Shown here: piece by piece, positions 1-64,000 of the stretch
How the letters are laid out: each line of letters opens with the position of its first letter
Position numbering within the stretch: the first letter of the stretch is position 1
Assembly: GCA_964588995.1 (NCBI GenBank)
Contig: CAZPQM010000002.1
Location: 155,020 to 219,019, forward strand
DNA: 64,000 bases
Direction of reading: 5' to 3'
DNA from: an uncultured Rickettsiales bacterium
GTDB lineage: Bacteria; Pseudomonadota; Alphaproteobacteria; Rickettsiales; UBA8987
Translations under genes and position numbers: made by a program
Notes under the pieces: generated by a model
What the model saw: only the letters and a program-made list of their open reading frames with translations
What the model was told of the DNA's origin: nothing
Databases searched by the model: none

Positions 1-1
1 T

Positions 2-913
2 GCGGATGCACTTGCTGCGTTTGCGAAAACATGCGACGTTATTACCTTCGAGTTTGAGAATATTCCGGCGACTTCGGTTGCCAGGCTGACGGAGCATGCT
101 GCTGTCTATCCGCACGCCGAGGTGCTGGAAGTTTCACAGAATCGTTTACGTGAAAAAGCTTTCATTAATGAACGAGCAGGCGTACCAACTGCGGCGTATA
201 TTCCTATACGCTCGCTGGACGAACTCACGCGCGGGCTGGAAAAGCTCGGAACAGGCAAAGCCATCCTCAAAACCACGCAATTCGGTTATGATGGCAAGGG
301 GCAGTGGGTAATTGATACGGAAAGTGTGGTCGCTGCCATGTATCAGGAAACGGCTGGTGTCGAGTTGATTCTGGAAGATTTTATTCCGTTTCAAACCGAA
401 ATTTCGGTCATCATTGCGCGTAACGGACACGGAGAAACAGCCGCGTTTCCCCCGGCGGAGAACACGCATAAAGGCGGTATTTTGCGCGTCTCAAAATCCC
501 CCGCTTCACTGGATTCCTCTATACTGAATAAGGCTACTCAACACGCGGAACATATTATTGAGGCGCTTGATATGCGCGGCTTACTGGCTATTGAGTTCTT
601 CGTGACAGAGGCGGGTGATCTGTTGGTCAATGAAATCGCCCCGCGACCGCATAATTCCGGGCACTGGACGATGGATGGCTGTATTACCTGTCAGTTTGAG
701 CAGTTCATTCGCGCCGTATGCGGTCTGCCGCTTGGCTCGGTGGAGGCGCTCGCCGAGGTGGAGATGATTAACCTGATCGGGGAGGATGTAGAGCATTGGG
801 AACGCTATCTGGAAAATCCGTTGGCCAAGCTGTATAATTACGGTAAAGGTGATATACGTGAAGGCCGCAAAATGGGGCATGTGAATTTGCTAATGCCGCC
901 TAAAAGCGCTTAG
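2..913 (+). CDS. purK: N5-carboxyaminoimidazole ribonucleotide synthase (PurK), 5' end cut by window edge
   Basis: The frame is open from base 2 (ADALAAFAKTCDVITFEFENIP...). It has ATP-grasp PurK-like motifs (TTQFGYDGKGQW, NEIAPRPHNSGHWT). The listed ORF 122..913 is the same frame. Confidence 0.85.
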   Translation, partial: ADALAAFAKTCDVITFEFENIPATSVARLTEHAAVYPHAEVLEVSQNRLREKAFINERAGVPTAAYIPIRSLDELTRGLEKLGTGKAILKTTQFGYDGKGQWVIDTESVVAAMYQETAGVELILEDFIPFQTEISVIIARNGHGETAAFPPAENTHKGGILRVSKSPASLDSSILNKATQHAEHIIEALDMRGLLAIEFFVTEAGDLLVNEIAPRPHNSGHWTMDGCITCQFEQFIRAVCGLPLGSVEALAEVEMINLIGEDVEHWERYLENPLAKLYNYGKGDIREGRKMGHVNLLMPPKSA

Positions 914-1542
914 CGTACATTGCTATACATGCACATGCGTTTCAGCTGTTCGCCCATATCGTCGAGCTTGCTGCGCAATCCCTGAATTTTCATGACATCT
1001 TCAATCCGGCGTGTGAGGAAGGCGGAGGTGTCGGTATATTCGTTCGACTCGTCGCGCAGCCAGCGCAAAAAGGTGCTGGTATACACGCCCGCCAGCAGGC
1101 CGCGTTTGGTGTAATAATTATAATCCGTCGCTGTATCTCCGGCGGCATACCACATGGCATCAACCGTTTTCCATATATTGCCAAGTGCTTTTGGCGCATG
1201 GAAAGGGAGTGCGTACCGCGCAGTAAGTTGCCGAACGGCCTCGCGGTAAGGGGCGTAGAGGTGCAGCCGTATCATCACAATTTTATGGATCCGGTCACGG
1301 ATGCGCATCGACTCGAGGTCGATTTTTTCCAGTTCCTTTTCCATGCGGTCATCAATGACCTGCCCGAAATAGCGAATTACTTCCTCAATACCACCCGGAA
1401 AATACGTGTAAGCATCGTTCCGTTCCTTTCCGAGCGATTCGGCGGCAGCTTCGAGGCTCTTGTCGCTCCAGCCGTCAAACGCCACCTGATCCAGCGTTGC
1501 TTCTAGCAATTCAAGTTTTTGCTTATCTATGTTTTTCGTCAT
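910..1542 (-). CDS. COQ9-like / rpsU-divergently transcribed protein
   Basis: 210-aa ORF divergent from rpsU, an arrangement typical of alphaproteobacteria. It is a helical protein with a TetR-like N-terminus (LLEATLDQVAFDGWSDKSL). The family assignment rests on synteny plus sequence feel. Confidence 0.65.
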   Translation of the reverse strand: MTKNIDKQKLELLEATLDQVAFDGWSDKSLEAAAESLGKERNDAYTYFPGGIEEVIRYFGQVIDDRMEKELEKIDLESMRIRDRIHKIVMIRLHLYAPYREAVRQLTARYALPFHAPKALGNIWKTVDAMWYAAGDTATDYNYYTKRGLLAGVYTSTFLRWLRDESNEYTDTSAFLTRRIEDVMKIQGLRSKLDDMGEQLKRMCMYSNVR

Positions 1543-1657
1543 AATCTACTTGACCTTTTGTTTTGAGCCGTTATGACACTCACTTCCATTGTAACGTAAT
1601 CTATGTTACAATGGGTGTCCACTTTTTAACTATAACCTTTGAAAGGGGTTAATCGCT

Positions 1658-1858
1658 TTGGTAGAAATTACCGTAAGAGATAATAATGTGGATCAGGCAC
1701 TTCGCATCTTAAAGAAAAAGATGCAGCGCGAAGGCGTTTTTCGTGAGATGAAGCAACGTCGCTTCTATGAAAAACCGTCTGAGCGTCGTGTGCGTGAGAA
1801 GCAGGAAGCTATTCGACGTGCTCGTAAGCTCGCTCGTAAGCGCGCGGAGCATAGTTAG
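1658..1858 (+). CDS. rpsU: 30S ribosomal protein S21
   Basis: 66 aa, [31 protein letters not shown]..., TTG start. Confidence 0.9.
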
Positions 1859-2267
1859 GCTTTGATTCTTCTGGGCTGTTCTTATTCAAGAGCGGCCCAA
1901 ACCACTCCTCTATTACCCCTTCCTCTACATCTCTGAGTATCATAACGTCGTCCCGCAGCTGACAGTTCAGGGCGCCATGCCGCCATTGTAACTGCTCAAT
2001 ATGGCGGTGACACGATGCGATTCTTTCTTTGCGTTCAGAGCGGGAAATAACATCACAGGTTGTATATACGTGGACCGAGCTTTTATCAACGCGCTTCAAC
2101 GAAATGGCAGAATCCTGCAATAGCTGATGTAATTTATCAAGCGCAACCTCATACTTTAAATCCTCCTCCAAAAGGGATGATTGCATATTCTGAGAGGGCA
2201 AGTTAACCGTTTCATCCGCAAGCGCATATAGGTAGTCAATGCGTGCTATTTGGGTGCTTTTATTCAT
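1809..2267 (-). CDS. hypothetical protein
   Basis: Long ORF with start taken at [13 protein letters not shown] recognise no family. Its 3' end overlaps the rpsU 3' end by 50 nt antisense. Confidence 0.4.
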
Positions 2268-2395
2268 TGTCGTTACCTTTCTCCGTCCTTGGATACACAA
2301 CTAATAAGGGTAATTGGTCAAGGCAAGGAAATTTTTTAACTTGCAAATTTATAAACCCATTTTATAAGTAACAGTGCATATTGGAGATATGAAAT

Positions 2396-2569
2396 ATGTC
2401 TTATGATATAAAAGCTTTATCAATAACGCTCTTTTCGCTCATGCTTATTTGCTTATTCCTGCTGTTTACAGTAGTGACCGGAGAGAGTTTAGCATTCATG
2501 CATGCGATTGACGTATCGGATAGCCTGTTCGCCGCTTTTATTTCGGCTTTTCTGCTGTATAAACTCTAG
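2396..2569 (+). CDS. hypothetical small membrane protein (57 aa)
   Basis: ATG at 2396 lies 9 nt after GGAG (2383-2386). The product [57 protein letters not shown] has two hydrophobic segments. It is below the ORF-track size cutoff. Confidence 0.35.
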
Positions 2570-2577
2570 CTTAGCGC

Positions 2578-2606
2578 TTGCATTAGCGAATGATTACCGC
2601 TATATA
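2578..2606 (+). promoter_or_regulatory. putative sigma70-type promoter for rpmI-rplT
   Basis: TTGCAT (2578-2583), 17-nt spacer, TATATA (2601-2606). It lies about 95 nt upstream of rpmI. A CCCGCA/TGCGGG hairpin follows it. Confidence 0.3.
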
Positions 2607-2699
2607 TGTGCTCCCCGCATTTTTGTTTGCGGGCAGATAGTGCAGGCGTATGGCATGCCTAGCTATCATTCTGATCATATTACTTACAGGGAGTTAGAA

Positions 2700-2909
2700 A
2701 TGCCAAAAATGAAAACCAAGTCGAGCGCTAAAAAGCGCTTTTCCTTAACGGCAAAGGGTAAAGTAAAAGCCAGTCAGTCCGGAAAAAAGCACGGTATGGT
2801 CAAACGGACCAAGTCGCAGCTACGTAATCAGCGCGGTACGACCATTCTGTCTGAAGCGGATGCCAATATTGTACGGCAATTCCTGCCTTATCGTAAGAAA
2901 AACAATTAA
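2700..2909 (+). CDS. rpmI: 50S ribosomal protein L35
   Basis: [23 protein letters not shown]... preceded by AGGGAG. The longer ORF from 2502 is an unlikely N-terminal extension. Confidence 0.9.
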
Positions 2910-2939
2910 TTACCCTGTCGGACTTAAAGGAGAATTATC

Positions 2940-3365
2940 ATGGCACGAGCCAAAAACGGAACCGTAAACAAAAAACGTCATAAGAAAATTATCAAGATGG
3001 CCAAAGGCTATCGTGGCCGCGCGAAGAATTGCTACCGTACAGCGATTCAACGCGTTGAAAAAGCGCTACAGTATCAATATCGCGATCGCCGTACCAAAAA
3101 GCGTGATTTCCGCCGCCTGTGGATTGCACGGATCAATGCTGCTGTACGTCAGGAAGGGCTGAACTACTCGCAATTCATGCATGGTGTGAAGCAGGCCGGT
3201 ATTGAAGTGGATCGCAAAATTCTTGCAGAACTTGCCGTTTCCGAGCCGGCTGCGTTTAAATCACTGGTGGATGATGTGAAAAAAACGCTGGAGCAAACCG
3301 CAAAGGAAGCCCCGAAGGCGGCCAAAACAGCCGCTGAGAAAGAGCCGGTGAAGAAGGCGGCTTAA
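2940..3365 (+). CDS. rplT: 50S ribosomal protein L20 (Lys/Ala-rich C-terminal tail)
   Basis: [43 protein letters not shown], 141 aa. Confidence 0.92.
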
Positions 3366-3378
3366 GTTTTACATGTGT

Positions 3379-3531
3379 ACCTCCTCCTGTTTGCGGTGGA
3401 GGCAATGAGGCTTAGTGACGAAATTCACTTAGCTGCAATGGTGGGGGCAAGATGGCCCGAGCCCTCCCCATAAATCTAAGCGATGTTTCATCGCAAGATT
3501 TCTTGCCTCTCCCCAAGCAGGAGAGGAGGCA
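3379..3531. repeat. family-2 G/C-run palindromic MITE-like element (copy 1)
   Basis: Imperfect terminal inverted repeats: ACCTCCTCCTGTTTGCGGTGGAGGCA (3379-3404) and TGCCTCTCCCCAAGCAGGAGAGGAGGCA (3504-3531). It resembles the elements at 12888-13070 and 23296-23496. Confidence 0.6.
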
Positions 3532-3550
3532 TATAATATAGGGGTAAAGC

Positions 3551-4627
3551 ATGTCAGACGTAGCGCGTATTCTGGATGATGCGAAATCAGCGATTTCATC
3601 AAGTCAGTCACTGGATGACTTGGAAAAGATTCGCGTAAATTATCTGGGTAAATCCGGCGTTATTTCCGAACAGTTGAAAAGCCTGGGTAAGGCCCCGCCG
3701 GAGCAGCGCAAAGCGCTCGGGCAATCGCTGAATACCCTCAAGCAGGAGGTGCAAAGCCTTATTGAGTCCTCCCGTGCGCGGTTCGAAGAAGCGGCACTCA
3801 ACGCCCGTCTTGAGAAGGAATGGATTGACGTGACGCTCGATCCGCGCGAAGCGCAGCAAGGTACGATTCACCCGATTACGCAGGTCATGCAGGAGCTGAT
3901 CGCGATATTTGGTGCGCAAGGGTTTGAGATGGCCGAAGGGCCGGATGTGGAGGATGACTTCCATAATTTTACGGCGCTCAATATCCCGGAAGCCCACCCC
4001 GCACGGCAAATGCACGACACGTTTTATTTGCAAAGTGAAGATGGTGAAGCGCCGAATGTGCTGCGGACGCATACTTCTCCCGTACAAATTCGTGCGATGG
4101 AAGCGGGTAAGCCTCCGTTTCGGATTATCGCGCCCGGGCGGACCTATCGCTGTGATTCCGACCAGACACACACGCCTATGTTCCACCAGATTGAAGGGCT
4201 TTATATTGATAAGCATGTGACGATGGCGCAGCTGAAAGGGTGCTTGATTTCCTTTGTGGAAACCTTTTTTAATCTGGATGATGTGCCGGTGCGCTTCCGT
4301 CCGAGCTTTTTCCCCTTTACCGAGCCAAGCGCTGAGATGGATATCGGTTGCAAAAAAACCAAGCAGGAGCTGAAACTGGGTGAGGGCGATGACTGGTTGG
4401 AAATTCTCGGCTGCGGTATGGTGCATCCGAATGTGCTGAAAGCCGTGAATATCGACCCGGAGGAATATCAGGGCTTTGCCTTTGGTATCGGTATTGAGCG
4501 GCTCGCCATGCTGAAATATGGTATTGCGGATTTGCGCACCTTCTTTGATGCCGATAGCCGCTGGCTCGCGCATTATGGGTTTGCGCCCGAGGACGTACCA
4601 AGTTTGCAGGGGGGATTGGTTAAGTGA
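3551..4627 (+). CDS. pheS: phenylalanine--tRNA ligase alpha subunit
   Basis: 358 aa with class II aaRS motifs (FRPSFFPFTEPSAE, GFAFGIGIERLAML). Confidence 0.95.
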   Translation: MSDVARILDDAKSAISSSQSLDDLEKIRVNYLGKSGVISEQLKSLGKAPPEQRKALGQSLNTLKQEVQSLIESSRARFEEAALNARLEKEWIDVTLDPREAQQGTIHPITQVMQELIAIFGAQGFEMAEGPDVEDDFHNFTALNIPEAHPARQMHDTFYLQSEDGEAPNVLRTHTSPVQIRAMEAGKPPFRIIAPGRTYRCDSDQTHTPMFHQIEGLYIDKHVTMAQLKGCLISFVETFFNLDDVPVRFRPSFFPFTEPSAEMDIGCKKTKQELKLGEGDDWLEILGCGMVHPNVLKAVNIDPEEYQGFAFGIGIERLAMLKYGIADLRTFFDADSRWLAHYGFAPEDVPSLQGGLVK

Positions 4628-7011
4628 AATTCACGCTAAGCTGGTTGAAAGAGCATCTGGAAACGGATGCGACGTTAGAGCAGATTCTCGATCGTTTGAC
4701 AGCGCTCGGGCTTGAGGTCGAAGACGTGGTCAATCGCGGTGAGGCGCTGGCCGATTTTAAGGTCGCGAAAATAACTGAAGCGAAGCCACACCCGGATGCG
4801 GATAAATTGCAAGTCTGCAAAGTGGATGATGGCAATGAGTCGCTGCAAATTGTATGCGGTGCGCCGAATGCGCGGGCTGGTCTGACCGTCTGTCTTGCGC
4901 CGGTGGGGGTGCGGATTCCGGCCAATGATTTAAAGATCAAACCGGTCGAGATTCGCGGCGTCAAGAGTAACGGTATGTTATGCTCGGCAGCGGAAATTGG
5001 GCTTGGTGAGGATGCAGCCGGCATTATGGAGTTGGATGAGCAGCTACAGGCGGGAGCATCTTTTCCGGAGGCGACGGGGCTGGATGATCCGATCATTGAA
5101 ATTGCGATTACACCCAATCGTGGCGATTGCCTTGGTGTCTATGGCATTGCGCGCGATTTGGCGGCAAGCGGCTTGGGAGCGCTAAAGCCTTTGCCGAAGA
5201 CGCATATTCAGGCAACCGGGAAATCGCCTATCGAGGTTTCGATAGCATATACCGAAGGGTGCAGCCTTTTTCTTGGGCGCTATATCCAGGGTGTGAAAAA
5301 TGGTCCAAGCCCGAAATGGCTGAAAGATCGGCTGGAAGCGGTCGGCGCGAAGTCGATTTCGGCGCTGGTGGATGTCACGAATTATATGAGCCTGACCTAT
5401 GGCCGTCCGGCGCATGTGTTCGATGCGGATAAGCTCACGGGTGATATTGTGGTGCGTTCAGCAAAAGCGGGTGAGACCTACACGGGGCTGGATGAGGAGG
5501 AATATACGCTTGCGGACGGGATGGTGGTCGTAGCCGATGATAAGGGAACGCAGGCATTAGCCGGTATTTTAGGCGGTATGGATTCCGGCTCGTTTGACGA
5601 TACGACCAATGTGTTTCTGGAAATTGCGCAGTTTGACCCGATCAAAGTGGCACTCGCAGGGCGGGAATTGCAGATTGATTCGGATGCGCGCTATCGTTTT
5701 GAGCGTTCAGTCGATCACGGCTTTGCTGAAACCAGTATGGAGCTTGCAACGCAGATGATTCTGGAGTTGTGCGGCGGCGAAGCGAGCGAAGTGGTGATTG
5801 CGGGAAATTCAGAGGCTGAGCTGCGGACATTAACCTTTCGCCCTCAACGTATTAAAGACGTGCTAGGGGTTGAAATTGCGGAACAGGAAGTTAGTGATTA
5901 TCTTCAGCGCCTAGGGTTTGGCGTGGAAACGGCCGATCAAAGCTGGAAACTTACCATCCCAAGCTGGCGCGCCGATATTGCGATTGAGGAAGATATTATT
6001 GAGGAGGTTGCTCGCTTGCATGGCTATGATGCGATACCGACCGAGCCGTTGCCGCCAGTAATCCTTAAGCAAACCAGCCTTAGCCCCTCGCAGCGCAAGC
6101 GCTTTGATGTCAGCCGCGTGCTGGCGGGCAGGGGGCTGAAAGAAGCGGTTACGTTTTCGTTTGTTTCTTCCGAGGAAGCCAGACGTTTTGCCGAAAATGA
6201 TAATGTCCCGTTGCTTGCGAATCCAATCAGTTCGGAGCTGGATGCGCTCCGCCCTTCCGCGTTACCGCATTTACTGAGCGCGCAGCAGCGCAATCACGCC
6301 CGTGGATTAAGCGATGAGGCGCTCTTTGAAATCGGGCCGGTATTTTCCTCGCACCAGCCGGGTAAGCAGCAGCGCGTCGCCAGTGGCCTTCGTGCGGGTA
6401 AAGCGGCCAAAGCCTCGCCGCTAACGCAGGAGCGCGTGGTCGATGTGTTTGATGCAAAGGCCGATAGCTTGGCGGTGCTGGGTCAGTATGTTGCCACCGA
6501 TAATGTGCAGGTGACGCGCGAAGCGCCCGGCTATTACCACCCCGCGCGGAGTGGTGCGCTAACGCTTGGCAAGCAGGTGCTTGGCTATTTCGGTGAGCTG
6601 CATCCGGCCATTGTGAAGCAGTATGATCTGGAACATGCCGTTGCATTTGAGGTGTTTATGGATAACGCACCTATGCCAAAAGCGCGGAAATCAACGGCGC
6701 GACCGCTCTACAACCCGTCTAATTTGCAGCGTGTAAAGCGTGATTTTGCGTTTCTGGTGGATGCGCAACGTGAAGCGCAGGAAATCGTGCGTGCGCTCAA
6801 AAAGGTGGATAAAAATCTCATTCAGTCAGTGCATCTTTTTGATGTGTACTCGGGTGAGCATGTGCAAGCGGGTAAAAAATCCGTCGCATTTACCGTGACG
6901 ATCCAGCCAACGAAGGAAACGCTTAACGATGAGGCGATTAATGCACTGTCGGATAAGATCATAACCGCAGTCACGGAATCCACCGGCGGCATACTCCGCG
7001 ACGGGCGTTAG
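4624..7011 (+). CDS. pheT: phenylalanine--tRNA ligase beta subunit
   Basis: 795 aa. GTG start overlaps the pheS stop (GTGA). It has tRNA-binding, B3/4, B5 and FDX-ACB-like regions. Confidence 0.95.
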   Translation: MKFTLSWLKEHLETDATLEQILDRLTALGLEVEDVVNRGEALADFKVAKITEAKPHPDADKLQVCKVDDGNESLQIVCGAPNARAGLTVCLAPVGVRIPANDLKIKPVEIRGVKSNGMLCSAAEIGLGEDAAGIMELDEQLQAGASFPEATGLDDPIIEIAITPNRGDCLGVYGIARDLAASGLGALKPLPKTHIQATGKSPIEVSIAYTEGCSLFLGRYIQGVKNGPSPKWLKDRLEAVGAKSISALVDVTNYMSLTYGRPAHVFDADKLTGDIVVRSAKAGETYTGLDEEEYTLADGMVVVADDKGTQALAGILGGMDSGSFDDTTNVFLEIAQFDPIKVALAGRELQIDSDARYRFERSVDHGFAETSMELATQMILELCGGEASEVVIAGNSEAELRTLTFRPQRIKDVLGVEIAEQEVSDYLQRLGFGVETADQSWKLTIPSWRADIAIEEDIIEEVARLHGYDAIPTEPLPPVILKQTSLSPSQRKRFDVSRVLAGRGLKEAVTFSFVSSEEARRFAENDNVPLLANPISSELDALRPSALPHLLSAQQRNHARGLSDEALFEIGPVFSSHQPGKQQRVASGLRAGKAAKASPLTQERVVDVFDAKADSLAVLGQYVATDNVQVTREAPGYYHPARSGALTLGKQVLGYFGELHPAIVKQYDLEHAVAFEVFMDNAPMPKARKSTARPLYNPSNLQRVKRDFAFLVDAQREAQEIVRALKKVDKNLIQSVHLFDVYSGEHVQAGKKSVAFTVTIQPTKETLNDEAINALSDKIITAVTESTGGILRDGR

Positions 7012-7121
7012 CAACGAATTATGAGCTAACGCGTTTTACAGCCAGATGCAGGTGGCCAACAACGTTCTCATTTCACCCCTTTATTTGAGGGAGAAAACAT
7101 TGAGTCTATTGTAGTAAACTT

Positions 7122-7147
7122 AGCCTAATTAATAGCTTAATTAGGCT
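7122..7147. terminator. AT-rich hairpin between convergent pheT and ntrX (possible bidirectional terminator)
   Basis: AGCCTAATTAA-TAGC-TTAATTAGGCT forms an 11-bp perfect stem. There is no clear U-tract, and it overlaps the ntrX stop codon. Confidence 0.35.
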
Positions 7148-8574
7148 GTAGCTAGTTCTTTCTCAGCAGCTTCGGCGGCTTCGGAGTCTTTTTCTTCGAA
7201 GACGTTCAAGGATTTCAGTTTGCGGTGAAGTGCTGAACGTTCCATGCCGATAAAGCTCGCCGTGCGCGAAATGTTCCCGCCGAAACGGTTGATCTGCGCA
7301 GTGAGATATTGCCGCTCGAATACTTCCCGCGCTTCGCGGAGCCGCATCGACAAAATATCCGAATTCGTTTCCGGTGTCATCAGTGCGGGTGTAGTCGAGA
7401 ATACCTCCTGCGGCAGCATTTCCGAGGTTACCGGACCGTCTTCATCTGCAGGGCACATAATCAGCAGCCATTCAATCACGTTGCGGAGCTGGCGGAGATT
7501 ACCCGGCCAGTTATAAGCCTGAAGTGCCGCCATTGCATCGGGTGATAAATCGCGCGGCTGTAGCTTTGAGGTTTCCGCCGCATGAGCGAGCAGGCAATCG
7601 CAGATCAGCGGTATATCTTCGCGGCGTTCTTTAAGAGAAGGCGCTTCAAGCGGCACGACATTGAGCCGGTAATAGAGATCCTCGCGGAAATTACCTTTGC
7701 TGATCTCCTCTTTTATATCCTTATTAGTCGCGGAAATAACGCGCACATCGGCGTGCATTTGCTTACGTCCGCCGACACGTTCGAAATTACCGTCCTGCAG
7801 GAAACGTACGAATTTGCCTTGCGTGGTTGACGGGATGTCCGTAACTTCATCGATATAGAGTGTGCCACCATGCGCCTGTTCGAATACACCGACTTTCCGT
7901 GGGGGCGCGTTTAAATCCTCGCTGTCTTCGGTGCCAAAGAGCTCATGGTCCACCATATCGGTACCGAGCGTGCCGGCATTGAGCACGACAAACGGACCGG
8001 ATTTGCGGTTGGATTTCGCATGGATAGAGCGCGCGATCATTTCCTTGCCACTTCCTGCCGGACCGTTGATGAAGATGCGGCTACCGGTCGGCGCGACACG
8101 CTCGATTGACTGGCGAAGCTGCGTTACGGCAGCCGAGTCGCCGATGAGCAGGTTGATGCTGCCGGTTTTGAGCTTGAGCTCCTGATTTTCCTTTTTGAGT
8201 GACATAGCTTCAATGGCGCGGTCGACCGTATGAACGAGCCGGTCTTCCTTGAATGGCTTTTCGATATAGTCATATGCGCCCATTTTGAGCGAGCTGATCG
8301 CCGTTTCGATATTACCATGCCCACTGATGATAATCACCGGAGTGGACGGGTATTTCCGTTTGACGGTTTCCAATATACCTAAGCCATCCAGCGCACTGTC
8401 TTTCAGCCAGATATCAAGAATCAACGCATCGGGAATCTGTTCGGCAAGCGAAGCAAACGCCTCGTCACTGTTCTTCCCTGACTGCGTTTTATACCCTTCG
8501 TCTTCCAGAATGTCACAGATGAGCTCGCGAATATCTTGCTCATCATCAATTACGAGAACTGTTTTCCCCTGCAT
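7141..8574 (-). CDS. ntrX: NtrX-type response regulator (REC + AAA+ + HTH)
   Basis: 477 aa. Receiver domain (VLVIDDEQDIRE..DIWL), AAA+ (GPAGSGKE), C-terminal Fis-type HTH. It lies downstream of ntrY. Confidence 0.88.
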   Translation of the reverse strand: MQGKTVLVIDDEQDIRELICDILEDEGYKTQSGKNSDEAFASLAEQIPDALILDIWLKDSALDGLGILETVKRKYPSTPVIIISGHGNIETAISSLKMGAYDYIEKPFKEDRLVHTVDRAIEAMSLKKENQELKLKTGSINLLIGDSAAVTQLRQSIERVAPTGSRIFINGPAGSGKEMIARSIHAKSNRKSGPFVVLNAGTLGTDMVDHELFGTEDSEDLNAPPRKVGVFEQAHGGTLYIDEVTDIPSTTQGKFVRFLQDGNFERVGGRKQMHADVRVISATNKDIKEEISKGNFREDLYYRLNVVPLEAPSLKERREDIPLICDCLLAHAAETSKLQPRDLSPDAMAALQAYNWPGNLRQLRNVIEWLLIMCPADEDGPVTSEMLPQEVFSTTPALMTPETNSDILSMRLREAREVFERQYLTAQINRFGGNISRTASFIGMERSALHRKLKSLNVFEEKDSEAAEAAEKELATA

Positions 8575-8676
8575 ACGTACCCCAAGTATTTATGTTACCC
8601 AAAAACCCTTGTTGTACATATGCAACAAAGTGATGCATGAATCAACAGGAAAGTGAAAATTATTTCGGAGTGGTTA

Positions 8677-10908
8677 TCAAGCGATGGTTTTCGGCAGGCT
8701 GATGGTTATTGACGCTCCCAGAATGTCTTCCTGATCATTCTCGATATTTTGGATTTTCAGTGTGCCATCATGATCGGCGATCACTTTTTGTACAATGGCG
8801 AGGCCAAGGCCGGTACCGTGGGACTTGGTGGTAACATAAGGCTCAGTTGCGCGTTCGATGACATCCTGCGGGAAGCCGGTGCCGTTATCACTGATATGTA
8901 ATACGACCAGTTCCTCGGTTTCGGTTAAGGTGAGTTGTATATGCCCTTTTTCTTTCCCGCTTTGGGTGGCGAGCGCTTCCTGCACGGACTCCTGCGCGTT
9001 TTTAACCAGATTGACCAGCACCTGACCTATCTGCCCGGCATCGCAGCTGAAGGTGACATCTTCCTCCGGGATATCAAGCTCGATCGTAATCGCTTCATCG
9101 ACGAGGTTTTGCGACTCAGCAGTTTCGCGGATAATCTTACTTACATTTGCAGGTTTTATCTTGGCTTGCGGCATGCGGGCAAACTGCGAAAACTCTTCAA
9201 TAATGTCACCTATATTGCGCACATGCCGATTAATCGTATCGATATAGCGGTCAAAATTCGGCTTCCCTTCATCGATCTGTTTGCCGTATTTACTACGCAG
9301 GCGGTCAAGCGAAAGCTGAATCGGCGTCAGTGGATTTTTGATTTCATGCGCAATGCGTCGAGCCACATCGGACCAGGCGGCATTGCGCTGCGCGGCCACC
9401 AGCTCGGTAATATCGTCAAAGGTTACAACATAACCATCAATGTGGCCTTCAGTTGTTTCCTTGGCGATGCGCACCAGAAAGGTGAGGCGTTGCCCTTTCC
9501 GTCTGAGCCGTAATTCACGTTGATAGATATCGCGCTCCGAGTCGGTGAGTTCGTCGAGAAACTCTGCTATTTCGGGGAAAATACTTTCCAGTGGCGCGCC
9601 TTTAACCACTTCATGCTCAATATGCAAAAGATCGGTTGCTGCGCGGTTGGACAAGGTAATGATGCGGCCTTTATCTAGTGCCAATACACCGGCTGAGACG
9701 TTTGAAAGCACTGCCTCGTTGAGGCGGCGGCGTTCGTCAATCAAGCGGTTGACTTCCACCAGCTCGCTACGTTGTTTTTCCAGCTGGTCGGTCATGCGGT
9801 TGAAAGCGCGGCCCAGCGTGGCGGTTTCATCGTTGAGCGGTCCTTCCGGTACGCGGACATTCAGGTCGCCGCCCTTCACGCGCTCGGTCGCTTTAATCAA
9901 CCGGCTAAGCGGATTAACCAGCTCGCCCGCGAATATCATACCGCCCCAGATCGAAGCAAGCAGGATGAGCAGGGCGACCGCTATAAACACGAACGTAAAT
10001 TGCAATTGCACCTTGCCGATGCCCGAACGTAAGCGTTGATACTCATCGACCGAGCTTTGCGTCAGCTCCATGTGTGAGAGCACTTTTTCATCAATAAACC
10101 GGCCCACCAGCAGGTAGGTATCCTGCAGGGCGGGGTGGGCAAGCCTGATGAGTGCGCGTACCCGGTCGCCGCGCTCGTTGGTGAAGACGACAACATTGCC
10201 CTTAGAGGCTTTCTGAAAATAATCCGCCGGGAGTTGCTCGACCTCGAAGGTGAGGGAGAAGGTCAGATCAGATTTCGCGAGGATATTCTTGGTATCTTTG
10301 AAAATCAATGCTTCACGTAAGGAACGAATGGCCGACTGGGTGGAAATCACCTTCTTAAATTCCGCCGGATTGGCCGCGAGGCGGATGGCCTGATTGTTAA
10401 TATCGTTCGCCATGGCGAGCGCATCGGCGCGGATATTCAGCCGATGCTCCTCCAGATAGCTTTCGGCGACAGCGACGGACTCTTCCAGCGCGGTAGCGAC
10501 GCGATCATCAAACCAGCTTTGGATGCCCTGATTAAAAAAGATCACCGAAAATACGGCCATGAAAATGGTCGGGATCACGGACACCAGACTAAACATAAAG
10601 ATAATGCGACTTTGCAGGCGTGAGCCAACCGCCTGTTTTTTGCGTTCCAGTAGCAGACGAAGCAGGCGGTAGGTAATGAGCGCACCGAGCAGCAGCAACA
10701 GGCACACATTAATCAGCACCAGCCACACCACCGTTTCAGGGTCCGGGCCGAATGGGCTATCCGTTCCGAAAATAACGTAGGCGGTAAAGCTCGCTGCAAT
10801 GATGACCGCGCTAATCAGCGCGCGGTATAGAAATTTACTCCGCCGCCCACCGCGCAGCGCAGTTGCAAATAAATGTAAAGGGGAGGCGGGGGGGTCTAGC
10901 TGCGTCAT
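8677..10908 (-). CDS. ntrY: NtrY-type sensor histidine kinase
   Basis: 743 aa. Multi-TM N-terminus, HAMP, PAS, H-box (RRIAHEIKNPLTPIQL) and HATPase (GTGLGLAIV). Confidence 0.88.
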   Translation of the reverse strand: MTQLDPPASPLHLFATALRGGRRSKFLYRALISAVIIAASFTAYVIFGTDSPFGPDPETVVWLVLINVCLLLLLGALITYRLLRLLLERKKQAVGSRLQSRIIFMFSLVSVIPTIFMAVFSVIFFNQGIQSWFDDRVATALEESVAVAESYLEEHRLNIRADALAMANDINNQAIRLAANPAEFKKVISTQSAIRSLREALIFKDTKNILAKSDLTFSLTFEVEQLPADYFQKASKGNVVVFTNERGDRVRALIRLAHPALQDTYLLVGRFIDEKVLSHMELTQSSVDEYQRLRSGIGKVQLQFTFVFIAVALLILLASIWGGMIFAGELVNPLSRLIKATERVKGGDLNVRVPEGPLNDETATLGRAFNRMTDQLEKQRSELVEVNRLIDERRRLNEAVLSNVSAGVLALDKGRIITLSNRAATDLLHIEHEVVKGAPLESIFPEIAEFLDELTDSERDIYQRELRLRRKGQRLTFLVRIAKETTEGHIDGYVVTFDDITELVAAQRNAAWSDVARRIAHEIKNPLTPIQLSLDRLRSKYGKQIDEGKPNFDRYIDTINRHVRNIGDIIEEFSQFARMPQAKIKPANVSKIIRETAESQNLVDEAITIELDIPEEDVTFSCDAGQIGQVLVNLVKNAQESVQEALATQSGKEKGHIQLTLTETEELVVLHISDNGTGFPQDVIERATEPYVTTKSHGTGLGLAIVQKVIADHDGTLKIQNIENDQEDILGASITISLPKTIA

Positions 10909-10923
10909 GCTTATAATTTAGTA

Positions 10924-12228
10924 CTAATCATCCCCGACTTTGAGCGCGGCAATAAAAGCGGATTGCGGGATTTCCACATTGCCAAAGCTGCGCATCTTTT
11001 TCTTTCCCTTTTTTTGCTTTTCTAGCAGCTTTTTCTTGCGGGATATATCACCGCCATAACATTTCGCGGTTACGTCCTTCCGCATCGCGCTCACCGTCTC
11101 ACGCGCGATGATCTTACCACCGATCGCGGCTTGTATGGCGATTTTGAAGAGCTGGCGCGGGATTAAATCCTTCAGCCGGGCGCAGAGTGCGCGGCCACGC
11201 GGCTCCGCCTGCGAGCGGTGGACAATCATAGAGAGCGCATCAACCGGTTCCTGATTCACCAGAATCGAGACTTTCACCAGATCGCTTTCTTCATAGCCGG
11301 TGATTTCCCAGTCAAAACTGGCATAGCCGGAGGTGACCGATTTCAGCCGGTCGTAAAAGTCAAACACCACCTCGTTGAGTGGTAGTTTATACACCGCCAT
11401 TGCTCGGTTGCCGACATAGGTGAGGTTCTGCTGCTGCCCGCGCTTTTTGGTGCAGAGGTCAAGCACCGCGCCGAGATAGTCATCAGGCACCAGAATCGTT
11501 GCCTTGATCCACGGTTCTTCCATTGACTCGATATGAATCGGGTCGGGCATATCGGCCGGGTTATGCAGTTCTATCGTTTGAGCCGGACTGTCCTTGGTTT
11601 TTTTCATATGCAGTTTGTAAATCACGCTCGGCGCGGTAGTGATCAGGTCGATACCGAACTCACGCTCGAGCCGCTCCTGAATGATTTCCAAATGCAACAG
11701 ACCAAGGAAGCCACAACGAAAGCCGAGGCCAAGTGCGGCGGAAGATTCCTGCTCGAATTCGAAACTTGCATCGTTCAGATTGAGCTTCTCCATCGCATCG
11801 CGCATATCGTCGAACTGGTCGGCATCGGTCGGGAACAGCCCGCAGAATACGACCGGCAAGTTCGGTTTGAAGCCGGGTAGGGGTGTCTCTACCGGGTTGC
11901 TCGCATCGGTGATGGTATCGCCGACTTTGGCATCGCTGACCTGCTTAATCGACGCATTAATATAGCCGATTTCACCGGGGCCAAGCGTCTTAACCGAGGT
12001 TTTTTTCGGGCTGAAAATACCAACATCGTCTATGAGGTATTCCGCGCCGGTATTGACCATGCGCATCTTCATACCTTTTTTGAGCTCACCGGAAAACACG
12101 CGCACCAGCACAATGACACCGAGATAAGTGTCGTACCAGGAATCAACGAGTAGTGCTTTGGTTTGCATATCGCAGGGAGTATAGAGGGTTGGAAGTGGAG
12201 AGTCGAGCAGTTTGAGAGGGGTTGTCAT
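10924..12228 (-). CDS. lepA: elongation factor 4 (LepA), C-terminal fragment (domains II-V + CTD)
   Basis: [21 protein letters not shown]...[23 protein letters not shown]...[23 protein letters not shown] is unmistakable EF4. It has no G domain. The ATG lies inside a repeat terminus. Confidence 0.85.
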
Positions 12229-12507
12229 CGTGAATTTATTCCGGGTATTTTCATCGGCGCAATGGATACGGACAGGCTGTAAGACCCTCGAGTCATATAT
12301 TCGTCATTACGAGCGCAAGCGAAGTAATCTCCTTCTGATATCCTCCTGCCCCAGATTGCTGTGCTCCCCGCTGGTCGCTCACTATGACGGAATATATCGT
12401 CATCGCCCGAGGTGCGAAGCAGCTATAGGGCGATCCATCTCACCATCTACAACCCAGCCTCGCCATAGATTACCTTATAATTCGCATGCGCGCATTCGGG
12501 TAATGAC
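12222..12507. repeat. block of about three family-1 (CGTCAT...ATGACG) palindromic MITE-like units interrupting lepA
   Basis: Unit 12302-12390 (CGTCATTACGAGCG...CACTATGACGG). Unit 12398-12507 (CGTCATCGCCCGAGG...GGGTAATGAC). Partial unit about 12222-12300, which shares the 12-mer CCCGGAATAAAT plus GATGAC with the copy at 52081-52103. Confidence 0.7.
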
Positions 12508-12530
12508 TGGGCGATTGGAATGGCGTCAGG

Positions 12531-13274
12531 TTAGCGCTCGATAGGTGCCGGCAAGCGCTCGACGATGGCTTGCAGTAATTCTGCAATTCCCTGCCCGGTT
12601 TTGGCCGAAACTTCAATCGCATCGCTCGCATCAATGCCGATCACATCCTCGATCTGCGCTTTCACGCGCTCCGGCTCGGCGGAGGGGAGGTCGATCTTAT
12701 TCAGCACGACAATGATTTCATGGTCGTTCTCAATCGCCTGATAGACATTCGCCAGCGTCTGCGCTTCCACCCCTTGTGAGGCATCGACCACCAGCAACGA
12801 ACCTTCACACGCCGCTAAACTGCGGCTGACCTCATAACCGAAATCCACATGGCCGGGTGTGTCCATCAGGTTGAGGATGTACGTGCCGGGTTCGGGGTGC
12901 CCCCCCTTAATCCCCCCCGCAGGCGGGGGGGAGATAGAAGGATTGACTGCAGGCGGGGGGGAGATAGAAAGAGTATCGGATGGCGCTGGGAAGCTATTCT
13001 TTAACTCCTCCTCCCGTTTACGGGGGGAGGTTGGGAGGGGGGCTTCGTTATTGTTTTCAAGGGTGGAGTTATACTCATACTCGAGCCGTACCGTTTGGGA
13101 CTTGATGGTAATCCCGCGCTCGCGCTCAATATCCATATTGTCGAGCACCTGCTCTTTCATTTCGCGGTCAGTCAGGCCGCCGCATTCCTGAATCAGCCGG
13201 TCAGCCAGCGTGCTTTTGCCGTGATCAATATGGGCAATGATGGAAAAATTACGGATGCGTGTGATATCGGTCAT
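12531..13274 (-). CDS. lepA: elongation factor 4 (LepA), N-terminal GTPase-domain fragment with internal insertion
   Basis: [32 protein letters not shown]. It ends LPAPIER*. Its frame differs from the C-terminal fragment (305-nt offset). Confidence 0.85.
12888..13070. repeat. family-2 G/C-run palindromic element inserted in frame in the lepA G domain (copy 2)
   Basis: C7-GCAGGC-G7 hairpin. 21-nt direct repeat GCAGGCGGGGGGGAGATAGAA at 12919-12939 and 12949-12969 (30-nt period). CCTCCCGTTTACGGGGGGAGG hairpin. It translates as ...[52 protein letters not shown]. Confidence 0.7.
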
Positions 13275-13414
13275 AGGGGAAGAGTATAGAGAGGAGGAAG
13301 CGCGTAGTCGAGCGGTTTTAGCATGGCTTAGCCCATAGAAGGGTTAGATCGTACTTGCATTCCCAGTCCGATCGGCGTATGCCACCGAGAGGGTAATCAT
13401 ATGAGCATGGTTTC

Positions 13415-14794
13415 ATGAAAATTATCGTCTGTGGAGCGGGGCCAGTCGGCGCAGGGATTGCGCGTCAACTTGCCAATGAGGGCAATGACGTGACCGTGCT
13501 CGATAATTCGCCGGAGCAGATTCAGGAAGTAAACGAAACGCTTGATGTGACGGCGTATCGCGGGTTTCCGTCTCACCCTCCGGTGCTTGAGAATGCAGGC
13601 GCTTCCGATGCCGATATGATCATTGCGGTGACCAATTCCGATGAGACCAATATGGTGATTTGTCAGGTCGCACATTCGATTTTCAACATTCAGAAGAAGA
13701 TAGCGCGGATTCGACATAAAAACTACCTGATGCCGATCTGGAAGGATTTATATCGTCACGAGCATTTGCCGATCGATCATATCATATCGCCCGAAAATGA
13801 GGTGGCTGCCGCGATTATAAACCGCTTGCATGTGCCGGGTGCGACCGACTCCATCCCCATGGGGAATGATCGACTCAAGGTGATTGAGGTGCGGGTGCAG
13901 CCGGAATGCCCGCTGATTGGTCAGCCGCTCGGGCGGATCGAGGATTTGTGTAAACATTTGAAAATGTCAGTGCTTAGCATCATGCGTGAGCAGGTGTTTA
14001 TTCCGTTCAACCCCAAAGAAAAGCTGGAGCCGGGGGATGAGATTTACTTCGTGGCAGCTTCGGAAGACGTACCGGATATCATGGAGATATTTGGGGTGCA
14101 TGATCGGGAAGCGCGGCGCATATTAATCGTTGGTGGTGGTAATATCGGGTACTTCATTGCGCAACAGCTCGCAAAAGAGGACCATCGCATCAACATCAAG
14201 ATTATCGAGCTGAACGAGGAACGGGCGCAATATCTCGCTGGTAAGCTCTCGAAAATCACGGTGATCAATGGAAACTCACTCGATCAGGACATTCTGTTCG
14301 AATCCAATATCGAACAAACGGAAACGGTCATTTCGGTGAGCAATGACGACGAGGTGAATATTCTAACGTCGTTGCTGGCGAAGCGCTCCGGCGCGAAACG
14401 TTCGGTTGCGCTGGTCAATAAAGGGCGGTCATACTCGCCGCTTATTTCCTCGTTGGGTATTGATGTGATGGTTAATCCGCGCGAGATGACAGTTTCGTCT
14501 GTGTTGCAATATACGCGGAAAGGTAAGATTATCTCCGCCCATTCGATATGTTCTGGTGCGGCCGAAGTGCTGGAGGTGGAGGCGTTCAAAGAAGCATCGA
14601 TCGTGGGCCGGTCGGTTGATGATCTGGAATTGCCAAAATCTGTCAAGGTAGGTGCCATCGTACGTGATGAGATGGTGATTATTCCCAACCGGCGCACCTC
14701 CATTCATGAAAATGACCGGGTTGTGTTGATGACACCAACGGAATTTATCGGTCGGGTGGATAAGGTGCTTTCATCGCGCCATGATTATTTTTAA
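13415..14794 (+). CDS. trkA: Trk potassium uptake system protein TrkA
   Basis: 459 aa with two RCK/NAD-binding repeats (MKIIVCGAGPVGAGIA; ILIVGGGNIGYFIA). Confidence 0.9.
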   Translation: MKIIVCGAGPVGAGIARQLANEGNDVTVLDNSPEQIQEVNETLDVTAYRGFPSHPPVLENAGASDADMIIAVTNSDETNMVICQVAHSIFNIQKKIARIRHKNYLMPIWKDLYRHEHLPIDHIISPENEVAAAIINRLHVPGATDSIPMGNDRLKVIEVRVQPECPLIGQPLGRIEDLCKHLKMSVLSIMREQVFIPFNPKEKLEPGDEIYFVAASEDVPDIMEIFGVHDREARRILIVGGGNIGYFIAQQLAKEDHRINIKIIELNEERAQYLAGKLSKITVINGNSLDQDILFESNIEQTETVISVSNDDEVNILTSLLAKRSGAKRSVALVNKGRSYSPLISSLGIDVMVNPREMTVSSVLQYTRKGKIISAHSICSGAAEVLEVEAFKEASIVGRSVDDLELPKSVKVGAIVRDEMVIIPNRRTSIHENDRVVLMTPTEFIGRVDKVLSSRHDYF

Positions 14795-14885
14795 ACCCGA
14801 CAACGATAATGCAAGGTACGCGGCAGACGAGGGCGCTGACCTTACTGCTCTACGCACCATTACGGGCGGTTTATAGTATACTGCT

Positions 14886-15761
14886 ATGAATCATCGCATC
14901 GCTTACGTTAATGGTCGCTACCTTCCTGCCGGACAGGCAGCTGTGTCGATTAATGACCGCGGATTTACTTTTGCCGATGGTGTTTATGAAGTGATGTATC
15001 GCCTGAATGGCGTCCTGTTGGATGGGGCGTCGCATTTCAGGCGGCTGTATGACTCACTTGCGATGCTTTCGATGGATATGCCGGTGAGTGAGCCGACGCT
15101 TCGCCTGATAATCGATGAGCTGGCCCGAAGAAACCACATGCAGGACGGGATGGTCTATCTGCAGATAACGCGCGGGGTAGCAACGCGGAATCACGTTTAT
15201 CCTGCGAGCATGAAACCCTCGCTGGTGATTACGCTTTCGCCGCTTAAAACACCGCCAAAACGAGTCTATGAGCTGGGGCTAAAAGCAATTACGCACCCGG
15301 ATGAACGCTGGAAGCACTGCAATGCGAAAACGATCAGCCTGTTACCCAATGCGCTTGCTAAGCAAAAGGCTGCAGAGGCCGGATGTTTGGAGGCGATATT
15401 ATATAGCGAAAGAGAGGTGGTGACGGAAGCAGGGGCGTCTAACGTACTGATTGTTAATGCGGATGGTAGCCTGCAAACCCATCCGAAAAGTGCGGCAATA
15501 CTCCCCGGTATTACGCGCGATGTCTTGCTGCATTTGGCGGCTAAAGACGGTATTGAGGTTCGCGAATCCGCCTTTACGCTGGAGGCGTTGTTTGCTGCAC
15601 AAGAAGTTATGGTAACGAGTACGACCATGGGGCTGATGCCGATTATTCAGGTGGATGATCACACGGTTGGGAACGGCAAACCGGGCGAAGTGGCTGAGAG
15701 GCTGCTTGCACTCTATGATGTGCGTGTGTTAGACCTGACTGGCAAGCATTTTATAGAATAG
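14886..15761 (+). CDS. dat: class IV aminotransferase, D-amino-acid transaminase-like
   Basis: 291 aa with fold-type IV motifs (NDRGFTFADGVYEV, CNAKTISLLPNALAKQKA, EAGASNV). Confidence 0.75.
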   Translation: MNHRIAYVNGRYLPAGQAAVSINDRGFTFADGVYEVMYRLNGVLLDGASHFRRLYDSLAMLSMDMPVSEPTLRLIIDELARRNHMQDGMVYLQITRGVATRNHVYPASMKPSLVITLSPLKTPPKRVYELGLKAITHPDERWKHCNAKTISLLPNALAKQKAAEAGCLEAILYSEREVVTEAGASNVLIVNADGSLQTHPKSAAILPGITRDVLLHLAAKDGIEVRESAFTLEALFAAQEVMVTSTTMGLMPIIQVDDHTVGNGKPGEVAERLLALYDVRVLDLTGKHFIE

Positions 15762-15766
15762 GAATC

Positions 15767-16441
15767 ATGATGAAACGCCCCAAAGCCGTTCTGTTTGACT
15801 GGGATAATACTCTCGCCAATAGCTGGCCGATTATATTTGATGCGTTAACAAAAACTTTTGAGGATATGGGTCATGAGCCATGGACCTTCGAAGAGGTCAA
15901 AAGCGGGCGCGACGGTATTCACCATTCGTTGCGGGAGTCGTTCCCCCGTATCTTCGGTAAGGATTGGGAACAGGCCAAAGAGCGCTACTATGCCCATTTT
16001 CTTAAAGGCCATCTCGAGTTGATCGCACCGCTTGATGGCGCAAAAGAGGTGCTCGATGCACTCAAGGCGGCAGGTATTATCACCGGGATTGTCAGCAACA
16101 AAACCGGCAAATATCTGCGGGAAGAAGTTACGCATCTGGAATGGGACGATTATTTTCATACCGTAGTAGGCGCAACGGATGCAAAAGCAGATAAGCCCTC
16201 GGCAGACCCGGTCCTGCTTGCGCTGGAACATGTCGGTATTGAAGCCGGGGATGAGGTCTGGTTTGTCGGCGATAGTGCGACCGATGTTGAGGCGGCTTTA
16301 AACAGTAAATGCCATGCCCATGTATTTGGAGACGGCGTGATTGACCAGCTATTGATGGAAGATGAACGCCATGTTCTGCCTGTGATGCGGCATGATGACC
16401 ATACAAGGCTTCGCGCAGCTATTGATAAGGTTTTGAAATAA
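15767..16441 (+). CDS. HAD-family hydrolase (phosphoglycolate phosphatase-like)
   Basis: DWDNTL motif I, SNK motif II, GDSATD motif IV. Confidence 0.8.
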   Translation: MMKRPKAVLFDWDNTLANSWPIIFDALTKTFEDMGHEPWTFEEVKSGRDGIHHSLRESFPRIFGKDWEQAKERYYAHFLKGHLELIAPLDGAKEVLDALKAAGIITGIVSNKTGKYLREEVTHLEWDDYFHTVVGATDAKADKPSADPVLLALEHVGIEAGDEVWFVGDSATDVEAALNSKCHAHVFGDGVIDQLLMEDERHVLPVMRHDDHTRLRAAIDKVLK

Positions 16442-16454
16442 AATGAGGTAAGCC

Positions 16455-17993
16455 ATGCTGAAAGGCGCTGTAAAACTACTCATATTATCGCTGGTAGTCA
16501 TGATCGTAGGGGTAATTGCTTTTGCGCTCTATTACCCTTCCACGGTCAGTAAGGAACAGATTGTCAACCTGCTTAATGAGCGCGTATTTCTCCACAATGA
16601 TCAGCGGCTTATCGTAGAGGGTAATGCAAGCTTTTCCGTTCTGCCCGATGTATCAGCAGAGCTTGAGCAGTTCCGGCTAGTGAAGGCCGATCAACCGGAA
16701 GAAGTCATACTTGCAGGAAATGCACTCTCGCTCTCGCAAAATCTATGGCATTTCATGACGGGTAATCTCGGGCTTGAAGTGCTTGCGGATATGAAACAGG
16801 GTAAATTGAATGCGTTATTAGAAACGAGTCAGTTGAATGCGCTTCGCACCGGAGAGCCGGCTGAGGTCAGCCTCACGATCCGAGGTGATGTGAATGTGTT
16901 GCTGGAAGGCATGCTGCAACTCACGCCGGAGAGCATCGTGCTCAGTGATGCGACTTTTAAAGTCGATGATAATACCGACGGTGTGATCGACCTCACCGTT
17001 AACCTGCTGGCCAATAAACCGGATATTAATGCCGAGCTACATTTTGCGCAGCTTAGCGATAAAGGGTTGATGGCGGTTGCCGCTCCATTTGCTGCTCCGG
17101 TGCATCAGCAGGCAAGCGCTCCGAGACCGCAGCAAGGCATCTGGCGGACGGAACCGCTTGGCTTTGACGTCCTTAACACCGTCAACCTTACCCTCACCCT
17201 GAGCGCCAAAGAGCTGACCTATAATGATTTAATCCTTAGCGACGTCACAGCTTCTGCCATTATTAAAGGCGGGCGTCTGGACTTCAACGTCAAACAGGTC
17301 AAATTTTATGACGGCATGTTTTCCACGCAATTACAGGTGGATGCCAGCCAATCACCGCCTACCCTAACGCAGCGCAAGGAAGTCCGTAATTTTGCTCTAG
17401 GCCGCTACCTTGCCGATAGTGGGTTATATGACAAGTTCGAAGGGAACATCAGTATGAATTCCCGCCTGTCCAGCCGTGGCAACAGCGAAGCGGAAATCAT
17501 TCGCAACCTTTCCGGAACGGCTGATATCGTCTTAAATGACGGGTTGGTGCGCGGCTTTGATATTGTCGCGCTCGCGGATGCGGCAAAAACCGGCACGTCT
17601 CTGGATACAATGCTGCAACGGCAACCCAGTGATGCCGGAACGCGGATTCAGTCGCTCTCGGCCAGCTTCAATGTCCGCGAAGGAATCGTCCATAATCAGG
17701 ATTTACTCATCCAGATGCCGGTGACGAATTTTGACGGTAATGGCATACTGAATCTGAATACGCTACATGTCGATTACCGGCTGGTGCCGACGAAAGAAAT
17801 CAGCAAGCTCGATTTGCGGGTGCCGATTCTCATTCAGGGGGATGCGCGCAACCCGACCGTGTTCCCCGATCTTGCCAGTGTGTTGCAGCAGGGGCTGACC
17901 AAGGAGGGCGGCATCGAGGAAATCAAGAAATCCATCGATCGGCTTAAGGATGAAAACCCGGTTGATGCGTTTAAAGGGTTGCTTGGACGCTAG
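16455..17993 (+). CDS. AsmA family protein
   Basis: 512 aa with an N-terminal TM anchor and a C-terminal AsmA-like region (GTADIVLNDGLVRGFDI...). Confidence 0.7.
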   Translation: MLKGAVKLLILSLVVMIVGVIAFALYYPSTVSKEQIVNLLNERVFLHNDQRLIVEGNASFSVLPDVSAELEQFRLVKADQPEEVILAGNALSLSQNLWHFMTGNLGLEVLADMKQGKLNALLETSQLNALRTGEPAEVSLTIRGDVNVLLEGMLQLTPESIVLSDATFKVDDNTDGVIDLTVNLLANKPDINAELHFAQLSDKGLMAVAAPFAAPVHQQASAPRPQQGIWRTEPLGFDVLNTVNLTLTLSAKELTYNDLILSDVTASAIIKGGRLDFNVKQVKFYDGMFSTQLQVDASQSPPTLTQRKEVRNFALGRYLADSGLYDKFEGNISMNSRLSSRGNSEAEIIRNLSGTADIVLNDGLVRGFDIVALADAAKTGTSLDTMLQRQPSDAGTRIQSLSASFNVREGIVHNQDLLIQMPVTNFDGNGILNLNTLHVDYRLVPTKEISKLDLRVPILIQGDARNPTVFPDLASVLQQGLTKEGGIEEIKKSIDRLKDENPVDAFKGLLGR

Positions 17994-18009
17994 GCTTAGC
18001 GGAACAGGT

Positions 18010-18711
18010 TTAAGCGTAGCGCGATGCGATATAGTCCATAAATCTTGGCAGGCAGGTGCTGACCGAAGGCATATCGCCCTCACTCCGACCGGGATAAGCG
18101 GCTTTCGACCATTTGGTTTCAACCAGTCCCGGGTCGATGAGTTTTACATCAAGTGCGTTATGGGTTTGCTCGTTAGCGTAGGTCGTAAACAATGCTTCCA
18201 GCGCGGCTTTCGTTACGCTGGTCAGCCCCCAGAAGGGTTCGTGACTCTGAGCATGCTCCGCCGTCACGCCGATAATTGAGGGCTTTTCAGACACCATCAA
18301 TAGCGGGTGAAGCGCCCGCAATAATCGGAAATTAGCCTCTAAATTGACCGTGAGTGTTTCATGCCACACCTTATTTTCAATGGCGTGGAGCGGTTGCAAT
18401 CCCCCAAGAATACCGGCATTCGCTATCCATATGTCCAGTCGGCCGAACCGTTCGGCGACGTTGTGTGCGAGCAGATCGACCGAGTCGAGATGCCGTAGAT
18501 CCATGGGGACTAACGTAGCCTGACCGCCTTCCGCCTGAATCCGGTCGTCAGTTTCCTCAAGCCCGCCCACGGTCCGCGCAACGAGTATGACGTGCGCCCC
18601 TGCTTTTGCGAGCGCTACGGCAAGTTCTGCACCAATACCGCGTGAAGCCCCGGTGATTAACACATACTGGCCGGCGAGGAAAGTCACATGATCAGATGCA
18701 GCTTCAGGCAA
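18010..18711 (-). CDS. SDR family oxidoreductase
   Basis: ITGASRGIGAELA Rossmann motif. The ORF is open to 18864, but that would overlap purF by 160 nt. A TTG at 18711 overlaps the purF stop (TTGCCTGA). The start is uncertain; a GTG at 18687 is also possible. Confidence 0.75.
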   Translation of the reverse strand: MPEAASDHVTFLAGQYVLITGASRGIGAELAVALAKAGAHVILVARTVGGLEETDDRIQAEGGQATLVPMDLRHLDSVDLLAHNVAERFGRLDIWIANAGILGGLQPLHAIENKVWHETLTVNLEANFRLLRALHPLLMVSEKPSIIGVTAEHAQSHEPFWGLTSVTKAALEALFTTYANEQTHNALDVKLIDPGLVETKWSKAAYPGRSEGDMPSVSTCLPRFMDYIASRYA

Positions 18712-20197
18712 CGCGCTTTTCCTCAGTTTTATCGATGAGCGGGATGGGGTAATCGCCTGTGAAACATGCATCGCAATATTGCGGCGTGTCATCATTCCGG
18801 CCGCTCGCTTCGCCGACCGCTTTGTATAAGCCATCAACGGAAATAAAGGCAAGTGAGTCCGCACCGATATAGGCTTCCATCTCCTTCACCGACATGCGCG
18901 ATGCGAGTAATTGTTCGGAAGACGGCGTATCAATCCCATAAAAACACGCACCCGTAGTCGGCGGCGATGAAATCCGCATATGCACTTCCTTAGCCCCTGC
19001 CGAACGGATCATATCGACAATTTTCTTCGATGTGGTGCCGCGCACGATACTGTCATCAATCAGCAGGACACGCTTGCCTTTGATAAACTGGCTGTTCGCA
19101 TTATGCTTGAGCTTGACCCCAAGGTGACGAATATGATCGCTTGGCTCAATAAAGGTCCGGCCGACATAATGGTTGCGGATGATGCCGAGTTCAAACGGAA
19201 TGCCGCACTCCTCGCTGTAGCCAATCGCCGCAGCGACGCCGGAATCCGGAACGGGTACGATCACATCCACATCTGCATGTTGCTCCCGCGCGAGTTGCCG
19301 TCCCATTTCCTTACGAAGCTGATAAATATCCTTCCCTTCGAAATGGCTGTCGGGGCGTGAGAAATAAACATACTCGAAAATGCACATTTTGTGCGGTTGC
19401 GGTGCGAACGGAAAGCTGGAAAGTAATTCACCTGCCTTTGTAAGCGTAATCATTTCGCCAGGTTTTACATCGCGAACAAACTCGGCCCCAATAATATCGA
19501 GCGCGCAGGTCTCGGAGGTGAGGATGTAGGCATCGTCCAGCTTACCGATGGAAAGCGGGCGTACACCGTGCGAATCGCGTATTCCATAGATCGTGTCGTT
19601 ATTCATCGCAACGAGTGAATAACCGCCCTTGACCTGCTTGAGCGCATCGATGAACGCATCTTCGAAATAGACCTGCGGGCTTGTGGCGATGAGATGGATA
19701 ATCACCTCCGTATCCATGCTGGTGCGAAAAATGCAGCCCTGCCGTACCAGCCGTTCTTTAATTGTACGCGCGTTGGTCAGATTACCGTTATGCGCCACCG
19801 CAACCGCGCCAAAGCTTAGCTCGGCGTAAATCGGCTGAATGTTGGACTCCTGCCCGTCACCGCCGCTGGTGGAATAGCGGTTATGGCCAATGGCCCGATC
19901 CCCGATCAGCTTCCGTATGACTTTCGGCCGGTTGAACTTTTCGCCAACCTTGCCATAAGCGAGGTGGTAGTGCATTTTACCTTCGTCGGAGGTGACCACT
20001 CCCGCCGCTTCCTGCCCGCGATGTTGTAATGCATGCAGACCAAGTACGGTATGGGCGGCCGCATCGGTATGATTCTGGATCGCATACACGCCGCATTCCT
20101 CATTCAGATGATCGCTATGCCACGAATAAGGGTTAGGGTGAGAGCGCATTATTTCGGAAATATTCAGCATAACTATTTTATACAGGGTTTTACGCAA
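18704..20197 (-). CDS. purF: amidophosphoribosyltransferase
   Basis: NEECGVYAI (N-terminal nucleophile Cys after a propeptide), PRTase motif VLLIDDSIVRGTT and C-terminal Cys ligands. The start may be at an internal Met. Confidence 0.92.
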   Translation of the reverse strand: MRKTLYKIVMLNISEIMRSHPNPYSWHSDHLNEECGVYAIQNHTDAAAHTVLGLHALQHRGQEAAGVVTSDEGKMHYHLAYGKVGEKFNRPKVIRKLIGDRAIGHNRYSTSGGDGQESNIQPIYAELSFGAVAVAHNGNLTNARTIKERLVRQGCIFRTSMDTEVIIHLIATSPQVYFEDAFIDALKQVKGGYSLVAMNNDTIYGIRDSHGVRPLSIGKLDDAYILTSETCALDIIGAEFVRDVKPGEMITLTKAGELLSSFPFAPQPHKMCIFEYVYFSRPDSHFEGKDIYQLRKEMGRQLAREQHADVDVIVPVPDSGVAAAIGYSEECGIPFELGIIRNHYVGRTFIEPSDHIRHLGVKLKHNANSQFIKGKRVLLIDDSIVRGTTSKKIVDMIRSAGAKEVHMRISSPPTTGACFYGIDTPSSEQLLASRMSVKEMEAYIGADSLAFISVDGLYKAVGEASGRNDDTPQYCDACFTGDYPIPLIDKTEEKRVA

Positions 20198-20240
20198 AAA
20201 TCCAGCGCCGGATTATTTAACTGGTTAACTCTTGTGTAAT

Positions 20241-20807
20241 TTACGGTGTTTCTTCAAGCAGAATTTCTACATCATCAACCATAGGCTGAATTGGCTCGCC
20301 GTCAAATTCATCTCCGCGATCTTTCGCCTTTTCCTCTTCCTCGCGTAGCCAGTCCTCAATCATATTTGAGCCCATTTTGGTCAGGCCGTAAGTCTCTCCC
20401 TTCCGCAGCCATTTCGGATCTTCCTGCCCGTTCGCAATATAAAAGCCGTAATGCAGCACCGCCACAATCGCAAAACCTTTGAGCATGCCGTAGATGATAC
20501 CAAGCGTACGGTCAAACACGCCAAGGCGCATTTTCCGCAAATTATCCAACACCATTGCGGTAAAAATCGAAATCAGAATCAGCGTGCTCGCAAACACCAG
20601 GACGACCGCGGCAATGTTTATCAGAACGCTTTCGCGGAATACTTCGCCGGTGATCTCGACTGTGACAGGATAAAACAGCAGGGTGATGATGGCAGCGCCG
20701 CCGAAATTCAGCAGCGAGGCTATGTCTTTCAAAAAACCGCGCAGGAAAGCGACGATCGTGGTGATCATCAAAACGACAGTGACAAAAACGTCGACTTCGG
20801 TAAACAT
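20241..20807 (-). CDS. cvpA: CvpA family membrane protein
   Basis: 188 aa with four hydrophobic helices. It sits in the conserved position between radA and purF. Confidence 0.8.
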   Translation of the reverse strand: MFTEVDVFVTVVLMITTIVAFLRGFLKDIASLLNFGGAAIITLLFYPVTVEITGEVFRESVLINIAAVVLVFASTLILISIFTAMVLDNLRKMRLGVFDRTLGIIYGMLKGFAIVAVLHYGFYIANGQEDPKWLRKGETYGLTKMGSNMIEDWLREEEEKAKDRGDEFDGEPIQPMVDDVEILLEETP

Positions 20808-20884
20808 AATGTTAGATTTAGACTTCGTGTTTCAGGGGGCAAATGGTTGCCGAAACTGAGCGCCTAACTATCCCCTTCGTTGTA

Positions 20885-21004
20885 TTATATAAAAATGCTT
20901 ATCATCGCCAGAAGCACAAAGGGTGCCAGAAAGCCTAAAATGCCTCCTACTATAATACAGAGTGTAATATAGCCGGGTGAATCTTTCCTTTCGTTATCTG
21001 ACAT
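20885..21004 (-). CDS. hypothetical small membrane protein (39 aa)
   Basis: MSDNERKDSPGYITLCIIVGGILGFLAPFVLLAMISIFI has one TM segment. It lies between radA and cvpA and is below the ORF-track cutoff. Confidence 0.3.
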   Translation of the reverse strand: MSDNERKDSPGYITLCIIVGGILGFLAPFVLLAMISIFI

Positions 21005-21018
21005 ACTTATTTTAAAAA

Positions 21019-22407
21019 CTATACTGTTGCCGGGTGGTTTGCCTCATTAGCCATTAAACCAGTTAATTCTATTATACTGCGAATGGGTGTCAGGATAAAG
21101 CTACTTTCTACTATCGGTGCTTTCTTGCCTTGATTTTGTGGCAGAATTGCCTGCGTAAATCCAAGCTTAGCGGATTCTTTTACTCGACTTTCGGTATGCG
21201 GGGCAGGGCGAATTTCACCGGAAAGTCCGACTTCGCCAAAAATAACACTTTCCTGCCTGACGGGTATGTTTGCGAGTGCTGAGGCAATGGCAGCGGCAAC
21301 AGCGAGATCGGCGGCAGGTTCATTGACCCGCATGCCACCAGCTACGTTAAGGTATACTTCCTTATCATAGAGCTTCATGCCACTTCTGGTTTGCAGGACG
21401 GCGAGCAGCATAGCAAGGCGGTTTGCATCCCAGCCGACAACAGCGCGGCGCGGTTGCGGGGTGGGTGTTGGGCAAACAAGCGCCTGAATTTCTACCATCA
21501 TGGTGCGCGAGCCTTCGACCGCGGGAAAGACGACTGATCCGGGAATGCTACCGGCCGTTTGGGAAATAAACAGGCCGGAAGGGTTGGTCACTTCCTGTAG
21601 ACCTTCCGAGGTCATATCAAACACACCGATTTCCCCGGCGGCGCCAAAACGGTTTTTGACTGCGCGAACGATGCGGTATTGCATGCCGCTATCGCCCTCG
21701 AAATAAAGTACCGTATCAACCATATGCTCCAACAGTTTAGGCCCGGCGATGCTGCCGTCCTTCGTCACATGCCCAACAAGGATTAGCGTTGTCCCGGTTT
21801 GCTTGGCAAGCTGAATCAACTCATGACTTGCCGTACGTACCTGACTCACCGTACCGGGCGCAGATTCGAGGTTCGGGATATACATCGTCTGGATGGAGTC
21901 AATCACCACGAATTTCGGCTGCTCACTGCGTATGGTCTGGATAATATCCGCGACAGATGTGTTAGCTGCGAGTGCAACGCCGGCATTGGCCATGCCAAGC
22001 CGTTCAGCGCGGAGCTTTACCTGATTGACCGACTCCTCCCCCGTAACATACAGCGTTTTATGCTGCTTTGAGAGTGCGGCGAGGAGCTGTAACAAAAGGG
22101 TGGATTTTCCAATGCCGGGGTCACCGCCGATCAGTATGGCCGAGCCCTCCACCAGCCCGCCGCCGAAAACACGATCCAGCTCCTGCAAGGTGGTGGAAAT
22201 GCGCCGCGTTTCCGAGGTCGGGTCAGCAAGGCTGGAAAGCTCCAGCGTCTTGCCCTCCTTATTGGCATTGCTTTTGCTGAAACCCCCGCTCGCGCTTACA
22301 TCTTCCGTAATCGTATCCCACGCGCCGCACGCCTGACACTTCCCGGCCCATTTGGCATGAACAGTGCCGCATTCCGTGCAGATGTAGTGGGTTTTGGCTT
22401 TGGGCAT
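21019..22407 (-). CDS. radA: DNA repair protein RadA
   Basis: N-terminal zinc ribbon (CTECGTVHAKWAGKCQACGAW), Walker A GDPGIGKST, KNRFG motif and a Lon-like C-terminus. Confidence 0.95.
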   Translation of the reverse strand: MPKAKTHYICTECGTVHAKWAGKCQACGAWDTITEDVSASGGFSKSNANKEGKTLELSSLADPTSETRRISTTLQELDRVFGGGLVEGSAILIGGDPGIGKSTLLLQLLAALSKQHKTLYVTGEESVNQVKLRAERLGMANAGVALAANTSVADIIQTIRSEQPKFVVIDSIQTMYIPNLESAPGTVSQVRTASHELIQLAKQTGTTLILVGHVTKDGSIAGPKLLEHMVDTVLYFEGDSGMQYRIVRAVKNRFGAAGEIGVFDMTSEGLQEVTNPSGLFISQTAGSIPGSVVFPAVEGSRTMMVEIQALVCPTPTPQPRRAVVGWDANRLAMLLAVLQTRSGMKLYDKEVYLNVAGGMRVNEPAADLAVAAAIASALANIPVRQESVIFGEVGLSGEIRPAPHTESRVKESAKLGFTQAILPQNQGKKAPIVESSFILTPIRSIIELTGLMANEANHPATV

Positions 22408-22472
22408 GTAAGGAAAGTATAGATGTAAGTGTGAAGAGTCTAGAAAATCTTACTTAACACTTTGCTCTCAAT

Positions 22473-22508
22473 TCAACCCCACCTAATGATTCAACCCCAC
22501 CTAATGAT
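22473..22508. repeat. perfect 18-bp tandem duplication spanning the mlaF stop codon
   Basis: TCAACCCCACCTAATGAT occurs at 22473-22490 and again at 22491-22508. Confidence 0.9.
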
Positions 22509-23274
22509 CCTGCAGTTTGATTTTGATGGGGCCGTGGCTGCTGCCGTGGATAAACTGATCGACATAGTCATTGCCACTTTCGTCGAGCTGGTCGATTGGG
22601 CCATCCCAAATGATAGTACCTTCATAGATCATTGCGACTTTGTCGGCGACTTTACGTACCGAGGCCATATCATGCGTGATCGTAACGGTGGTTGCGCCGA
22701 GTTCTTCGCGGCATTGCACGATTAGCTCGTTAATCACATCCGACATGATTGGGTCCAGTCCGGTCGTTGGTTCATCGAAAAAGATGATTTCAGGATTGGT
22801 CGCAATCGCCCGGGCAAGCGAGATGCGCTTTTGCATACCGCCGGAGAGTTCGTTCGGGTAAAGTTCTGCAACATCCGCATCCATCCCCACCGAGCGTATC
22901 TTTTCGATAGCGATCTCTTTTGCTTCTTTGGCAGGCATTTTTTCTGCGTTGATCAGGCCAAAGGCGACGTTCCGCCAGATAGGCAAGCTATCAAACAGAG
23001 CGCCCCCCTGAAACAAATAGCCGAATTTATGCATGAGCTGGTCGCGCTCGCGGTTGTTAAACCGGGTGACTTCCTCCCCGTCAATTTTGACCGAGCCGCT
23101 ATCCGGCGTCATCAGTCCGATGATATTTTTCAGCAGAACGGATTTGCCCGAGCCGGAGCCACCGATCACCACCAGCGATTCGCCTTCGTCAACCGATACA
23201 TTCGCGCCAGTCAGTACCTTCTTTTTACCGAAGGATTTATACAAATCTTTGACGATGATTTTAGGCTGGGTCAT
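22501..23274 (-). CDS. mlaF: ABC transporter ATP-binding protein, MlaF-like
   Basis: MTQPKIIVKDLYKSFG..GGSGSGKS..LSGGMQKRISLARA..IIFFDEPTTGLD. The start is taken at MTQPK. Confidence 0.88.
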   Translation of the reverse strand: MTQPKIIVKDLYKSFGKKKVLTGANVSVDEGESLVVIGGSGSGKSVLLKNIIGLMTPDSGSVKIDGEEVTRFNNRERDQLMHKFGYLFQGGALFDSLPIWRNVAFGLINAEKMPAKEAKEIAIEKIRSVGMDADVAELYPNELSGGMQKRISLARAIATNPEIIFFDEPTTGLDPIMSDVINELIVQCREELGATTVTITHDMASVRKVADKVAMIYEGTIIWDGPIDQLDESGNDYVDQFIHGSSHGPIKIKLQDH

Positions 23275-23295
23275 ACGGATATTCCACAAGCAGAC

Positions 23296-23496
23296 AACTC
23301 CCCCCTTGCGGGGGAGTCCACAAAATGCGTCAGCATGTTTGGGTGGGGGGGTAGGAGATAGTTCGATGACGTGATGATTGAATGATTAACCACCTCGGTA
23401 ATTCGTTTACCAATCATCCAATTATCGAACCATCTGATCAGCCATAGCCCCCCCACCTGAATCAATAGATTCAGACTCCCCCGCAAGGGGGGAGTT
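23296..23496. mobile_element. family-2 MITE-like element with perfect 22-bp terminal inverted repeats (copy 3)
   Basis: AACTCCCCCCTTGCGGGGGAGT (23296-23317) is the exact reverse complement of ACTCCCCCGCAAGGGGGGAGTT (23475-23496). There are inner G7/C7 runs and no credible ORF. Confidence 0.8.
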
Positions 23497-23511
23497 ATAG
23501 TTTTAGTTAAA

Positions 23512-24309
23512 TTACCCCGCAAAAAACAGCTCCGTGATGATGTAGTTGAAGGTCAGGATCAGGATGGAAGCGCTGACCACCGCATTCGTGGTGGCGCGAC
23601 CCACCCCCGCGGCCCCTCCGCGGGAATAAAAGCCATGGTAACAGCCCATCAGCGTAATGATAAAGCCGAAAGCAGCCGCTTTGACCAGACCGGAGAGGAC
23701 ATCCTTAAACTCAAGAAATTCTATCGTCGCCTGAATATAGCCCGAAGGCGAAAAGCCAAGCTTATGAACTCCTACGAGGTATCCGCCGTAAACTCCTATA
23801 ATATCAGCAATAATTACAAGTATAGGCAGGGAGATAACACCTGCTAACAGGCGCGGCGCAATCAGATATTGGTATGGATTGGTCGAGAGGGTGGTGAGCG
23901 CGTCAATCTGTTCGGTCACACGCATTGTACCAAGCTCCGCCGCCATGGCCGCGCCGATACGTCCGGCGACCATCAGCCCGGCGAGGACCGGGCCAAGCTC
24001 CCGCGTAATCGAAAGCACAACGATATTTGCAACCGCACTTTCTGCGCCAAAATTCTGGCGGCTGAAGCCCGTATAGCTCTGCAGCACAAGCACGGCGCCA
24101 GTAAAAATCGCAGTCATACCTACAACCGGCAGCGAGTAGTAGCCAATCTCCAGCAGCTGCTTACCCAACGCTCGCGGGTAATAAGGCGGTTTGACCAGTC
24201 CGATCAGCGCATGCCAGACAAACAGCGACAGCTTGCCGACCTGCTCGAAAAAGCGGGTAATGACGCGTCCGATTACGGCGAGCGGATTATTGCGAGTAGT
24301 AAGTTGCAT
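23512..24309 (-). CDS. mlaE: ABC transporter permease, MlaE-like
   Basis: 265 aa, multi-TM, with conserved ITRELGPVLAGLMVAGRIGAAMAAELGTM. Confidence 0.88.
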   Translation of the reverse strand: MQLTTRNNPLAVIGRVITRFFEQVGKLSLFVWHALIGLVKPPYYPRALGKQLLEIGYYSLPVVGMTAIFTGAVLVLQSYTGFSRQNFGAESAVANIVVLSITRELGPVLAGLMVAGRIGAAMAAELGTMRVTEQIDALTTLSTNPYQYLIAPRLLAGVISLPILVIIADIIGVYGGYLVGVHKLGFSPSGYIQATIEFLEFKDVLSGLVKAAAFGFIITLMGCYHGFYSRGGAAGVGRATTNAVVSASILILTFNYIITELFFAG

Positions 24310-24318
24310 GGCGCTATT

Positions 24319-25458
24319 CTATTCCATATAGACCCGTTTATAACGAGCCCCTAAATTCGTCAAAATTTCGTATGCAATGGTATCGGCTAATTCGGCGACC
24401 AAATCAAGGGGAATATGCTCGCCGATGATCTCGGCAATGCTGCCTTCCTTGACCTCCGGCAGCTGCGTAACATCCACGGCGATCAAATCCATCGACACGC
24501 GGCCGATGAGTGGCGCGCGCTTGCCGTTAAAGGCAACCTGAGCTTTATTACTAAGTGCACGCGGGTAGCCATCGGCATAGCCGACCGGAAGAATCGCGAT
24601 GCGGTCACCTTTATTGACGTTAGCAGTAGCGCCATAGCCGACGGTTCCTGCTTCTGTGATTTGCCGCAATTGAATTACCGGCGCTTCAAGGGTGATGACG
24701 GGTTGGATACCGCTCGCAGCGCCATAGGGCTTCTGGCTACCATAAAGCATCACGCCGGGGCGGATGAGGTCAAAGTGGTAGCAAGCCTGCCCCAGCCCCG
24801 CAAAGGAATTACCAACACTACAGGGAACATCGGGAAAGAGTTTACGTGCCTGATTAAAGCGCTTGAGTTGTTCACGCGTCATCGGGTGGTCGATAATATC
24901 ATTGCAGGCGAGGTGGCTCATGATGTAGCGCAGATCGAGCCGTTTAAGGGTTACTTTATCCTCCGCGAGCTCGCGCGCTTCCTCTAGCCTGATCCCTAGC
25001 CGGTTCATACCGGTATCGACATGCAGGATACAATTACCTTCCCAAAAGCGTGCCTGATGTATTGTGTTCAGAATGGGGGTGAGGTGATGCTGTTGATAGA
25101 TTCTGACTTCTTCCTCATGCGGCCCGTTGAATACATAGATGGCAGAAGCCTTGCCATTGCGGAGCTCGGGCGAAGTAATCTGAGGTAATGTTGCGCTCGC
25201 TGAGATGGTCTCGTCACCCGTTTCCTTGTGATAACAGGAGGCTAATACCTCCCGCAGTTCGATCCCTTCTTCCAACGTTGCCACAAAAAACTCACGGCAC
25301 CCTTGTGCGTACAGTGCTGTGGCAATCTGCTGCACTCCGAGGCCATAGCCATTGGCTTTAACGACCGCGGCGCATGCGGCCGGTGAGACTTTATCAGCGA
25401 TCAACTGCCAATTCCGGCGCAGGTTGGCAAGGTTAATTGTGAGGGTGGGTTGCATCAT
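24319..25458 (-). CDS. alr: alanine racemase (with an insertion of about 35 aa)
   Basis: VVKANGYGLG (PLP Lys) and the C-terminal GRVSMD motif. There is extra sequence at residues 71-106. Confidence 0.88.
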   Translation of the reverse strand: MMQPTLTINLANLRRNWQLIADKVSPAACAAVVKANGYGLGVQQIATALYAQGCREFFVATLEEGIELREVLASCYHKETGDETISASATLPQITSPELRNGKASAIYVFNGPHEEEVRIYQQHHLTPILNTIHQARFWEGNCILHVDTGMNRLGIRLEEARELAEDKVTLKRLDLRYIMSHLACNDIIDHPMTREQLKRFNQARKLFPDVPCSVGNSFAGLGQACYHFDLIRPGVMLYGSQKPYGAASGIQPVITLEAPVIQLRQITEAGTVGYGATANVNKGDRIAILPVGYADGYPRALSNKAQVAFNGKRAPLIGRVSMDLIAVDVTQLPEVKEGSIAEIIGEHIPLDLVAELADTIAYEILTNLGARYKRVYME

Positions 25459-25501
25459 GCTGACAGGTTTTCCTCAAACACATGGATAAGGAAACAGAGC
25501 T

Positions 25502-27025
25502 TTAAAACGCATCGCCATAATCATCTGCGGAAAAATCCTGAAAGCGCGTGATGCGCTTGTTAAAGAAGAGCGTGACATTGGCAATCGGCCCGTTTCGGTT
25601 TTTCGCCATGATAATTTCCGAGATGTTATCGACCTTATCCATCTGCTCCTGCCATTTCATCATTTTTTCCGGCTCGGCTTCCGAGGGTTTCTTTCGCTCG
25701 ATATAATAGCCTTCGCGGTAGATAAACATCACCTGATCCGCATCCTGCTCAATCGAGCCGGATTCCCGCAAGTCAGATAGCTGCGGGCGTTTATCCTCCC
25801 GCTGTTCGACCGCCCGGCTCAATTGCGACAACGCTAGCACGGGGATGTTCAGCTCCTTCGCAATCGCCTTCAGCCCCATCGAAATTTCCGAAATTTCCTG
25901 CACGCGGCTGGCTTGCGAGGATTTATTGACCCCGTGAAGCAACTGCAGATAATCCACGACGAGCAGGCCCAGATTATGTTTACGCTTGAGACGGCGCGCG
26001 CGCGTCCGCACCGCGGCGATCGATTGCATCGGCGTATCATCAATGTAGATCGGCAGTTTATGCAACTCGGCGCTCGCCTTTACGAGCTTGGCAAATTCGT
26101 CATTACGTTTCGATTTTTCCAGCTTTCCCCGGCGGATATTGCCCGCATCAATGCCGGTCTTCATCGCAAGCAGGCGGGTCGCGAGCTGTTCGGAGGACAT
26201 CTCGAGCGAGATAAAACCGGTCGATTGCGGCTTATCATCCGGCTCGAGTTCGCCCGCCTGCTGTTTTTTTCGGAAGTCCTCCTGCATCCATTCTGCCGCA
26301 TTCAGCATGATATTGAGCGCAAACGCGGTCTTACCCATGGAAGGGCGGCCGGCGAGTATGATCAGGTCCGAATTGTGCAGACCACCGAAAAGCGAATCCA
26401 TATCACTAAAGCGCGTTGGGACGCCGCTAATCGCGCCGTCGCGCTTGGCAGCATGTTCGGCACTTTCGATGGATTCGGTCAGCGCGAATTTCAGCGGCGC
26501 AAAGCTGGTCTCGCTGTTTCCCTGACTGGCGAGGTTGAATAATTTCTGCTCGCTTTCTTCAATTTGTTCCGAAGCGCGCCGTTCACCGCTACTATTATAG
26601 GCCTTATCCAGCATGTCCCGCCCGATATGGATGAGCTCGCGGCTGATGGCCAGGCTATAAACAATGCTCGCATGATCGCGGATATTGACGATATCGCTTG
26701 CCATACCGGCAATACGGGCGAGGTAATTCGCTCCCCCGATCTCGGCAAAGAGCGGGTCGGCTTCGAAGGTATTTTTCAGTGTGACCGGATTGGCGATCAG
26801 CCCGCGTTCACTGAACCGTTCAACCGCTTCGTATATTTTGCGGTGCGCCCCATCGTAAAAATGTTCGGCGAGGAGGAAATCTGCAATGCGGTTATACCCC
26901 TCATTATCGGTCAGAATAGCGCCGAGCACGATCTGCTCCGCCTCAACATTGTAGGGCGGTTCGCGGTAGCCGCTCTCGCTTTTGGTTGTTTCCTTCGGGC
27001 GTTCTAATAAAGTGGCTTCGCTCAT
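25502..27025 (-). CDS. dnaB: replicative DNA helicase DnaB
   Basis: PPYNVEAEQIVLGAIL, Walker A GRPSMGKTAFAL, LLVVDYLQLL. Confidence 0.95.
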   Translation of the reverse strand: MSEATLLERPKETTKSESGYREPPYNVEAEQIVLGAILTDNEGYNRIADFLLAEHFYDGAHRKIYEAVERFSERGLIANPVTLKNTFEADPLFAEIGGANYLARIAGMASDIVNIRDHASIVYSLAISRELIHIGRDMLDKAYNSSGERRASEQIEESEQKLFNLASQGNSETSFAPLKFALTESIESAEHAAKRDGAISGVPTRFSDMDSLFGGLHNSDLIILAGRPSMGKTAFALNIMLNAAEWMQEDFRKKQQAGELEPDDKPQSTGFISLEMSSEQLATRLLAMKTGIDAGNIRRGKLEKSKRNDEFAKLVKASAELHKLPIYIDDTPMQSIAAVRTRARRLKRKHNLGLLVVDYLQLLHGVNKSSQASRVQEISEISMGLKAIAKELNIPVLALSQLSRAVEQREDKRPQLSDLRESGSIEQDADQVMFIYREGYYIERKKPSEAEPEKMMKWQEQMDKVDNISEIIMAKNRNGPIANVTLFFNKRITRFQDFSADDYGDAF

Positions 27026-27104
27026 GCTTATGTCATAGCGTGAAGTTAAAGTGCTATCCAGTGAATATTTGCAAAATGCATACTGCGCTCGTTGCTGGTA
27101 GCAT

Positions 27105-27133
27105 AAAAAAAGGGCGAACCGTGTGGTCCGCCC
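27105..27133 (-). terminator. rho-independent terminator after rplI
   Basis: On the minus strand, GGGCGGACC-ACAC-GGTTCGCCC is followed by T7. It lies 25 nt downstream of the rplI stop. Confidence 0.7.
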
Positions 27134-27157
27134 TTTCTCGAAAAGTAACGACGGTTT

Positions 27158-27841
27158 TTAGGCCGCTTCGTCTTCTTTTTTCTCGTCAGAGGCGGATTCT
27201 TCTGATTTTCCGGCTTCAGCTGGTTCCTCCGCTTGCGCTTTTTCAGCTTCTTCAGCGCGTTGCTTAGCGAGCGGATCTTCAATTTCTTCGACTTTTGCTT
27301 CGATCAGCTGCTGCTCTTTTTCCTGCGTAGTCAGTTCGGCGCCAACGCCTATTTCGCCTTTCTTGAATTTTTCCTCGGCTTCTTTGGCTTCGCTTGCCGA
27401 ACGCGACACATTGACATAGATTTTCGCCGTGACTTCACCGAAGATGTCGATATCGACTTCATGAATACCAATAAATTTGATCGGACGGTTCATCTCGACC
27501 TGTTTATGAGTAATCGACTCTTTGGAAACGGTATTGAGAGAATCAGCAATTTCTGACGCGCTGACCGAACCGTAAAGACGACCATCTTCACCGGCCTGCA
27601 TAATAACCGGTGCAATTTTTTCATTAATGGCATCACGCGTTTTTTCGGCTGCTTTCAGCTTCTCTGCGTTTTTCTGCTCAATTTCTTTTTTCTGCGTTTC
27701 AAAATACGTAATATTATCTTTCGTAGCCCGGAGCGCTTTTTTATTCGGGATCAGGTAGTTACGTGCATAGCCGTTTTTGACCTTCACAACTTCACCGACT
27801 TTACCGAGTTTACGCACTTGTTCGAGTAATATGATTTCCAT
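27158..27841 (-). CDS. rplI: 50S ribosomal protein L9 with an acidic C-terminal extension of about 75 aa
   Basis: MEIILLEQVRKLGKVGEVVKVKNGYARNYLIP... It is 227 aa, and the tail is Glu/Ala/Lys-rich. Confidence 0.92.
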   Translation of the reverse strand: MEIILLEQVRKLGKVGEVVKVKNGYARNYLIPNKKALRATKDNITYFETQKKEIEQKNAEKLKAAEKTRDAINEKIAPVIMQAGEDGRLYGSVSASEIADSLNTVSKESITHKQVEMNRPIKFIGIHEVDIDIFGEVTAKIYVNVSRSASEAKEAEEKFKKGEIGVGAELTTQEKEQQLIEAKVEEIEDPLAKQRAEEAEKAQAEEPAEAGKSEESASDEKKEDEAA

Positions 27842-27951
27842 GGGACTATCCCCCTAATATGCTTAACATTAAACGTTTGTTGTCTTTCTTTGGCCACTCA
27901 GCATACCATCTCGCAGTAGAGGGATATGTCGTGCCTTAGATGACGTTATCC

Positions 27952-28200
27952 CTATTGATCCACGTAGGGCAGCAATGCGACCGAGCGCGCGCGTTTGATG
28001 GCGCGGGCCAGTTCACGTTGCTTTTTCGCGGAAACTGCCGTGATGCGGCGAGGCATCATTTTGCCGCGCTCTGAAATAAAGCGCTTCAGCAGCTTAGTAT
28101 CTTTATAGTCGATCGCAGGGGCATTTTTGCCGGAGAGCGGGCAGGTTTTCTTGCGCTTGCTGAAAATCTTTGCCGGGTTTTGTGTTTTTAGTTGTGCCAT
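27952..28200 (-). CDS. rpsR: 30S ribosomal protein S18
   Basis: [43 protein letters not shown]. Confidence 0.93.
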
Positions 28201-28211
28201 ATGTTGTCTCC

Positions 28212-28556
28212 TTACGCTGCGTCGCGTTCGTCCGCGTCATGTTTCATCATCACGGACGGTTCTTTATCAAATTTTTCAATGCGGATCGTCATGTTACGCA
28301 CGACATCTTCGTGCAGGCGGTATTTACGCTCGAGCTCTTTGATCGCATCTTCCGGCGCTTCAAAGTTGATCATTACGTAATGGCCTTTTTTGCTTTTGTT
28401 GATTTTGTAAGCGAGGGAACGTAAGCCCCAATATTCTTTCTTGAGAATTTTGCCGCCCAGTTCTTTGATAACGCCTTCAAAATGCGTGCCAAGCTCTTCA
28501 GCGTCCGAGCTGGAAATGTCCTGACGCGCAATAAATACGGTTTCGTATAGACGCAT
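28212..28556 (-). CDS. rpsF: 30S ribosomal protein S6
   Basis: [15 protein letters not shown]...[12 protein letters not shown]. Confidence 0.93.
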
Positions 28557-28680
28557 ATGCTATGGTCTCCTTTTAATTTCAGCATGTCTGTGTATACACA
28601 AACAGCGGAGGTTGTATGGATTAGAGATGCGTTTATACGGATATTGACGGCGAATGCAAGCAGTATTTCTCGTTTTGCCT

Positions 28681-28756
28681 GTCATCCTGAGCGGGGCGCG
28701 CGCGTAGCCTTGAGGATCTGTATCAAGGCGAAGGGGCTGAACTATTGAGCGTGACG
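28681..28756. repeat. family-1 palindromic repeat unit (degenerate)
   Basis: GTCATCCTGAGCGGGGCGCGCGCGTAGCCTTGAGGATCT...GCGTGACGG, in the hisE-rpsF spacer. Confidence 0.55.
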
Positions 28757-28773
28757 GGCACTTAAGAGGGTGA

Positions 28774-29100
28774 TTATCCTTTCTCTTCCCGGCTCGCCTT
28801 TTCTTCAATGCCGGACGTGCCCATGCGGTTTTTGAGCTCCTCCATGATTTCATCATGCGTGACATTGCCGATATACCAGAGCAGGGAAAGATGAAAGAGC
28901 AGATCAGCGCTTTCATGGATCAACTCGTCCCGGCTTTCCGTAAGAGAGGCTATCACGACTTCGGTCGCCTCCTCGCCCACTTTCTGCGCAATTTTATTAT
29001 GGCCTTTATTCAGCATCTTCGCGATGTAAGAAGTGTCTTTATGACCGTTTTTATCGCGGTCTTCTATGATGTCACGTAACGTTCGTAGAGTTGAGGCCAT
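28774..29100 (-). CDS. hisE: phosphoribosyl-ATP pyrophosphatase
   Basis: SYIAKMLNKGHNKIAQKVGEEATEVVIA...ESADLLFHLSLL. Confidence 0.9.
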   Translation of the reverse strand: MASTLRTLRDIIEDRDKNGHKDTSYIAKMLNKGHNKIAQKVGEEATEVVIASLTESRDELIHESADLLFHLSLLWYIGNVTHDEIMEELKNRMGTSGIEEKASREEKG

Positions 29101-29212
29101 AATGTTTGATTCTCCTGAAAATGCACTCTGTCATTTTCAATGAGTGACCGCTTTCGCGGGCTCAAGGCTGGGCAAAACTTACTGTTTTGCAATCAGGATG
29201 GATATTTACACT

Positions 29213-29239
29213 ATCAACCATCAACCATCAACCATCAAC
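29213..29239. repeat. heptanucleotide microsatellite (ATCAACC x3.9) at the hisF stop
   Basis: ATCAACCATCAACCATCAACCATCAAC. The hisF TGA (29235-29237, minus strand) lies in the last unit. Confidence 0.9.
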
Positions 29240-29993
29240 TTAACCTCATTTTTATCCCATGTGCCACCATATGTTCTTTTACTTCTGCAATCGTATGCTC
29301 ACCAAAGTGGAAAATGGAGGCCGCAAGGAGTCCGGTGGCTCCGGCATCGCGCACGCCACCCACAAAGTCGTCCAGCTTTCCAACGCCGCCGGAGGCAATA
29401 ACAGGAATATGCACGGCTTTGCTGATGGCGCGGGTGAGCGGTACATCAAACCCTTCGCGAGTCCCGTCTCGATCCATCGATGTTACGAGCAGCTCCCCGG
29501 CACCATAATCCTCCATTTTCTTTGCCCATTCGACGGCGTCTATCCCGGTTGCATTACGTCCGCCGTGGGTGAAGATTTCGAAGTGGGAGCTAGTCGCTTT
29601 CGCATCGATCGCTACCACAATGCACTGACTGCCGAATTTATTGGCAGCGTCGCGCACAAATTCAGGATTATGGATGGCAGCCGTATTGATCGAAACTTTG
29701 TCAGCCCCGGCAAGCAACAATTTACGGACATCTTCGAGTGTACGCACGCCGCCGCCTACGGTTAGCGGCATGAAGCAGTGTTCAGCGACTTGCGTTACGA
29801 CATCATAAATCAGCTCGCGGTTATCGGAGGAGGCGGTGATATCTAAAAAGCAAAGCTCGTCCGCGCCTTGCTCATCATAGATTTTCGCCTGTTCAACCGG
29901 ATCACCTGCATCAATCAGGTCGACAAAGTTCACCCCTTTGACAACGCGGCCATCTTTGACGTCCAGGCAGGGAATAATGCGCGGTTTAAGCAC
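29235..29993 (-). CDS. hisF: imidazole glycerol phosphate synthase cyclase subunit
   Basis: [19 protein letters not shown]...ASGGVG, 252 aa. Confidence 0.95.
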
Positions 29994-30720
29994 GATATTC
30001 CCTTAACAATGTAATACCATCTTGTAGGGGGATGGCTCCATCATAAATCGCACGGCCTGAAATAATCCCGGCGAGTCCAAGCGGTTCTAATTGTTTCAGC
30101 TTGCGTAAATCCTCCAGCGAAGAGACGCCCCCGGAGGCAATCACGGGCGTTGAGATGGCGCGGAGCAGGGCTTCGGTGCCTTCCAAATCCGGGCCTTCCA
30201 TCGCGCCATCCCTGCCTACATCCGTGTAGATGATGGCTGCGACTCCGGCATTCTCATAGGCTTTGCCGAGCTCTTCGGTCGTAACGCCGGACTTGGTCGC
30301 CCAGCCTTCAATAGCGACTTTGCCTTCGCGAGAATCAATGCCAACAACGATTTGCCCGGGGTACTTCTCGCAGACTTCATAGACCAGGTCGGCGTTATGC
30401 AAAGCTGCGGTACCCAGAATCACACGGCTAACGCCAAGCTCCAGCCATCGGTCAATTGTTTCCATCGTGCGAATGCCGCCGCCGAGCTGAGCAGGAATGG
30501 AAATGGCGGAGAGAATGCTTTTTACCGCATCTTCATTCACCGGCTTCCCTTCGAAAGCGCCATTTAAGTCCACAATGTGCAGATATTCCGCGCCGGCAGC
30601 TTCAAACTCCCGGGCCTGAGCGGCCGGGTCATCATTGAAGGTTGTGGCGTCATTCATGTCACCGCGTAACAGGCGGACACATTCCCCATTCTTAAGATCG
30701 ATTGCGGGAAATAAAATCAT
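29986..30720 (-). CDS. hisA: ProFAR isomerase
   Basis: [22 protein letters not shown]...; overlaps hisF by 8 nt. Confidence 0.95.
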
Positions 30721-30722
30721 AA

Positions 30723-31358
30723 TTACATCCTTAAAAAATTCTCGATAATCTGCAATCCCACCTGCTGGCTTTTTTCGGGGTGAAACTGAACGCCCATGAT
30801 GTTCTCACGAGCGACGGCAGCCGTCACCGTACCACCATAATCGGTGGTGGCAATCATATAATCCTTATTTTCAGGAAGCATATGATAGGAGTGCACAAAA
30901 TAGACGTGGCTCTCCTCTGGTACGTGTTTAAATAATGGATGATGCTGATCGAAATGCAATGTGTTCCATCCCATATGGGGGATTTTGAGCGTATCATCCT
31001 CCGGCGTTAGTTTAGTGACCTTACCGGGTATCCAGCCAAGACCCTCATGTTCGCCATGTTCTTCGCCGATGGTGCTGAGCAGTTGCATCCCCACACAAAT
31101 TCCTAAAAACGGTTTGCGCTTGGTGTAGGTATCCAGCTTGAGCGCGTCAACCATACCAGGGATGGCTTGCAGACCGCGCATACAATCGCCATATGCCCCC
31201 ACACCCGGTAGAACAATATAGCCGACGCCTTTCAATGCTTCCGGGTGGGTGATAAGTGATACGGAATAATCTGAACGGGTGCGGGCAGCGGCATGCTCAC
31301 AGGCTTTTTGAATCGAATGCAGGTTACCTGAGCCGTAGTCGATAATACCAATTTTCAT
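30723..31358 (-). CDS. hisH: imidazole glycerol phosphate synthase glutaminase subunit
   Basis: Class I amidotransferase: GICVGMQLL (Cys), HSY...FHPEKS. Confidence 0.95.
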   Translation of the reverse strand: MKIGIIDYGSGNLHSIQKACEHAAARTRSDYSVSLITHPEALKGVGYIVLPGVGAYGDCMRGLQAIPGMVDALKLDTYTKRKPFLGICVGMQLLSTIGEEHGEHEGLGWIPGKVTKLTPEDDTLKIPHMGWNTLHFDQHHPLFKHVPEESHVYFVHSYHMLPENKDYMIATTDYGGTVTAAVARENIMGVQFHPEKSQQVGLQIIENFLRM

Positions 31359-31783
31359 TACTTGCTTCGGTTGAGTGAGGCGGCTTGTATTTGAGGCGTG
31401 TAATATTCGCGGGTTAAAAAAATATGCTCGGCATCGGTTTTATCCTGCGCAAATACGATGTCCACCAGCGAGAGACCTTTTTTCTCATAGTGATGCTCCA
31501 GCCAGTCATAGGCTGAAAAACCAAACCAAAGCGAAAGGATAAATTGCAGCGCACTTGCCTGATTCATATTGAGTATGCCCTCCAAACCCAGTCCGTGGAC
31601 AATCGAAAAAAAGATCAGGAAAACAATCGCCACTTTCCACATGGAATGATAAGCCGCCCATAGGAAGGTAAAGACAAAGCCTAAAAGGGAAAAGCCATTC
31701 GGCACGAGTTGAATACGCTCCTCCTCTTTCGAAGCGGCTTCGTCTTCATATACGGCAAAGAATTTTTTCCGGTTAAATAGCAT
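31358..31783 (-). CDS. DUF2628-like membrane protein
   Basis: 141 aa with two TM helices (GFSLLGFVFTFLWAAYHSMW). It has the typical alphaproteobacterial position between hisB and hisH. Confidence 0.7.
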   Translation of the reverse strand: MLFNRKKFFAVYEDEAASKEEERIQLVPNGFSLLGFVFTFLWAAYHSMWKVAIVFLIFFSIVHGLGLEGILNMNQASALQFILSLWFGFSAYDWLEHHYEKKGLSLVDIVFAQDKTDAEHIFLTREYYTPQIQAASLNRSK

Positions 31784-31800
31784 ATTTATATATATCTCGT

Positions 31801-31934
31801 CGTCATTCCGATATGTGAAGCAAAAGTAATCGCCAAAGCGACGGAATCCAAGAACAAAAAGTTAGTAAACTTTTTGTAACAGAAAATGATGACTATCATT
31901 TTCTTATTTCTGGATACCGTGGATTCGCATGACG
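31801..31934. repeat. family-1 composite repeat in the hisB/DUF2628 spacer
   Basis: CGTCATTCCG...GGATTCGCATGACG termini. The internal palindrome AAAATGATGACTATCATTTT is shared with 52115-52166. Confidence 0.65.
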
Positions 31935-31973
31935 TCCTGTCATGTTCACCGGCGGTATGACGCCCCTTTAACC

Positions 31974-32564
31974 TCATAAACTACCCTTCGTCGAAGGAAT
32001 AATATCCGCCTGGCGGGGATCAATGGTGATGGCCTGCATCAGGGCTTTCGCAAGACCCTTGTAGCAAGACTCAACAATATGGTGGTTATTCTCACCATAG
32101 AGATTTTCCACATGCAGCGTGATACCTGCCGCACCGGCAAAGCCGCCGAACCATTCGCGGAATAATTCCGTATCCATTTCTCCGAGCTTGTCGCGCGTGA
32201 ACTCAACTTTCCAAACCAGATGCGGGCGGCCGGAAATGTCGATAGCGACGCGGGTGAGCGTTTCATCCATCGGCAGATAGCTATGCGCGAAGCGGGTGAT
32301 GCCTTTGCGTTCACCGAGAGCTTTTTTAAGCGCTTGTCCGATCGTGATGCCGACATCTTCCACCGTGTGATGGAAATCAATATGCAGATCCCCTTTCGCC
32401 TTCACGGTAAGATCAATCAGGCTATGCTTCGCGAGTTGCTCCAGCATATGGTCGAGAAAGCCAATGCCGGTTTCAACCTCATACTTGCCGGTGCCATCCA
32501 GGTTCAGGCTGACGGTAATATCCGTTTCTTTCGTGGTTCTGCTGATATCTGCGGTTCTACTCAT
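31974..32564 (-). CDS. hisB: imidazoleglycerol-phosphate dehydratase
   Basis: [16 protein letters not shown]...[24 protein letters not shown]. Confidence 0.95.
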
Positions 32565-32585
32565 AGTTTTTATGCAATGCTATGC

Positions 32586-32692
32586 CGTCATCCTGAGGGA
32601 GGCGTAGCCGAAGCGAAGGATCTATAATACTAAGTGCTTCACAAATAGAACCTTCGGCTTCGCTTTCAAATGAAAGCTGCGCTCAGAATGAC
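32586..32692. repeat. family-1 palindromic repeat unit
   Basis: CGTCATCCTGAGGGAGGCGTAGCCGAAGCGAAGGATCT ... AGAACCTTCGGCTTCGCT...GCGCTCAGAATGAC, in the hisB/hslV divergent spacer. Confidence 0.7.
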
Positions 32693-32769
32693 AAGGCAAG
32701 TTACCCCTTGATTTGCCATTCTTTATACCCCAAATAGTAGGGAAGTCAAAGTAAAGGAGTGATGAAGGC

Positions 32770-33321
32770 ATGGATCAGCAGGGGAATTTTCCGGGGTGGC
32801 ACGCAACGACCATCCTGTGTGTAAAAAAGGACGGTAAAACCGTCATCGGCGGCGACGGACAGGTCTCGGTCGGTCATACGATCATGAAAGGAACGGCGAC
32901 CAAGATTCGTAGCCTGACAGATGGCTCTATTAAGGCCGGTTTTGCCGGTGCGACCGCCGATGCGTTTACGCTGTTTGAACGGTTGGAGTCCAAGCTAGAA
33001 GTGCATCCTGGGCAGCTAAAGCGTGCCTGTGTGGAACTGGCGAAGGATTGGCGTACGGATCGTTACTTGCGTCGCCTCGAAGCGATGATGATTGTAGCGG
33101 ATAAAGAGCAGATTCTGGTGTTGACCGGAACGGGCGATGTGCTGGAGCCGGAGGATGATATTGCCGCGATTGGCTCCGGGGGTAATTATGCGCTGGCAGC
33201 TGCAAAAGCGTTACGGGAAAATAGCGATATGAGCGCAAAAGAAATTGTCGAAAAAGCGATGAAGATTGCAGCCGATATCTGCGTGTATACGAACCATAAT
33301 GTGATAATAGAGGAAGTTTAA
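32770..33321 (+). CDS. hslV: ATP-dependent protease subunit HslV
   Basis: [23 protein letters not shown]...[11 protein letters not shown]; the N-terminal Thr nucleophile context is present. Confidence 0.93.
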
Positions 33322-33340
33322 TTTAGGTTTTAGGTGTCGG

Positions 33341-33715
33341 GTGTCAGGTTCCAGTATAAAAAGTTATCAAGATTTACATGTGTGGCAAAAAGCAATTGAG
33401 TTAGTAGAATTGGTCTATCAACAAACAGAAAATTTTCCCAAACACCAGCCTTATAGTTTGGGGCAGCAAATCGAGCGATCTGCTGTATCGGTTCCTTCTA
33501 ATATTGCTGAAGGTCGGACCAGACATAGTGTTAGAGATTTTGTATACCATCTAAATATCGCTCGTGGTTCTTTAGCTGAGTTAGAAACGCAAATCATTAT
33601 CGCAGAAAGATTACGATTTATTGATGCTGATCCCACGAAAGCCATATTTGCTCGTACAAGTGAGGTGGGCAAAATGTTAAATGGTTTAAAGAACTCCCTC
33701 AAACCCGAAACCTGA
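33341..33715 (+). CDS. four-helix-bundle protein (23S rRNA intervening-sequence protein family)
   Basis: [18 protein letters not shown]...[36 protein letters not shown] is the typical signature. GTG start. It is visibly AT-rich relative to hslV and hslU. Confidence 0.8.
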
Positions 33716-33731
33716 CAACTGGAACCTAATT

Positions 33732-35048
33732 ATGACCGAATATACCAACATGACACCACGCGAAATTGTAGCTGAGCTGGACCGGCATATTGTCGGGCAG
33801 GGGGATGCGAAGAAAGCAGTTGCCATTGCACTGCGTAACCGCTACCGCCGGATGCAGGTCGATGAGCCGATGCGCGATGAGATAGTGCCGAAGAATATTC
33901 TCATGGTCGGTCCAACCGGTGTGGGTAAAACGGAGATAGCACGCCGCCTCGCTAAGCTGGCAGACGCACCGTTTGTGAAGATTGAAGCAACCAAGTTTAC
34001 CGAAGTTGGGTATGTGGGCCGCGATGTGGACTCCATCGTGCGGGATTTGATGGAGCATGCGGTTACGCTCGTACGCGAAAGAATGCGTAAAGAAGTTATT
34101 GAGAAGGCAGAGTTAAATGCGGAAGAACGGGTGCTGGATGCGCTCGTAGGTGAAGCGGCGAGTGCAGATACGCGGCAGAAGTTTCGCAAAAAACTGCGCG
34201 AGGGCGAGCTGAATGATAAGCAAATAGATATTCAGGTGGCGGATACCAAGCCGATGGGGCTGGATTTTGCCGATATTCCCGGAATGCCCGGCGGTCAGAT
34301 GGGGATGATCAATCTGAATGACATGATCGGTAAAGCCATGGGTAAAACCAAAACCAAGAAAGTTTCGGTCGAAGAAGCCTATGATGTGCTGATGGCGGAG
34401 GAAAGTGACAAGCTGCTGGATGAAGATAAGGTCGTTGCCGAAGCCCTTCAATCGGTCGAGAATGATGGTATCGTTTTCCTAGACGAAATTGATAAGATCA
34501 CCTCGCGGCAGGATGTGCGTGGCGGCGATGTGAATAGAGAGGGTGTGCAACGTGATTTACTCCCGCTGATTGAAGGAACCGTCATTTCCACGAAATATGG
34601 CGCGGTGAAGACCGATCATATTCTCTTTATTGCGAGCGGTGCGTTCCATCTTGCCAAGCCATCCGATTTATTGCCTGAATTGCAGGGGCGGTTGCCGATT
34701 CGCGTTTCGCTGGATGCGCTGACGGAGGAGGATTTAATCCGCATTTTGAAAGAGCCGGAATCCTCGCTTACAAAGCAGTATGAAGCGCTGATGGCGACGG
34801 AGGGCGTAACCGTAGAGTTCACAGAAGGTGGTATCAAGCAGATTGCGAAGATCGCGACGGAAGTGAACTCGAACGTCGAAAATATCGGCGCACGGCGTTT
34901 GCATACGATTATGGAGAAGCTGCTTGAGGAGTTGAGCTATGCAGCGGGCGATACGGCAGATGAGCATGTTACGGTTGATGCGGCTTATGTCGATCAGCAT
35001 CTCGAAGATTTGACCAAAGAACAGGACTTAAGCAAATTTATCCTGTAA
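33732..35048 (+). CDS. hslU: ATP-dependent protease ATPase subunit HslU
   Basis: [49 protein letters not shown]. Confidence 0.95.
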
Positions 35049-35061
35049 CGTTTACCTGACT

Positions 35062-36147
35062 TTAGCTGGCTTGAAGCTGCCGCATCGGACAGGCACGGCA
35101 TTCATGCGTTGCCGGGCATATAGGGCTGTCATGGCTGCATCGTATGGAGCCATTTTCCTGACGGACCGCCGCCTGAACTAATTCGGCTAGACCGGCAATA
35201 AAATACGGATGATCCCCGGGGGTGGGTACACGGTAATATCCCGGTACATTATGCTCATTAGCGATCTCTTTGAATTCTACGTCGAGTTCTACCAGCGTTT
35301 CCAGATGCTCGCTAACGAAGGCGATTGGGATGACAATCAGCGGTACGCCATCCTTCCCTGCCTGCTCAATTTCATGGTCGGTATACGGCGTTAGCCATTC
35401 CAGCGGACCGACGCGGCTTTGATAGGTTACTTTCCAGTCTTCCAGTTGGAAGTCCAGTGCTTCAACTACGTTACTTGCGGTCAGTTCAATCTGCACGGGG
35501 TAGGGGTCGCCTTTAGACTTAACGGTTTTCTTAGGCAGCCCGTGCGCGGAGAATAATACGCGGGGCGTTAGTTCAGGATGTTCCTTTTTGGCTTGTGCGT
35601 GGTATTTGCTTAGCAGGTCGGCAACGGATTTAACGAACCCTGTATTATCAGGGTAACAGCAGATGGTTTGCGTTGTTGAGGTTAAGCCGTGCCTGCCGGC
35701 GTATTTATGCCATTCGACAATGCTGGACTCACTGGTGGTTGTGGAATAATGCGGATAGAGTGGCAACAGAACAATTTTGTCTGGAGCAAATTCTTTCACC
35801 TGCTTCACGACCTCTTCAGTCATCGGGTGCCAATAACGCATGCACGGGAAGACTTCGATTTCATATTCTTTTTCCAGTAGGGCGGTGAGCGCTTTACCTT
35901 GTGATATCGTGTTATCGAGTATGGGAGACTTGCCTCCCATTTCCTCGTATAAGGGAATAACCCCCTTATAACGCCGTGAGGAGATTAGTCGTGCGAGCAT
36001 CTCACGAAACGGGTTGGGAAGCCCAATAATCCGCTTGTCTGCAAACAGGTTTTTCAAAAACGGGCGCACAGCATTTGTCTTGTCAGGGCCACCTAGGTTG
36101 AATAACACAACCGCAAGGCGAGGTTTGCTGCCATTTGAATTGACCAT
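35062..36147 (-). CDS. hemH: ferrochelatase (Cys-rich C-terminus)
   Basis: LAVVLFNLGGPD...FLKNLFADKRII, 361 aa. The C-terminal CSHDSPICPATHECRACP suggests an Fe-S-type ferrochelatase. Confidence 0.9.
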   Translation of the reverse strand: MVNSNGSKPRLAVVLFNLGGPDKTNAVRPFLKNLFADKRIIGLPNPFREMLARLISSRRYKGVIPLYEEMGGKSPILDNTISQGKALTALLEKEYEIEVFPCMRYWHPMTEEVVKQVKEFAPDKIVLLPLYPHYSTTTSESSIVEWHKYAGRHGLTSTTQTICCYPDNTGFVKSVADLLSKYHAQAKKEHPELTPRVLFSAHGLPKKTVKSKGDPYPVQIELTASNVVEALDFQLEDWKVTYQSRVGPLEWLTPYTDHEIEQAGKDGVPLIVIPIAFVSEHLETLVELDVEFKEIANEHNVPGYYRVPTPGDHPYFIAGLAELVQAAVRQENGSIRCSHDSPICPATHECRACPMRQLQAS

Positions 36148-36214
36148 TGTTAAGTCCTCACGGATAGTAGTTGAATAGAATAGGCAAAATGCTTATACTT
36201 TTGGTGCGCTATTT

Positions 36215-37174
36215 ATGAACAAAAGTTACATGGAAAATTTATTTCTTTATCACCTGCCGAAGTCAAGTAAGGTGTTTCTTCCTGAGTGGGATGCCCATTT
36301 GCGTTGTGATCATTTTACCATTGAAACCTGCATGCGTTATATTGTTATGGCTAAGGAGCCGCTCGCGCATGCGGCCTGTCGCTATGCGATGGAAGAACGG
36401 CAGGGGCGTGAGGCCTATCAATTTCTGCTGGAACTTGCCTGCGGTTTGCTGAGTAACATGCCGGGTGAGCCGGAAATTTTTGGACAGATTAAGCAGGCCT
36501 GGCAGCAAAAGCGTTCTGAGAATGAAGCGCTCAAAGAAGCGTTTGATCCTATCATGCGTTCTTTATTTCAGGATACAAAACGGATCCGCTCTAATCACTT
36601 ACAGGGCGTCACTGGTGCCTCCTATTTCAGCGCGACGGAAAAGCTGATTAATTTGAAGCGTGACCATAATGTGCTTATTATCGGTGCTGGTCAATTTGGC
36701 ACGATGCTGGCGCACAATATTGCAAAACGGACGGACGGGCTGTTTATTTGCAATCGTTCGGAGAAAGCGCTTGAGCCGTTGGTTGAAAAGCTCAATGATA
36801 AACTGACCATTTTACCTTTCTCAGCCGAGATAGAGCGCGCCATTTCCGATATGGATCATGTATTGATTGCGCTGCCATCCTTTGCCGATCAGGCAATCAA
36901 TGATGCTATTATTAATGGATGGCAGTCGAAGCAGGAATATACGGGGCATCTCGTGCATTACTGTGAATATATTGATGAAGCATCGCGCTGGCGGAAGCTG
37001 CCGAATAGCTTTGCGCTGGAGGATGTTCTCTGCCTGCAATCCGTTCAAACAGAAAAGCGCGAAAAGGCGTTTGAGGCGGCGTATCAGGCCGTTAAAGAAT
37101 ATTCGCACAAACGGTATCTACAACCTGTCGGTATAGCCTGCAATCATTATGCATCTCAAACTGGGAACGCGTAA
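36215..37174 (+). CDS. hemA: short, divergent glutamyl-tRNA reductase-like protein
   Basis: IETCMRY (compare the TCNR active site), LACGLLSNMPGEPEIFGQIKQAW (compare GLxSxxxGExQIxGQVK), Rossmann VLIIGAGQFGTMLA. It is only 319 aa and sits at the head of the hemC-hemL-hemE cluster. Confidence 0.6.
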   Translation: MNKSYMENLFLYHLPKSSKVFLPEWDAHLRCDHFTIETCMRYIVMAKEPLAHAACRYAMEERQGREAYQFLLELACGLLSNMPGEPEIFGQIKQAWQQKRSENEALKEAFDPIMRSLFQDTKRIRSNHLQGVTGASYFSATEKLINLKRDHNVLIIGAGQFGTMLAHNIAKRTDGLFICNRSEKALEPLVEKLNDKLTILPFSAEIERAISDMDHVLIALPSFADQAINDAIINGWQSKQEYTGHLVHYCEYIDEASRWRKLPNSFALEDVLCLQSVQTEKREKAFEAAYQAVKEYSHKRYLQPVGIACNHYASQTGNA

Positions 37175-38117
37175 ATCTGCGCTGGCGCTTGCCCAAAGTC
37201 AATGGGTGGCCGATCAGCTAGAAGCGCTTAGTAATGACATTACAGCAGAACTTATTGGCATCGAAACACAGGCCGATGAGTCGCGAGGTGGCGTTTATGC
37301 AACGAAGCCGCTTTCGCAGCTAGATGGTAAAAACTTTTTCATTAAAGAGTTGGATGACGCGCTTCTTTCCGGGATCACGCATCTTTCTGTTCATTCGCTT
37401 AAGGATCTAAGCCTTGAACGCCCTGATGCGATTGAACTGGCTGCTATTCCAAAGCGAGAGGACGCGCGGGATGTGGTAATTCTATCCGCTAAGGGAAAAG
37501 CTAAGTTAAGAGCAGGTAAGGCGCTCTCTTTGGGTACATCATCCCCTCGACGGATAGAAAATATCCCTCCTTTGTTGCGTGCTGAATTTGGCTCGCACAT
37601 TGAGGTGAAGGAAATCAGAGGTAATATCACCACACGTATTGGGCGGTTGCATGATTTGGGGAAGCGTTATCTGGACGGTGTTGCATTGGCCTTAGCCGGT
37701 ATAAAACGCCTGTATGCTTCTGAGCAATATCGTAATCAACTGACACCAAAGCTGGCAGGGGTGTTCTTTTTACCTCTGCCGCTGGCAAGTAACCCAACGG
37801 CACCGGGACAGGGTGCGCTCGCAATCGAATGTTTAAAAGAAAATCAGGATATTCTGCTGACACTACAACGCCTGCACTCATTATCTGCGGCGGAAGATAT
37901 TGCTAAAGAGCGTGCTATTCTGGCGAAATATGGCGGCGGGTGTCATCAAGCGTTTGGTGCAAGCCGTATCCGGGGTGGAAAAGCAGGCGAATACGCGTTA
38001 TATATTCGCGGGCGTACCGAATCCGGCCAGATTTTGGACGAGGTGCATGGCAGCTTGCAGGCAACGGAAGATAGCTTGCAGATTTTTGATAGTTTACAAG
38101 CATTAATGTCATCCTGA
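37149..38117 (+). CDS. hemC: hydroxymethylbilane synthase (porphobilinogen deaminase)
   Basis: LKLGTRKSALALAQ..., SVHSLKDL, LGTSSPRR, RGNITTR, APGQGALAIE, GGGCHQAFG. It overlaps hemA by 26 nt. Confidence 0.85.
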   Translation: MHLKLGTRKSALALAQSQWVADQLEALSNDITAELIGIETQADESRGGVYATKPLSQLDGKNFFIKELDDALLSGITHLSVHSLKDLSLERPDAIELAAIPKREDARDVVILSAKGKAKLRAGKALSLGTSSPRRIENIPPLLRAEFGSHIEVKEIRGNITTRIGRLHDLGKRYLDGVALALAGIKRLYASEQYRNQLTPKLAGVFFLPLPLASNPTAPGQGALAIECLKENQDILLTLQRLHSLSAAEDIAKERAILAKYGGGCHQAFGASRIRGGKAGEYALYIRGRTESGQILDEVHGSLQATEDSLQIFDSLQALMSS

Positions 38118-38172
38118 CCGTAGTGAAGGGCTTCTGTCTATTATAGATTCTTTGCTGACGTTCAGAATGACG
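38108..38172. repeat. family-1 palindromic repeat unit supplying the hemC stop codon
   Basis: GTCATCCTGACCGTAGTGAAGGGCTTCT...AGATTCTTTGCTGACGTTCAGAATGACG. The hemC TGA is at 38115-38117. Confidence 0.7.
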
Positions 38173-38198
38173 CTTACAATGAAGAAACGGGTTTTTCC

Positions 38199-39521
38199 AT
38201 GACCAGCACACAGCATTCTGAAGCATTATTTGAACGGGCGAAGCGCGTTACACCGGGTGGAGTGCATTCTCCTGTTCGCGCTTTTAAGTCCGTAGGCGGA
38301 ATACCGCGTTTTATTACGGAGGCAAAGGGTGCTTGTCTCACCGATGCGGATGGCAATCAACTGGTGGATTATTGCATGTCTTGGGGGCCGCTGATTTTCG
38401 GCCATCAGGATGAGGATGTTGCTGGCGCGATTCATGATGCGATGGACAAAGGGTGGACGTTTGGCACGGCTTCCCATTATCCGCTAGAACTCGCGGAATA
38501 TATTACTGAGCGCATAAAACATGTTGAAAAGATTCGTTTTGTAAATTCGGGAACGGAGGCGGTGATGTCGGCCATTCGTGTGGCGCGTGGAACGACTGAG
38601 CGGAACAAAATCGTGAAATTTGCCGGCTGTTATCATGGCCATGTGGATAGTCTGCTAATTCAGGCAGGTTCCGGGGTTGCGGAAATGGCGAAGCCGGATA
38701 GTGCCGGTGTGACTGAAGGAACAGCGGCAGATACGATCGTTTGTCCGCTTAATGATGAGGCCGCACTCAACCAGATTTTTGAAATACATGGTCGAGAAAT
38801 AGCCGCGGTAATAATGGAGCCATTGCCTGCGAATTTTGGCTTACTGATACAGCGGGATGAATATCTACAGTTTGTTCGAGAAATCACACAACGCTATGGC
38901 AGTTTGCTTATTTTTGATGAGGTGATGTCCGGATTTCGCATCGGCTTTGGCGGCATGGCGGAGCGAACCGGGATTGCACCGGATCTGGTAACGTACGGCA
39001 AAGTGATTGGGGGAGGTTTTCCGGTCGGAGCGTTTGGTGGCCGTGCTGATCTTATGGATGCCGTTGCGCCAGTTGGGCCAGTCTATCAGGCGGGTACATT
39101 GTCGGGCAATCCGGTGGCCATGCGGGCTGGGTTTGCTACCCTTAAAAAACTATATGAGCAGTCACCCTATGAGCAGCTGGATTCGATTACTTCGAAGCTA
39201 GCGAACGATCTGCAGCAGGTCGCAAAGTCCAAAGGCTTCGCGCTTTCCGTACAGCATGTCGGTTCAAAATTCTGGCTGATTCCTGATGAAGTGCAAACGG
39301 AAGATGGCATGGTGAGGGATGTAAAGTCACTTCCGGCTGAAGCGATGAAACGTTTTGCGCATATTTTCCATGGGCTACTCAATCGCGGATATTATCTTGC
39401 GCCGAGTGGCTTCGAGGTGGGTTTTATGGCGACTGTGCACACTGAAGAAGTTAACGCCGGCTTGGTAGATGCCTTTGAACAGGTGTTAGAGGAAATGACA
39501 GAGGAAAGGAAAGCCTCGTGA
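38199..39521 (+). CDS. hemL: glutamate-1-semialdehyde 2,1-aminomutase
   Basis: SEALFERAKRVTPGGVHSPVRAFKSVGG..., FDEVMSGFR, TYGKVIGGGFP. Confidence 0.93.
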   Translation: MTSTQHSEALFERAKRVTPGGVHSPVRAFKSVGGIPRFITEAKGACLTDADGNQLVDYCMSWGPLIFGHQDEDVAGAIHDAMDKGWTFGTASHYPLELAEYITERIKHVEKIRFVNSGTEAVMSAIRVARGTTERNKIVKFAGCYHGHVDSLLIQAGSGVAEMAKPDSAGVTEGTAADTIVCPLNDEAALNQIFEIHGREIAAVIMEPLPANFGLLIQRDEYLQFVREITQRYGSLLIFDEVMSGFRIGFGGMAERTGIAPDLVTYGKVIGGGFPVGAFGGRADLMDAVAPVGPVYQAGTLSGNPVAMRAGFATLKKLYEQSPYEQLDSITSKLANDLQQVAKSKGFALSVQHVGSKFWLIPDEVQTEDGMVRDVKSLPAEAMKRFAHIFHGLLNRGYYLAPSGFEVGFMATVHTEEVNAGLVDAFEQVLEEMTEERKAS

Positions 39522-40564
39522 ATCTATTTGATAAGACGTTGGCAGGACAAAATGACACAGGTGTTCCGCCGATCTGGTTTATGCGGCAGGCTGGTCGCTA
39601 CCACTCGCACTATCAGCAGCTGCGAAAAGACTATAGCTTTGTTGAATTGTGCCAGAATCCCGACGTTTCAGCCGAAGCAGCAATGGGACCGATACGGGAT
39701 TTTGACTTTGATGCGGCAATTTTATTTTCCGATATTCTGTTTCCAATCGAGGCGCTTGGTATTCCGTTGAGTTTTGCTCCAGGGCCTCAATTTGGACGTC
39801 TGCTTCGAGAACCGGAAGACTTAAAACATTATCATCAGCCCGAAGATGCGCAGTCATTCTTTTGGTTTCAGCGAGTGGCGTTGGATAAATTGCGTGAGCA
39901 GTTGCCGAATAGCAAAGGCCTTATCGGCTTTGTTGGTGGGCTGGCGACGTTGTATGCGTTCGCTGTGGAAGGCTCAACCAAGGGGGATTTGTCTTCGGCG
40001 ATGAAGGGGCTGGATGATGGCCGTTTTGAAGGATTGATGGACATGCTGCTGCCAGTGTTGGTGGACAATATGAGTGTGCAGGCGGAAGCGAATATTAGCT
40101 GCATAGCGATTCTCGATTCCGGATTGGGACATTTCCCGTATGACTGGGTAGTGAAAAGTTATCTCAACGTGCTGCGGGAACTCCTTACGCGTTTTAAGTA
40201 CCGTTTTCCCGAGACGAAAATCCTCTATTATAGCTTAGGCGTGCGGGCGGACTATTTTGAACATCTGATCGATCTTCCGATTGATGCACTTGGGATTGAC
40301 CACCATAAAGAATTGCCTGAATTATTTGAACGCTATGGTGAGCGGTTCATATTGCAGGGTAACATTCCGCCGGAATGGATCAGCCTTCCTGTTGAGGAAT
40401 ATGCCGGTAAATTGCGCGGTTTTTTGAATCTAATGGAGGTATTGCCTGAGCACTACCGCAATCGATGGATATGCGGATTAGGGCATGGTATTTTGCCAAC
40501 GGCGAAAGAGGAAAACGTGTATATGAGCATTAAAACGGTACGGGAACGGATTGGTGGAAAGTAA
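39518..40564 (+). CDS. hemE: uroporphyrinogen decarboxylase
   Basis: PPIWFMRQAGRYHSHY, AILFSDIL. The GTG start overlaps the hemL stop. Confidence 0.88.
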   Translation: MNLFDKTLAGQNDTGVPPIWFMRQAGRYHSHYQQLRKDYSFVELCQNPDVSAEAAMGPIRDFDFDAAILFSDILFPIEALGIPLSFAPGPQFGRLLREPEDLKHYHQPEDAQSFFWFQRVALDKLREQLPNSKGLIGFVGGLATLYAFAVEGSTKGDLSSAMKGLDDGRFEGLMDMLLPVLVDNMSVQAEANISCIAILDSGLGHFPYDWVVKSYLNVLRELLTRFKYRFPETKILYYSLGVRADYFEHLIDLPIDALGIDHHKELPELFERYGERFILQGNIPPEWISLPVEEYAGKLRGFLNLMEVLPEHYRNRWICGLGHGILPTAKEENVYMSIKTVRERIGGK

Positions 40565-40626
40565 TTAGTGTTTATAGCTTACTCCAGAGTGAGCTTTTCT
40601 AGCCGGAGAGAAATCTATAGGTTGAT

Positions 40627-41997
40627 ATGGTAAATTCGGATCTTATCAAAAAATATAATGTGGCCGGTCCGCGCTATACGAGCTACCCCACCGTGCCATA
40701 CTGGCAGGATGTGCCTGAAGAATCGGCGTGGCTAAAAAGCATTGATGAGGCGCTTGCAGAAAGTGAGGCAAAAGGGGCGGGGGCCGCGCTTTATTTGCAT
40801 ATTCCCTTTTGCGAACAACTGTGCACTTTTTGCGGCTGTACGACGCGGATTACCAAAAAGCATGAGCGTGCCAACCCGTATATCCAGACAGTATTAAAGG
40901 AATGGCAAATCTATGTGGATTATTTGCAGCGCGAAGACGGTATCCCTATTTCGGAAGTGCATTTAGGCGGTGGCACCCCTACCTGGCTTTCAGCTGAAGA
41001 GCTGCATACATTGCTTTCCGGAATTTTTAAACAGGTGCGTCTTACCGAGGATATTGAAATGTCCTTTGAGGCGGATCCCAGGGTCACGACGGAAGCGCAT
41101 ATTAGCGTGCTCGCTGAGCTTGGTTTCAAGCGCATCAGCTATGGCGTGCAGGATTTTGATCCGAAGGTGCAGGAGATTGTAAACCGAGTACAGTCCGTAG
41201 AGCAAGTTGAGCAATTGACTTATACTGCGCGTAAGCATGGTTATCAATCGGTAAATTTCGATCTTATTTATGGCCTACCGTTACAGACCAAAACGTCCGT
41301 AAGGGACACTATAGAGGAAGTGCGGCGGATGCAGCCGGATCGAATAGCATTTTATTCTTATGCGCATGTGCCGTGGATTAAACCCTCGCAACGTAAATAT
41401 ACTGAGGCGGATTTGCCTTCCGGTGATGAAAAGCGTGCGTTGTATGAGCTTGGGCGTGAGATGCTTGAAGCAAATGGCTATCTTGAAATCGGTATGGACC
41501 ATTTCGCGCTTGAGGAGGATGGGCTTTCTCGTGCGATTCAGCGTAAGACCCTGCATCGGAATTTTATGGGCTATATGCCGAAATATGTCCATCCTATGAT
41601 TAGTTTGGGTATGTCAGCCATTGGGGATTCCTGGCAAATGTTTATGCAGAATATCAAAGAGTTGGAAGCCTATCAGGACACAGTAAATCAAGGTCGGTTG
41701 CCGATTCATCGTGGACATATACTGACGGAAGAAGATCAGGTGCTCCGTAAGCATGTTTTGAATATCATGACGCGCGGGGTTACGGCATGGAGCCACGCGG
41801 CGGACTATACGGACTATTTAGAGCAGGTGCCGGCGCTATTGCAGGAGCCAGCCAATGATGATCTGGTCTCGCTTGAAGAACGAAGGGTACGGATCACTCA
41901 GAAAGGGCTGCCGTTTCTTCGTAATATCTGTATGGCATTTGATGCGAGACTAAACCGGGATAAACCAGATACGCAATTATTCAGCAGCACGATATAA
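40627..41997 (+). CDS. hemN: oxygen-independent coproporphyrinogen III oxidase (radical SAM)
   Basis: GPRYTSYPT, YLHIPFCEQLCTFCGC (CX3CX2C), GGGTPT, 456 aa. Confidence 0.9.
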   Translation: MVNSDLIKKYNVAGPRYTSYPTVPYWQDVPEESAWLKSIDEALAESEAKGAGAALYLHIPFCEQLCTFCGCTTRITKKHERANPYIQTVLKEWQIYVDYLQREDGIPISEVHLGGGTPTWLSAEELHTLLSGIFKQVRLTEDIEMSFEADPRVTTEAHISVLAELGFKRISYGVQDFDPKVQEIVNRVQSVEQVEQLTYTARKHGYQSVNFDLIYGLPLQTKTSVRDTIEEVRRMQPDRIAFYSYAHVPWIKPSQRKYTEADLPSGDEKRALYELGREMLEANGYLEIGMDHFALEEDGLSRAIQRKTLHRNFMGYMPKYVHPMISLGMSAIGDSWQMFMQNIKELEAYQDTVNQGRLPIHRGHILTEEDQVLRKHVLNIMTRGVTAWSHAADYTDYLEQVPALLQEPANDDLVSLEERRVRITQKGLPFLRNICMAFDARLNRDKPDTQLFSSTI

Positions 41998-42047
41998 ATC
42001 TGCGGTTTTGATTGGCTAAACACGCCTGTCAAGAGTAGTATCGCGAT

Positions 42048-43313
42048 ATGCTGGGTACGATCAACCATTCTGAAAAGCATGCCGCCATTGTGGGTGGAGG
42101 TATTTCCGGCTTGCTCATAGCCTATCGGCTTTCGCAACTAGGATTTGCCATTGAGCTGTTTGAAGCGCAGGATCGGCCGGGGGGGCTGATCCAAACGAAA
42201 GTCACTCCTTACGGTATTGCTGAAACGGCTGCGCATTCCTTCCGTGCAAGTGAGGAAGTGCTGAATTTATGCGAGCAGCTAGGTGTGGCTATAGAACCGC
42301 TGCAGGAAAGTGCGAAGAAGAAATATATATTAAGAGAGGGTAAGTGGCGTAAAATGCCATTAACCCCGTTCGAGGTGGTCGGGTTGTTGTGTCGCATGTT
42401 CACCCAAAAAGGGCTTGCCGAACCGTATAAACCGCTTTCTGACGTAGTGGCGCATCATATGGGGCATGGTGCGTTGCATCATCTCGTTACGCCTATGACG
42501 CTGGGTATTTATGGTACAACCCCAGAACACATTATCGTGCCGGCAGCATTTAAGATTTTCGATGTTCCTGAAAGCAAAACCCTGCTTTCGCACTTGCTGC
42601 ATGAGCGTAAGCGGAAGAAAGGAGCAAAGCGTCCAATTATGTCCGCACCCAGAGCTGGTATGCAGATGATTATCAACAAGTTGATTGAGGCATTAGAAAG
42701 CGATAGTAATGTAGATATGCATCTGAATAAGCGTTTGGACCGTTTGCCTGACAGTCCGAATCGCATTCTATGCTGTGAAGCGCCGCAATCGGCTGCACTC
42801 TTAAAGTCAGAAGCGCCTGCTTTAACAAAATTGTTATCGCATGTGCGCTATGTCCCGCTCATTACTGCTACAGTTTTTGTTAAACAAGATGCAATTGGAT
42901 GTAAAGAGCGTGGATTAGGCATCCTGATACCACCGGACGAGAAGTACGAAATTATGGGGGTTTTGTTTAACAGCTACTCATTTCCGGGCCGTACGTTAAA
43001 GGCGGATGAGGAATCTTTTACGGTTATTACGGGGGGAACAGTTTATCCACACTTAATGGAAGAAAGTGATGACGTTCTATTGGATGTAGTTCAACGGAGT
43101 ATCACGAGTCTCCTACAGCTGAGTAAAAAGCCCTTTCATATTGAACTTACACGTTGGGAGCGGGCCATTCCGCTTTACGACATGAAATTGGTGGATACCT
43201 GGAAGGAGGCAAATCTAAGTTGGTGTGCGAAACCGGGCAATGTATTGTTTGGGAATTATACGGGAGAAGTAGCCATCAAAGGACTAATTGAGACTGTGGC
43301 CAAGATTAAGTAA
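42048..43313 (+). CDS. hemY: FAD-dependent protoporphyrinogen oxidase (HemY-type)
   Basis: AAIVGGGISGLLIAYRL...LFEAQDRPGGLIQT dinucleotide fold, 421 aa, last gene of the heme cluster. Confidence 0.75.
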   Translation: MLGTINHSEKHAAIVGGGISGLLIAYRLSQLGFAIELFEAQDRPGGLIQTKVTPYGIAETAAHSFRASEEVLNLCEQLGVAIEPLQESAKKKYILREGKWRKMPLTPFEVVGLLCRMFTQKGLAEPYKPLSDVVAHHMGHGALHHLVTPMTLGIYGTTPEHIIVPAAFKIFDVPESKTLLSHLLHERKRKKGAKRPIMSAPRAGMQMIINKLIEALESDSNVDMHLNKRLDRLPDSPNRILCCEAPQSAALLKSEAPALTKLLSHVRYVPLITATVFVKQDAIGCKERGLGILIPPDEKYEIMGVLFNSYSFPGRTLKADEESFTVITGGTVYPHLMEESDDVLLDVVQRSITSLLQLSKKPFHIELTRWERAIPLYDMKLVDTWKEANLSWCAKPGNVLFGNYTGEVAIKGLIETVAKIK

Positions 43314-43320
43314 CCAGAAG

Positions 43321-43812
43321 TTACTCGCTCGTGGTGCGCAGTATATCCCGCACCTCCACCATCTCTTCCATCAACCGGTCGAGGCGGTGCTTAAGTTCAG
43401 GATTAGCAGTTTTTTCAGCCTGCGCGGCGGCTTTTTCCATCGCTTCGGCTTCCTCAAACAAGCTGGTCTGTATCTGACCAATTCCCGCTTTCTTTCTATC
43501 CTTCAGAAATTTCTGTGCGCCTTTGATCGTATAGCCTTTTTCATAAAGTAGCGACTTGATCTCTTTGATCACCTCGATATCCGCAGGGCGGTAATAGCGG
43601 TGCCCGCCGCGTCGTTTATGCGGCTTGATTTGCGTGAATTTACTTTCCCAGAAGCGAAGTACATGCGGAGAGACACCAAGCTCCGAGGCTACTTCGCCTA
43701 TGGTACGAAAGGCGGAAGACGATTTGCGTTTAGTCACTATATGAATAACCCGTTCACTGTTGTTAACTACCAAAACAGGGTAGGTTTTAACCAGTGATTG
43801 TTCGTTAATCAA
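43321..43812 (-). CDS. MerR family transcriptional regulator
   Basis: [31 protein letters not shown]; conserved position after ihfA. Confidence 0.85.
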
Positions 43813-44098
43813 GGGCTTCGTTGATATTTTTTACTAAAATATTTGAGGCGTGGAAAGTAACGACCCGGCGTGCCGTAATCGGGATTTCTTCTTTGGTTTT
43901 CGGATTGCGGCCCATACGGGCTTTTTTATCACGGGTTTCGAACGTGCCGAAGGAGGAAAGTTTTACCGCTTCTCCATTTTCCAGCGCTTTTATAATCTCC
44001 TCGATGGTGGCATCTACCAGATCCGAACTTTCCGAAAAAGAGAGACCTAACTCAGCGTAGAGTTTGTCCGCAAGATCAGCGCGTGTCAGTGTTTTCAT
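43805..44098 (-). CDS. ihfA: integration host factor subunit alpha
   Basis: [17 protein letters not shown]...[36 protein letters not shown]. Confidence 0.93.
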
Positions 44099-44212
44099 AT
44101 CACCTCACCTTGTAATCATTCTATCCTACTGAGTTGCGATTATGCCGTCAATCACAAAAACGCTAAAAATCCTTAAAAAATAGATTGTTGTGATCAGAAG
44201 AAAATGGAGCGG

Positions 44213-45169
44213 TCAGAGACGCAGTAAGCAGGATCCCCAGGTAAGGCCGCCACCGATCGCCTGCAGGGCGAGCAGGTTACCCGGCTGAATTCTGCCGTCC
44301 TGAAAGGCCGTATCCATCGCAAGCGGTATAGAAGCTGCCGACGTGTTAGCGTGTTGCGCTACCGTTGAAATGAGTTTGTCCTTCGGGAGCTTCAGTTTTT
44401 TCATGGTCGCATCCAAAATACGCTGGTTTGCCTGATGCGGAATGACCCAGTCGATCTGGTCGGCGTTCAGCTTGTTATAGGCCAGGGCCTCTTCCGTAAC
44501 GGCGGCGAGTTTCTGCACCGCATGCTTAAACACATCCTGCCCCTGCATGCGAATATGTCCGATACGGCCATCGGTCGATACACCGCCATCGACATAGAGG
44601 AGGTCGCGGGTGGAGCCGTCTGAATAGAGATGGGTCGATAAGATGCCTTGTTTGCCCTCTTTCTCGGCGGAAAAGACGCAGGCGCCCGCTCCATCGCCGA
44701 AAAGAATGCAGGTGCTGCGGTCCGTCCAATCCAGCAGGGCGGAGAGTTTATCCGCGCCGATAACCAGAATATGGCGATATTGCCCGCTTTGGGCGAAATG
44801 GTGAGCGGTGGCAAGCGCGTAAATAAAGCCGGTACAAACGGCCTGAAGGTCAAACGCAGCGGCGCGGTTATTACCTAGAAGAGCCTGAATTTTGGAGGCG
44901 GTTGACGGGAAGGTATTATCGGGCGTCGTGGTTGCAACGAGGATCAGGTCGAGCTCGGTTGCATCTATTCCGGCGCGCTGCAGCGCCTGTTTCGCTGCGT
45001 GCGTAGCCATATCCGCCGTACTTTCTTTGTCTGCTAAATGGCGTTGCGTAATTCCGGTCCGGGTGCGAATCCATTCATCGCTCGTATCTACGGTTTTGGC
45101 GAGCTCTGCATTGCTCACCACGTTGGGTGGGAGGTAGGAGCCTGTGCCGCGTAACACGAGCTGAACCAT
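44213..45169 (-). CDS. fabH: 3-oxoacyl-ACP synthase III
   Basis: AVCTGFIYAL (Cys), PHQANQRI, GGGLTWGS. Confidence 0.93.
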   Translation of the reverse strand: MVQLVLRGTGSYLPPNVVSNAELAKTVDTSDEWIRTRTGITQRHLADKESTADMATHAAKQALQRAGIDATELDLILVATTTPDNTFPSTASKIQALLGNNRAAAFDLQAVCTGFIYALATAHHFAQSGQYRHILVIGADKLSALLDWTDRSTCILFGDGAGACVFSAEKEGKQGILSTHLYSDGSTRDLLYVDGGVSTDGRIGHIRMQGQDVFKHAVQKLAAVTEEALAYNKLNADQIDWVIPHQANQRILDATMKKLKLPKDKLISTVAQHANTSAASIPLAMDTAFQDGRIQPGNLLALQAIGGGLTWGSCLLRL

Positions 45170-46248
45170 TAAGATACTGCCTTTTCCGGTAGGGCAAGCG
45201 GCACGGTAAATTCGTCAGGAGGAACGTGGCCGGAGTCGATCATTTCCTGAATAATCTGATCGTTCACTTTTTCCTTGGCGAGCGCAAGTGCCATTAAAAT
45301 CGCATTGGCGTTGCCTTGCGCATCGCTGCCACCGTGGCTTTTGATGATAATGCCGTTGATCCCCAGAAACATCGCACCGTTATAATTGCGGGGGTCCATT
45401 TGCGTTTTGAGCGAGTTGAGTGCCGAGTAGCTGGTCAATTTAGCAATACGGTTGAGTATACCTTTATTGAACGCGGCTTTCAAACGGCCGGTATACATTT
45501 GCGCGGTGCCTTCCAGCGTTTTGAGCGCGATATTGCCGGTAAAGCCATCCGTTACGATGACATCGACCTCGCCGTTACAAATATCGTTACCTTCGACATG
45601 GCCGATGAAGTTGATCGGTAACTCGCTCTCTTTGATCAGTGCGGCAGCCTGCCGCACCGTATCATGGCCTTTAATATCTTCCGAGCCGACATTGAGGAGC
45701 CCCACCGACGGGTCGTCTTTCTTCAGCAAAACACGAGCATAGGCATGCCCCATAATCGCGAAATCGAACAGGTTTTCTGCGCTGGCCGCTACATTAGCTC
45801 CAATATCCAGCATGACGGAGCTACCTTGCTTCTGTGGCATCAGCCCGCAAATGGCAGGGCGTTCAATCGCCGGGAGCATGCCGAGCAGTATTTTTGACAT
45901 CGCCATTAAGGCGCCGGTATTACCGCTGGATACAGCCGCCTGCGCAGCTCCGGCTCGTACGGATTGAATCGCCTGCCCCATACTGGTGTTACGCCCGCGG
46001 CGAATCACGGCAGACGGTTTTTCGTCCACGGCAACGACATCCTCGACGTTAATAACAGTGGAAATACGCTTCAGGTTCGGCGTATGCTCGAGCATTTTCT
46101 TGACCGTACTTTCGCGCCCGTAGAGCAGGAAATGGCAGTCAGAGCATTGCTTAGCAGCAATTTCGCCGCCGGCTATGACGCTTTCCGGTCCCTGATCACC
46201 GCCCATAACATCTATGGCGATGATGCGTTTTGAATCAATAGCGCTCAC
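45169..46248 (-). CDS. plsX: phosphate acyltransferase PlsX
   Basis: IAIDVMGGDQGP..., SSGNTGALMA, GFTGNIALKT. Confidence 0.93.
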   Translation of the reverse strand: MSAIDSKRIIAIDVMGGDQGPESVIAGGEIAAKQCSDCHFLLYGRESTVKKMLEHTPNLKRISTVINVEDVVAVDEKPSAVIRRGRNTSMGQAIQSVRAGAAQAAVSSGNTGALMAMSKILLGMLPAIERPAICGLMPQKQGSSVMLDIGANVAASAENLFDFAIMGHAYARVLLKKDDPSVGLLNVGSEDIKGHDTVRQAAALIKESELPINFIGHVEGNDICNGEVDVIVTDGFTGNIALKTLEGTAQMYTGRLKAAFNKGILNRIAKLTSYSALNSLKTQMDPRNYNGAMFLGINGIIIKSHGGSDAQGNANAILMALALAKEKVNDQIIQEMIDSGHVPPDEFTVPLALPEKAVS

Positions 46249-46305
46249 CTAAGCTACCCCCGTTGAAAGCGTTACGCTGCGAAACAATCTACCCGTATAA
46301 AGAAA

Positions 46306-46515
46306 CTAGAGTGTTTCTTCAAGCTCGCTTTCGTCCTTTGTGGCAGGCTGCTGAAATACCTGACGGCCTTTATAGTATCCGTCGAGGGAGATATGATGCG
46401 GCCGGGTCAGCTCCCCCGTGGTAGGATTTTCAATGATGTTGACCTTTTTCAGGGAGTCGTGAGCACGACGCATGTTACGCTTTGACGGTGTCGTTTTACG
46501 CTTGGGGACTGCCAT
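46306..46515 (-). CDS. rpmF: 50S ribosomal protein L32
   Basis: [19 protein letters not shown]. Confidence 0.93.
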
Positions 46516-46624
46516 AATAAATTCCTTTTAATACGTGACTATTATGCTTATAAACGGTTATTCGCTTCGAACGAAGGCATGTATATAACGTAATGCAACC
46601 CAAAAATCCAGCCAAAAATAGGAT

Positions 46625-47077
46625 ATGCTTATGAAACCGCACTTGCTGAATCTTATCATACTTTCAATGATGATGACCGCCTGTGTGAAAAACCCGGTTA
46701 ATACGGGCTACATCCACGAGTTTGAGGATTTTAGCCAGATCAAGCCGGGTGTGACAACGCAGGAGGAAGTGTTTGCAGAATTTGGCAGCCCCAGCGCGCG
46801 CTCTGATTTCGGCGAGCCGACCTGGTATTATGTGGGAACGCGGAGCGAACGGATCGCATTTCTCGACCCGGAAGTTAAAAAACACATTGCCTATAGTATT
46901 ACCTTTAATGAGGATGGAACCGTTAAAGCAGTAGAGGAAGCGACCGAAGCCAACCGTCGCGATATAGCCATTGCCGATGATGAAACCCGCACCGAGGGAA
47001 ATGAAATTACTGTGCTCGAGCAGCTGATCGGCAATCTTGGGCGCTTTAATCCGAATCAGGCGCAGGGTGGATTGTAG
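46625..47077 (+). CDS. bamE: outer membrane protein assembly factor BamE (SmpA/OmlA lipoprotein)
   Basis: Lipobox MMTAC, IKPGVTTQEEVFAEFGSPS motif, 150 aa. Confidence 0.8.
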   Translation: MLMKPHLLNLIILSMMMTACVKNPVNTGYIHEFEDFSQIKPGVTTQEEVFAEFGSPSARSDFGEPTWYYVGTRSERIAFLDPEVKKHIAYSITFNEDGTVKAVEEATEANRRDIAIADDETRTEGNEITVLEQLIGNLGRFNPNQAQGGL

Positions 47078-47591
47078 GCGCGAGCGTGCGAAGTTTTCGT
47101 GCCAAAACGCCGCTGAGGATCATCATCAGAATCACCGACGCAGCAAAGAGATAAAGCCCGTAATGCACGGTCACTTCGGCGAGCATGCCGAGCTTGACGC
47201 TCGCCACCAGTATCGCGACTAAAAACACATCTAGCATTGACCATTTTCCAAGCGATTCGAGCCAGCGGATGCGTTTCCCGAGATGCGCATTTTGCTTACG
47301 GAAATCGATATTCCACACGAGTGCAATCGTCAGCAGCTTGGCAAAAGGAAACAGGATACTGAACAGGACGATGAGCAGCAGAAGCAGCCATTCCCGTTCG
47401 GCGGCCAGGTCCTGAATTCCGCTCATAATGGAGACGGTGTTGGTCACCCAGATCAGCTTGGTAATCGTCATCAGCGGCGCAAACAGACTTGCGATAAACA
47501 GAAGGGCAGTCGCGATGATCGCGAGATTAAATGCCCGGAAATAACGTGCAGAAGTTAATGGTTTTTTTATGGCAGGATCTGTACTACTCAT
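47046..47591 (-). CDS. PqiA (paraquat-inducible protein A) family membrane protein, single-domain
   Basis: APLMTITKL...LESLGKWSMLDVFLVAILVA. The start is taken at MSSTDPAIKK, because the longer ORF would overlap the divergent ALDH gene. Confidence 0.7.
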   Translation of the reverse strand: MSSTDPAIKKPLTSARYFRAFNLAIIATALLFIASLFAPLMTITKLIWVTNTVSIMSGIQDLAAEREWLLLLLIVLFSILFPFAKLLTIALVWNIDFRKQNAHLGKRIRWLESLGKWSMLDVFLVAILVASVKLGMLAEVTVHYGLYLFAASVILMMILSGVLARKLRTLAPTIHPAPDSD

Positions 47592-47624
47592 AGGCTTGAA
47601 ACACATAACCGCAAAAGGTGCAGG

Positions 47625-49016
47625 ATGGAAGAAAATAAGCTCTTGGTCACGTCTCCCTCCAAAGGTGAGACCATTGAAACACTGACCAGAAAGGACTGGA
47701 GCGAAGTCAGCGATATGATGGATAAGGCGCTTAAAGCGTTTCGGGAAAAGGCGTATCCGGCTCATGAGAGAATGAAATGGCTGCGCAGTTTTCAGGCGAA
47801 GTTACAGGACGAGCAGGAGGGTGCGGCGCTGATGATTGCGCGGGAGGGCGGTAAGCCGCTAAAGGACGCTAGAGCGGAAGTAGCACGGGCAATCAATGGG
47901 GTGGAGCTTGCCATCAGCGAGATGTATCACCTGGGCGGGACGGAAATACCGATGGGAATGACCAGGCCGTCCGAAAACCGCCTTGCCTTTACGACGTATG
48001 AACCCATCGGGCTGGTTGTAGCGATTTCTGCCTTTAACCATCCGGTTAATCTGATTATCCACCAAGTGATTCCCGCGATTGCAACGGGTTGCCCGGTCAT
48101 CATCAAGCCCGATAGCCGCACGCCACTTTCTGCGAAGCGTATTGTTGAGTTGTTACATGCTGCGGGTGTGCCGGAAGCGTGGTGTCAGTTTGTGGTGTGT
48201 GGGCACGAAGCATCGGAGAATATGGCGACCGATGACCGCACGGCCTTTGTCACGTTCATCGGTTCGGAGCGCGTCGGCTGGGAGCTTAGGTCCAAAATTG
48301 CACCCGGAACGCATATCGCGCTGGAACATGGCGGTACGGCTCCGGTGGTGATGGATAAAAGTGCCTCTGCGGAAACGATTGAAGCGATGATCCCCAAGCT
48401 GGTTAAGGGCGGGATGTATCATGCCGGGCAGGTATGCGTTTCGGTGCAGCGGGTTTATGTGCATGCGAGCCTGATAGGGGCGGTGACGGAGCAATTGCAG
48501 CAGGCGGTGAATGAACTGGTTGTTGGCGATGCGGAAGACGAAAAGACGGATGTGGGCCCCATCATTGATGAAAAGGCGCTTAAGCGCATCGACGACTGGG
48601 TGCAGGAAGCGCTAGAGGAGGGGGCTGAACTCGTTTGCGGCGGCCAGAAGCGGGGAGAGTTTTTCTATGAGCCGACTATTTTACTGAACCCTTCGGATCA
48701 TGCCAGAGTAACAACGGATGAAATCTTTGGCCCGGTGATCTGCCTCTACAGTTATGAGACGGAGGATGAGGTCATTTACCGCGTGAACGATACTGATTAT
48801 CTGTTTCAGGCGGCGGTGATGGGCGATCATCATGAAACGCTGATGCGGCTTGCGAAACGAATTCGTACCCGCGCGGTGATGATTAACGATCATACGGCGT
48901 TTCGGGTGGACTGGATGCCCTTTGGCGGTGCAGGCAAGTCAGGACTTGGTACAGGCGGTATCGGCTACACCATGCGTGATATGCTCCTTGAGAAGCTGTT
49001 CATAACGGGGTGCTGA
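47625..49016 (+). CDS. aldehyde dehydrogenase family protein
   Basis: 463 aa. LEHGG (compare ELGG), GQVCVSVQR (catalytic Cys), EIFGPV. Confidence 0.88.
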   Translation: MEENKLLVTSPSKGETIETLTRKDWSEVSDMMDKALKAFREKAYPAHERMKWLRSFQAKLQDEQEGAALMIAREGGKPLKDARAEVARAINGVELAISEMYHLGGTEIPMGMTRPSENRLAFTTYEPIGLVVAISAFNHPVNLIIHQVIPAIATGCPVIIKPDSRTPLSAKRIVELLHAAGVPEAWCQFVVCGHEASENMATDDRTAFVTFIGSERVGWELRSKIAPGTHIALEHGGTAPVVMDKSASAETIEAMIPKLVKGGMYHAGQVCVSVQRVYVHASLIGAVTEQLQQAVNELVVGDAEDEKTDVGPIIDEKALKRIDDWVQEALEEGAELVCGGQKRGEFFYEPTILLNPSDHARVTTDEIFGPVICLYSYETEDEVIYRVNDTDYLFQAAVMGDHHETLMRLAKRIRTRAVMINDHTAFRVDWMPFGGAGKSGLGTGGIGYTMRDMLLEKLFITGC

Positions 49017-49053
49017 GCTAAGGTGATTGGTTAATGAGGGGGTGATGGTAGGG

Positions 49054-49132
49054 CGTTATCGCGAACGAAGTGAAAGCGATCTCAGGCCGTGGCGTTACGC
49101 ATTAGATTGCTTCGTATAAGCCCGCAATGACG
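49054..49132. repeat. family-1 palindromic repeat unit
   Basis: CGTTATCGCGAACGAAGTGAAAGCGATCTC...AGATTGCTTCGTATAAGCCCGCAATGACG, between convergent genes. Confidence 0.7.
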
Positions 49133-49140
49133 CAGCTGGC

Positions 49141-51261
49141 CTACTTTTCCGCAGCAATGCGTTCATACGCCTCTTTGTTATCGTCCAGGTAGTTGATCAG
49201 GGCGGCGACGATGCGTCGCTGGTATTTCGTACCAACCTGCTCCAGCATCATATCAAGCGCTTCGTCTTTCGATAGTGGCTCGCGGTAAGCGCGCGGGCTG
49301 ACCATGGCGATAAACGCATTGGCTACACGAATAATGCGTGAGGTAAGGAGAATATCATCACCCTGCAGGCCAAGCGGGCCGCTGCCATCCCAGTTTTCAA
49401 GGCTTTGGGCAAGCGTCTCCGCGAGGGGGCCGTCAAAATCGATACCGTCGATCAGATCGGCGCTTTTGAGGATGGATTCGCTGATTTCCTGCTTCTCTTT
49501 TGCGTTGAGCTTAGTTTTCTTAGTCAACAGCTTTTGCGGCAGATACATTTTACCGAGATTCATCAGCTTGGCGGCCTTCACGGTCGTACGCACTGTTTTT
49601 TCATCTAACTCCATCGCTTCGGCAATAGCACCGGCCAGCTCGGCCACACGGCTGGAATGATGGGAGGCGTAGGGGTCGCGGAGGTCAATCGCCTCCACCA
49701 GCATGTTAATCATATTATTGAGCGCACCCTCACGTTTTTCACGCTCGTCAACGGCGGTGCTGATATCCTGATCGACCACAAGGACGCCCGTGCTATGCTC
49801 TTTCTCAGCGATGATGGAAGGGATTTCGGCAAGTGGAATATATTTCGTCTGGAAGAAATGCTGCAAGCCGTCGCCTTCCTTGCGGCTATTGATACGGATC
49901 AGCTGTTTGCCTTTGCCTTTAAGCTGTTTATTTATGCTCTTATAGGGCTCGGCCTTGCTTGGGCCCATCACATTATCAATCGGCTTGGCAATAATATCTT
50001 CAGGCTCGACCGGCATGTAGCGGCACGTTGCTTTGTTGGCAAAGCGGAGGATATTGTCCTCATCGAGGATGAACATCGAATCCGGCTGGTTTTGCGAGAT
50101 AAGCTCCAGCAGCATGCCCTGACTTTCATGTTGCTTGGCGAGTTTGCGGTAGCGTTCGGCCTCGCGGGCGATACGCAGGGAAATACCGTGTTTCCAGAAT
50201 ACAAGGATGGTCAGGAGGATAGCGGTTGTCAGCAGAATCGCGATAACAATCAGGCTGTTGCGGCGTTCTATGCTTTCGGCCATCGCCTCTTTCCAGCTGA
50301 TGGTATGGATAAGATACCACGGCGTTTGCGAGATCAGGCGACCGGTAATGAGGACCCTCCCTCCCTGATAATTGCGGGCATCATAGCCAAAGGCGTTTGG
50401 GTTTTCGGCAACAAAACGCGCGTCAAGCTGCTGATTATCCAGAGTAAGTTTGCGGAATAACGGCTTGGTACCATCCTGCAGTGGTGACAAGTAGTGCGCG
50501 ACATTATTCTGAACCGAGACCAGATAGGTCTCTTCCGTGTGAGTCGGTGTTTCGGGATATTCCAGCAGCGGGTAGAGGCTATTGCTCAGCGTGCGTATGC
50601 CGATGATGCCGCCAATCACATTTTCCGGGAGTGGGTCGGTCTGTATGCCATAAACGGGTACGTAAAACGCGATGCTAGGCTGCCCGTTTACCCCTTCATA
50701 AATCTGAGAAATATGGTAATTCTGATCTCTATGTGCCTTTTGCAGAAACTCCCGATGCATACCGGTAAGCGGTGGCATGTTTTCGCTTGCGAGCAGCACG
50801 CTATGTTCGGTATCGACGACGGCGATGCCGCTTGCGCCTGAAGCCGGGATATTCGCGCGGATATTCCCCGGTCGGGGGTCTGCGGCGAAGCCCGTGCGCT
50901 GCGCGGTGGCGTTAATATAATTACGGAGATAAGTATATTCGGCCTGTGCGTCCTGTACCGTGTTATCGTCCTCCTCCGCCAGAATGATCTCGCTCATATA
51001 GAGCTGCAGACTCATATTCTCTGACATATTACGTAGCTCGGTCAATTGTTCGCTCAGCCAGTCCGACACGTTATCCGCGCGGATATTGGCGGTTGTTCCA
51101 AGGCGCAATTCCCAGTTATGCAGGTCGCGTTGAAATTCTTTATCCGCATACACGAATGCGGCATAAATCAGGCCAAACGCTGCCAGCAATAGCAGGATCA
51201 CGGTATAAACCAATTTGCTGGCGTGTTCTTTTGGTTGCGTTTCGGCAGCTTGTTCGCTCAT
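49141..51261 (-). CDS. membrane sensor: TM - Cache-like periplasmic domain - TM - PAS - degenerate HD-GYP domain
   Basis: The start is taken at MSEQAAETQ. TM helices flank a segment of about 315 aa. The C-terminus aligns to the HD-GYP pattern but reads HHSSRVA / AAKLMNLGK / SLENWDGSGPLGL / RVANAFIAM. Confidence 0.75.
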   Translation of the reverse strand: MSEQAAETQPKEHASKLVYTVILLLLAAFGLIYAAFVYADKEFQRDLHNWELRLGTTANIRADNVSDWLSEQLTELRNMSENMSLQLYMSEIILAEEDDNTVQDAQAEYTYLRNYINATAQRTGFAADPRPGNIRANIPASGASGIAVVDTEHSVLLASENMPPLTGMHREFLQKAHRDQNYHISQIYEGVNGQPSIAFYVPVYGIQTDPLPENVIGGIIGIRTLSNSLYPLLEYPETPTHTEETYLVSVQNNVAHYLSPLQDGTKPLFRKLTLDNQQLDARFVAENPNAFGYDARNYQGGRVLITGRLISQTPWYLIHTISWKEAMAESIERRNSLIVIAILLTTAILLTILVFWKHGISLRIAREAERYRKLAKQHESQGMLLELISQNQPDSMFILDEDNILRFANKATCRYMPVEPEDIIAKPIDNVMGPSKAEPYKSINKQLKGKGKQLIRINSRKEGDGLQHFFQTKYIPLAEIPSIIAEKEHSTGVLVVDQDISTAVDEREKREGALNNMINMLVEAIDLRDPYASHHSSRVAELAGAIAEAMELDEKTVRTTVKAAKLMNLGKMYLPQKLLTKKTKLNAKEKQEISESILKSADLIDGIDFDGPLAETLAQSLENWDGSGPLGLQGDDILLTSRIIRVANAFIAMVSPRAYREPLSKDEALDMMLEQVGTKYQRRIVAALINYLDDNKEAYERIAAEK

Positions 51262-51325
51262 GGATATCCCTTTTTGCAGGTTATACGCTTGGCGGAAAAG
51301 ATAATTGCGATTAGAATTCCGTGCA

Positions 51326-51949
51326 ATGAATTTGTTACATCTTACCATCGCTACAGTCTTATTATTCAGCATGCTGGCGCCGGATGCTGCGCTCGCGACG
51401 CCGCGGCTGTTTGATACGCTGGAGCGGCGTTCACAGCGCCTCAGCCCGTTCCCAAAATGGCTGGATATGCTGGAGCGTTATGAAGAGGAGGTAACGGCGA
51501 GCATGCCGTGCCAGCGGAGTAAAGAGTGCCGCCTGCGGAAATGGAACCAGTTCTTAATCACGCTCAAGGATAAAGATTTTCTTACGCAGATTACGCAGGT
51601 GAATGCGTTTCTGAATGCGGAGCCCTATATTACCGATCCGGTGAATTGGGGGTTGCCGGATTACTGGGCGACACCGTATGAATTTCACATTAAGGACGGT
51701 GACTGCGAGGACTATTCGATTGCGAAATATATGTCGCTGAAAAAGCTTGGTGTACCCGAAGATGATATGCGCATTGTCGTGCTAAAGGATGAAAACCTGC
51801 GTATTCACCATGCCGTGCTGGCCGTTTACCGTGGGGATGATATTTTTATCTTAGACAATCAGATTAAAGAAGTGATAAAACATACTGAAATTGCTCATTA
51901 TAATCCGATTTACTCTATTAACGAGAGCTACTGGTGGCGGCATCGGTGA
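51326..51949 (+). CDS. periplasmic transglutaminase-like cysteine protease (BTLCP / LapG family)
   Basis: Signal peptide MNLLHLTIATVLLFSMLAPDAALA. Motifs GDCEDYSIAKY (Cys), HHAVLAV (His) and ILDN (Asp). Confidence 0.8.
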   Translation: MNLLHLTIATVLLFSMLAPDAALATPRLFDTLERRSQRLSPFPKWLDMLERYEEEVTASMPCQRSKECRLRKWNQFLITLKDKDFLTQITQVNAFLNAEPYITDPVNWGLPDYWATPYEFHIKDGDCEDYSIAKYMSLKKLGVPEDDMRIVVLKDENLRIHHAVLAVYRGDDIFILDNQIKEVIKHTEIAHYNPIYSINESYWWRHR

Positions 51950-52015
51950 TTTGGGAGGAGAGAGAGGAACCGTGCCTGCTTTACCCAGAACTGACCTGGC
52001 TATGAGAGCCTTCTC

Positions 52016-52103
52016 CGTCATCCCCGACTTGTTCGGGGATCCAGAGCCACATGCAGTGTCTGTAACGTTTCGCCTGAGATCCCGGAATAAATCCGGGATG
52101 ACG
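52016..52103. repeat. family-1 palindromic repeat unit
   Basis: CGTCATCCCCGACTTGTTCGGGGATCC...GATCCCGGAATAAATCCGGGATGACG. Confidence 0.75.
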
Positions 52104-52114
52104 AAGGGGAAAAA

Positions 52115-52166
52115 GGAAAAATGATGACCATCATTTTCATGTCTTTGGATAGCACGGATTCACTAC
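52115..52166. repeat. AAAATGATGACYATCATTTT-containing repeat (second copy of 31881-31934)
   Basis: GGAAAAATGATGACCATCATTTTCATGTCTTTGGATAGCACGGATTCAC compared with AGAAAATGATGACTATCATTTTCTTATTTCTGGATACCGTGGATTCGC. Confidence 0.65.
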
Positions 52167-52209
52167 ATTACTATTATTACGCGGCTCACCGTTGGTATGA
52201 CAGATAAGA

Positions 52210-52626
52210 TTATACATCCCGCTTGAGGTGATAGCCGCGTGTCATGAAGCCTTCCCGTTTGAACAATGCCTGCGCCGGTGCGTTTTCGATATAGGTATCG
52301 GCGAGCATGCAGTCGCAATTGAGCCGTTTGGCTTCGGCCTTCATCCAATCGAGCATTTCCAGCGCGGCGCCTTGCTTGCGACAGGCTTTATCGACGACAA
52401 GATTATCGATATGCAGGTATTTACCGCAATATAAGCGACGTCCAACCCGAAATCCGGAAATCCCAATAATGCGGCCTTCATCCTCAAGCATAATCAGGCG
52501 ATAGCCCTGCTCCATCATTTCACGGATATAGGCAGTATATTGCCCGATGGGTATCTCATAAAGTTGATAGGCAATCGGATAGGTTGCTTCGATCGCGTCT
52601 TGTGTCGTGGCTTCGCTGATCTGCAT
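52210..52626 (-). CDS. GNAT family N-acetyltransferase
   Basis: VVDKACRKQGAALEMLDW (acetyl-CoA motif A-like), 138 aa. Confidence 0.8.
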   Translation of the reverse strand: MQISEATTQDAIEATYPIAYQLYEIPIGQYTAYIREMMEQGYRLIMLEDEGRIIGISGFRVGRRLYCGKYLHIDNLVVDKACRKQGAALEMLDWMKAEAKRLNCDCMLADTYIENAPAQALFKREGFMTRGYHLKRDV

Positions 52627-53147
52627 TAATTCGGTGCGAGGACCATAAGCAGCTGCCGCCCTTCAATTTTGGACTCCTGCTCGATTTTTGCGATGTCCTT
52701 CATATCTTCGTAAAAACGTCTGAATAATTCCTTCGCCAGATCATCGTGAGTAATCTCACGCCCGCGGAAACGCAGGCTGACCTTTACTTTATCCCGGTTC
52801 TCAATAAATTTACGCGCGGCCTTCAACTTCACCTGATAATCATGTTCGGCGATATTAACGCGGAGTTTGATTTCCTTCACCTGCGTGGTTTTTTGTTTCT
52901 TCTTCGCTTCCTTTTTCTTTTTCTGTGCTTCGAAGCGGAACTTGCCGTAATCCATAATTTTACAGACAGGAGGGTCGGCTTGCGGTGAAATTTCCACGAG
53001 ATCCAGCTTTGCTTCACGTGCACGATCAAGCGCGACATCAAGCGCGGTAACGCCGATCTGCTCTCCGTCTTGAGCCACCAGGCGAACCGGATCAGTTGTT
53101 ATCTGTTCGTTTACGTTATATTTTGGGGTTTTAGGTGCTTTCAACAA
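52626..53147 (-). CDS. infC: translation initiation factor IF-3
   Basis: VRLVAQDGEQIGV..., LDLVEISPQADPPVCKIMDYGKF. TTG start immediately after an in-frame TGA, with no ATG option. Confidence 0.92.
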   Translation of the reverse strand: MLKAPKTPKYNVNEQITTDPVRLVAQDGEQIGVTALDVALDRAREAKLDLVEISPQADPPVCKIMDYGKFRFEAQKKKKEAKKKQKTTQVKEIKLRVNIAEHDYQVKLKAARKFIENRDKVKVSLRFRGREITHDDLAKELFRRFYEDMKDIAKIEQESKIEGRQLLMVLAPN

Positions 53148-53182
53148 TCAATCCTTGGTTTTATTCCATGCGCGGCATAAGC

Positions 53183-55153
53183 TTATGCGGGTATACGCGC
53201 TTCCTGTTCCAGTGTAGTGACAAATTCTTCTAAATCAATGACTTCCTGCCCCTGCTGACCTAAACGGCGTACCGAAACAGTGCGATCCTGTTGCTCACGC
53301 GCACCTACTGCCAGTATAAGCGGAACTTTCGCATTGGAATGCTCACGTACTTTATAGTTAATTTTTTCGTTACGTAAGTCAATATCTACACGTAAGCCTT
53401 TACTGATCAGTGTTTGCTGCACTGCTTTCGCATAATCGTCAAATTCGTTCACAATCGGCGCAACGACCGCATGGGTAGGCGCAAGCCATAGGGGAAATTT
53501 TCCAGTGTAATGCTCAATGAGAATACCGAGGAATCTCTCAAATGAGCCCAAAATAGCGCGGTGCAGTAAGACAGGGTGATGTTTTGCGCCATCCTGACCG
53601 ATATAATTTGCATCTAACCGTTCAGGCATCACGAAGTCGAGCTGTAAGGTGCCGCACTGCCAATCCCGACCGATAGCATCACGCAGATGAAACTCCAGCT
53701 TTGGCCCATAAAATGCACCTTCGCCCGGTGCGGTACGATATTCAAGCCCAGCTTCATGTACTGCTTTCGAAAGCGCGTCCTCAGCCTTATCCCATACCCC
53801 ATCATCGCCTGCACGGGTTTCGGGTCGTGTGGCAAATTTAACGGCAATATCAGTAAAGCCAAGCTGCTCGTATACTTCTTGCACCAGATTACAGAATGAT
53901 ACGGTCTCGGAGCCAATCTGTTCTTCGGTGCAAAATATATGACCGTCATCCTGCAACATCGCGCGTACGCGCATGAGTCCGTGCAGTGCGCCAGATGGCT
54001 CGTTACGGTGGCAATGGCCAAACTCCGCCATGCGAACCGGTAAGTCTTTATAGCTGGTAATACCTTGATTGAAAATCTGTACCGCGCCCGGGCAACTCAT
54101 TGGCTTGATAGCCAAGGTGCGATCTTCGTCTGAGTCGGTGGTAAACATATTCTCGCGGAATTTGTCCCAATGGCCTGATTTCTCCCACAGCGTACGATCC
54201 ACGAGTAAGGGTGTCTGCACTTCTTGATAGCCATTTAGTTTGATTTTGCGGCGGATATATTCCTGAAGCGTGCGATAAAGCGTTAATCCACGGTCGTGCC
54301 AGAAAACCTGCCCAACCGCTTCTTCCTGCATATGAAAAAGGTTCATCTCGCGTCCAAGTTTGCGGTGATCGCGCTTTTCGGCTTCTTCAATCTGATGCAG
54401 ATAGGCTTTAAGCGCTTTTTTATCCGGCCACGACGTTCCGTAAATGCGTTGCAGCATTTCATTTTTGGAATCGCCCTTCCAGTAGGCGCCGGCAAGCTTG
54501 GTCAGCTTGAAGGCCTCGCTGACTTTGCCGGTAGACGCTACATGCGGACCCCGGCAGAGATCCATGAACGCATCGTCTCCTTCTCCCTGACGGTAGAGTG
54601 AGATTTTGCCTTTTTCTGTGGTATCATCTTCCGGCGCATTGCGGATAATATCGGCTTTATAGTGTTCGCCGCGCTTTTCAAAAAAGGCGATGGCTTCATC
54701 GCGATCCCACATTTCGCGGCGGACGGGTAAATCTTCCCGGATGATTTCCTGCATGCGCTTTTCAATGCGTTCAAAATCATCGGTGGAAATGGCATTATCG
54801 GCGGCTACATCGTAGTAAAACCCGTGTTCGATAGTGGGGCCGATTGCCAGTTTCGATTTGGGAAACAATTCTTTGACTGCACGAGCCAGCACCTGTGCCG
54901 TGGTCGTGTGGCGCATAATTTCAAGGCCTTCTTCATCCTTGAGCGTCAAAATCGCGACTTCGGCATCTTCTTCGATGGGAAGGTAAATATCACGCTGTTC
55001 ACCGTTTACTTTGACAGCTACAGCCGCTTTTGCGAGGCCGGGCCCGATATCGGCGGCAATATCCGCTCCGCTTACCGGGTGATCGTAGCTGCGGGTAGAA
55101 CCATCAGGAAGGGTGATGTTGATCGGATGTGACTGCGCTTGAGGGCTCGGCAT
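53183..55153 (-). CDS. thrS: threonine--tRNA ligase
   Basis: 656 aa with TGS (ITLPDGS), editing domain, class II core ([20 protein letters not shown]) and anticodon-binding domain. Confidence 0.95.
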
Positions 55154-56234
55154 TGGAATGGTCTGTTACGTCCTGATTTGGTTGCGAATCTGCTTGTTTA
55201 GCGTTTTTTTGCGGCGAGTCAAGGGGAATCAATTGTTGCAGCGCTTCAGTCACCTGATAGATTTCCAGCCGGTTGAGGTCATACTCTTCCAGAATGAGTA
55301 AATTTTTTACCTGCGGTGCCTCAATATCCGTGCGGCCATTACTGGCAGCCAGCATCAATGTCGGGCAACGGCTCATTGCCGCCATGTGCAGCGGGCCGGA
55401 ATCGTTACCGACTGCCAGCATAGCTGCGCGCGCAATCGGAGGAATCTGCGTCAGATCGGTTTTGCCGATCAGGTTGAGCGGTTCACATTCATGGCAACCA
55501 CTCAGAATGGTTTCTACGGTAGGTCGGTCTCGCTCCGTCCCGATAAAAACTGGCGTGATGCCATGTTTTGTCCATAACCAGTTGGCAAGATCGGCAAAGC
55601 CATAGGCGTGCCAGCGGTTTGCAGAGTTATGCATACTACCCCCGGCAACCAGCAATGCAAACGGGCGCGGAATAGGTGTTTGCGACACATCTCCATTGAT
55701 CCAGTTTATGTCCGGTTGAGGGGTACGGACAATATCAGTCACGGCCAGTTGCTCAGCGAAGCGATCGGCAATATGCAGGTTCCACTGTTCCGGGTCGGTG
55801 TAGGGATGGCTGCACCAGTGGATCGTGCCACTCCATTTCGGTTTTTTGCGGCCTACGAGCTTAAAATACAGATTGGTGCGTGGGTTGCACATCAGGTCGT
55901 ACACCATCTCGATATTCAGATGCTTGTATTGCTTATAAAGCTGAATCCACTCTTTATAGTGATACCACTCAGGCAAAGGGTCCACCCATACCTTATTCAC
56001 GTAAGGGCAGATCAGCGCGAGTTGTTTGAATGGCTGTGAGGTAAGTAAGATGATTTCCTGATCCCGATGCTGGCGGCGAATCGCGGCCAACGCTCCCTGC
56101 GCCTGCAGGAACAATCTCAGCGGGCCATGCAGGATCACCAGCACCCGCGGATTTTTGGGGTTGGGTTTGGTGTTTACCTGCAGGTTTTTGATGTATTGCG
56201 GTTTTTCCCGTTGCGGTTGATCTGGCTGATTCAT
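55104..56234 (-). CDS. glycosyltransferase family 9 (heptosyltransferase-like)
   Basis: VLVILHGPL..., [19 protein letters not shown]. The 3' end overlaps the thrS start by 50 nt. Confidence 0.75.
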
Positions 56235-56277
56235 GGTGCTTTATTGTGCTGTTTTGAAACCTATCCGAGTCGTGTAT

Positions 56278-57066
56278 TTACTTATCTCGTATTTTTATTC
56301 TAGCAGATTCGCGGATTTTTGCCATCCGTAACATGCGCCCGAAAGCATAAAGGCGGCTTGCGGTGATGCCATCAATGCCATAAAAACACCATCCGCGCAA
56401 TATATACGCTTTCCAGAAGGCGAGCGTTGGCTCCAGCAGTAGCCGTAAGCGGGAGGGTTTTCTGCCGCGTTTGAGGTAGTCTTCCGCCTGCATGCTGGAA
56501 TAAGAATTGATTTTGCCCGCCCAATGTTCCAGCGAGCGGAATGAACGGTGGTAGAGCAGCCCTTTGAGTGTGCCGACCTTACCGTCTTCCACCAGAACAG
56601 AGTCGTGCACAATACTGTCTTTGAATCTTGCCTTATCCTTTCGGTAAAGCCGGATGACTTTACCGGATGGCGCGAAAAATGGCGGTTTGTTTTCGTGCTG
56701 AAACAGGGTCTTATGCTTTACGCGATAGGCAACCGGCTCATTGGCATCATTTTGCTTACCGTCGGCAAATACACGTTGAATGCTTGCTTTGAGCTCCGGG
56801 CTAACTTCTTCATCGGCATCGATATTGAGAAGCCAGTTATGCTTGCATTGTGCTTCTGCAAAGCGTTTTTGCGGGCCATATCCCGGCCACTCGTTAAAAA
56901 TGACGCGCGCCCCGAGATTGTTCGCTACCGTAACGGTTTCGTCTTCACTGCCGCTATCGACAACGATTACCTCCTCTGCCCAGTCGCGCGTACTGAGGAT
57001 CGGCTTATCGATACGGTCCGCCTCGTTTTTAGCGATAATAAAGACGGAGAGGGGGAGTTTGGTCAT
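56278..57066 (-). CDS. glycosyltransferase family 2
   Basis: LSVFIIAKNEADRI..VVDSGSEDETV..NIDADEE. Confidence 0.85.
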   Translation of the reverse strand: MTKLPLSVFIIAKNEADRIDKPILSTRDWAEEVIVVDSGSEDETVTVANNLGARVIFNEWPGYGPQKRFAEAQCKHNWLLNIDADEEVSPELKASIQRVFADGKQNDANEPVAYRVKHKTLFQHENKPPFFAPSGKVIRLYRKDKARFKDSIVHDSVLVEDGKVGTLKGLLYHRSFRSLEHWAGKINSYSSMQAEDYLKRGRKPSRLRLLLEPTLAFWKAYILRGWCFYGIDGITASRLYAFGRMLRMAKIRESARIKIRDK

Positions 57067-58214
57067 GACAGAGGCTCCAGTTCCATCACTTCACGGTACA
57101 CATCAAGGGTTTTAGTGCACATCGTTTCCAGCGAAAAATACGTTTCCACATGCGTGCGGGCGGCCTGAGCAATCGCCTCTTTGCGCGATGCATCGAGCTG
57201 GAGAAGCTGACGCAGCGTCTCGGCTAACGATCCGGGGTCGTCATGCGCAAACAAAAACCCGGTTTCGCGGTTGAGGATTGACTCACGGAAGCCGCCTAAG
57301 TCACTCGCGACGCAGAGCCTGCCCATAGCAGCGGCTTCAATGGGGATGCGCCCGAAGGCTTCCGGCTCCTGTGAAGGAGCAACAACAATGTCACTCCGTG
57401 CGAACGCTGCCGGCATATCGCTCAGGCTATCTATTAACCGAATGTAGCGCTCATCCAGATAGGTGCGGATGTAGCGTTTCAGCTCGCGTACATAATCCTC
57501 ATGGCCGGAAAATTTACCGGCGAGTACGGCATAGTAGGGCAGGTCAAGCTGACGTAAAGCCTCTAAAAACAGGAATTGACCTTTCCACCTCGTAAAACGC
57601 GCCGGGAGAAACAGCACAGGTAGTGTTTGCTCCTTTCCGAAATACGGGTTGAGCGCCTCCAGCCTATGAGAAGACATTGCATCAGGGCTAAACTGTGATA
57701 GGTCGACACCCCGGTGTATCAGTCTGACCTTGCTTAAATCAATATAGTAAATATTTTTAATATGCGACTGGATATGCTTAGAAATTGCGATGACAATTTG
57801 TCCTTTTGTCATGATGTTGTTATAGCGGCGCTTGATAAAATGCTGATGCCCGTAGGTGCCGTGAAAGGTCGTGACGAAGCGGCATTTGCTTCGCTTTGCC
57901 GCCAGATAGGCGGACCATGCCGGGGCGCGTGAGCGTGCGTGGATGAGGTCAATATTCCGCTCCGTTACCAGCCGTGCGAGCCTTTTCGCATTGGCGCGCA
58001 TTTGCAGCGGATGTTTGCTGCCCAGCGGCAAGGTAATATGCTCAATCGCGTGTTGTTTTAGCACTTCAACCAGCTTTCCGCCTGCCGAAGCGACCAAGGG
58101 CCGCATTCCGGCCTGCTTTTGTGCGATAGCGATCTCAAGCGTACCGCGTTCGACGCCGCCGGAAATCAGTTGCGGCAGAACCTGTAAAACCGTTATGGTG
58201 CGTTGCGTTGTCAT
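57063..58214 (-). CDS. glycosyltransferase family 4 (GT-B, RfaG-like)
   Basis: ITVLQVLPQLISGGVERG..., PSQEPEAFGRIPIEAAAMG (EX7E). Confidence 0.85.
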   Translation of the reverse strand: MTTQRTITVLQVLPQLISGGVERGTLEIAIAQKQAGMRPLVASAGGKLVEVLKQHAIEHITLPLGSKHPLQMRANAKRLARLVTERNIDLIHARSRAPAWSAYLAAKRSKCRFVTTFHGTYGHQHFIKRRYNNIMTKGQIVIAISKHIQSHIKNIYYIDLSKVRLIHRGVDLSQFSPDAMSSHRLEALNPYFGKEQTLPVLFLPARFTRWKGQFLFLEALRQLDLPYYAVLAGKFSGHEDYVRELKRYIRTYLDERYIRLIDSLSDMPAAFARSDIVVAPSQEPEAFGRIPIEAAAMGRLCVASDLGGFRESILNRETGFLFAHDDPGSLAETLRQLLQLDASRKEAIAQAARTHVETYFSLETMCTKTLDVYREVMELEPLS

Positions 58215-58237
58215 ATTGGGATACAGGAGCTAGCACT

Positions 58238-59029
58238 ATGGCGAAGAAACCGCAAGAAATCAAACGGGATGATGGTCATTTTATCGCCTACCACCAGCAT
58301 ACACCGAAACAACCCGCGACGGAGTTCGGTATCGTATTTTGTGGCGGGTATATGTCAGATATGCAGGGGTCGAAAGCGGTTTTCTTAGAGGAACTCTGCA
58401 AAGAGCAGGCCATCCCCTACACGCGTTTTGATTATTTCGGGCATGGCGAATCGTCCGGAGAATTTACCGAAGGTACTATCGGGCGCTGGAAAGACGACGT
58501 GCTGTTTGTGCTGGAGCATCTCTGTAACGCGCCGCAAGTGCTGATCGGTTCCAGCCTGGGGGGGTGGCTGGTGTTGCTCGCGGCGCTGCAAAAGCCAGAG
58601 AAGGTAAAAGCTGTTGTTGGTATCGCAGCAGCACCGGATTTCACGGAAGACTTGATGTGGAGCGCCTTTGATGAAGAGCAGAAGCGCATCTTACGGGAAG
58701 AGGGCGTCTATCATCTGCCGAGCGATTATTGTAATGACCCGTTGGCAGAGCCTGAGCCTTACCCCATCACCCTGCAGCTGATCGAGGAAGGGCGCAACCA
58801 TTTGCTGTTGGCTGATAATAAGCCGATTGCGCTTCACTGCCCGCTGCTGCTCGTTCAGGGGATGCAGGATGCGGACGTGCCCTATGAAACGGCGCTCCGC
58901 ATCGCCCGTGCCGTTTCGCATGAGCACGTGGATATCGTACTGCAAAAAGAGGGGGATCATCGAATGTCATCTGCATCATCTCTTGGCTTGTTAGAGTCAA
59001 ACCTGCTGCATCTGGTAAAAACGCTTTGA
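58238..59029 (+). CDS. alpha/beta hydrolase
   Basis: GSSLGG nucleophile elbow, late D and H (GDHRM). The ATG at 58238 follows AGGAG (58225-58229). Confidence 0.8.
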   Translation: MAKKPQEIKRDDGHFIAYHQHTPKQPATEFGIVFCGGYMSDMQGSKAVFLEELCKEQAIPYTRFDYFGHGESSGEFTEGTIGRWKDDVLFVLEHLCNAPQVLIGSSLGGWLVLLAALQKPEKVKAVVGIAAAPDFTEDLMWSAFDEEQKRILREEGVYHLPSDYCNDPLAEPEPYPITLQLIEEGRNHLLLADNKPIALHCPLLLVQGMQDADVPYETALRIARAVSHEHVDIVLQKEGDHRMSSASSLGLLESNLLHLVKTL

Positions 59030-59061
59030 TTGCCTGTTGAACTGCTTTATACTTAGCTTAT

Positions 59062-60141
59062 ATGCATATTATTGCTTTCATACTGATATTATTACTTTTT
59101 CCGTTTGCTGGATATGCGCAGAATTATTGTGAGCCCGGTATGATCCGATGTGCTCCGTTACAGGATTTTCCGGAGAAATATAACCGCTGTATCGAACTTG
59201 CCTGTGATCCTGCTTACTTGCGCGCTCAGCGTGAAAAAGCGCGGCAAAGGCTCGAAGGTCAAAAAACGAACGAAGCGATCACCGAAGGTATGGAAACGTG
59301 TGATAATGGGCTGCGCCGATGTGAAAATTTGCGCAACGAGCCGGCCGCTTATTGGATCTGTATGGAAAAAACCTGTAGTTCTCCCATTCTGGCAGAAGCA
59401 GACCCGGCCTGTGAGCGTGGCAAACAGGCGTGTGCATCACGAGTCGAAGAATATACACGCTGTGTTAATTTGATTTGTAAAAACCCTCCCGGTTTTAATC
59501 GGGCGTGTGAAGCAGGTAAAAGGCAATGCGTGCGGCCATTGCGTAATTATTGGAATTGTGTGTACAAACAATGCCTTGGCGATACGGATCAATTCATACG
59601 TGAAGCAAGAAAACAAGAGCCGGCAAAGCCCAGAAAAAGGGAATCTCAAGCTGACGAAGCAGATCGTGAGTATGCGGGTGATCCGATACCGGGGCTGCCG
59701 ATGTCAATGGCAGATGTTCCAGAAGGTGTGAGCCTAGAGCATTATGTTCTAGGTACGTTACCCGGCAGGATGTTGCATAAATCGCCAACGGCCATGTTGG
59801 AATGCATGATGCCGGATGCAAAGCTGTTTTGTTGGTCGAACGATATGTCGAGCTGTTTCTGTAATGATGGCACGCGTCCGCTCCGCGTGCGAAAAAAGGA
59901 ATATACTGTATATGAAGAGACCTTCCCGCATTTATCTTATAATTTCTGGCGTCCATTCATGACATTAGTTAATCCACGCAGTGCACCCCAGAACGTTCGA
60001 GCATTGCAGGAGTTGCATAAAGACGCAGAAAAGCTCTTAGAAAATATTCGTGAAGCTGAGGCTTATCTAGCCAAAGAACGCAGGCGCAAAGAATTGAGAC
60101 GCCGGCGCGAGGTTCGTGAGCGTGAGGCGCAGGAGCAATAG
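59062..60141 (+). CDS. hypothetical secreted cysteine-repeat protein
   Basis: Signal peptide MHIIAFILILLLFPFAGYA. Four CX6CX9-12CX4C modules, 20 Cys in total, and an Arg/Glu-rich C-terminal helix. Confidence 0.6.
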   Translation: MHIIAFILILLLFPFAGYAQNYCEPGMIRCAPLQDFPEKYNRCIELACDPAYLRAQREKARQRLEGQKTNEAITEGMETCDNGLRRCENLRNEPAAYWICMEKTCSSPILAEADPACERGKQACASRVEEYTRCVNLICKNPPGFNRACEAGKRQCVRPLRNYWNCVYKQCLGDTDQFIREARKQEPAKPRKRESQADEADREYAGDPIPGLPMSMADVPEGVSLEHYVLGTLPGRMLHKSPTAMLECMMPDAKLFCWSNDMSSCFCNDGTRPLRVRKKEYTVYEETFPHLSYNFWRPFMTLVNPRSAPQNVRALQELHKDAEKLLENIREAEAYLAKERRRKELRRRREVREREAQEQ

Positions 60142-60207
60142 CTTCTTCCTTGTTTTCTGATCTGATACCAGTTAAGACTCCTTCTAATCATCGCCAAAGG
60201 GGATTTT

Positions 60208-61161
60208 ATGAGAGCGTTTTTCTATCCGGGCCAAGGCTCACAATCGGTGGGAATGGGTAAGGAATTGTATGACAGCTTTACTGAGGCAAAAGAGGTGTTT
60301 CAGGAAGTGGATGATGCGCTGAGCCAAAATCTGTCACAGATAATTTTTGATGGGCCGGAGGAGACGCTCACCTTGACAGAAAATACGCAACCCGCACTCA
60401 TGACGGTTTCTATTGCTGTGCAGCGAGTATTGGAAAAGCAATCCGGGCAAAATATTACCGGCTTTTGTGATGTGGTAGCGGGGCATTCGCTCGGAGAATA
60501 TACGGCTTTGTGTGCGGCCGGTACGTTCAGTCTGGCAGATACGGCACGACTGCTTAAAACGCGCGGAACAGCTATGCAGCAGGCGGTTCCAAACGGGCAG
60601 GGTGCGATGGCGGCTATTATCGGGCTATCGCTGGAAGATTGTCAGGCGGTTACGGAGCATGTAGCAAAGGCTACGGGCGGTGTGTGCGAAATCGCTAATG
60701 ATAATGCGGACGGGCAGGTGGTGATTAGCGGAGCGAAAGCGGCCGTTGAAGCGGCTGAGGCGATTGCGCAGGGGCAGGGGGCGAAAAAATTTGTGCTATT
60801 GAAAGTGAGTGCGCCTTTTCATTGCAGCCTGATGCAACCGGCGGCCGAAAGGATGCAACAGGCGCTTAGTGAGGTGACATGCATATCTCCGCGCGTACCG
60901 CTGATGGCAAATGTTACGGCTGAAATGACGCAGGATCCTGATGCAATACGTAAACAGCTGGTGGAGCAGGTAACCGGCCGGGTGCGGTGGCGTGAGTCCA
61001 TGCTCGCCTTAAGCTCACGAGGACTTGCGGCGGCTACGGAAGTGGGATCCGGTAAGGTGCTTACAGGGCTTATTCGCAGGGTGAACCGTAAGCTTCCCGC
61101 AGAAACGCTGCTAACGCCGGACGATATTGAGCGTTTCTTAGAAGCAAGCATCGCAGCATAA
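60208..61161 (+). CDS. fabD: malonyl-CoA-ACP transacylase
   Basis: FFYPGQGSQSVGMG, GHSLGEY. Confidence 0.93.
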   Translation: MRAFFYPGQGSQSVGMGKELYDSFTEAKEVFQEVDDALSQNLSQIIFDGPEETLTLTENTQPALMTVSIAVQRVLEKQSGQNITGFCDVVAGHSLGEYTALCAAGTFSLADTARLLKTRGTAMQQAVPNGQGAMAAIIGLSLEDCQAVTEHVAKATGGVCEIANDNADGQVVISGAKAAVEAAEAIAQGQGAKKFVLLKVSAPFHCSLMQPAAERMQQALSEVTCISPRVPLMANVTAEMTQDPDAIRKQLVEQVTGRVRWRESMLALSSRGLAAATEVGSGKVLTGLIRRVNRKLPAETLLTPDDIERFLEASIAA

Positions 61162-61182
61162 ACTTAAGATGTAAGGTGTAAT

Positions 61183-61923
61183 ATGATGGAATTAAATGAT
61201 AAAACGGTATTGGTTACCGGAGCGACCGGGGGGATAGGCAGGGCGATTGTAGAACGGTTGCTGCAGGACGGGGCAACGGTAGTCGGATCTGGAACACGGC
61301 AGGAAAAACTGGAACAGTTGAAACAAGAGCTCGATAATGAGCGTTTTCATATACATGCTGCGGATCTGAGTGACGGGGATGCGATTAACGAGCTGGTAAA
61401 ATTCGCGGAAGGCGTGGCGGATGGTGTCGATATTCTGGTTTGTAATGCCGGTGTGACCAAAGACAACCTGACCATGCGCATGAGTGAGGAAGATTTTGCG
61501 ACTGTACTCGACATCAACTTGAAAGCGCCGTTTCTGCTGGCAAAAGCCCTGATGCGCCCGATGATGAAACGTAAATTCGGCCGGGTGATAACCATCGGTT
61601 CGGTGGTGGGCACCGCGGGTAATCCCGGGCAGGCAAACTATGTTGCATCGAAGGCCGGTCTGGCTGGCTTGGTAAAGAGCCTTGCATTGGAAACAGCGAG
61701 TCGGGGACTAACCTATAATAATGTAGCGCCGGGTTTTATACGTACGGCGATGACGGATGCGCTGAACGACGAGCAGAAGAACGGCATGCTGGCCAAAATC
61801 CCAGTCGGCTATTTCGGTGAGCCGGCGGATGTGGCAGGTGTAGTGCGGTTTTTAGCGAGTGAGGATGCGCGCTATGTGACTGGTCAGACAATCCATGTAA
61901 ATGGTGGCATGGTAATGGTATAA
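61183..61923 (+). CDS. fabG: 3-oxoacyl-ACP reductase
   Basis: VTGATGGIGRAI, NAG, YVASKAG, QTIHVNGGM. Confidence 0.93.
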   Translation: MMELNDKTVLVTGATGGIGRAIVERLLQDGATVVGSGTRQEKLEQLKQELDNERFHIHAADLSDGDAINELVKFAEGVADGVDILVCNAGVTKDNLTMRMSEEDFATVLDINLKAPFLLAKALMRPMMKRKFGRVITIGSVVGTAGNPGQANYVASKAGLAGLVKSLALETASRGLTYNNVAPGFIRTAMTDALNDEQKNGMLAKIPVGYFGEPADVAGVVRFLASEDARYVTGQTIHVNGGMVMV

Positions 61924-62054
61924 AGTAGCCGATAGCGCTTGCAATTCGATCTGTCTCCCTGTAATAGATATCGCCTTAGTAGGATAAATAGGCTTTTACA
62001 TTGCACGATTATCGTGTAAAAAAGCGATTACCAATGAACATAAGGGGTTTGAAT

Positions 62055-62288
62055 ATGAGTGATATTCAGGAACGCGTAGTAAAAATCGTATCCGAGCATT
62101 TAGATGTTGAAGAGGGCAAAGTATCCCCGGGTGCGAGCTTTACCGATGATCTGGGTGCTGACAGTCTGGACCAGGTCGAGCTGGTCATGGCCTTTGAGGA
62201 AGAATTCGGTATCGAAATTCCTGATGATGCTGCCGAAAAAATCACGACGGTGGATGATGCGGTACAGTTTATTCAATCTGCTGCCTAA
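62055..62288 (+). CDS. acpP: acyl carrier protein
   Basis: [12 protein letters not shown]...[20 protein letters not shown]. The ATG is preceded by AAGGGG. Confidence 0.93.
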
Positions 62289-62312
62289 TAACCCAATTCT
62301 TTTTCTGTTTGT

Positions 62313-63578
62313 ATGATGAGACGAGTTGCCGTTACAGGGCTGGGTCTGGTAACGCCGCTTGGCTGTAGCGTGGAGTCGAGCTGGAAGCGTTTGCTTAATG
62401 GAGATTCTGCCATTTCGCATATCAGCCGATTTGATGCTAGTGATATTTCTTGCCGTGTAGCGGCTGAAATACCGCTGGGCGACGGCGAGCATGCGTTCAA
62501 CTACGAAAACTGGATCAGCCGCAAAGAGACCAAGATGATGGATCTCTTTATTCAGTTTGGTATGGCGGCGGCGATTGACGCGGTCGAAGATTCGGGATGG
62601 AAGCCAGACGACGAGCACTCGCTGAGACGGACCGGTGTTCAGATCGGTTCCGGTATCGGGGGATTGCAGGAGATTGAGCGCAATTCGTTCCTCATGGAAG
62701 AAAAAGGTTACAAGCGCTTAAGCCCATTCTTTATTCCGTCGACACTTATCAACCTGATTTCAGGCCATGTTTCGATGAAATACGGTTTCCGCGGCCCGAA
62801 TCATTCCGCCGTTACCGCCTGTTCGACCGGCGTGCATGCGATTACGGATGCGGCACGTCTGATTATGACCGGTGAAGCGGATGTGATGGTCGCCGGGAGT
62901 GCCGAAGCGGCGATTTGTCCGATTGGTGTGGGTGGCTTTGCCGCTGCGCGCGCGCTGTCTACCGGTTATAACGACACCCCGGAGAAAGCTTCCCGCCCAT
63001 GGGATAAGGGGCGTGACGGCTTTGTCATGGGAGAAGGCGCCGGCATTGTCGTGCTTGAGGAATTGGAATCTGCGAAAAAGCGTGGCGCTAAAATCTATGC
63101 GGAAGTAGCAGGGTTTGGCCTGTCGGGCGATGCATATCATATCACCTCGCCGCATCCTGAAGGCCGCGGCGCCTTTGATGCGATGGAAAATGCGCTCAAT
63201 CATGGTGGCGTGAACGCAGAAGAGGTGGATTACATCAACGCGCACGGCACCTCTACGCCGCTCGGCGATATGATTGAGTTCGGAGCGGTCAAGCGCTTAT
63301 TCGGCTCGCATATGAAGTCACTTTCCATGTCCTCCACCAAATCGGCGATTGGGCATTTGCTCGGCGGCGCGGGAAGCGTGGAATCGATCTTTGCCATTCT
63401 TGCCATCCGCGATAACGTTGTTCCGCCAACGCTCAACCTGGAAGAACCGGAAGAGGAAACGGAAGGTATTGATCTCGTGCCGAATCAGGCGAAGGAGCGT
63501 AGCGTGAAAGTGGCGTTATCCAACTCGTTCGGCTTCGGTGGCACCAATGCGTCCGTGATATTCAGGGCAGTTGAGTAA
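62313..63578 (+). CDS. fabF: 3-oxoacyl-ACP synthase II
   Basis: RVAVTGLGLVTPLG, ACSTG (Cys), NAHGTSTPLGD, KSAIGHLLGGAG, NSFGFGGTNAS. Confidence 0.95.
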   Translation: MMRRVAVTGLGLVTPLGCSVESSWKRLLNGDSAISHISRFDASDISCRVAAEIPLGDGEHAFNYENWISRKETKMMDLFIQFGMAAAIDAVEDSGWKPDDEHSLRRTGVQIGSGIGGLQEIERNSFLMEEKGYKRLSPFFIPSTLINLISGHVSMKYGFRGPNHSAVTACSTGVHAITDAARLIMTGEADVMVAGSAEAAICPIGVGGFAAARALSTGYNDTPEKASRPWDKGRDGFVMGEGAGIVVLEELESAKKRGAKIYAEVAGFGLSGDAYHITSPHPEGRGAFDAMENALNHGGVNAEEVDYINAHGTSTPLGDMIEFGAVKRLFGSHMKSLSMSSTKSAIGHLLGGAGSVESIFAILAIRDNVVPPTLNLEEPEEETEGIDLVPNQAKERSVKVALSNSFGFGGTNASVIFRAVE

Positions 63579-64000
63579 TGTCCCGGTTATTCCGGGCGAA
63601 GCGACATTTTCTCCTCTATAAATGGCTTGTATTACCGCTAGTTCTGGCGTTATTGTTCATGGCGGCTGCCATCTATTATTATCCCCGTTTTCCGGGACCG
63701 AATACACATGCTACGCAGGTCATCATTCCTAAAGGGCAATCCACCTACGGTACGATCGTTCAGCTGCATAAGCAGACCTTGATCCGTTCACCAGAGGCGT
63801 TCAAACTGTATTATAAGCTTCGCTATGAAGGCGAGCCGTTTGTTGCCGGGGAATATATCGTTCCCAGCCGGGCCACGCCGAATCAGATTATTCAGTTGTT
63901 TTTATCCGGCGATGTTGTGGAACGGCGCGTCACTGTGCTTGAGGGACAGACCGTGCATCAGGTGTTGGAGCAGCTCGCAGAAGTAGAAGGGCTGGAGGGG
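63578..64000 (+). CDS. mltG: endolytic transglycosylase MltG (YceG-like), 3' end cut by window edge
   Basis: ATG overlaps the fabF stop (TAATG). The frame stays open to the window end: MSRLFRAKRHFLLYKWLVLPLVLALLF...VIIPKGQS...FVAGEYIV.... This is the conserved post-fabF position. Confidence 0.75.
   Translation, partial: MSRLFRAKRHFLLYKWLVLPLVLALLFMAAAIYYYPRFPGPNTHATQVIIPKGQSTYGTIVQLHKQTLIRSPEAFKLYYKLRYEGEPFVAGEYIVPSRATPNQIIQLFLSGDVVERRVTVLEGQTVHQVLEQLAEVEGLEG

Follow-up and report, generated by a model that had tools for sequence, protein, structure and literature searches.

A lepA gene broken between the G domain and domain II around palindromic units: a candidate two-piece EF4 in an uncultured Rickettsiales bacterium

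The fission of a gene into complementary genes is known from Nanoarchaeum equitans and from the split genes of Rickettsia conorii, and two-piece genes are also known from phages, with free-standing homing endonuclease genes, and in the form of split-intein genes such as cyanobacterial dnaE. The palindromic elements of Rickettsia (RPE) were reportedly described by Ogata et al. in 2000. Mitochondrial cox2 is a reported case of insertional fission (PMC5374615). Here we describe a lepA gene, found in a 64,000-nucleotide stretch of DNA (the window) from an uncultured Rickettsiales bacterium, which resembles each of these systems in part. It shares its domains, high similarity and intact G1-G5 motifs with the canonical single-chain EF4/LepA (TIGR01393; PDB 3CB4, 3DEG, 5IMQ) but lies in two ORFs, no longer joins domains I and II covalently, and carries an extra 58-aa insert in the G domain. 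As in the gene-fission cases, the break falls at a domain boundary, the two ORFs cover the whole protein, and the pieces are dispersed in some lineages; unlike those cases, lepA codes for a translational GTPase broken between its G domain and domain II, the break arose repeatedly, and the downstream piece is preceded by a copy of the promoter-like region of lepA itself. In common with the homing-endonuclease and split-intein systems, in which function is kept, a conserved gene lies in two pieces around foreign DNA, but the gap in lepA has neither an endonuclease gene nor intein motifs, and the intervening DNA differs between lineages. RPE and MITE/REP-like repeats are likewise short non-coding palindromic units with inverted ends, sometimes located in genes and translated in frame, as is seen in the G-domain insert of the window and in the lepA linker of a related bacterium (L095). 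The units described here differ from RPE in their GTCAT/ATGAC ends, and those in the gap broke the frame instead of being read through; the likeness described here is one of architecture.

Anatomy of the broken gene and the palindromic units

The upstream half (12531..13274, minus strand; 247 aa) encodes the EF4 G domain (domain I), and the downstream half (10924..12168, minus strand; 414 aa from a probable start at ATG 12168-12166) encodes domains II, III and V together with LepA_C; the frame of the latter stays open further upstream to an ATG at 12228 (10924..12228, minus strand; 434 aa). The N-half matches positions 1-183 of the TIGR01393 lepA profile with 297 bits, as well as residues 3-65 and 69-183 of E. 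coli LepA, and carries all five G motifs in invariant alignment columns. The C-half matches profile positions 186-594 with 613 bits, contains PF03144, PF14492, PF00679 and PF06421 (domains II, III, V and the LepA-specific C-terminal domain), and aligns end to end with 5IMQ. The curated cut-off of this equivalog profile, 533.9 bits, is thus exceeded by the C-half alone and missed by the N-half alone; instead of a single polypeptide of ~600 aa reaching that score, the locus has two ORFs in different frames. The N-half terminates in LPAPIER followed by TAA at 12533-12531, and the K of KALLVDSW is encoded at 12159. In fused relatives 8-9 residues separate LP(A/P)P from KALL, whereas here the halves lie ~370 nt apart, with a frame offset of 305 nt (12533-12228, not a multiple of three) and 4-7 stops in each of the three gap frames. 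Neither half has an internal stop. These observations bear out the initial annotation, which had placed the break at the domain I/II linker, read the halves as lying in different frames and otherwise uninterrupted, and set the gap against a linker of about 9 residues in other EF4s. An independent assembly also has the same junction: over 12005 nt (12928..924) L001, the Logan assembly of SRR7048223, shows 0 mismatches to the window, and hence the junction is no artefact of a single assembler.

The disrupted overall frame is what would be expected of a pseudogene; the signs of relaxed constraint that should accompany it are missing, with the motifs intact, no internal stops and no acceleration. 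From outgroup EF4s the C-half stands at a mean distance of 0.324, against 0.307-0.348 for fused relatives, and the N-half at 0.183, against 0.202-0.276; the window N-half is the slowest-evolving sequence of its comparison set, and neither half evolves faster than its fused relatives. A single genome represents this lineage, the nearest non-self C-half being ~80% identical, and a metagenome scan with a back-translated 13-residue peptide gave no match. The gene ntrY starts (10908) 15 nt beyond the stop of the C-half and is followed by ntrX. The genes neighbouring lepA in the window are intact, giving no sign of general genome decay; as they differ among the window, L002/L087, L093, L094 and L095, an in-situ origin of the split is not demonstrable by synteny.

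Most of the gap consists of palindromic units, as had been claimed. Unit 1 (12398..12508, minus strand; 111 nt) reads AGTCAT...ATGACG in gene sense, or CGTCAT...ATGACT on the forward strand, which is one mismatch from the terminal pattern, and folds with paired ends (z -2.9). Unit 2 (12302..12389, minus strand; 88 nt) is an exact CGTCAT-N76-ATGACG, also with paired ends (z -2.2), and its inverted repeat continues into flanking ATATATT. A further 88-nt CGTCAT...ATGACG hairpin unit (52016..52103, plus strand; z -6.9) served as the reference. Exact units of this form number two in the window (12302 and 52016) against 0.14 expected, and five units with GTCAT...ATGAC ends occur within the 64 kb (12302, 12398, 32586, 38107 and 52016). 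The initial annotation had grouped such units as one family; their common termini and hairpin plan hold up, but a BLAST search with the gap as query gave nothing significant in the remainder of the 64-kb window, and we therefore use the term family for a shared architecture, the window units having no significant sequence in common beyond the terminal pentamers and hairpin plan. The 88- and 111-nt units are MITE/REP-like in being short and non-coding and in having inverted repeats at their ends whose pairing forms a hairpin. The partial third unit that had also been proposed (12222..12247, minus strand), which includes ATG 12228-12226, can be retained as a possible remnant: it does share the 12-mer CCCGGAATAAAT and GATGAC with the copy at 52016-52103, but the 12-mer has a BLAST E of ~0.35-1 and the segment has no fold (z +1.2). 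No target-site duplication was identified at the gap units, Rfam scans of the whole window and, with permissive settings, of the locus matched no family to the gap, and the literature on the repeat termini offered nothing useful. An Rfam match to AsrC inside the coding region was set aside as chance (22.5 bits, the gathering score being 111).

The linker of fused relatives is free of any palindromic unit, except in L095, where a unit of the same repeat subfamily is read in frame in the same linker of a fused 636-aa EF4. Window unit 1 (12398-12508) is 72% identical to it. The presence of this unit supports the idea that GTCAT...ATGAC repeats strike the lepA linker, and it is plausible that L095 represents an intermediate stage toward the split. 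A second in-frame element lies within the N-half of the window gene, where a stop-free insert (12891..13064, minus strand; 58 aa, 174 nt) occupies the loop of the beta2-beta3 hairpin of the G domain. This insert is a palindromic element with G/C-run ends, includes a 30-nt tandem duplication (12919-12978), is predicted to be disordered, and is missing from every aligned homologue.

A repeated promoter-like segment and the probable start of the C-half

Upstream of the lepA start lies a promoter-like segment (13282..13321, minus strand) which forms one copy of a 40-nt direct repeat: TCGACT at 13311-13306 is followed by a 17-nt spacer, TATACT at 13288-13283, and 8 nt to ATG 13274. The second copy (12177..12216, minus strand), identical at 31/40 positions, precedes the C-half with TCGACT at 12206-12201, again a 17-nt spacer, TATACT at 12183-12178, and 9 nt to ATG 12168. 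The local alignment score of the two copies is 22, compared with 8.3 +/- 1.3 (maximum 19) in 2000 shuffles, and 24/40 is reached nowhere else in the 64 kb. None of the 12 hexamer positions differs between the copies, against 9/40 positions overall (P = 0.025), and seven of the nine mismatches fall in the spacer. The hexamers match the sigma-70 consensus at only 9/12 positions, a level at which the region has four sites, no more than chance would provide.

No Shine-Dalgarno sequence precedes the N-half start or either candidate start of the C-half, and such motifs are found upstream of lepA at only 7/81 alphaproteobacterial loci. Among 79 alphaproteobacterial loci, 27 have a -10-like box (CTANA/CTANNW) starting at -17..-13 upstream of lepA, against five in a control window. 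In the window the corresponding box begins at -15 relative to the N-half start and at -16 relative to ATG 12168, positions which fit leaderless-type expression of both halves. The initial annotation had the second half restart on the ATG of a repeat terminus, and ATG 12228 does lie within cacgATGACa and is the first codon of the long ORF. A functional restart there is probably wrong, given that the diverged promoter-like copy sits within the 60 nt downstream of it, with its -10-like box 9 nt before ATG 12168. Hence, judging from the recurrence of this segment at the same offset as before lepA, the second half likely starts at ATG 12168 instead of the repeat-derived ATG 12228. The resulting product of 414 aa compares with 416-420 aa for the C-halves of other split lepA genes.

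The same break in other Alphaproteobacteria

At least six further alphaproteobacterial lineages have a two-piece lepA, and in each the break falls within the same 8-residue linker. The N-half in split lineages always ends in LP(A/P)P plus 3-6 residues and the C-half always starts with M plus 2-10 residues ahead of KALL. What separates the halves varies: they are on different contigs in GCA_030429725.1, are separated by an opposite-strand gene in GCA_028279475.1, L005/L006 and L045, and enclose a DUF433 gene and a gene for a 108-aa protein in L003. In L091/L092 the N-half is present with no C-half within 5 kb, and in L002 the inspected locus has one half only. Both halves are intact in the window, GCA_030429725.1, L005, L045 and L088. 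G-domain-only LepA fragments of ~190-210 aa on long contigs are also numerous in the databases. Two loci with overlapping N and C ORFs, L004 (coverage 2.59x) and L090, were set aside as probable frameshift errors.

The split L005 is sister to the fused P0043 (96% identity, bootstrap 100) and the split L045 to the fused L021 (bootstrap 99); as split forms thus have fused nearest relatives, several independent fissions are implied. A common origin of the fissions in the window and GCA_030429725.1 has a bootstrap of 32-33% in the phylogeny. No common inserted sequence was found at the junctions of different split lineages, and we therefore reject a single site-specific mobile element as the general cause. 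The split genes of other lineages are under purifying selection: in pairs of strains compared after the split, the C-halves of L005 and L006 accumulated six synonymous and no nonsynonymous changes, and the N-halves of L091 and L092 seven synonymous and none that was nonsynonymous.

A proposed two-polypeptide EF4 and its alternatives

The initial annotation left open whether the locus is a very recent pseudogene or a two-piece EF4. The second of these stands up better, and on sequence evidence we favor, with some confidence, a functional two-piece EF4 at the window locus: each half appears to be a working gene, having its own copy of the lepA promoter-like region, and the same split recurs in Alphaproteobacteria. 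We propose an insertional fission of the gene, in which small palindromic GTCAT...ATGAC elements landed in the surface linker of 8 residues that joins the G domain to domain II and the reading frame was lost. A copy of the lepA promoter-like segment would then have rescued the downstream part, by lying 9 nt upstream of an ATG that precedes KALLVDSW by two codons. The first cistron would then comprise promoter, G domain (247 aa) and the stop at 12531-12533, followed by ~310 nt of repeat-filled spacer, and the second the promoter copy, ATG 12168 and domains II-V (414 aa), with ntrY 15 nt later. The second polypeptide would arise by transcription from the promoter copy and a start of the leaderless type at 12168. 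The two polypeptides would come together without a covalent bond, most likely on the ribosome, to form a working EF4. A separate G domain that physically associates with domains II-V has, to our knowledge, been demonstrated for no translational GTPase.

The strongest competing explanation is a pseudogene in which palindromic elements inactivated a dispensable lepA and the ORFs are still open for lack of time. The gap is full of mobile-looking hairpin units, neither candidate start of the C-half has a Shine-Dalgarno sequence, and a dead lepA would be tolerated if the E. coli gene is a guide, since the latter is dispensable under laboratory conditions and its deletion has no obvious growth defect (PMC4245954). 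The same paper names dksA, rsgA, tatB, tonB, tolR and ubiF/G/H mutants, among others, as backgrounds in which lepA matters. Nevertheless, if the two promoter-like copies were identical at first, the duplicate would have diverged by 22% while 661 codons acquired neither stop nor frameshift. Moreover, no rate acceleration is seen in either half, the G-domain insert is stop-free and in frame, the surrounding genes are intact, and elsewhere the split has been kept with synonymous-only differences, including one lineage with dispersed halves. We accordingly consider a recent pseudogene unlikely, and less probable than the functional two-piece EF4.

Less probable still, and in our estimate quite improbable, is that one fragment works while the other decays, with the C-half acting as a GTPase-less ribosome or tRNA binder or being a passenger on the ntrY-ntrX transcript. 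The C-half stop 15 nt ahead of ntrY speaks for this, as it may be for ntrY-ntrX, rather than for the C-half, that selection has kept the promoter copy; so do the single halves at the inspected loci of L091/L092 and L002. Against it stand the loci with both halves intact in the window, GCA_030429725.1, L005, L045 and L088, the N-half being the slowest in its comparison set, and synonymous-only change in the N-half of one lineage and the C-half of another. That recoding or splicing (frameshift, bypass, intron or intein) restores one polypeptide, or that the break is a sequencing or assembly error, is hardly credible and already largely refuted: nothing specific favors it beyond the in-frame translation of a same-subfamily unit as part of the L095 linker, each gap frame has its 4-7 stops, the ~360-nt gap far exceeds known translational bypasses (about 50 nt in T4 gene 60), the gap has no Rfam match that might indicate a self-splicing intron and no intein blocks, split-intein halves could not fit into the 3-aa tail of the N-half after LPAP and the 2-aa head of the C-half preceding the ancestral T of TKALL, and the independent assembly is identical.

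Returning to the two-polypeptide EF4, we put at about even the chances of the broader proposal that EF4 can work as a free G domain plus domains II-V without a covalent link and that this arrangement evolved independently at least 4-6 times in Alphaproteobacteria, through insertions into the same 8-residue linker. On that reading the in-frame intermediate of L095, the window locus and the dispersed halves of GCA_030429725.1 would be successive stages of one pathway. That lepA is typically leaderless in this group may be a contributing factor, since a -10 box and an ATG would then suffice for a new cistron.

We know of no case in which a G domain and domain II are encoded apart, and a split lepA was described nowhere in the searchable literature, whose limited coverage makes this no proof of absence. 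In annotation, split lepA loci are liable to be labeled as a pseudogene or a partial GTP-binding protein. The G domain and domain II are described as the core common to all translational GTPases (PMC4342817). If the halves work together, the covalent connection between domains I and II would be dispensable for EF4, and nature would offer a ready split GTPase in which to study the communication of the G domain with the other domains of the ribosome-bound factor. In that case, mobile DNA would have used the linker of domains I and II repeatedly as a permissive site.

Architecture of the interrupted lepA gene

The lepA gene of the window is a gene fission at a domain boundary, with every part of EF4 encoded, though not as a single polypeptide. 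The N-half (ATG 13274 to the TAA at 12531-12533, minus strand; 247 aa) comprises the G domain with all its G motifs, aligning to residues 3-65 and 69-183 of E. coli LepA (3DEG/3CB4) and to positions 1-183 of TIGR01393. The C-half ORF (ATG 12228 to 10924, minus strand; 434 aa), which encodes domains II-V, covers positions 186-594 of the same lepA equivalog with 613 bits (curated cut-off 533.9), and Thermus EF4 (5IMQ) aligns to it end-to-end. The profile alignment of both ORFs places the breakpoints after position 183 and before position 186; the K of KALLVDSW is at 12159, where the initial annotation had put it. As that annotation also stated, the halves lie in different frames: about 370 nt separate LP(A/P)P from KALL, as against 8-9 residues in fused relatives, and the intervening DNA has 4-7 stop codons in every frame. 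Over 12005 nt (12928 to 924) the Logan assembly of SRR7048223 (L001) matches the window without a single mismatch, and the junction is therefore independent of any one assembler, though the underlying reads may be the same.

Read on the minus strand, the stop codon (12533-12531) is followed by 22 nt and a 111-nt palindromic unit (AGTCAT...ATGACG, 12508-12398), then, 8 nt further on, by an exact 88-nt unit (CGTCAT-N76-ATGACG, 12389-12302) and approximately 55 nt of unstructured sequence. Beyond these come CCCGGAATAAATTCACGATGAC (12247-12222), which includes ATG 12228, and, after 5 nt, a 40-nt segment (12216-12177) that ends 8 nt before ATG 12168. Both palindromic units claimed for this gap pair at their ends when folded (z -2.2 and -2.9), and the window has exactly two 88-nt CGTCAT...ATGACG units (12302-12389 and 52016-52103) against 0.14 expected. 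Their assignment to one repeat family holds for the pentamers at the ends and the hairpin layout, beyond which the units of the window display no significant similarity to each other. The alleged partial third unit amounts to one matching 12-mer and a hexamer, in a fragment that does not fold (z +1.2). The gap shows no remnants of lepA. Other hairpin units that end in GTCAT...ATGAC lie at 32586-32693, 38107-38172 and 52016-52103; the arms of such units look like small hairpins, with stems varying between copies (for example, CCCCGA/TCGGGG versus CCCGGA/TCCGGG). In their behavior the palindromic repeats of the window are like the Rickettsia palindromic elements.

The N-half additionally carries a 58-aa in-frame, stop-free insert (12891-13064, minus strand; residues ~71-128) in the loop of the beta2-beta3 hairpin of the G domain, which none of the aligned homologues possesses. 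The insert is the translation of a palindromic element (z -3.2) that is bounded by runs of G/C (GCCCCCCC...GGGGGGGC), includes a 30-nt tandem duplication (12919-12978) and resembles the Rickettsia palindromic elements in its behavior; the loop is predicted by AlphaFold to be disordered, with pLDDT below 50. At 12928, within this element, the Logan contig breaks off, which suggests that the element is repeated elsewhere in the genome. An Rfam match to AsrC (13195-13257, plus strand), antisense to the 5' coding region of lepA, is almost certainly due to chance (22.5 bits versus a gathering score of 111).

Recurrent breakage of a single linker

Searching for homologues of either half and then examining the contigs recovered two-piece lepA genes in several other Alphaproteobacteria. 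In GCA_030429725.1 (L002, L087), whose N-half is the closest found to that of the window (88% identical; C-half 78%), the halves are dispersed, with a 193-aa N-half between apaG-like and EAL genes on contig 43 and a 420-aa C-half between an M23 peptidase gene and tatC on contig 9. Elsewhere a 189-aa N-half and a 417-aa C-half flank an opposite-strand gene, coding for a 207-aa membrane protein in GCA_028279475.1 (L088; Logan L089) and a 678-aa HemolysinCabind protein in L005/L006, from two independent samples. A 517-aa ORF for an unknown protein, likewise on the opposite strand, separates the halves in locus L045, and a DUF433 gene together with a 108-aa gene does so in L003; in L091/L092 the N-half overlaps a leuA-like gene and there is no C-half within 5 kb. 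Two further loci, L004 (2597-4400; 2.59x coverage) and L090 (5001-6804), have N- and C-terminal ORFs that overlap by ~40 nt with no insertion, and have the appearance of frameshift errors, not of genuine splits. At all split loci the N-half ends with LP(A/P)P, 3-6 residues and a stop, and the C-half starts with M and 2-10 residues before (L)KALL(V/I)DSW; hence, all the breaks lie inside the same 8-residue linker between domains I and II. The junctions of different split lineages have no DNA in common, which rules out a single site-specific element as their cause. Most simply, insertions would strike lepA anywhere, with both parts staying useful solely when the linker is broken.

Neighbor-joining trees scatter the split forms among fused ones: L005 pairs as sister with the fused 608-aa P0043 (96% identity, bootstrap 100) and L045 with the fused L021 (bootstrap 99), and L003 is nested among fused sequences (bootstrap 100). 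These fused neighbors mean at least four independent fissions; a single event for the window and GCA_030429725.1 receives bootstrap values of 32-33%.

A fused EF4 of 636 aa from a related bacterium (P0013, on contig L095, ENA ERZ27279563), which has a weakly supported grouping with the window and GCA_030429725.1, reads a 107-nt GTCAT...ATGAC unit (2016-2122) in frame in this linker, yielding LPAPS-MSSPESRSDSRAIHSETGTGGKMDAPRIASGNSGHDG-SRALLVDSW with 37 extra residues. Its closest counterpart among the units of the window is 12398-12508 (72% identity, 75/104; score 98 versus 50 +/- 6, maximum 76, in shuffles). The same repeat subfamily thus occupies the same linker, here in frame, which supports the earlier attribution of the break to these repeats, and suggests a series in which an in-frame linker insertion (L095) would be followed by a frame shift and internal restart (the window) and then by dispersal of the halves (GCA_030429725.1). 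The two insertions may go back to one inherited event or have happened separately.

A duplicated promoter-like segment

The 40-nt segment in the gap (copy 2, 12216-12177) is identical at 31 of 40 positions to one directly 5' of the lepA start codon (copy 1, 13321-13282). When the 123 nt leading up to each of the two ATGs are compared, the offsets of the match differ by no more than one base (score 22 versus 8.3 +/- 1.3, maximum 19, in 2000 shuffles), and no other position in the 64-kb window reaches 24/40. Both copies read TCGACT, 17 nt, TATACT, then 8 or 9 nt and ATG, and neither ATG 13274 nor ATG 12168 is preceded by a Shine-Dalgarno sequence. None of the 12 hexamer bases is mismatched, as opposed to 7 of the 9 mismatches falling in the 17-nt spacer (P = 0.025 for chance absence from the hexamers). 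The initial annotation had the C-half restart on an ATG from a repeat terminus. ATG 12228 is indeed repeat-derived and opens the ORF, but it sits 5' of copy 2 and its 20 extra codons are merely copy 2 translated; therefore, ATG 12168 is the likely start, giving a C-half of 414 aa. Copy 2 might plausibly have arisen through tandem duplication of lepA and subsequent reciprocal loss, or through repair at the repeat cluster that copied a short patch from 1.1 kb upstream. As a mere 15 nt separate the C-half stop from the ntrY start (10908-10924), this second promoter-like copy could also, or solely, be kept to drive the regulatory genes ntrY (8677-10908) and, after it, ntrX (7141-8574).

Decay or a gene in two pieces

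That the locus is a recent pseudogene is the foremost alternative, although a rather unlikely one: E. coli can do without lepA (PMC4245954), but the recurrence of independent splits in the same linker of several other Alphaproteobacteria and the diverged promoter-like copy with conserved hexamers speak against it. If the copies began identical, their 22% divergence would make it very unlikely for 1.9 kb of unconstrained coding sequence to have stayed free of stops and frameshifts. Purifying selection has acted after the split in two strain pairs, with 6 synonymous and 0 nonsynonymous changes between the C-halves of L005 and L006, and 7 and 0 between the N-halves of L091 and L092. By an indirect test, mean distance to outgroup EF4s, the halves of the window show no acceleration (C-half 0.324 versus 0.307-0.348 in fused relatives; N-half 0.183 versus 0.202-0.276). 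Neighboring genes (trkA, ntrX, purF, thrS and others) are intact, and hence the region is not decaying. That one half is functional and the other not is improbable. Recoding, splicing, an intein or an artefact is scarcely credible, given the stops in every frame of the gap, the lack of any Rfam family matching it, a 3-aa tail and 2-aa head too short for intein halves, and the identical assembly, even if its reads may be shared.

We liken the fission in the window to the split genes that Nanoarchaeum and Rickettsia possess. It also recalls the insertional fission of mitochondrial cox2 (PMC5374615). The limited library of literature searched yielded no account of a split lepA, and none is mentioned in the trGTPase survey PMC4342817.

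We surveyed the 45 nt 5' of lepA start codons in alphaproteobacterial loci (L007-L094). A CTANA/CTANNW box starts at -17 to -13 in 27 of 79 distinct loci, versus 5 in a control stretch of the same size farther 5'; a Shine-Dalgarno-like motif precedes 7 of 81. In the window, the -10-like box upstream of the N-half begins at -15, that upstream of ATG 12168 at -16. The box resembles the alphaproteobacterial -10 consensus GCTANAWC, and leaderless mRNAs are common in Caulobacter and its relatives. This pattern, the usual look of leaderless mRNAs, suggests that the lepA mRNA is commonly leaderless in Alphaproteobacteria. The splitting of lepA is reproducible and recurrent and comes as a surprise to the translation-factor field, with function in two pieces as its putative outcome. 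If lepA is leaderless, a new cistron would require a -10 box and an ATG alone, and fission would be easy to survive.

Follow-up and report, generated by a model that had tools for sequence, protein, structure and literature searches.

Rickettsia palindromic elements (RPEs) are found in frame in conserved ORFs, where they are read as an extra peptide (MITE review, PMC10969869). Bacterial MITEs such as ERIC, Correia and the Anabaena elements are small and transposase-less, carry terminal inverted repeats and occasionally lie in frame in host ORFs (PMC10969869). In REPINs, two short units, each an imperfect palindrome, stand inverted to one another with a spacer between them, and the whole folds into a long hairpin (PMC3116915). 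Here we describe a palindromic insertion in lepA, the gene for the translational GTPase EF4, in a 64-kb stretch of DNA from an uncultivated alphaproteobacterium (hereafter the window, meaning the whole stretch that was analysed) and compare it with these systems.

The N-terminal ORF of lepA, which encodes the EF4 G domain (247 aa), lies on the minus strand at 12531..13274, and its product is 100% identical to database protein P0001. Pfam matched GTP_EFTU (PF00009) to residues 6-242 (E 1e-53), and EF4 structures were the top matches of this ORF both by sequence and, with Foldseek, by fold. Alignments showed that G1-G5 of the translational GTPase domain are present and that every invariant G-motif column is kept. 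The closest LepA homologues were MAGs labelled Alphaproteobacteria or Rickettsiales, and the identity to Nisaea was 73-75%. Comparisons with 10 and then with 58 homologues located a net in-frame insertion of 59 codons (177 nt, S70-E128) at 12891..13067 of the minus strand, in agreement with the preliminary description, which had reported an in-frame palindromic insertion of about 60 codons in the LepA GTPase domain. The insertion site lies between G2 (RGITIK) and G3 (DTPGH) at the tip of a hairpin formed by beta2 and beta3, and the insert replaces residues 66-68 of E. coli LepA at the beta2-beta3 turn.

The loop at this site has 6 residues in 224 of the 225 LepA homologues that were fetched and cover the region, some of them about 80-84% identical to this protein, and 64 residues in this protein alone, which bears out the earlier statement that most EF4 proteins have only a short loop. 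G/C runs are absent from the loop of the relatives, and the ancestral loop had 6 residues. When 1.84 billion representative proteins were searched exhaustively with phmmer, the 62-residue insert peptide turned up in no other EF4, and a homologous protein insert, the refuting test that had been set beforehand, was likewise found in none of the other 224 homologues. Outside the insert, the protein carries 2 conservative changes across the 109 columns that are at least 95% conserved, compared with a mean of 0.9 and a maximum of 5 in controls; the G domain outside the insert is conserved like that of any homologue.

The ORF reads through the insert without a stop, the encoded loop is rich in proline, serine and glycine, and the insert is stop-free in two of its six frames. 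Its G+C content is 62-65%, compared with 51% for the whole 64-kb window. In an AlphaFold model based on a 59-sequence alignment the G domain was folded (pTM 0.70), and residues 73-124, flanked by beta2 (61-68) and beta3 (130-138), had pLDDT values below 50 and no secondary structure. The insert is thus predicted to be a disordered surface loop, and the earlier placement at a surface loop between G2 and G3 agrees both with the E. coli LepA alignment and with the AlphaFold loop.

At the DNA level, a perfect hairpin, TCCCCCCC-GCAGGC-GGGGGGGA, occupies 12911-12932, an imperfect hairpin, CCTCCC-GTTTAC-GGGGGGAGG, occupies 13009-13030, and an outer inverted repeat has its arms at 12899-12918 and 13024-13043. 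Read from end to end, the insert is built of GCCCCCCC-TTAA, the hairpin TCCCCCCC GCAGGC GGGGGGGA, an intervening stretch, the hairpin CCTCCC GTTTAC GGGGGGAGG, and finally TTGGGA-GGGGGGC. Arm 1 (12898..12936, minus strand) comprises a G7-ATTAA-G7 linker and the perfect hairpin, and arm 2 (13003..13044, plus strand), inverted with respect to arm 1, comprises the imperfect hairpin followed by TTGGGA and then G6. Two tandem 30-nt units, each made of loop, G7A and spacer, lie at 12919..12978 of the plus strand and encode a ten-residue peptide and ISPPPAGG; the two units (12919-12948 and 12949-12978) are 83% identical over the 30 nt, and their initial 21 nt are the same. The C7-GCAGGC-G7 hairpin, the 21-nt repeat at a 30-nt period and the second hairpin that had been noted earlier were therefore all recovered.

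The palindromic core, likely the mobile unit, spans about 12897..13043 and is the part common to the lepA insert and an unrelated ORF described below. Its predicted fold is an outer stem enclosing two hairpins, with a z-score of only about -2, and the mRNA strand of the insert is strongly structured (-64 kcal/mol over 191 nt). No Rfam family was found over the whole window at gathering thresholds, nor over 12000-13400 at E up to 10, and a tRNA/tmRNA scan found none. Several features of MITEs were present, namely inverted arms of 37-42 nt, a core of 147 nt and no transposase gene. Two properties of the insert count against a mobile element: the core, at 145-147 nt, has a length not divisible by three, and the insert extends beyond the core by about 30 nt of flanking sequence (13044-13067 and 12891-12898) that is not palindromic. 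No clean target-site duplication or direct repeat flanking the core was visible in the sequence, no GTAG or CTAC adjoins either insert hairpin on reading the sequence, and the 58 larger ORFs of the window gave no match to a transposase or RAYT family.

A phmmer search with the insert peptide found P0122, an unrelated ORF of 195 aa on a different NCBI contig of 67 kb. (The top match of this peptide search, P0121, was discarded as an unrelated repeat protein.) P0122 and the lepA insert have two 12-residue peptides in common, and ISPPxAxNP units number three in P0122 and two in the insert. When P0122 was compared with the window by tblastn, it matched 13043..12894 (E 5e-15). Because the ends of this match are the ends of the inverted repeat, the unit common to P0122 and lepA is the palindromic core and not the lepA flanks. 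Judged from these alignments, P0122 is a second copy of the core with matching boundaries. The two are the known copies of this particular element, the part of the source genome examined being the 64-kb window, and so low a number counts against a mobile element. When metagenomes were scanned for the 19-mer GCAGGCGGGGGGGAGATAG, the two matches were chance ones in unrelated G+C-rich coding DNA, and neither the DNA motif nor the peptide motif led to relevant literature.

The 17-mer G6ATTAAG6 (equivalently C6-TTAA-TC6) was scanned in 185,579 species genomes, which gave at least 120 stretches. Among the matches listed, the arm 17-mer was present in Nostoc, Microcystis, Chloroflexota, Poribacteria, Desulfobulbaceae, a Rickettsiales MAG and others. 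The 17-mer continued as T-C6, a loop and a run of five or more G at 101 of 128 sites among the matches listed, and at these 101 the loop was of 7 nt in 62 cases and of 8 nt in 22. A second, inverted arm (C-stem, loop, G-stem, TTAGGG or TTGGGA, G run) was found at 46 of the same 128 sites among the matches listed, compared with 0.4% of control segments. No Rfam family was found over eight loci bearing the module.

We built a covariance model, R1, from 23 second arms of cyanobacteria, Chloroflexota and other phyla, none of them from this window. One insert arm had been the source of the search pattern, and R1 was built from the other, independent arm type. Against the 64-kb window R1 gave two significant matches only, and these were the two insert arms on opposite strands: arm 1 with 27.4 bits (E 6.4e-6) and arm 2 with 24.1 bits (E 6.6e-5). 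Both satisfy the pattern of the R1 arm (C-stem, loop, G-stem, short linker, G run). Since the two significant matches are its arms on opposite strands, the insert can be described as an inverted doublet of the R1 arm. The earlier view that the underlying DNA is palindromic and not protein-like is upheld, and the insert behaves like a dispersed repeat, as seen from the match of both arms to this cross-phylum model and from the copy in P0122.

The unit of loop, G run and spacer was also seen in tandem amplification, with 2-4 units, in ten of the loci from other genomes. Such recurrent amplification elsewhere explains the 21-nt repeat at a 30-nt period in lepA, and the number of units seems to change fast in this type of arm element.

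Arms of this kind were also found in coding regions. Among the matches listed for the arm 17-mer, 18 of 133 fall in long open frames in other genomes, and in three genes the in-frame insertion is real and supported by Pfam. One C6-TTAA-TC6 arm lies in frame in the LeuRS editing domain of a gammaproteobacterial MAG (locus L115, about 374-410), another in the acyl-CoA dehydrogenase middle domain of a Dehalococcoidia chromosome, where the domain is split into two matched stretches (locus L108, about 820-960), and a third in an N6 DNA methylase of Anaerolineales (locus L116, about 3872-3910). In addition, an arm copy follows directly after a GH3 domain in Thermodesulfovibrionales (locus L017, about 2479-2514). 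As in-frame copies occur in genes of other phyla, coding palindromes of this arm may be cross-phylum.

Two intergenic palindromic elements of the window, both with C-run/G-run hairpin termini, had been proposed as relatives of the insert: one at 3379-3531 between rplT and pheS, and one at 23296-23496, with perfect 23-nt terminal inverted repeats, between the mlaE-like and mlaF-like genes. The kinship proved weak. BLAST of the insert and both elements within the window gave no significant cross-match, the best being 16 nt long with E 0.68. In 3379-3531, the left hairpin agrees with the insert at 15 of 17 bases, with 0.08 matches of three or fewer mismatches expected by chance, and this element was not detected with R1; the termini of 23296-23496 were the third- and fourth-best R1 matches (E 0.3-0.4). 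The layout of the intergenic elements is reversed relative to the insert, with hairpins outside and G/C runs inside, an arrangement also present in a copy from a Rickettsiales MAG. From these partial likenesses, the intergenic elements may be distant relatives of the lepA insert. Judged by statistically supported nucleotide similarity to the intergenic copies, the second refuting test of the preliminary description, the idea of a selfish element would fail; it is carried instead by the other evidence.

Both intergenic palindromes sit inside conserved operons. Elsewhere in the window, a 124-aa gene at 33341-33712, between hslV and hslU, encodes a '23S rRNA-intervening sequence protein' or bAvd-like protein (PF05635, E 9e-37). 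A haem cluster (hemH, hemC, hemE) contains genes for glutamyl-tRNA reductase and a class-III aminotransferase (hemL-like) at 36215-39518, and by its gene content points to the C5 route to aminolevulinate, which is unusual for alphaproteobacteria. At 319 aa the glutamyl-tRNA reductase ORF is short, and the match to the profile of its N domain starts only at profile position 70. A possible excess of 40 residues in DnaB was, on inspection, not a palindromic insert.

Taken together, we consider it probable that a REPIN- or MITE-like palindromic element, mobilised in trans, landed in the codons of the EF4 loop and was kept because it was in frame, stop-free and at the tip of a hairpin, with the 30-nt duplication coming later. 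The element would have been non-autonomous, about 115-147 nt long, and built like a REPIN or MITE as an inverted doublet of two G/C-run hairpin arms, and it would have entered the codons of the beta2-beta3 turn of the G domain. An enzyme such as a RAYT-like or IS transposase may have mobilised it in trans. Its survival would rest on a length that is a multiple of three, the lack of stops in the lepA frame and the position at a surface hairpin tip. The insert is presumably translated and tolerated as a disordered loop rich in proline, serine and glycine, and the 30-nt internal unit was probably duplicated in tandem by slippage afterwards, with the frame kept.

The expectation that the reading frame is preserved holds through the insert and not beyond, as lepA is split after RLPAP. 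The G-domain ORF ends three codons past this motif (stop at 12531-12533), and the split begins about 360 nt downstream of the insert. A spacer at 12229..12530 of the minus strand, identical in an independent assembly, separates it from the C-terminal ORF (10924..12228, minus strand), which lies in another frame about 300 nt downstream and carries domains II-V and the LepA C-terminal domain (PF03144, PF00679, PF06421). The likely true start of this C-half is the ATG at 12165 (M22), and homology resumes near 12171. No single polypeptide here contains the G domain together with domains II-V and the LepA C-terminal domain. The spacer contained no LepA remnant by blastx and no Rfam family. It holds a second, different imperfect palindrome at about 12300-12392, CGTCATAGTGAGCG...CGCTCGTAATGACG, which may resemble a widespread 'GTCATTGCGAGCG' repeat.

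These features lend some weight to the view that lepA is a recently inactivated pseudogene in which the open frame through the insert is a coincidence. The gene has a stop and a frame change after RLPAP, followed by a spacer of about 300 nt with another palindrome; with two of the six insert frames open, an open insert with a length in multiples of three would arise by chance in about 1 of 9 cases; and several bacteria can do without lepA in the laboratory. We nevertheless consider inactivation unlikely. Both halves are 80-84% identical to homologues and contain no further stops or frameshifts, and departures from conserved columns are no more numerous in the G domain than in functional homologues. 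The same breakpoint recurs in four other alphaproteobacterial assemblies with both halves intact, separated or at different loci: in one a membrane-protein gene lies between the halves, in two the G-domain gene was found alone, and in the fourth a stand-alone C-half adjoins tatC and serS. Most of the near LepA homologues are unsplit. Furthermore, a TCGACT-N17-TATACT segment upstream of the lepA ATG (13283..13311, minus strand) is duplicated at 12178-12206, before the ATG of the C-half. The two upstream copies are identical at 30 of 40 nt, a score reached in 0 of 2000 shuffles, and the motif occurs nowhere else in the window. This duplicated 40-nt segment suggests that both halves are expressed as a functional two-gene arrangement, which argues against decay, and the split looks like a gene fission with a duplicated leader.

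The insert might also have originated at its present site and not from mobile DNA, if a G/C-rich loop sequence slipped or expanded or if the EF4 loop was extended adaptively. The 30-nt tandem duplication inside the insert would fit such an origin, as would the missing target-site duplication and the lack of a transposase among the 58 larger ORFs. Against it, the ancestral loop has 6 residues and in relatives is free of G/C runs; the unrelated P0122 contains the same core with identical ends; and both arms match arms from other phyla. The copy in P0122, the recurrence of the arm in other genomes and the R1 matches show the core to be one copy of a dispersed palindromic element rather than a home-grown loop, and we regard an origin in place as improbable.

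We also assessed whether the insert could be an artefact of assembly, in which the repeat induced a mis-joining or an inflated number of repeat units within lepA. The Logan assembly of run SRR7048223 equals window positions 7924-12928 and 13017-16794 with 0 mismatches. Its two contigs stop at 12928 and 13017, inside the two hairpins, so that independent support covers the junctions and not the central 88 nt (12929-13016), and hence not the repeat copy number. Because this independent assembly matches with no mismatch, both insert junctions are real. The flanks are moreover consecutive lepA codons in one frame and orientation, and the total length of the insert keeps the frame. On this evidence an artefact is very improbable. 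That the short-read assembly of SRR7048223 breaks exactly in the insert hairpins fits a G/C-run structure that is repeated or hard to sequence.

The strongly structured mRNA strand might suggest an intervening sequence that is lost from the transcript or from the protein, as with an intron, a mini-intein or a translational bypass, but this is hardly credible, given that no Rfam match appeared even at E up to 10, that Pfam found GTP_EFTU alone and no Hint/intein domain, that 59 residues are below intein size and that there is no stop codon needing a bypass. Intein and intron were rejected on these grounds, and CRISPR was rejected with only two repeat units present.

Beyond the single insertion into lepA, both arms could belong to one so far unclassified miniature palindromic family, of the form C6-TTAA-TC6-loop-G6A or its inverse (C-stem-loop-G-stem-TTRGGN-G4-6). 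Such a family would be near-identical across cyanobacteria, Chloroflexota, Poribacteria, Desulfobulbaceae and gamma- and alphaproteobacteria, and would have entered in frame repeatedly, in loops of EF4, LeuRS, acyl-CoA dehydrogenase and DNA methylase. We put this forward tentatively and consider it rather doubtful. If true, RPE-like 'coding palindromes' would be a cross-phylum phenomenon with one structure-specific mechanism of mobilisation, and if the arm family is truly common to several phyla, the question arises of what moves it. R1 provides a concrete arm model for the genome-wide counting of such elements.

Comparison with the modules of the form C6-TTAA-TC6-loop-G6A from Nostoc, Microcystis, Chloroflexota, Poribacteria and the Rickettsiales MAG showed the same arm signature, doublet build, amplification of the G arm and in-frame genic copies as in the lepA insert. 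In the cyanobacterial modules a spacer of 15-19 nt separates the arms and the two loops are reverse complements of each other, whereas the lepA insert has about 70 nt between its arms and two unrelated loops, GCAGGC and GTTTAC.

Among the described systems, MITEs resemble the lepA insert in being small, in having no transposase gene and terminal inverted repeats, and in lying in frame; the insert differs in that its terminal repeats are themselves hairpins and that no target-site duplication was seen. With REPINs it has in common two arms on opposite strands (12898-12936 and 13003-13044) and an outer stem over two hairpins. REPs, however, carry a GTAG-type tetranucleotide beside their hairpins, which is absent in the lepA insert, REPINs are mobilised by RAYT (Y1) transposases, for which the 58 larger ORFs of the window gave no match, and REPINs are overwhelmingly extragenic, whereas the lepA insert is genic.

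The likeness to RPEs, which the preliminary description had emphasised, stands for the mode of working and not for family membership. As with RPEs, a palindrome of about 100-150 nt lies in frame in an unrelated conserved gene at a site compatible with the fold, where it is presumably translated. By its LepA neighbours, however, the host is not Rickettsia; RPE copies number dozens, compared with the two known for this element; and the G/C-run hairpins that form the arms of the lepA insert are also present in cyanobacteria, Chloroflexota and other phyla. The comparison was made by the description of RPEs, and by this analogy the resemblance is one of mode of working. Because the likeness to RPEs and REPINs lies only in working and build, and GTAG is absent, we assign the insert to a known kind, palindromic repeats that lie in the reading frame of a conserved gene. 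Rickettsia offers the best-documented examples of such in-frame insertions, and the clear case in another alphaproteobacterium, in the GTPase core of EF4, which is universally conserved, extends the phenomenon, as do the sister cases in LeuRS, acyl-CoA dehydrogenase and the methylase in other phyla. With the loop predicted to be disordered, the case would also mark which loop of a translational GTPase tolerates an insert of 59 residues.

Follow-up and report, generated by a model that had tools for sequence, protein, structure and literature searches.

It is still stated as a rule that the C4 route belongs to Alphaproteobacteria and the C5 route to all other bacteria (PMC11480375, PMC8145841), and GluTR has been annotated in no alphaproteobacterium according to PMC6154995. 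The canonical C5 route relies on GluTR (HemA/GtrR, TIGR01035; structures 1GPJ and 4N7R) and HemL (TIGR00713), and the native C4 (Shemin) route of the order considered here combines ALA synthase (ALAS) with hemE-hemH-hemJ/hemF. An ALAS above cut-off is encoded by 37 of the 41 genomes searched in this family or order (G000, the genome studied here, counted among the 41), and the nearest named HemL belongs to a 'Rickettsiales bacterium' MAG, in agreement with the original prediction of an alphaproteobacterium from a C4-type group. The window, that is, the whole 64,000-nucleotide stretch of G000 that was analysed, carries seven contiguous heme genes at 35062-43313, identified by profile searches of open reading frames: a divergent minus-strand hemH and six plus-strand genes. 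G000 shares the end product and the mid-pathway with the native C4 set, and its hemH and hemB are of the order's own type. However, it lacks ALAS, native hemC, native hemE, hemF and hemJ, whose functions would be covered by a GluTR with HemL, a foreign HemC, a foreign HemE, HemN and HemY.

Locus layout and heme gene complement

The genes of the locus and its flanks are as follows.

32770-33321, plus strand: hslV, above the TIGR03692 cut-off; native upstream flank
33732-35048, plus strand: hslU, above the TIGR00390 cut-off; native upstream flank
35062-36147, minus strand: hemH, ferrochelatase of native alphaproteobacterial type, TIGR00109 at 283 bits; divergent from the operon
36148-36214, no strand: divergent intergenic region of 67 bp, presumed promoter region of hemH and the operon
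36215-37174, plus strand: short GluTR, 319 aa; PF05201 at 48 bits, PF01488 at 32 bits, TIGR01035 at 61.5 bits (cut-off 209.6)
37149-38117, plus strand: hemC, hydroxymethylbilane synthase of foreign type, TIGR00212 at 192 bits
38199-39521, plus strand: hemL, glutamate-1-semialdehyde 2,1-aminomutase, TIGR00713 at 529.1 bits, above the cut-off of 527.3
39518-40564, plus strand: hemE, uroporphyrinogen decarboxylase of divergent foreign type, PF01208 at 211 bits; TIGR01464 at 209 bits, below the cut-off of 303
40627-41997, plus strand: hemN, oxygen-independent coproporphyrinogen III oxidase, TIGR00538 at 423 bits
42048-43313, plus strand: hemY-type gene, predicted protoporphyrinogen oxidase by profile, TIGR00562 at 139.5 bits, above the cut-off
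43321-43812, minus strand: merR-family gene, Pfam MerR_1; native downstream flank
43805-44098, minus strand: ihfA, Pfam Bac_DNA_binding; native downstream flank
44213-45169, minus strand: fabH, Pfam ACP_syn_III; native downstream flank
45169-46248, minus strand: plsX, Pfam FA_synthesis; native downstream flank

Coordinates and profile matches agree with the original prediction of seven adjacent heme genes with overlaps of 26 nt (GluTR/hemC) and 4 nt (hemL/hemE), lying between the hslVU and ihfA-merR blocks. The cluster is 13 nt from hslU and 7 nt from the merR-ihfA-fabH-plsX block, and these distances to housekeeping genes leave no room for other genes at its borders. The upstream his-gene synteny is retained in two relatives (G002 and G007). 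Short GluTR, hemC, hemL, hemE, hemN and hemY, on the plus strand at 36215-43313, are probably co-transcribed as one operon. Two plus-strand sigma-70-like matches (36140-36168 and 36171-36199) coincide with the divergent intergenic region, but since their number is at chance level, the promoter role of 36148-36214 is presumptive.

G000 is a 53-contig draft, probably a MAG, scored as 100% complete with a contamination estimate of 0.1%. The two genes originally noted as absent from the cluster, hemB (G000:C1:248612-249607) and hemD (C5:68467-69144), are located on other contigs. The search for ALAS proposed earlier found none above cut-off in G000, the best match to the ALAS model being a BioF/Kbl-like protein (233.6 bits against 338.6), and genome searches found neither HemF, HemJ nor a second GluTR-like gene beside the 319-aa protein. 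Of the ALAS-using relatives, G011 and G009 have both HemJ and HemF, and G002 has HemJ. The C5 route was recognised by a HemL above the TIGR00713 equivalog cut-off in a genome without ALAS, and this combination in G000 supports the view that it runs the C5 route in place of ALAS. All four protoporphyrin-dependent late enzymes are encoded (HemE, PF01208; CgdH/HemN, TIGR00538; PgoX/HemY, TIGR00562; PpfC/HemH, TIGR00109). The earlier remark that the C5 route is atypical of Alphaproteobacteria stands as far as rarity is concerned but not as uniqueness, as 7 of the 400 other alphaproteobacterial genomes sampled (~2%) encode a true HemL. Within its own family, only one of 17 other genomes searched has C5 genes, namely the Bacteroidota-type set of G017.

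The short GluTR family

The first gene of the operon encodes a protein that resembles canonical GluTR in having a catalytic domain with the Cys nucleophile motif (TCxR), a Rossmann NADPH domain and a predicted fold nearest to 1GPJ and 4N7R. Its match to PF05201, the N-terminal catalytic domain, reaches 48.2 bits (gathering score 27) and covers only profile positions 70-150 of 151, and PF01488, the NADPH-binding Rossmann domain, is matched at 31.8 bits against 24.3, with GAGQFG at residues 157-162. Alignments reveal conserved T38, C39, R41, GLxS, GExEIxGQxK, GAGQ and an N180-R181 pair; the active-site Cys motif TCNR reads ETC(M/L)R, in which C39 and R41 do not vary, and T38 hardly does, when the short family and canonical GluTRs are aligned. 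The AlphaFold (AF2) model has a pLDDT of 83.1, and GluTR structures take the first seven places among its Foldseek matches (1gpj at E = 3.1e-14, then 5yjl, 4n7r and 5che at 1e-11 to 1e-8, with TM-scores of about 0.52-0.54), whereas the next, non-GluTR folds have E = 5e-5 or worse.

In contrast to canonical GluTRs, the protein ends ~100 residues early and has no match to the C-terminal dimerisation domain PF00745. It also lacks the N-terminal GxNHKTAP, the Asn of TCNR (TCNR to TC(L/M)R), the His of RHL (replaced by Phe) and DLxVPRD, all of which the three aligned canonical GluTRs possess. It misses the TIGR01035 equivalog cut-off of 209.55 bits with 61.5 bits, as do ten other members of the short family (39-65 bits), and falls far under every NCBIfam GluTR cut-off.

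This short GluTR family is uncharacterised. It comprises at least 522 clusters at 50% identity, and the catalytic Cys, GExEIxGQxK and the NADPH motif are invariant throughout. Most members come from unnamed metagenome contigs, one being labelled Deltaproteobacteria; NCBI labels the members 'hypothetical protein', and hemC comes next after the gene in all genomic contexts read. Two Steroidobacteraceae-type genomes, G444 and G445, have neither canonical GluTR nor ALAS and both have HemL, so no GluTR-like gene other than that of the short protein was found in either. As the sole GluTR-like gene in the ALAS-less G000, G444 and G445, it probably functions as the Glu-tRNA(Glu) reductase that yields glutamate-1-semialdehyde. 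A broader proposal, to which we would give nearly even chances, is that this ~320-aa protein represents a functionally distinct GluTR class, without the V-shaped dimerisation domain, with an altered active site and always paired with its own HemC lineage, and that bacteria whose heme pathways had eroded have, more than once, restored them as a whole through its compact operon, which in the present case would break the C4 rule within an order of Alphaproteobacteria.

Phylogenetic placement and related operons

Housekeeping HslU of G000 is 60-78% identical to that of most order mates (78% to G011, 70% to G026), HemH 44-54% to most of them and HemB 44-60%. By these values and by the HemH tree, in which G000 lies inside the native clade of its order mates (SH-aLRT 96), hemH and hemB are of the order's native type. 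The operon genes follow a different pattern. HemC is 30-40% identical to that of 36 order mates, 47-51% to G026 and 40-45% to the Steroidobacteraceae-type operons; HemE is 25-34% identical to native HemE of the order, 52% to G026 and 42-43% to L213/L215; HemL is 66% identical to G026 and 56-57% to the Steroidobacteraceae-type contigs; and HemN is 58% identical to that of a Steroidobacteraceae MAG in L213, whereas order mates reach no more than 43%. Short GluTRs of G000 and G026 share 36-39% identity. A HemY homologue was found among the 40 relatives only in G026 (42%) and G039 (28%).

HemC and HemE are required in both the C4 and the C5 route. In the trees, HemE, HemL and HemC of G000 group with G026 and Steroidobacteraceae-type Gammaproteobacteria, away from the native enzymes of the order and in conflict with the species grouping. 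The foreign and native order clades of HemE each have 100/100 support, and a HemE tree that keeps the order monophyletic fails the AU test (p = 1.8e-5 and 6e-9). The HemC group of G000, G026 and Steroidobacteraceae-type sequences is split from all other HemC at 95/100, its inner join reaching only 92/82, and the careful HemL tree joins (G000, L019, G026) with (G444, G445) at 100/100. Since the terminal branches of G000 are ~1.0 in the HemC and HemE trees, their apparent separation could be inflated by long-branch effects. For GluTR, the tree places the alphaproteobacterial clade as sister to the remaining short family and not nested within it, a topology that leaves room for more than one donor and direction of transfer. 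By identity scans, trees and the AU test, GluTR, HemC, HemL, HemE and HemN do not behave as vertically inherited alphaproteobacterial orthologues; had they done so, the original prediction would have been refuted. Its hypothesis that the whole pathway was acquired horizontally is supported for the six plus-strand genes, which are foreign in type, but does not extend to hemH or hemB.

The Steroidobacteraceae-type contigs (e.g. GCA_035605115.1 contig DATNHF010000059; GCA_037200665.1) carry short GluTR-hemC-HK-RR-hemE-hemN and share with the window operon the GluTR subfamily, the short GluTR-hemC pairing, sister HemC, HemE and HemL sequences and a HemN of up to 58% identity. They differ in that the window operon has no HK-RR pair and includes hemL and hemY, HemY having no counterpart in the Steroidobacteraceae loci read. 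Their hemC has 100-200 extra C-terminal residues that are missing from the window hemC, their GC is 65-66% against 48%, and GluTR identity is only 28-30%. In G026 the genes are spread over two loci of 47-49% GC, with an HK-RR pair and hemB (hemL-HK-RR-hemE-hemY). The contig L208 has the divergent hemH/short GluTR arrangement of G000, with a HemH fragment 64% identical to that of G000. A different C5 cluster appears to have been acquired from Bacteroidota by G017, a member of the same family as G000. Like G000, it has lost ALAS and has its C5 cluster divergent from hemH, but its gene order is its own (hemH and hemJ on one strand; GluTR, hemC, hemE, hemF and hemL, as read along the contig, on the other) and its origin is independent: its HemL, HemE, HemC and HemH all group with Bacteroidota. 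Its GluTR, unlike that of the window, is above TIGR01035 at 257 bits, and its cluster has a GC of 44.8% against 36.3% on the remainder of the contig.

Origin of the operon and its significance

The AT-richness noticed by eye is real but small: the cluster has a GC of 48.4% against 50.5% for the genome (SD 2.6 in 8-kb windows), placing it at the 18th percentile. In tetranucleotide distance it is ordinary, 39% of genome windows deviating more. The six plus-strand genes have GC3 values of 0.43-0.50, at the 8th to 20th percentile among 848 long ORFs, none being an outlier alone, compared with 0.53-0.63 in flanking genes (0.60-0.63 in plsX and fabH). None of these measures marks a recent island. 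There are no tRNA genes at 28000-50000 of the window, and no mobile-element genes were found flanking the cluster. The mild shift in composition suggests that the transfer is old; this weak shift and the lack of flanking mobile-element or tRNA genes leave no independent island signature and make the event not datable.

We consider it likely that an ancestor of this alphaproteobacterium gained the six-gene operon in an old horizontal transfer, which displaced five native functions: ALA synthase, hemC, hemE, hemF and hemJ. The source would be a distinct operon lineage in which hemC comes after a short GluTR and which, among named carriers, is best sampled in Steroidobacteraceae-type Gammaproteobacteria; the operon would have come from it directly or through another member of the order such as the G026 lineage. 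The direction and route are inferred. The operon would have been inserted beside native hemH, where relatives have native hemE (their native hemE-hemH(-hemJ) operons, e.g. G002:C10:99535-101979, place hemH directly downstream of hemE). ALA would now be made from Glu-tRNA by the putative short GluTR and HemL, and heme would be completed by a mosaic of foreign HemC, HemE, HemN and HemY and native HemB and HemH, with HemD also encoded and assigned to neither set.

That the C5 operon is instead a pre-ALAS alphaproteobacterial relic, which survived only in the G000 and G026 lineages and was lost elsewhere in the order after ALAS evolved, would fit the almost ameliorated composition of the cluster, the deep clade of alphaproteobacterial short GluTRs outside the gammaproteobacterial ones, and the true HemL in ~2% of sampled Alphaproteobacteria. 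However, HemC and HemE of G000 are not the order's orthologues even though both routes need them (trees; HemE AU p = 6e-9), two full parallel pathways would have to persist through a radiation of at least 24 families and then undergo dozens of losses, and the only C5 genes among the 17 other genomes of the family are those of Bacteroidota type in G017. By the AU test such vertical retention appears largely refuted, and we regard it as very improbable. A misjoin or binning artefact that placed foreign heme DNA on an alphaproteobacterial contig might be suspected in a 53-contig draft, but its probability seems negligible: the cluster sits midway along a 252-kb contig, tightly bordered by native hslU and native merR-ihfA-fabH-plsX, with native-type hemH between hslU and the operon; estimated contamination is 0.1%, and by tetranucleotide profile the cluster is typical of the genome, which without it would be short of five heme steps.

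Other alternatives accept the transfer or the locus but differ on its route or its chemistry. A single gammaproteobacterium-like donor may have passed the operon to one member of the order, from which it spread among Alphaproteobacteria, so that G000 received it from a G026-like relative and not from outside the class. The nearest sequences to G000 in every tree are indeed G026 and the uncultured contigs L019, L204 and L208 (38-69% identity), the GC of the cluster is closer to the G026 loci than to the G000 genome, and L208 shares the divergent hemH and short GluTR arrangement along with its related HemH fragment. Against this, the operon proteins of G000 and G026 (GluTR 36-39%, HemY 42%, HemC 47-51%, HemE 52%, HemL 66%) have diverged as deeply as HslU (70%) or more deeply, the gene order differs, G026 having two separate loci that include an HK-RR pair and hemB, and one old acquisition followed by later losses is an alternative; we hold this route tentatively, at somewhat below even chances. 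It is also conceivable that the 319-aa protein is not a working GluTR, that ALA comes from uptake or another enzyme, and that hemL has a different role or is a relic. Its scores far below the NCBIfam cut-offs, the missing dimerisation domain and canonical motifs, and the 'hypothetical protein' labels would agree with this. We nevertheless find it unlikely, given the family-wide invariance of the catalytic Cys, GExEIxGQxK and NADPH motif, the GluTR structures as best fold matches (E = 3e-14 to 1e-8), the hemC that follows in every context read and here overlaps by 26 nt, the full-scoring hemL 1 kb away, and the lack of any other GluTR-like gene in the ALAS-less G444 and G445.

With an old horizontal gain as the preferred reading, the locus offers a clean and well-supported counter-example to the C4 rule, in which one operon provides the first and four later steps of an essential pathway, and the same family contains a second, independent replacement from Bacteroidota. 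A sizeable GluTR subfamily (at least 522 clusters) has been missed by curated models and its members are labelled 'hypothetical protein'; consequently, automated annotation will present its carriers, Steroidobacteraceae among them, as apparent ALA auxotrophs. Finally, a GluTR without the dimerisation domain bears on the proposed GluTR-HemL channelling complex.

Layout of the heme locus and completeness of the pathway

The seven heme genes predicted to be adjacent are indeed contiguous, occupying 35062-43313 as a minus-strand gene followed by a plus-strand block of six, hereafter the operon:

35062-36147, minus strand, hemH
36215-37174, plus strand, GluTR-like gene (319 aa), first gene of the operon
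37149-38117, plus strand, hemC
38199-39521, plus strand, hemL
39518-40564, plus strand, hemE
40627-41997, plus strand, hemN
42048-43313, plus strand, hemY-type oxidase

The overlaps read from the sequence, 26 nt between the GluTR-like gene and hemC and 4 nt between hemL and hemE, are present as described, and the remaining gaps within the operon are 50-81 nt. The heme block lies between hslVU and ihfA-merR, as originally placed, with 13 nt to hslU on one side and 7 nt to the minus-strand merR-ihfA-fabH-plsX genes on the other, borders that are too tight for mobile-element genes. No tRNA gene was found near the block, and scans for promoters and terminators gave counts at chance level. Synteny with relatives is informative on one side only: gene order upstream of hslVU is kept in G002 and G007, but downstream of hslU nothing is conserved, not even in the closest relative (G011), and no empty insertion site could be defined. 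A 124-aa ORF between hslV and hslU (33341-33715, plus strand) is 43% identical to the ORF at the same position in G007.

The source genome (G000; 2.06 Mb, 53 contigs, 100% completeness, 0.1% contamination), in which the window spans G000:C2:155020-219019, lacks ALA synthase (ALAS), the top match to TIGR01821 being a BioF/Kbl-like protein that, at 233.6 bits, stays below the cut-off (338.6), and the gene in the window is its sole GluTR-like gene. The hemB and hemD genes, correctly noted as missing from the cluster, are located on contigs C1 and C5, respectively, and searches of G000 for HemJ and HemF found neither. The gene content predicts ordinary C5 chemistry together with a protoporphyrin branch.

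A foreign-type operon among native-type heme genes

The original prediction raised the horizontal acquisition of the whole pathway as a hypothesis. This is borne out for the six-gene operon, whereas hemH and hemB are, judging from their relationships within the order, native in type. The housekeeping protein HslU shares 60-78% identity with most relatives (G011 nearest, at 78%). For HemH, identity to most order mates is 44-54%, and the tree places it within their clade (SH-aLRT 96); for HemB, the values against order mates are 44-60%. HemC reaches only 30-40% against 36 order mates, HemE only 25-34% against the native HemE of the order (G026 and G039 excepted) and HemN at most 43% in relatives; HemY homologues occur among relatives in G026 and G039 only, and the short GluTR has a strong match among them only in G026. 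This last genome, a member of a different family (f10), has the same set of genes, 36-66% identical, distributed over two loci (short GluTR-hemC-hemB and hemL-HK-RR-hemE-hemY, where HK and RR are a histidine kinase and a response regulator).

The informative relatives surfaced only through tracing the short GluTR family. Contigs of Steroidobacteraceae type carry the order short GluTR-hemC-HK-RR-hemE-hemN, and the HK-RR-hemE arrangement is found again in G026. The window proteins are 58% (HemN), 56-57% (HemL), 42-43% (HemE) and 40-45% (HemC) identical to their Steroidobacteraceae-type counterparts, and HemE shares only 28-31% with ordinary gamma-, beta-, zetaproteobacterial and Bacteroidota HemE. 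As the proposed phylogenies reveal, HemE, HemC and HemL do not group with the vertically inherited orthologues of the order. In the HemE tree, G000 and G026 (99/97) join the Steroidobacteraceae-type loci L213 and L215 and relative G039 in a 100/100 clade with a branch length of 1.67, apart from a native order clade of 24 rows (100/100). In the HemC tree, G000, G026 and uncultured contigs L204 and L208 adjoin L213, L215 and L205, with a 95/100 split from all other HemC. The HemL tree unites G000, uncultured contig L019 and G026 with two Steroidobacteraceae-type genomes, G444 and G445 (100/100). For HemE, AU tests rejected holding the order together (p = 1.8e-5) and joining the native sequences with G000 and G026 (p = 6e-9).

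Horizontal transfer is the right reading for the six-gene operon. Since HemC and HemE are required by either ALA route, their replacement is the strongest argument against the ancestral retention of C5. In the GluTR tree, the alphaproteobacterial sequences make up a separate clade (SH-aLRT 93), sister to all remaining members of the short family rather than nested among them, so that the donor and the direction in which the operon moved are inferred. A named donor was also sought through HemL, for which the nearest named sequence belongs to a 'Rickettsiales bacterium' MAG; the best 80 named loci outside the alphaproteobacterial matches are at most 52% identical and scattered across many phyla. 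Two loci with a similar order, hemC..hemL-hemE-hemN-hemH-hemY, in a 'Hyphomicrobiales' MAG (L048) and in Caldithrix (L062), were rejected as donors, being only 26-38% identical and outside the clade.

The AT-richness suspected by eye proved to be a weak but consistent shift: GC content is 48.4% in the cluster and 50.5% genome-wide, and all six operon genes lie in the 8th-20th percentile of GC3 with average flanking genes; the tetranucleotide profile is ordinary. A shift of this kind is compatible with a transfer made long ago or with a donor of G026-like GC content (47-49%). The operon transfer is probably old.

The histidine kinase and response regulator genes lie between hemC (or hemL) and hemE in the Steroidobacteraceae-type operons and G026 (L213:12544-14231; L215:12548-14210; L192:11705-13220) and are absent from the window operon. 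This embedded position suggests that heme synthesis in these carriers has a two-component system of its own.

A short GluTR subfamily

The first enzyme of the operon belongs to an uncharacterised subfamily of short GluTRs, and GluTR activity is predicted for it. Aligned with canonical GluTRs, it retains the nucleophile motif (T38, C39, R41), GLxS, GExEIxGQxK, K122, R125, GAGQ and the N180-R181 pair; lost are the N-terminal GxNHKTAP, the Asn of TCNR, DLxVPRD, the His of RHL (Phe70 at the position aligned with 1GPJ) and the whole dimerisation domain. An AlphaFold model (pLDDT 83) ranks GluTR structures first (1gpj, E = 3e-14, then three Arabidopsis entries), with other Rossmann enzymes at E = 5e-5 or worse.

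At least 522 clusters at 50% identity (E ≤ 1e-30) were recovered when 1.84 billion representatives were searched with a profile. Members are 280-350 aa long in nearly all of the top 150 clusters, the remainder being fragments or longer proteins. These proteins of about 320 aa score below the cut-off of every NCBIfam GluTR model; ten sampled members reach 39-65 bits with TIGR01035, far short of its threshold. At NCBI, members are recorded from Steroidobacteraceae, Steroidobacterales, 'Pseudomonadota' or 'Deltaproteobacteria' bacteria under the name 'hypothetical protein', and JGI calls some of them glutamyl-tRNA reductase. In a phylum sample of 400 genomes G000 is the sole carrier, so this sample says little about the distribution of the family. 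In all contexts read (L204, L205, L207, L208, L213, L214, L215, L216), hemC follows the short GluTR. Both G444 and G445 encode HemL and neither a canonical GluTR nor ALAS, which leaves the short protein as the only GluTR-like gene found there and supports its being functional. Automated annotation would score genomes relying on the short family, such as these two Steroidobacteraceae MAGs, as hemA-less.

The HemC beside the short GluTR is 424-517 aa long in other carriers (L191:11508-12956; L204:10979-12466; L208:1149-2591; L213:10994-12547) and carries some 100-200 extra residues at its C terminus; that of the window has 322 aa and no extension. Scanned for a HemD domain, the extension gave no Pfam match; it may be a uroporphyrinogen-III synthase in cryptic form, or else a partner domain.

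Heme routes in the family, the order and the class

We searched 40 relatives (17 of family f1, to which G000 belongs, and the others from 23 further families of the order), 41 genomes with G000. Of these, 37 have an ALAS that scores above the cut-off (exceptions: G000, G014, G017 and G026), and in the control set only Caulobacter cleared that threshold, which identifies an ALAS-using alphaproteobacterial order. Native hemE-hemH(-hemJ) operons are a feature of the ALAS-using relatives (e.g. G002:C10:99535-101979); HemJ is present in all three genomes checked (G011, G002, G009) and HemF in G011 and G009. The C4 rule for Alphaproteobacteria is given without exceptions (PMC11480375, PMC8145841), and GluTR is said to be annotated in no member of the class (PMC6154995). 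Among 400 evenly drawn Alphaproteobacteria, seven from four families (G505, G785, G533, G688, G800, G664 and G748), mostly with genomes of 1.6-2.0 Mb, encode a true HemL (at least 520 bits); C5 therefore recurs among small-genome alphaproteobacterial lineages.

Family f1 holds an independent second case. G017, also without ALAS, carries a C5 cluster (L193; G017:C58:1-6557) in which hemL, hemF, hemE, hemC and a GluTR gene (355 aa, 257 bits) are divergent from hemH-hemJ (hemH>hemJ> | <GluTR<hemC<hemE<hemF<hemL). Its HemL, HemE, HemC and HemH all cluster with Bacteroidota, and a GC content of 44.8% against 36.3% in the remaining contig suggests a more recent transfer.

Eleven f1 genomes (G001, G003, G004, G006, G007, G008, G012-G016) yielded no hemE or hemH at E ≤ 1e-10; most retain ALAS, hemB and hemC, and in G014 (99% complete) none of the searched heme genes matched. 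Family f1 appears to be losing its heme pathway, and loss with subsequent wholesale re-acquisition may be a recurrent pattern in it. The ALAS-carrying G016 also has an ORF of 376 aa (L194:3336-4466, contig C86) whose match to GlutR_N is marginal (26.6 bits) and which no NCBIfam model hits; this may be a GluTR-like gene that has decayed or diverged.

Follow-up and report, generated by a model that had tools for sequence, protein, structure and literature searches.

A divergent protease and receptor gene pair

The window, by which we mean the whole 64,000-nucleotide (nt) stretch of DNA analyzed here, contains two genes transcribed away from each other, one encoding a predicted periplasmic protease and the other a membrane-spanning receptor. 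Their features are as follows.

49141..51261, minus strand: DvhD-like receptor gene, 706 aa (TM, dCache, TM, PAS, degenerate HD-GYP; Pfam HD_5 and PAS; PDB 9RC0 match)
49216..49704, minus strand: predicted degenerate HD-GYP domain of the receptor, residues 520-682 (Pfam HD_5, 1.2e-31; alignments to 4MCW and 9RBZ/9RC0)
49828..50109, minus strand: cytoplasmic PAS domain of the receptor, residues 385-478 (Pfam PAS_4/PAS/PAS_9, TIGR00229; aligned to the 9RC0 PAS domain)
50194..50256, minus strand: TM helix 2 of the receptor, residues 336-356 (hydropathy scan)
50257..51144, minus strand: predicted periplasmic dCache domain of the receptor, residues 40-335 (AF2 model, Foldseek, hhalign)
51145..51213, minus strand: TM helix 1 of the receptor, residues 17-39 (hydropathy scan)
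51262..51325, no strand: divergent intergenic region, 64 nt (43 nt if the protease starts at TTG 51305)
51326..51949, plus strand: DvhG/LapG-like periplasmic cysteine protease (BTLCP), 207 aa (Pfam Peptidase_C93; LapG structure matches)
51326..51397, plus strand: putative signal peptide of the protease, MNLLHLTIATVLLFSMLAPDAALA (hydropathy and an AxA-type site, ALA/TP, read from the sequence)
51701..51712, plus strand: protease residues D126-C127-E128-D129, the catalytic Cys between calcium-binding Asp and Glu (invariant column)
51809..51811, plus strand: catalytic His162 of the protease (invariant column)
51854..51856, plus strand: catalytic Asp177 of the protease (invariant column)

A previous reading of this DNA from its letters alone (here, the sequence-only reading) had placed both genes at these coordinates, and all of the motifs that it cited (GDCEDYSIAKY, HHAVLAV, ILDN, LMNLGK, SLENWDGSGPL, and ANAFIAM) are present in the translations. 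Its estimate of about 65 nt between the two starts agrees with the 64 nt that we count. A public gene call for the protease (P0012, 214 aa) instead begins at the TTG at 51305. For the receptor, the open reading frame from the first ATG covers 49141..51372 on the minus strand. The start is likely the ATG at 51261 (MSEQAAE..., 706 aa), as this choice agrees with a 706-aa protein in a public collection (P0001) and with the N termini of homologues.

The protease matches Pfam PF06035 (Peptidase_C93) at 1.1e-19, with 71 bits against a cut-off of 27, and the LapG structures 4FGO and 4U65_E at 8.9e-23 and 3.5e-19, respectively. It is ~42% identical to Desulfovibrionales DvhG orthologues and 35-38% identical to LapG. 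Against the NCBIfam LapG equivalog model NF045674 it scores 96 bits, below the cut-off of 320. Together with an N terminus that ends in the cleavage-type site given above, these matches bear out the earlier description of a BTLCP/LapG-family protease with a signal peptide. The D-C-E-D motif does not vary across 73 plus 9 family members or the two LapG structures; in DvhG, the D316A/E318A and C317A variants are inactive (PMC13090378). By these residues (D-C-E-D, His, and Asp), the protease active site is intact.

In the receptor, a hydropathy scan finds exactly two hydrophobic TM stretches (residues 13-41 and 334-360), which together with the Pfam PAS and HD_5 matches reproduce the layout read earlier from the sequence: TM, periplasmic domain, TM, PAS, and HD-GYP-like domain. 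The periplasmic part had been described as a Cache-like domain of about 315 aa. It is 296 aa long, so the length was overestimated, and the fold assignment is upheld by structure prediction. No Pfam Cache model matches this stretch at E<=0.1. An AF2 model of it (pLDDT 77, pTM 0.76) has as its top Foldseek match in the PDB the periplasmic domain of DvhD, 9RC2 (E=2.9e-9, TM 0.68/0.78), and the matches that follow are dCache sensor domains. The model thus points to a dCache fold.

The intergenic region holds a single promoter-like match, on the plus strand at 51289-51317, which is no better than chance. To the right of the pair lie two clear hairpins of the form GTCAT-stem-loop-stem-ATC, at 52017-52041 (plus strand) and 52078-52102 (minus strand); strict copies of this hairpin number 4 in the window against 0.24 expected. 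The left flank (49054-49132) contains only degenerate look-alikes. The proposal that family-1 repeats stand on both sides therefore holds on the right and fails on the left, and we rejected a cassette bracketed by one repeat family, the two flanks having no mutual similarity by repeat search or blastn-short. The short hairpin is the sole enriched flank element, clear on the right side only, and GC content is unremarkable.

The neighbors of the pair are housekeeping genes (those for an aldehyde dehydrogenase and a GNAT protein, infC, thrS, pqiA, bamE, and plsX). A possible riboswitch or other regulatory RNA beside the pair found no support, as none of the Rfam families reaches threshold at any point of the window. 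The 64-kb window contains no adhesin, T1SS, GGDEF, or EAL gene, and there is no open reading frame of >800 aa or T1SS gene within -49 kb/+12 kb of the pair. Two minus-strand reading frames of 743 and 434 aa, at 8.6-12.2 kb, were considered as T1SS ABC and MFP genes and rejected; they turned out to be NtrY and a C-terminal portion of LepA.

Homology to DvhD/DvhG and the degenerate HD-GYP domain

The closest described system is that of DvhD (DVU1020/BfsD) and DvhG (DVU1019/BfsG) in Desulfovibrio (Nitratidesulfovibrio) vulgaris Hildenborough (PDB 9RBZ, 9RC0, and 9RC2; PMC10990149, PMC13090378). DvhD is a receptor for c-di-GMP, built of dCache, PAS, and degenerate HD-GYP domains, and has a LapG-like protease under its control (PNAS 2024; Nat Commun 2026; PMC10990149, PMC13090378). 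It binds c-di-GMP with a Kd of ~0.1-0.3 uM, does not hydrolyze the nucleotide, and in a reconstituted system governs the cleavage of adhesin by DvhG (PMC10990149, PMC13090378). The contact between the two D. vulgaris proteins rests on an AF3 model, direct binding not having been demonstrated (PMC13090378).

The C-terminal 219 aa of the window receptor match 9RC0 (E=1.6e-34) and 9RBZ (8e-33) in the PDB, followed by the active HD-GYPs 5Z7C (4e-18) and 4MCW (7e-16), and a profile built from three receptor homologues matches 9RC0's PAS domain together with its HD-GYP domain at E=5.3e-67. Over residues 300-693, the receptor is ~30% identical to ten Desulfovibrionales orthologues. Comparison of its N-terminal region with those of Desulfovibrionales DvhD proteins by hhalign gave a probability of 99.3% (E=2e-20); a phmmer search with the periplasmic domain alone did not reach the Desulfovibrionales orthologues. 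Identity to the DvhD dCache domain is only ~16%, and therefore a conserved protease-docking surface cannot be assumed. Taken together, these sequence and model comparisons show that the window pair is homologous to DvhD/DvhG over all domains.

This relationship also decides how the sequence-only reading fared in its main idea. It had proposed an analogue of LapD in which a noncatalytic HD-GYP receptor governs a LapG-family protease, and knew of no described LapG partner of this type. The functional idea was right, supported as it is by a homologous and experimentally shown system; the claim of novelty was wrong, because a partner of this kind had been reported in 2024, with structures following in 2026.

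To assess the claim that the catalytic positions of the HD-GYP domain are replaced, we aligned the receptor to the active enzyme PmGH (4MCW), and the claim was confirmed. Only one of the eight metal ligands of PmGH, the first His (H535), is retained. The HD pair is replaced by M567-N568, the HH pair by S620-L621, the third His by S596, the final Asp by N648, and PmGH E185 by Y531. The Tyr of the GYP motif is deleted. With seven of the eight ligands replaced and no GYP Tyr, the domain is predicted to be noncatalytic. The replacements are conserved across the clade of relatives described below (N568 in 77/78 members, N648 in 75/78).

The nucleotide pocket gives a mixed picture. A residue table pairs the DvhD contacts Y523, P567, L577, and K582 with Y531, P575, L585, and K590 of the receptor, and M646, R650, Y652, and R653 with M653, R657, Y659, and R660; two further contacts change conservatively (K520 to R528, and R569 to K). 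Near-invariant in the clade are the R-x-Y-R motif, P575, and the GK lysine. In DvhD, stabilization by c-di-GMP is abolished by R650A, P567T, and Y652A/R653A, and M646A/K520E has a weaker but clear effect (PMC13090378). By alignment, every DvhD residue whose mutation impairs the c-di-GMP response appears to be retained in the receptor, K520 as Arg. Two positions depart from this pattern. DvhD Y621, the GYP Tyr that contacts the phosphodiester, is deleted in the receptor and in 34 of the 78 clade members. The counterpart of E668, which specifies guanine, is Q675 or V676, varying with the alignment; across the clade, 54/78 members have E or D in the column aligned to E668, in a part where the alignment is unstable.

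Relatives and their adhesin context

Relatives were gathered by pattern scans of genome contigs and an exhaustive HMMER search. The related loci number 82, in Alpha- and Gammaproteobacteria, with 30-44% identity. A BTLCP gene adjoins the receptor gene, directly upstream, at 73 of the 82 loci, or at 73 of the 77 with room for an upstream gene (95%), so that the pairing recurs in other genomes. Among the paired loci, 29 are divergent as in the window (Alphaproteobacteria) and 44 are codirectional (mostly Gammaproteobacteria). Some clade members (L226, L217, L030, and L054) have no adjacent BTLCP gene; L226, a complete 2.1-Mb chromosome whose receptor is among the closest relatives (43% identity), is one of these. 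None of the other genes that neighbor the pair in the window recurs beside it in relatives.

Several alphaproteobacterial relatives link the pair to adhesins or T1SS genes. Giant RTX proteins are encoded directly after the receptor at L014, L019, and L076, with a sub-threshold match to the LapA retention module in those of L014 and L076 and a TAAG site at residues 330-354 in those of L014 and L019. T1SS ABC and MFP genes are present at L013, L016, and L030. Where 10 kb of flank is available, most gammaproteobacterial loci have no neighboring giant gene.

With the periplasmic domain alone as query, the number of representative clusters retrieved was 147 at E<=1e-30 and rose to 601 at E<=1e-3. 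Magnetovibrio, Thalassospiraceae, Thiogranum, and Thiohalobacter were found here and are missing from the published list of 78 homologues. The window receptor belongs among these DvhD-like proteins, a large clade spanning Alpha- and Gammaproteobacteria.

Proposed function and comparison with known systems

We consider it probable that the window pair is an inside-out adhesin-release switch of the DvhD/DvhG type. The receptor would be an inner-membrane dimer in which loss of the HD-GYP metal site makes nucleotide hydrolysis impossible. It would still bind c-di-GMP at the former active-site pocket, and probably also at a site bridging the two HD-GYP domains. By analogy with the DvhD crystal structures, binding would splay the stalk helices between PAS and HD-GYP, and the change would travel via the PAS domain and TM helices to the periplasmic dCache domain, which would then restrain the secreted, calcium-dependent BTLCP. 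A drop in c-di-GMP would free the protease. By cleavage at [T/A/P]AAG it would then remove the N-terminal retention module of a giant, type-1-secreted adhesin, and the cell would come off surfaces. We infer nucleotide binding by the window receptor, its contact with the protease, and the identity of the substrate (none is encoded in the window). Weighing against this reading are the housekeeping surroundings with no adhesin, T1SS, GGDEF, or EAL gene in the window, the deleted GYP Tyr, the uncertain counterpart of E668, the low identity of the periplasmic domain to that of DvhD, the close relative L226 with no BTLCP gene beside its receptor, and the modeled nature of the DvhD-DvhG contact itself.

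Several other readings of the pair deserve consideration. It is unlikely that the receptor works mainly from the outside in, with the dCache domain binding a periplasmic small molecule, the HD-GYP/PAS part relaying this to a cytoplasmic partner or integrating it with c-di-GMP (coincidence detection), and the protease as a coregulated accessory and not the output. Such a role would fit the typical use of dCache domains as ligand sensors, the next-best fold matches to chemoreceptor and kinase ligand-binding domains, and the clade members without an adjacent BTLCP gene; the DvhD authors, too, were unable to exclude a periplasmic ligand (PMC13090378). However, the pairing with a BTLCP gene is kept at 95% of the loci with room for it, across two gene orders, the cytoplasmic module offers neither an enzymatic nor a DNA-binding output, and the homologue DvhD controls DvhG according to intracellular c-di-GMP (PMC10990149). 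Both signaling directions can also coexist. We regard as extremely improbable an ordinary, active c-di-GMP phosphodiesterase (PDE) that responds to a signal and merely sits beside a protease gene. In its favor, the Pfam HD_5 and HD models pass their thresholds and the PDE family model NosR ranks first among NCBIfam matches, yet the NosR match reaches 109 bits against a cut-off of 400, the seven replaced PmGH ligands have given way to non-ligand residues clade-wide, and DvhD, with the same class of substitutions, hydrolyzes no c-di-GMP with any metal tried (PMC13090378).

The remaining alternatives accept a DvhD/DvhG-like module and change what it reads or cuts. The nucleotide might be another one, such as 3'3'-cGAMP or pGpG, given that neither the GYP tyrosine nor the glutamate that specifies guanine is conserved (the former, Y621, is deleted, and the counterpart of the latter, E668, is uncertain). 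DvhD itself binds 3'3'-cGAMP with an affinity only ~5-fold below that for c-di-GMP (PMC13090378), and the next-best solved relative, 5Z7C, is a cGAMP-specific HD-GYP. We nonetheless hold this to be quite unlikely, given that the mutation-validated c-di-GMP contacts are all kept, that an acidic residue predominates in the unstable E668 column of the clade, and that the window has no sign of a cGAMP synthase. Alternatively, the pair may be functional and its protease may cut something other than a LapA-like adhesin. This is suggested by its detachment from any adhesin/T1SS locus in the window, and by the lack of a neighboring giant gene at the majority of gammaproteobacterial loci for which 10 kb of flank is available. 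It too seems improbable, since unlinked second adhesins are normal in Lap/Dvh systems (DVU1545; P. aeruginosa CdrA), the active-site and calcium motifs of the protease are unchanged, and the window is only ~1/4 of a 252-kb contig. More broadly, there is a small chance that in the subclade without the GYP tyrosine and detached from an adhesin locus the module reads another nucleotide (e.g., 3'3'-cGAMP) or cuts a substrate that is not a T1SS adhesin. If true, such a shift would set the module apart in function as a distinct form of the Lap/Dvh logic.

The pair shows that receptors in which an HD-GYP domain takes the place of LapD, previously studied in sulfate reducers alone, have a distant sister clade that is widespread among marine and groundwater Alpha- and Gammaproteobacteria. 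Two gene orders are conserved in it, and several relatives have linkage to RTX adhesins. The clade offers a natural sequence panel for the residues that define nucleotide binding, the GYP Tyr being dispensable in about half, and for the periplasmic surface that docks the protease, for which the invariant NxSLQLY and YLRN helices are candidates. The two genes would be better annotated as a DvhD/DvhG-like c-di-GMP receptor and an adhesin-processing protease than as an "HD-GYP phosphodiesterase" and a "transglutaminase-like protein."

Like DvhD/DvhG, the window pair combines a receptor with the domain order TM, dCache, TM, PAS, and degenerate HD-GYP, the same class of metal-ligand losses, and the mutation-validated c-di-GMP contacts with an adjoining BTLCP that bears the D-C-E-D/H/D motifs. 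The two systems differ in detail. The HD pair has become MN in the window receptor and SQ in DvhD, the HH pair SL and MN, respectively, and the GYP Tyr present in DvhD (Y621) is deleted. The window genes are divergent, whereas those of DvhD/DvhG are codirectional, in an operon that also carries the adhesin and T1SS genes absent beside the window pair. The window protease has a signal peptide, as do most DvhG orthologues, and has neither the TM anchor nor the 180-aa linker seen in D. vulgaris DvhG. The window receptor falls in a clade separate from the Desulfovibrionales proteins.

With LapD/LapG (Pseudomonas fluorescens and Legionella pneumophila; 4U65 and 4FGO), the pair would share its regulatory logic, a degenerate c-di-GMP-metabolizing receptor domain, and inside-out signaling. 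LapG is homologous to the window protease, both being periplasmic calcium-dependent BTLCPs, although the latter is closer to DvhG orthologues (42%) than to LapG (35-38%). LapD, in contrast, is unrelated to the window receptor, in which domain-model searches found no LapD_MoxY_N, HAMP, GGDEF, or EAL domain. The active HD-GYPs PmGH (4MCW/4MDZ), PA4781 (4R8Z), and V. cholerae cGAMP PDE 3 (5Z7C) have in common with the receptor the HD-GYP fold and the scaffold of the nucleotide pocket (GK, P, R-x-Y-R, and DG-G-P elements), but not the seven lost metal ligands or the GYP Tyr. Finally, the dCache ligand-binding domains of chemoreceptors and kinases (KinD 4JGO, McpH 8BMV, PctB 5LT9, and DctB 3E4O) resemble the periplasmic domain in their bilobed, tandem PAS-like fold and long N-terminal helix; unlike them, the receptor has no Pfam dCache match, and its N-terminal helix, like that of DvhD, is segmented.

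A divergent sensor and protease pair

The sequence-only reading had placed a LapG-like cysteine protease (BTLCP) and a membrane sensor with a degenerate HD-GYP domain on opposite strands of the window, and ORF translation confirms the position of both genes and every motif quoted from them.

The pair and its neighbours
49141 (stop end) to 51372 or, more likely, ATG 51261 (MSEQAAE...), minus strand: sensor
51326-51949, plus strand: protease (public gene call starts at a TTG 21 nt earlier)
47625-49016: aldehyde dehydrogenase, immediate neighbour
52210-52626: GNAT acetyltransferase, immediate neighbour
Other immediate neighbours: infC, thrS, pqiA, bamE, rpmF, plsX

The public protein collection lists the sensor in its 706-aa version, which also agrees with the N-termini of homologues; the two starts lie 64 nt apart, or 43 nt if the protease begins at the TTG. 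Pfam assigns the sensor an HD_5 domain (1.2e-31, residues 520-682) and a PAS domain (residues 385-478), and the protease Peptidase_C93 (1.1e-19). A hydropathy scan finds exactly two transmembrane stretches in the sensor (13-41 and 334-360) and a signal-peptide-like N-terminus in the protease, ending at ALA with TP following. The 296-aa periplasmic stretch of the sensor matched no Pfam Cache model.

The same reading had bracketed the pair with "family-1" repeats. Hairpins are indeed present on the right flank, but the left flank holds only degenerate look-alikes, and a repeat search found no similarity between the two flanks. The element, a GTCAT-stem(5-6 bp)-loop-stem-ATC hairpin that is probably the family-1 repeat, occurs in four strict copies in the window versus 0.24 expected in shuffles.

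Hairpin copies
12399-12435: strict
27032-27058: strict
52017-52041 and 52078-52102: strict, an inverted pair just 3' of the protease gene
About 49100-49130, minus strand: looser, left flank of the pair, degenerate
About 12300: looser

GC content is ordinary, and we found no evidence that the pair is a mobile cassette.

Elsewhere in the window, lepA is apparently interrupted (10924-13274, minus strand).

Parts of lepA
12531-13274, minus strand: G-domain ORF, ending "...ERLPAPIER*"
12229-12530: gap of roughly 300 nt holding GTCAT...ATC palindromic hairpin units
10924-12228, minus strand: rest of LepA, resuming in a different frame

Within the G domain lies an in-frame, Pro-rich insertion (about 55 aa) that includes a 30-nt tandem repeat (12919-12978). 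Possible readings are a pseudogene, a split gene and a coding gene with repeat-element insertions, as known from the Rickettsia palindromic elements. No Rfam family (tRNA, riboswitch, sRNA) reached its gathering score in window 1-64000.

The best matches of the window ThrRS (thrS, 53183-55153) are "Rickettsiales" MAGs (68%), Caenispirillum and Azospirillaceae (65%) and Sneathiella (63%), which places the organism as a deep-branching alphaproteobacterium. A close relative is absent from the one-genome-per-species collection, where no ThrRS match exceeds 68% identity. Four window proteins are present in the public collection, all singletons at 90% identity.

Conservation of the pairing and its adhesin context

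Full-length relatives of the sensor (30-44% identity) are encoded at 80 loci found in a pattern scan limited to one genome per species, in Alphaproteobacteria (Rhodospirillales, Thalassospiraceae, Magnetovibrio blakemorei) and Gammaproteobacteria (Thiogranum, Thiohalobacter); two metagenome loci bring the total to 82. In 73 of these the gene immediately upstream of the sensor encodes a BTLCP, and five of the nine exceptions sit on contigs without room for an upstream gene; the co-occurrence survey proposed in the sequence-only reading thus finds the pair adjacent in 73 of 77 loci with room. Gene order is divergent, as in the window, in 29 paired loci, all of alphaproteobacterial type, and co-directional in 44. 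That the pairing persists across changed gene order argues for function rather than operon inheritance. None of the window pair's neighbour genes was found again beside the pair in relatives.

One of the sensors closest to the window's by identity (43%) is encoded on a complete 2.1-Mb "Rickettsiales" MAG chromosome (locus L226), between PLP enzyme and cytochrome bc1 genes and with no adjacent BTLCP. Upstream of this sensor (2539-4713), a 208-aa ORF (1770-2396, plus strand) that belongs to no Pfam family and is not similar to the BTLCP occupies the protease's place; the sensor itself matches Pfam dCache_1 below threshold (E=4e-6). The divergent partner of the sensor (5575-7839) in a Stellaceae MAG (locus L217) is not a BTLCP but a 443-aa protein (4254-5585, minus strand) that matches EAL weakly and below threshold (E=4e-5, 23.5 bits vs 31.3).

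When the sensor periplasmic domain alone was used in an exhaustive HMMER search, 601 representative clusters matched at E<=1e-3; tightening the threshold left 330 at E<=1e-10 and 147 at E<=1e-30. Lengths of 680-740 aa prevail among the matches listed, pointing to a single dominant architecture. The published survey of DvhD homologues (Font et al., Nat Commun, April 2026; PMC13090378, Supplementary Data 1) lists 78, mostly from Desulfovibrionales, with marine Alphaproteobacteria (Sneathiella, Kiloniella, Pelagibius, Fodinicurvata, Denitrobaculum, Oceanibacterium) already among them; Magnetovibrio, Thiogranum, Thiohalobacter and Rhodospirill* were not found in the supplements. Among the matches listed in our motif-based scan, Desulfovibrionales-type proteins align full-length to DvhD and only C-terminally to the window sensor, and window-type proteins the reverse.

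Several alphaproteobacterial relatives carry a giant gene convergent to the sensor, encoding 1973-2269 aa where complete (loci L014, L019 and L076) and running off the locus end in two others (L006 and L071). All three giant proteins tested have RTX repeats. Those of L014 and L076 match the LapA retention module below threshold (35 bits vs a cut-off of 50), as that of L019 does the BapA prefix (23 vs 35), and TAAG occurs at residue 354 (L014) and 330 (L019). T1SS ABC and MFP genes are present in three further loci (L013, L016, L030). With its giant RTX genes, TAAG sites and T1SS genes, the clade overall looks like a Lap/Dvh-type adhesin system. The 64-kb window contains no ORF >800 aa and no T1SS genes; two large upstream ORFs considered as T1SS candidates proved to encode NtrY and the C-terminal portion of LepA. 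The window's regulatory pair is a copy detached from any adhesin locus, and unlinked adhesins are normal in Lap/Dvh systems (PMC13090378).

The sensor compared with DvhD

The sequence-only reading had known of no described LapG partner of this type. The architecture is already described, as DvhD/DvhG: DVU1020 of Desulfovibrio vulgaris Hildenborough, renamed DvhD in 2024, sits in the membrane and combines a large periplasmic domain with PAS and HD-GYP domains, the latter predicted to be inactive, and its gene adjoins that of the LapG-like DvhG (Karbelkar et al., PNAS 2024; PMC10990149). DvhD gives c-di-GMP-dependent biofilm rescue in a P. fluorescens delta-lapD delta-lapG chassis, and its cytoplasmic fragment binds c-di-GMP with a Kd of about 0.3 uM (PMC10990149). 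Structures published in 2026 cover the periplasmic domain, a dCache (9RC2), the PAS/HD-GYP fragment (9RC0) and c-di-GMP-bound HD-GYP (9RBZ); there is one canonical and one bridging nucleotide site, and the nucleotide splays the stalk helices (PMC13090378).

The last 219 residues of the sensor match DvhD (9RC0, E=1.6e-34; 9RBZ, 8e-33) far better than the best active HD-GYP (only 4e-18), and a three-sequence sensor profile spans the PAS plus HD-GYP of 9RC0 at 5.3e-67. Over residues 300-693 the sensor is ~30% identical to ten genome-derived Desulfovibrionales DvhD orthologues. phmmer finds no link between the periplasmic domains, which have diverged too far for it; a profile-profile alignment over the N-terminal 345 residues pairs 300 columns with Desulfovibrionales DvhD (99.3% probability, E=2e-20, 16% identity). 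For residues 40-335, modelled with AlphaFold2 from a three-sequence alignment (pLDDT 77, pTM 0.76), the top PDB match is 9RC2 (E=2.9e-9, TM 0.68/0.78). The N-terminal helix is predicted to be segmented (H2-41, H44-58, H63-84), a break reported for DvhD too (PMC13090378).

Two motifs fall in these broken N-terminal dCache helices: NMSLQLY (residues 82-88, nt about 50998-51018) and YLRN (residues 111-114, nt about 50920-50931). Both are invariant in four aligned homologues and present in the consensus of a 79-member clade alignment, and the "RN-L" part of the YLRN region aligns with Desulfovibrionales DvhD. Since the published AF3 model of DvhD-DvhG, whose contact involves helix alpha1' and the back of the active site, seats DvhG on that helix of this region (PMC13090378), they are candidate protease-docking residues.

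In the active enzyme PmGH (4MCW) we take the metal ligands to be E185, H189, H221, D222, H250, H276, H277 and D305 (Bellini et al. 2014); a phmmer alignment pairs them, in order, with sensor Y531, H535 (kept), M567, N568, S596, S620, L621 and N648. PMC13090378 bears out the HD and HH assignments. With one of eight ligands surviving, the HD-GYP domain is degenerate, as first proposed. Asn is found at N568 in 77 of 78 relatives and at N648 in 75 of 78; judged from these alignments, the replacements are old and conserved.

Using DvhD numbering from the 9RC0 sequence and residue roles from PMC13090378, we find Y523, P567, L577, K582, M646, R650, Y652 and R653 kept in the sensor as Y531, P575, L585, K590, M653, R657, Y659 and R660, with changes at K520 (R528) and R569 (K577). 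The mutants R650A, P567T, Y652A/R653A and M646A/K520E are impaired in c-di-GMP stabilisation or dimerisation (PMC13090378); every one of these positions is retained, K520 as a conservative Arg. Because these mutation-validated positions are kept, nucleotide binding is likely, though two contacts have not been preserved: the GYP Tyr, Y621, which contacts the phosphodiester, is deleted here and in 34 of 78 clade members, and opposite the guanine-specifying E668 one alignment places Q675 and another V676.

The proposed switch and its alternatives

The best explanation, and in our judgment a probable one, is that the pair is an inside-out switch of the DvhD/DvhG type. The dead HD-GYP dimer would bind c-di-GMP, the signal would travel from the stalk through the PAS domain and TM helices to the dCache domain, and the latter would hold back the secreted protease; at low c-di-GMP the protease would cleave the retention module off a T1SS adhesin. 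The steps specific to the window proteins (binding, docking, substrate) we infer by homology.

An active phosphodiesterase is hardly credible, being contradicted both by the metal-ligand losses and by assays of DvhD, which showed no hydrolysis with any metal (PMC13090378). Many dCache sensor domains follow 9RC2 among the matches to the periplasmic model; that the sensor works primarily outside-in through this domain is unlikely, given little more weight than a changed nucleotide specificity, for which the deleted Y621 and the uncertain E668 equivalent would speak and which the retained DvhD residues make rather improbable. A protease substrate other than an adhesin would suit a window free of T1SS genes; with unlinked adhesins normal in Lap/Dvh systems, we consider it unlikely as well. 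The inside-out reading, a LapD-like receptor with a LapG-family protease, was that of the sequence-only reading; it is supported here and has been demonstrated by experiment for the homologue in D. vulgaris.

The protease fits the same comparison. D126-C127-E128-D129, H162 and D177 are invariant across 73 clade members, nine Desulfovibrionales DvhG orthologues and both LapG structures; the Asp and Glu flanking the Cys are calcium ligands whose mutation inactivates DvhG (PMC13090378). It is ~42% identical to Desulfovibrionales DvhG orthologues and 35-38% to the two LapG structures, and does not reach the NCBIfam LapG equivalog cut-off (96 bits vs 320). By these sequence criteria it is a LapG-family BTLCP, not LapG sensu stricto. 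Like most DvhG orthologues, it has a signal peptide and lacks a TM anchor or long linker, features in which D. vulgaris DvhG itself differs (PMC13090378). The window pair is a divergent further member of the known DvhD/DvhG type.
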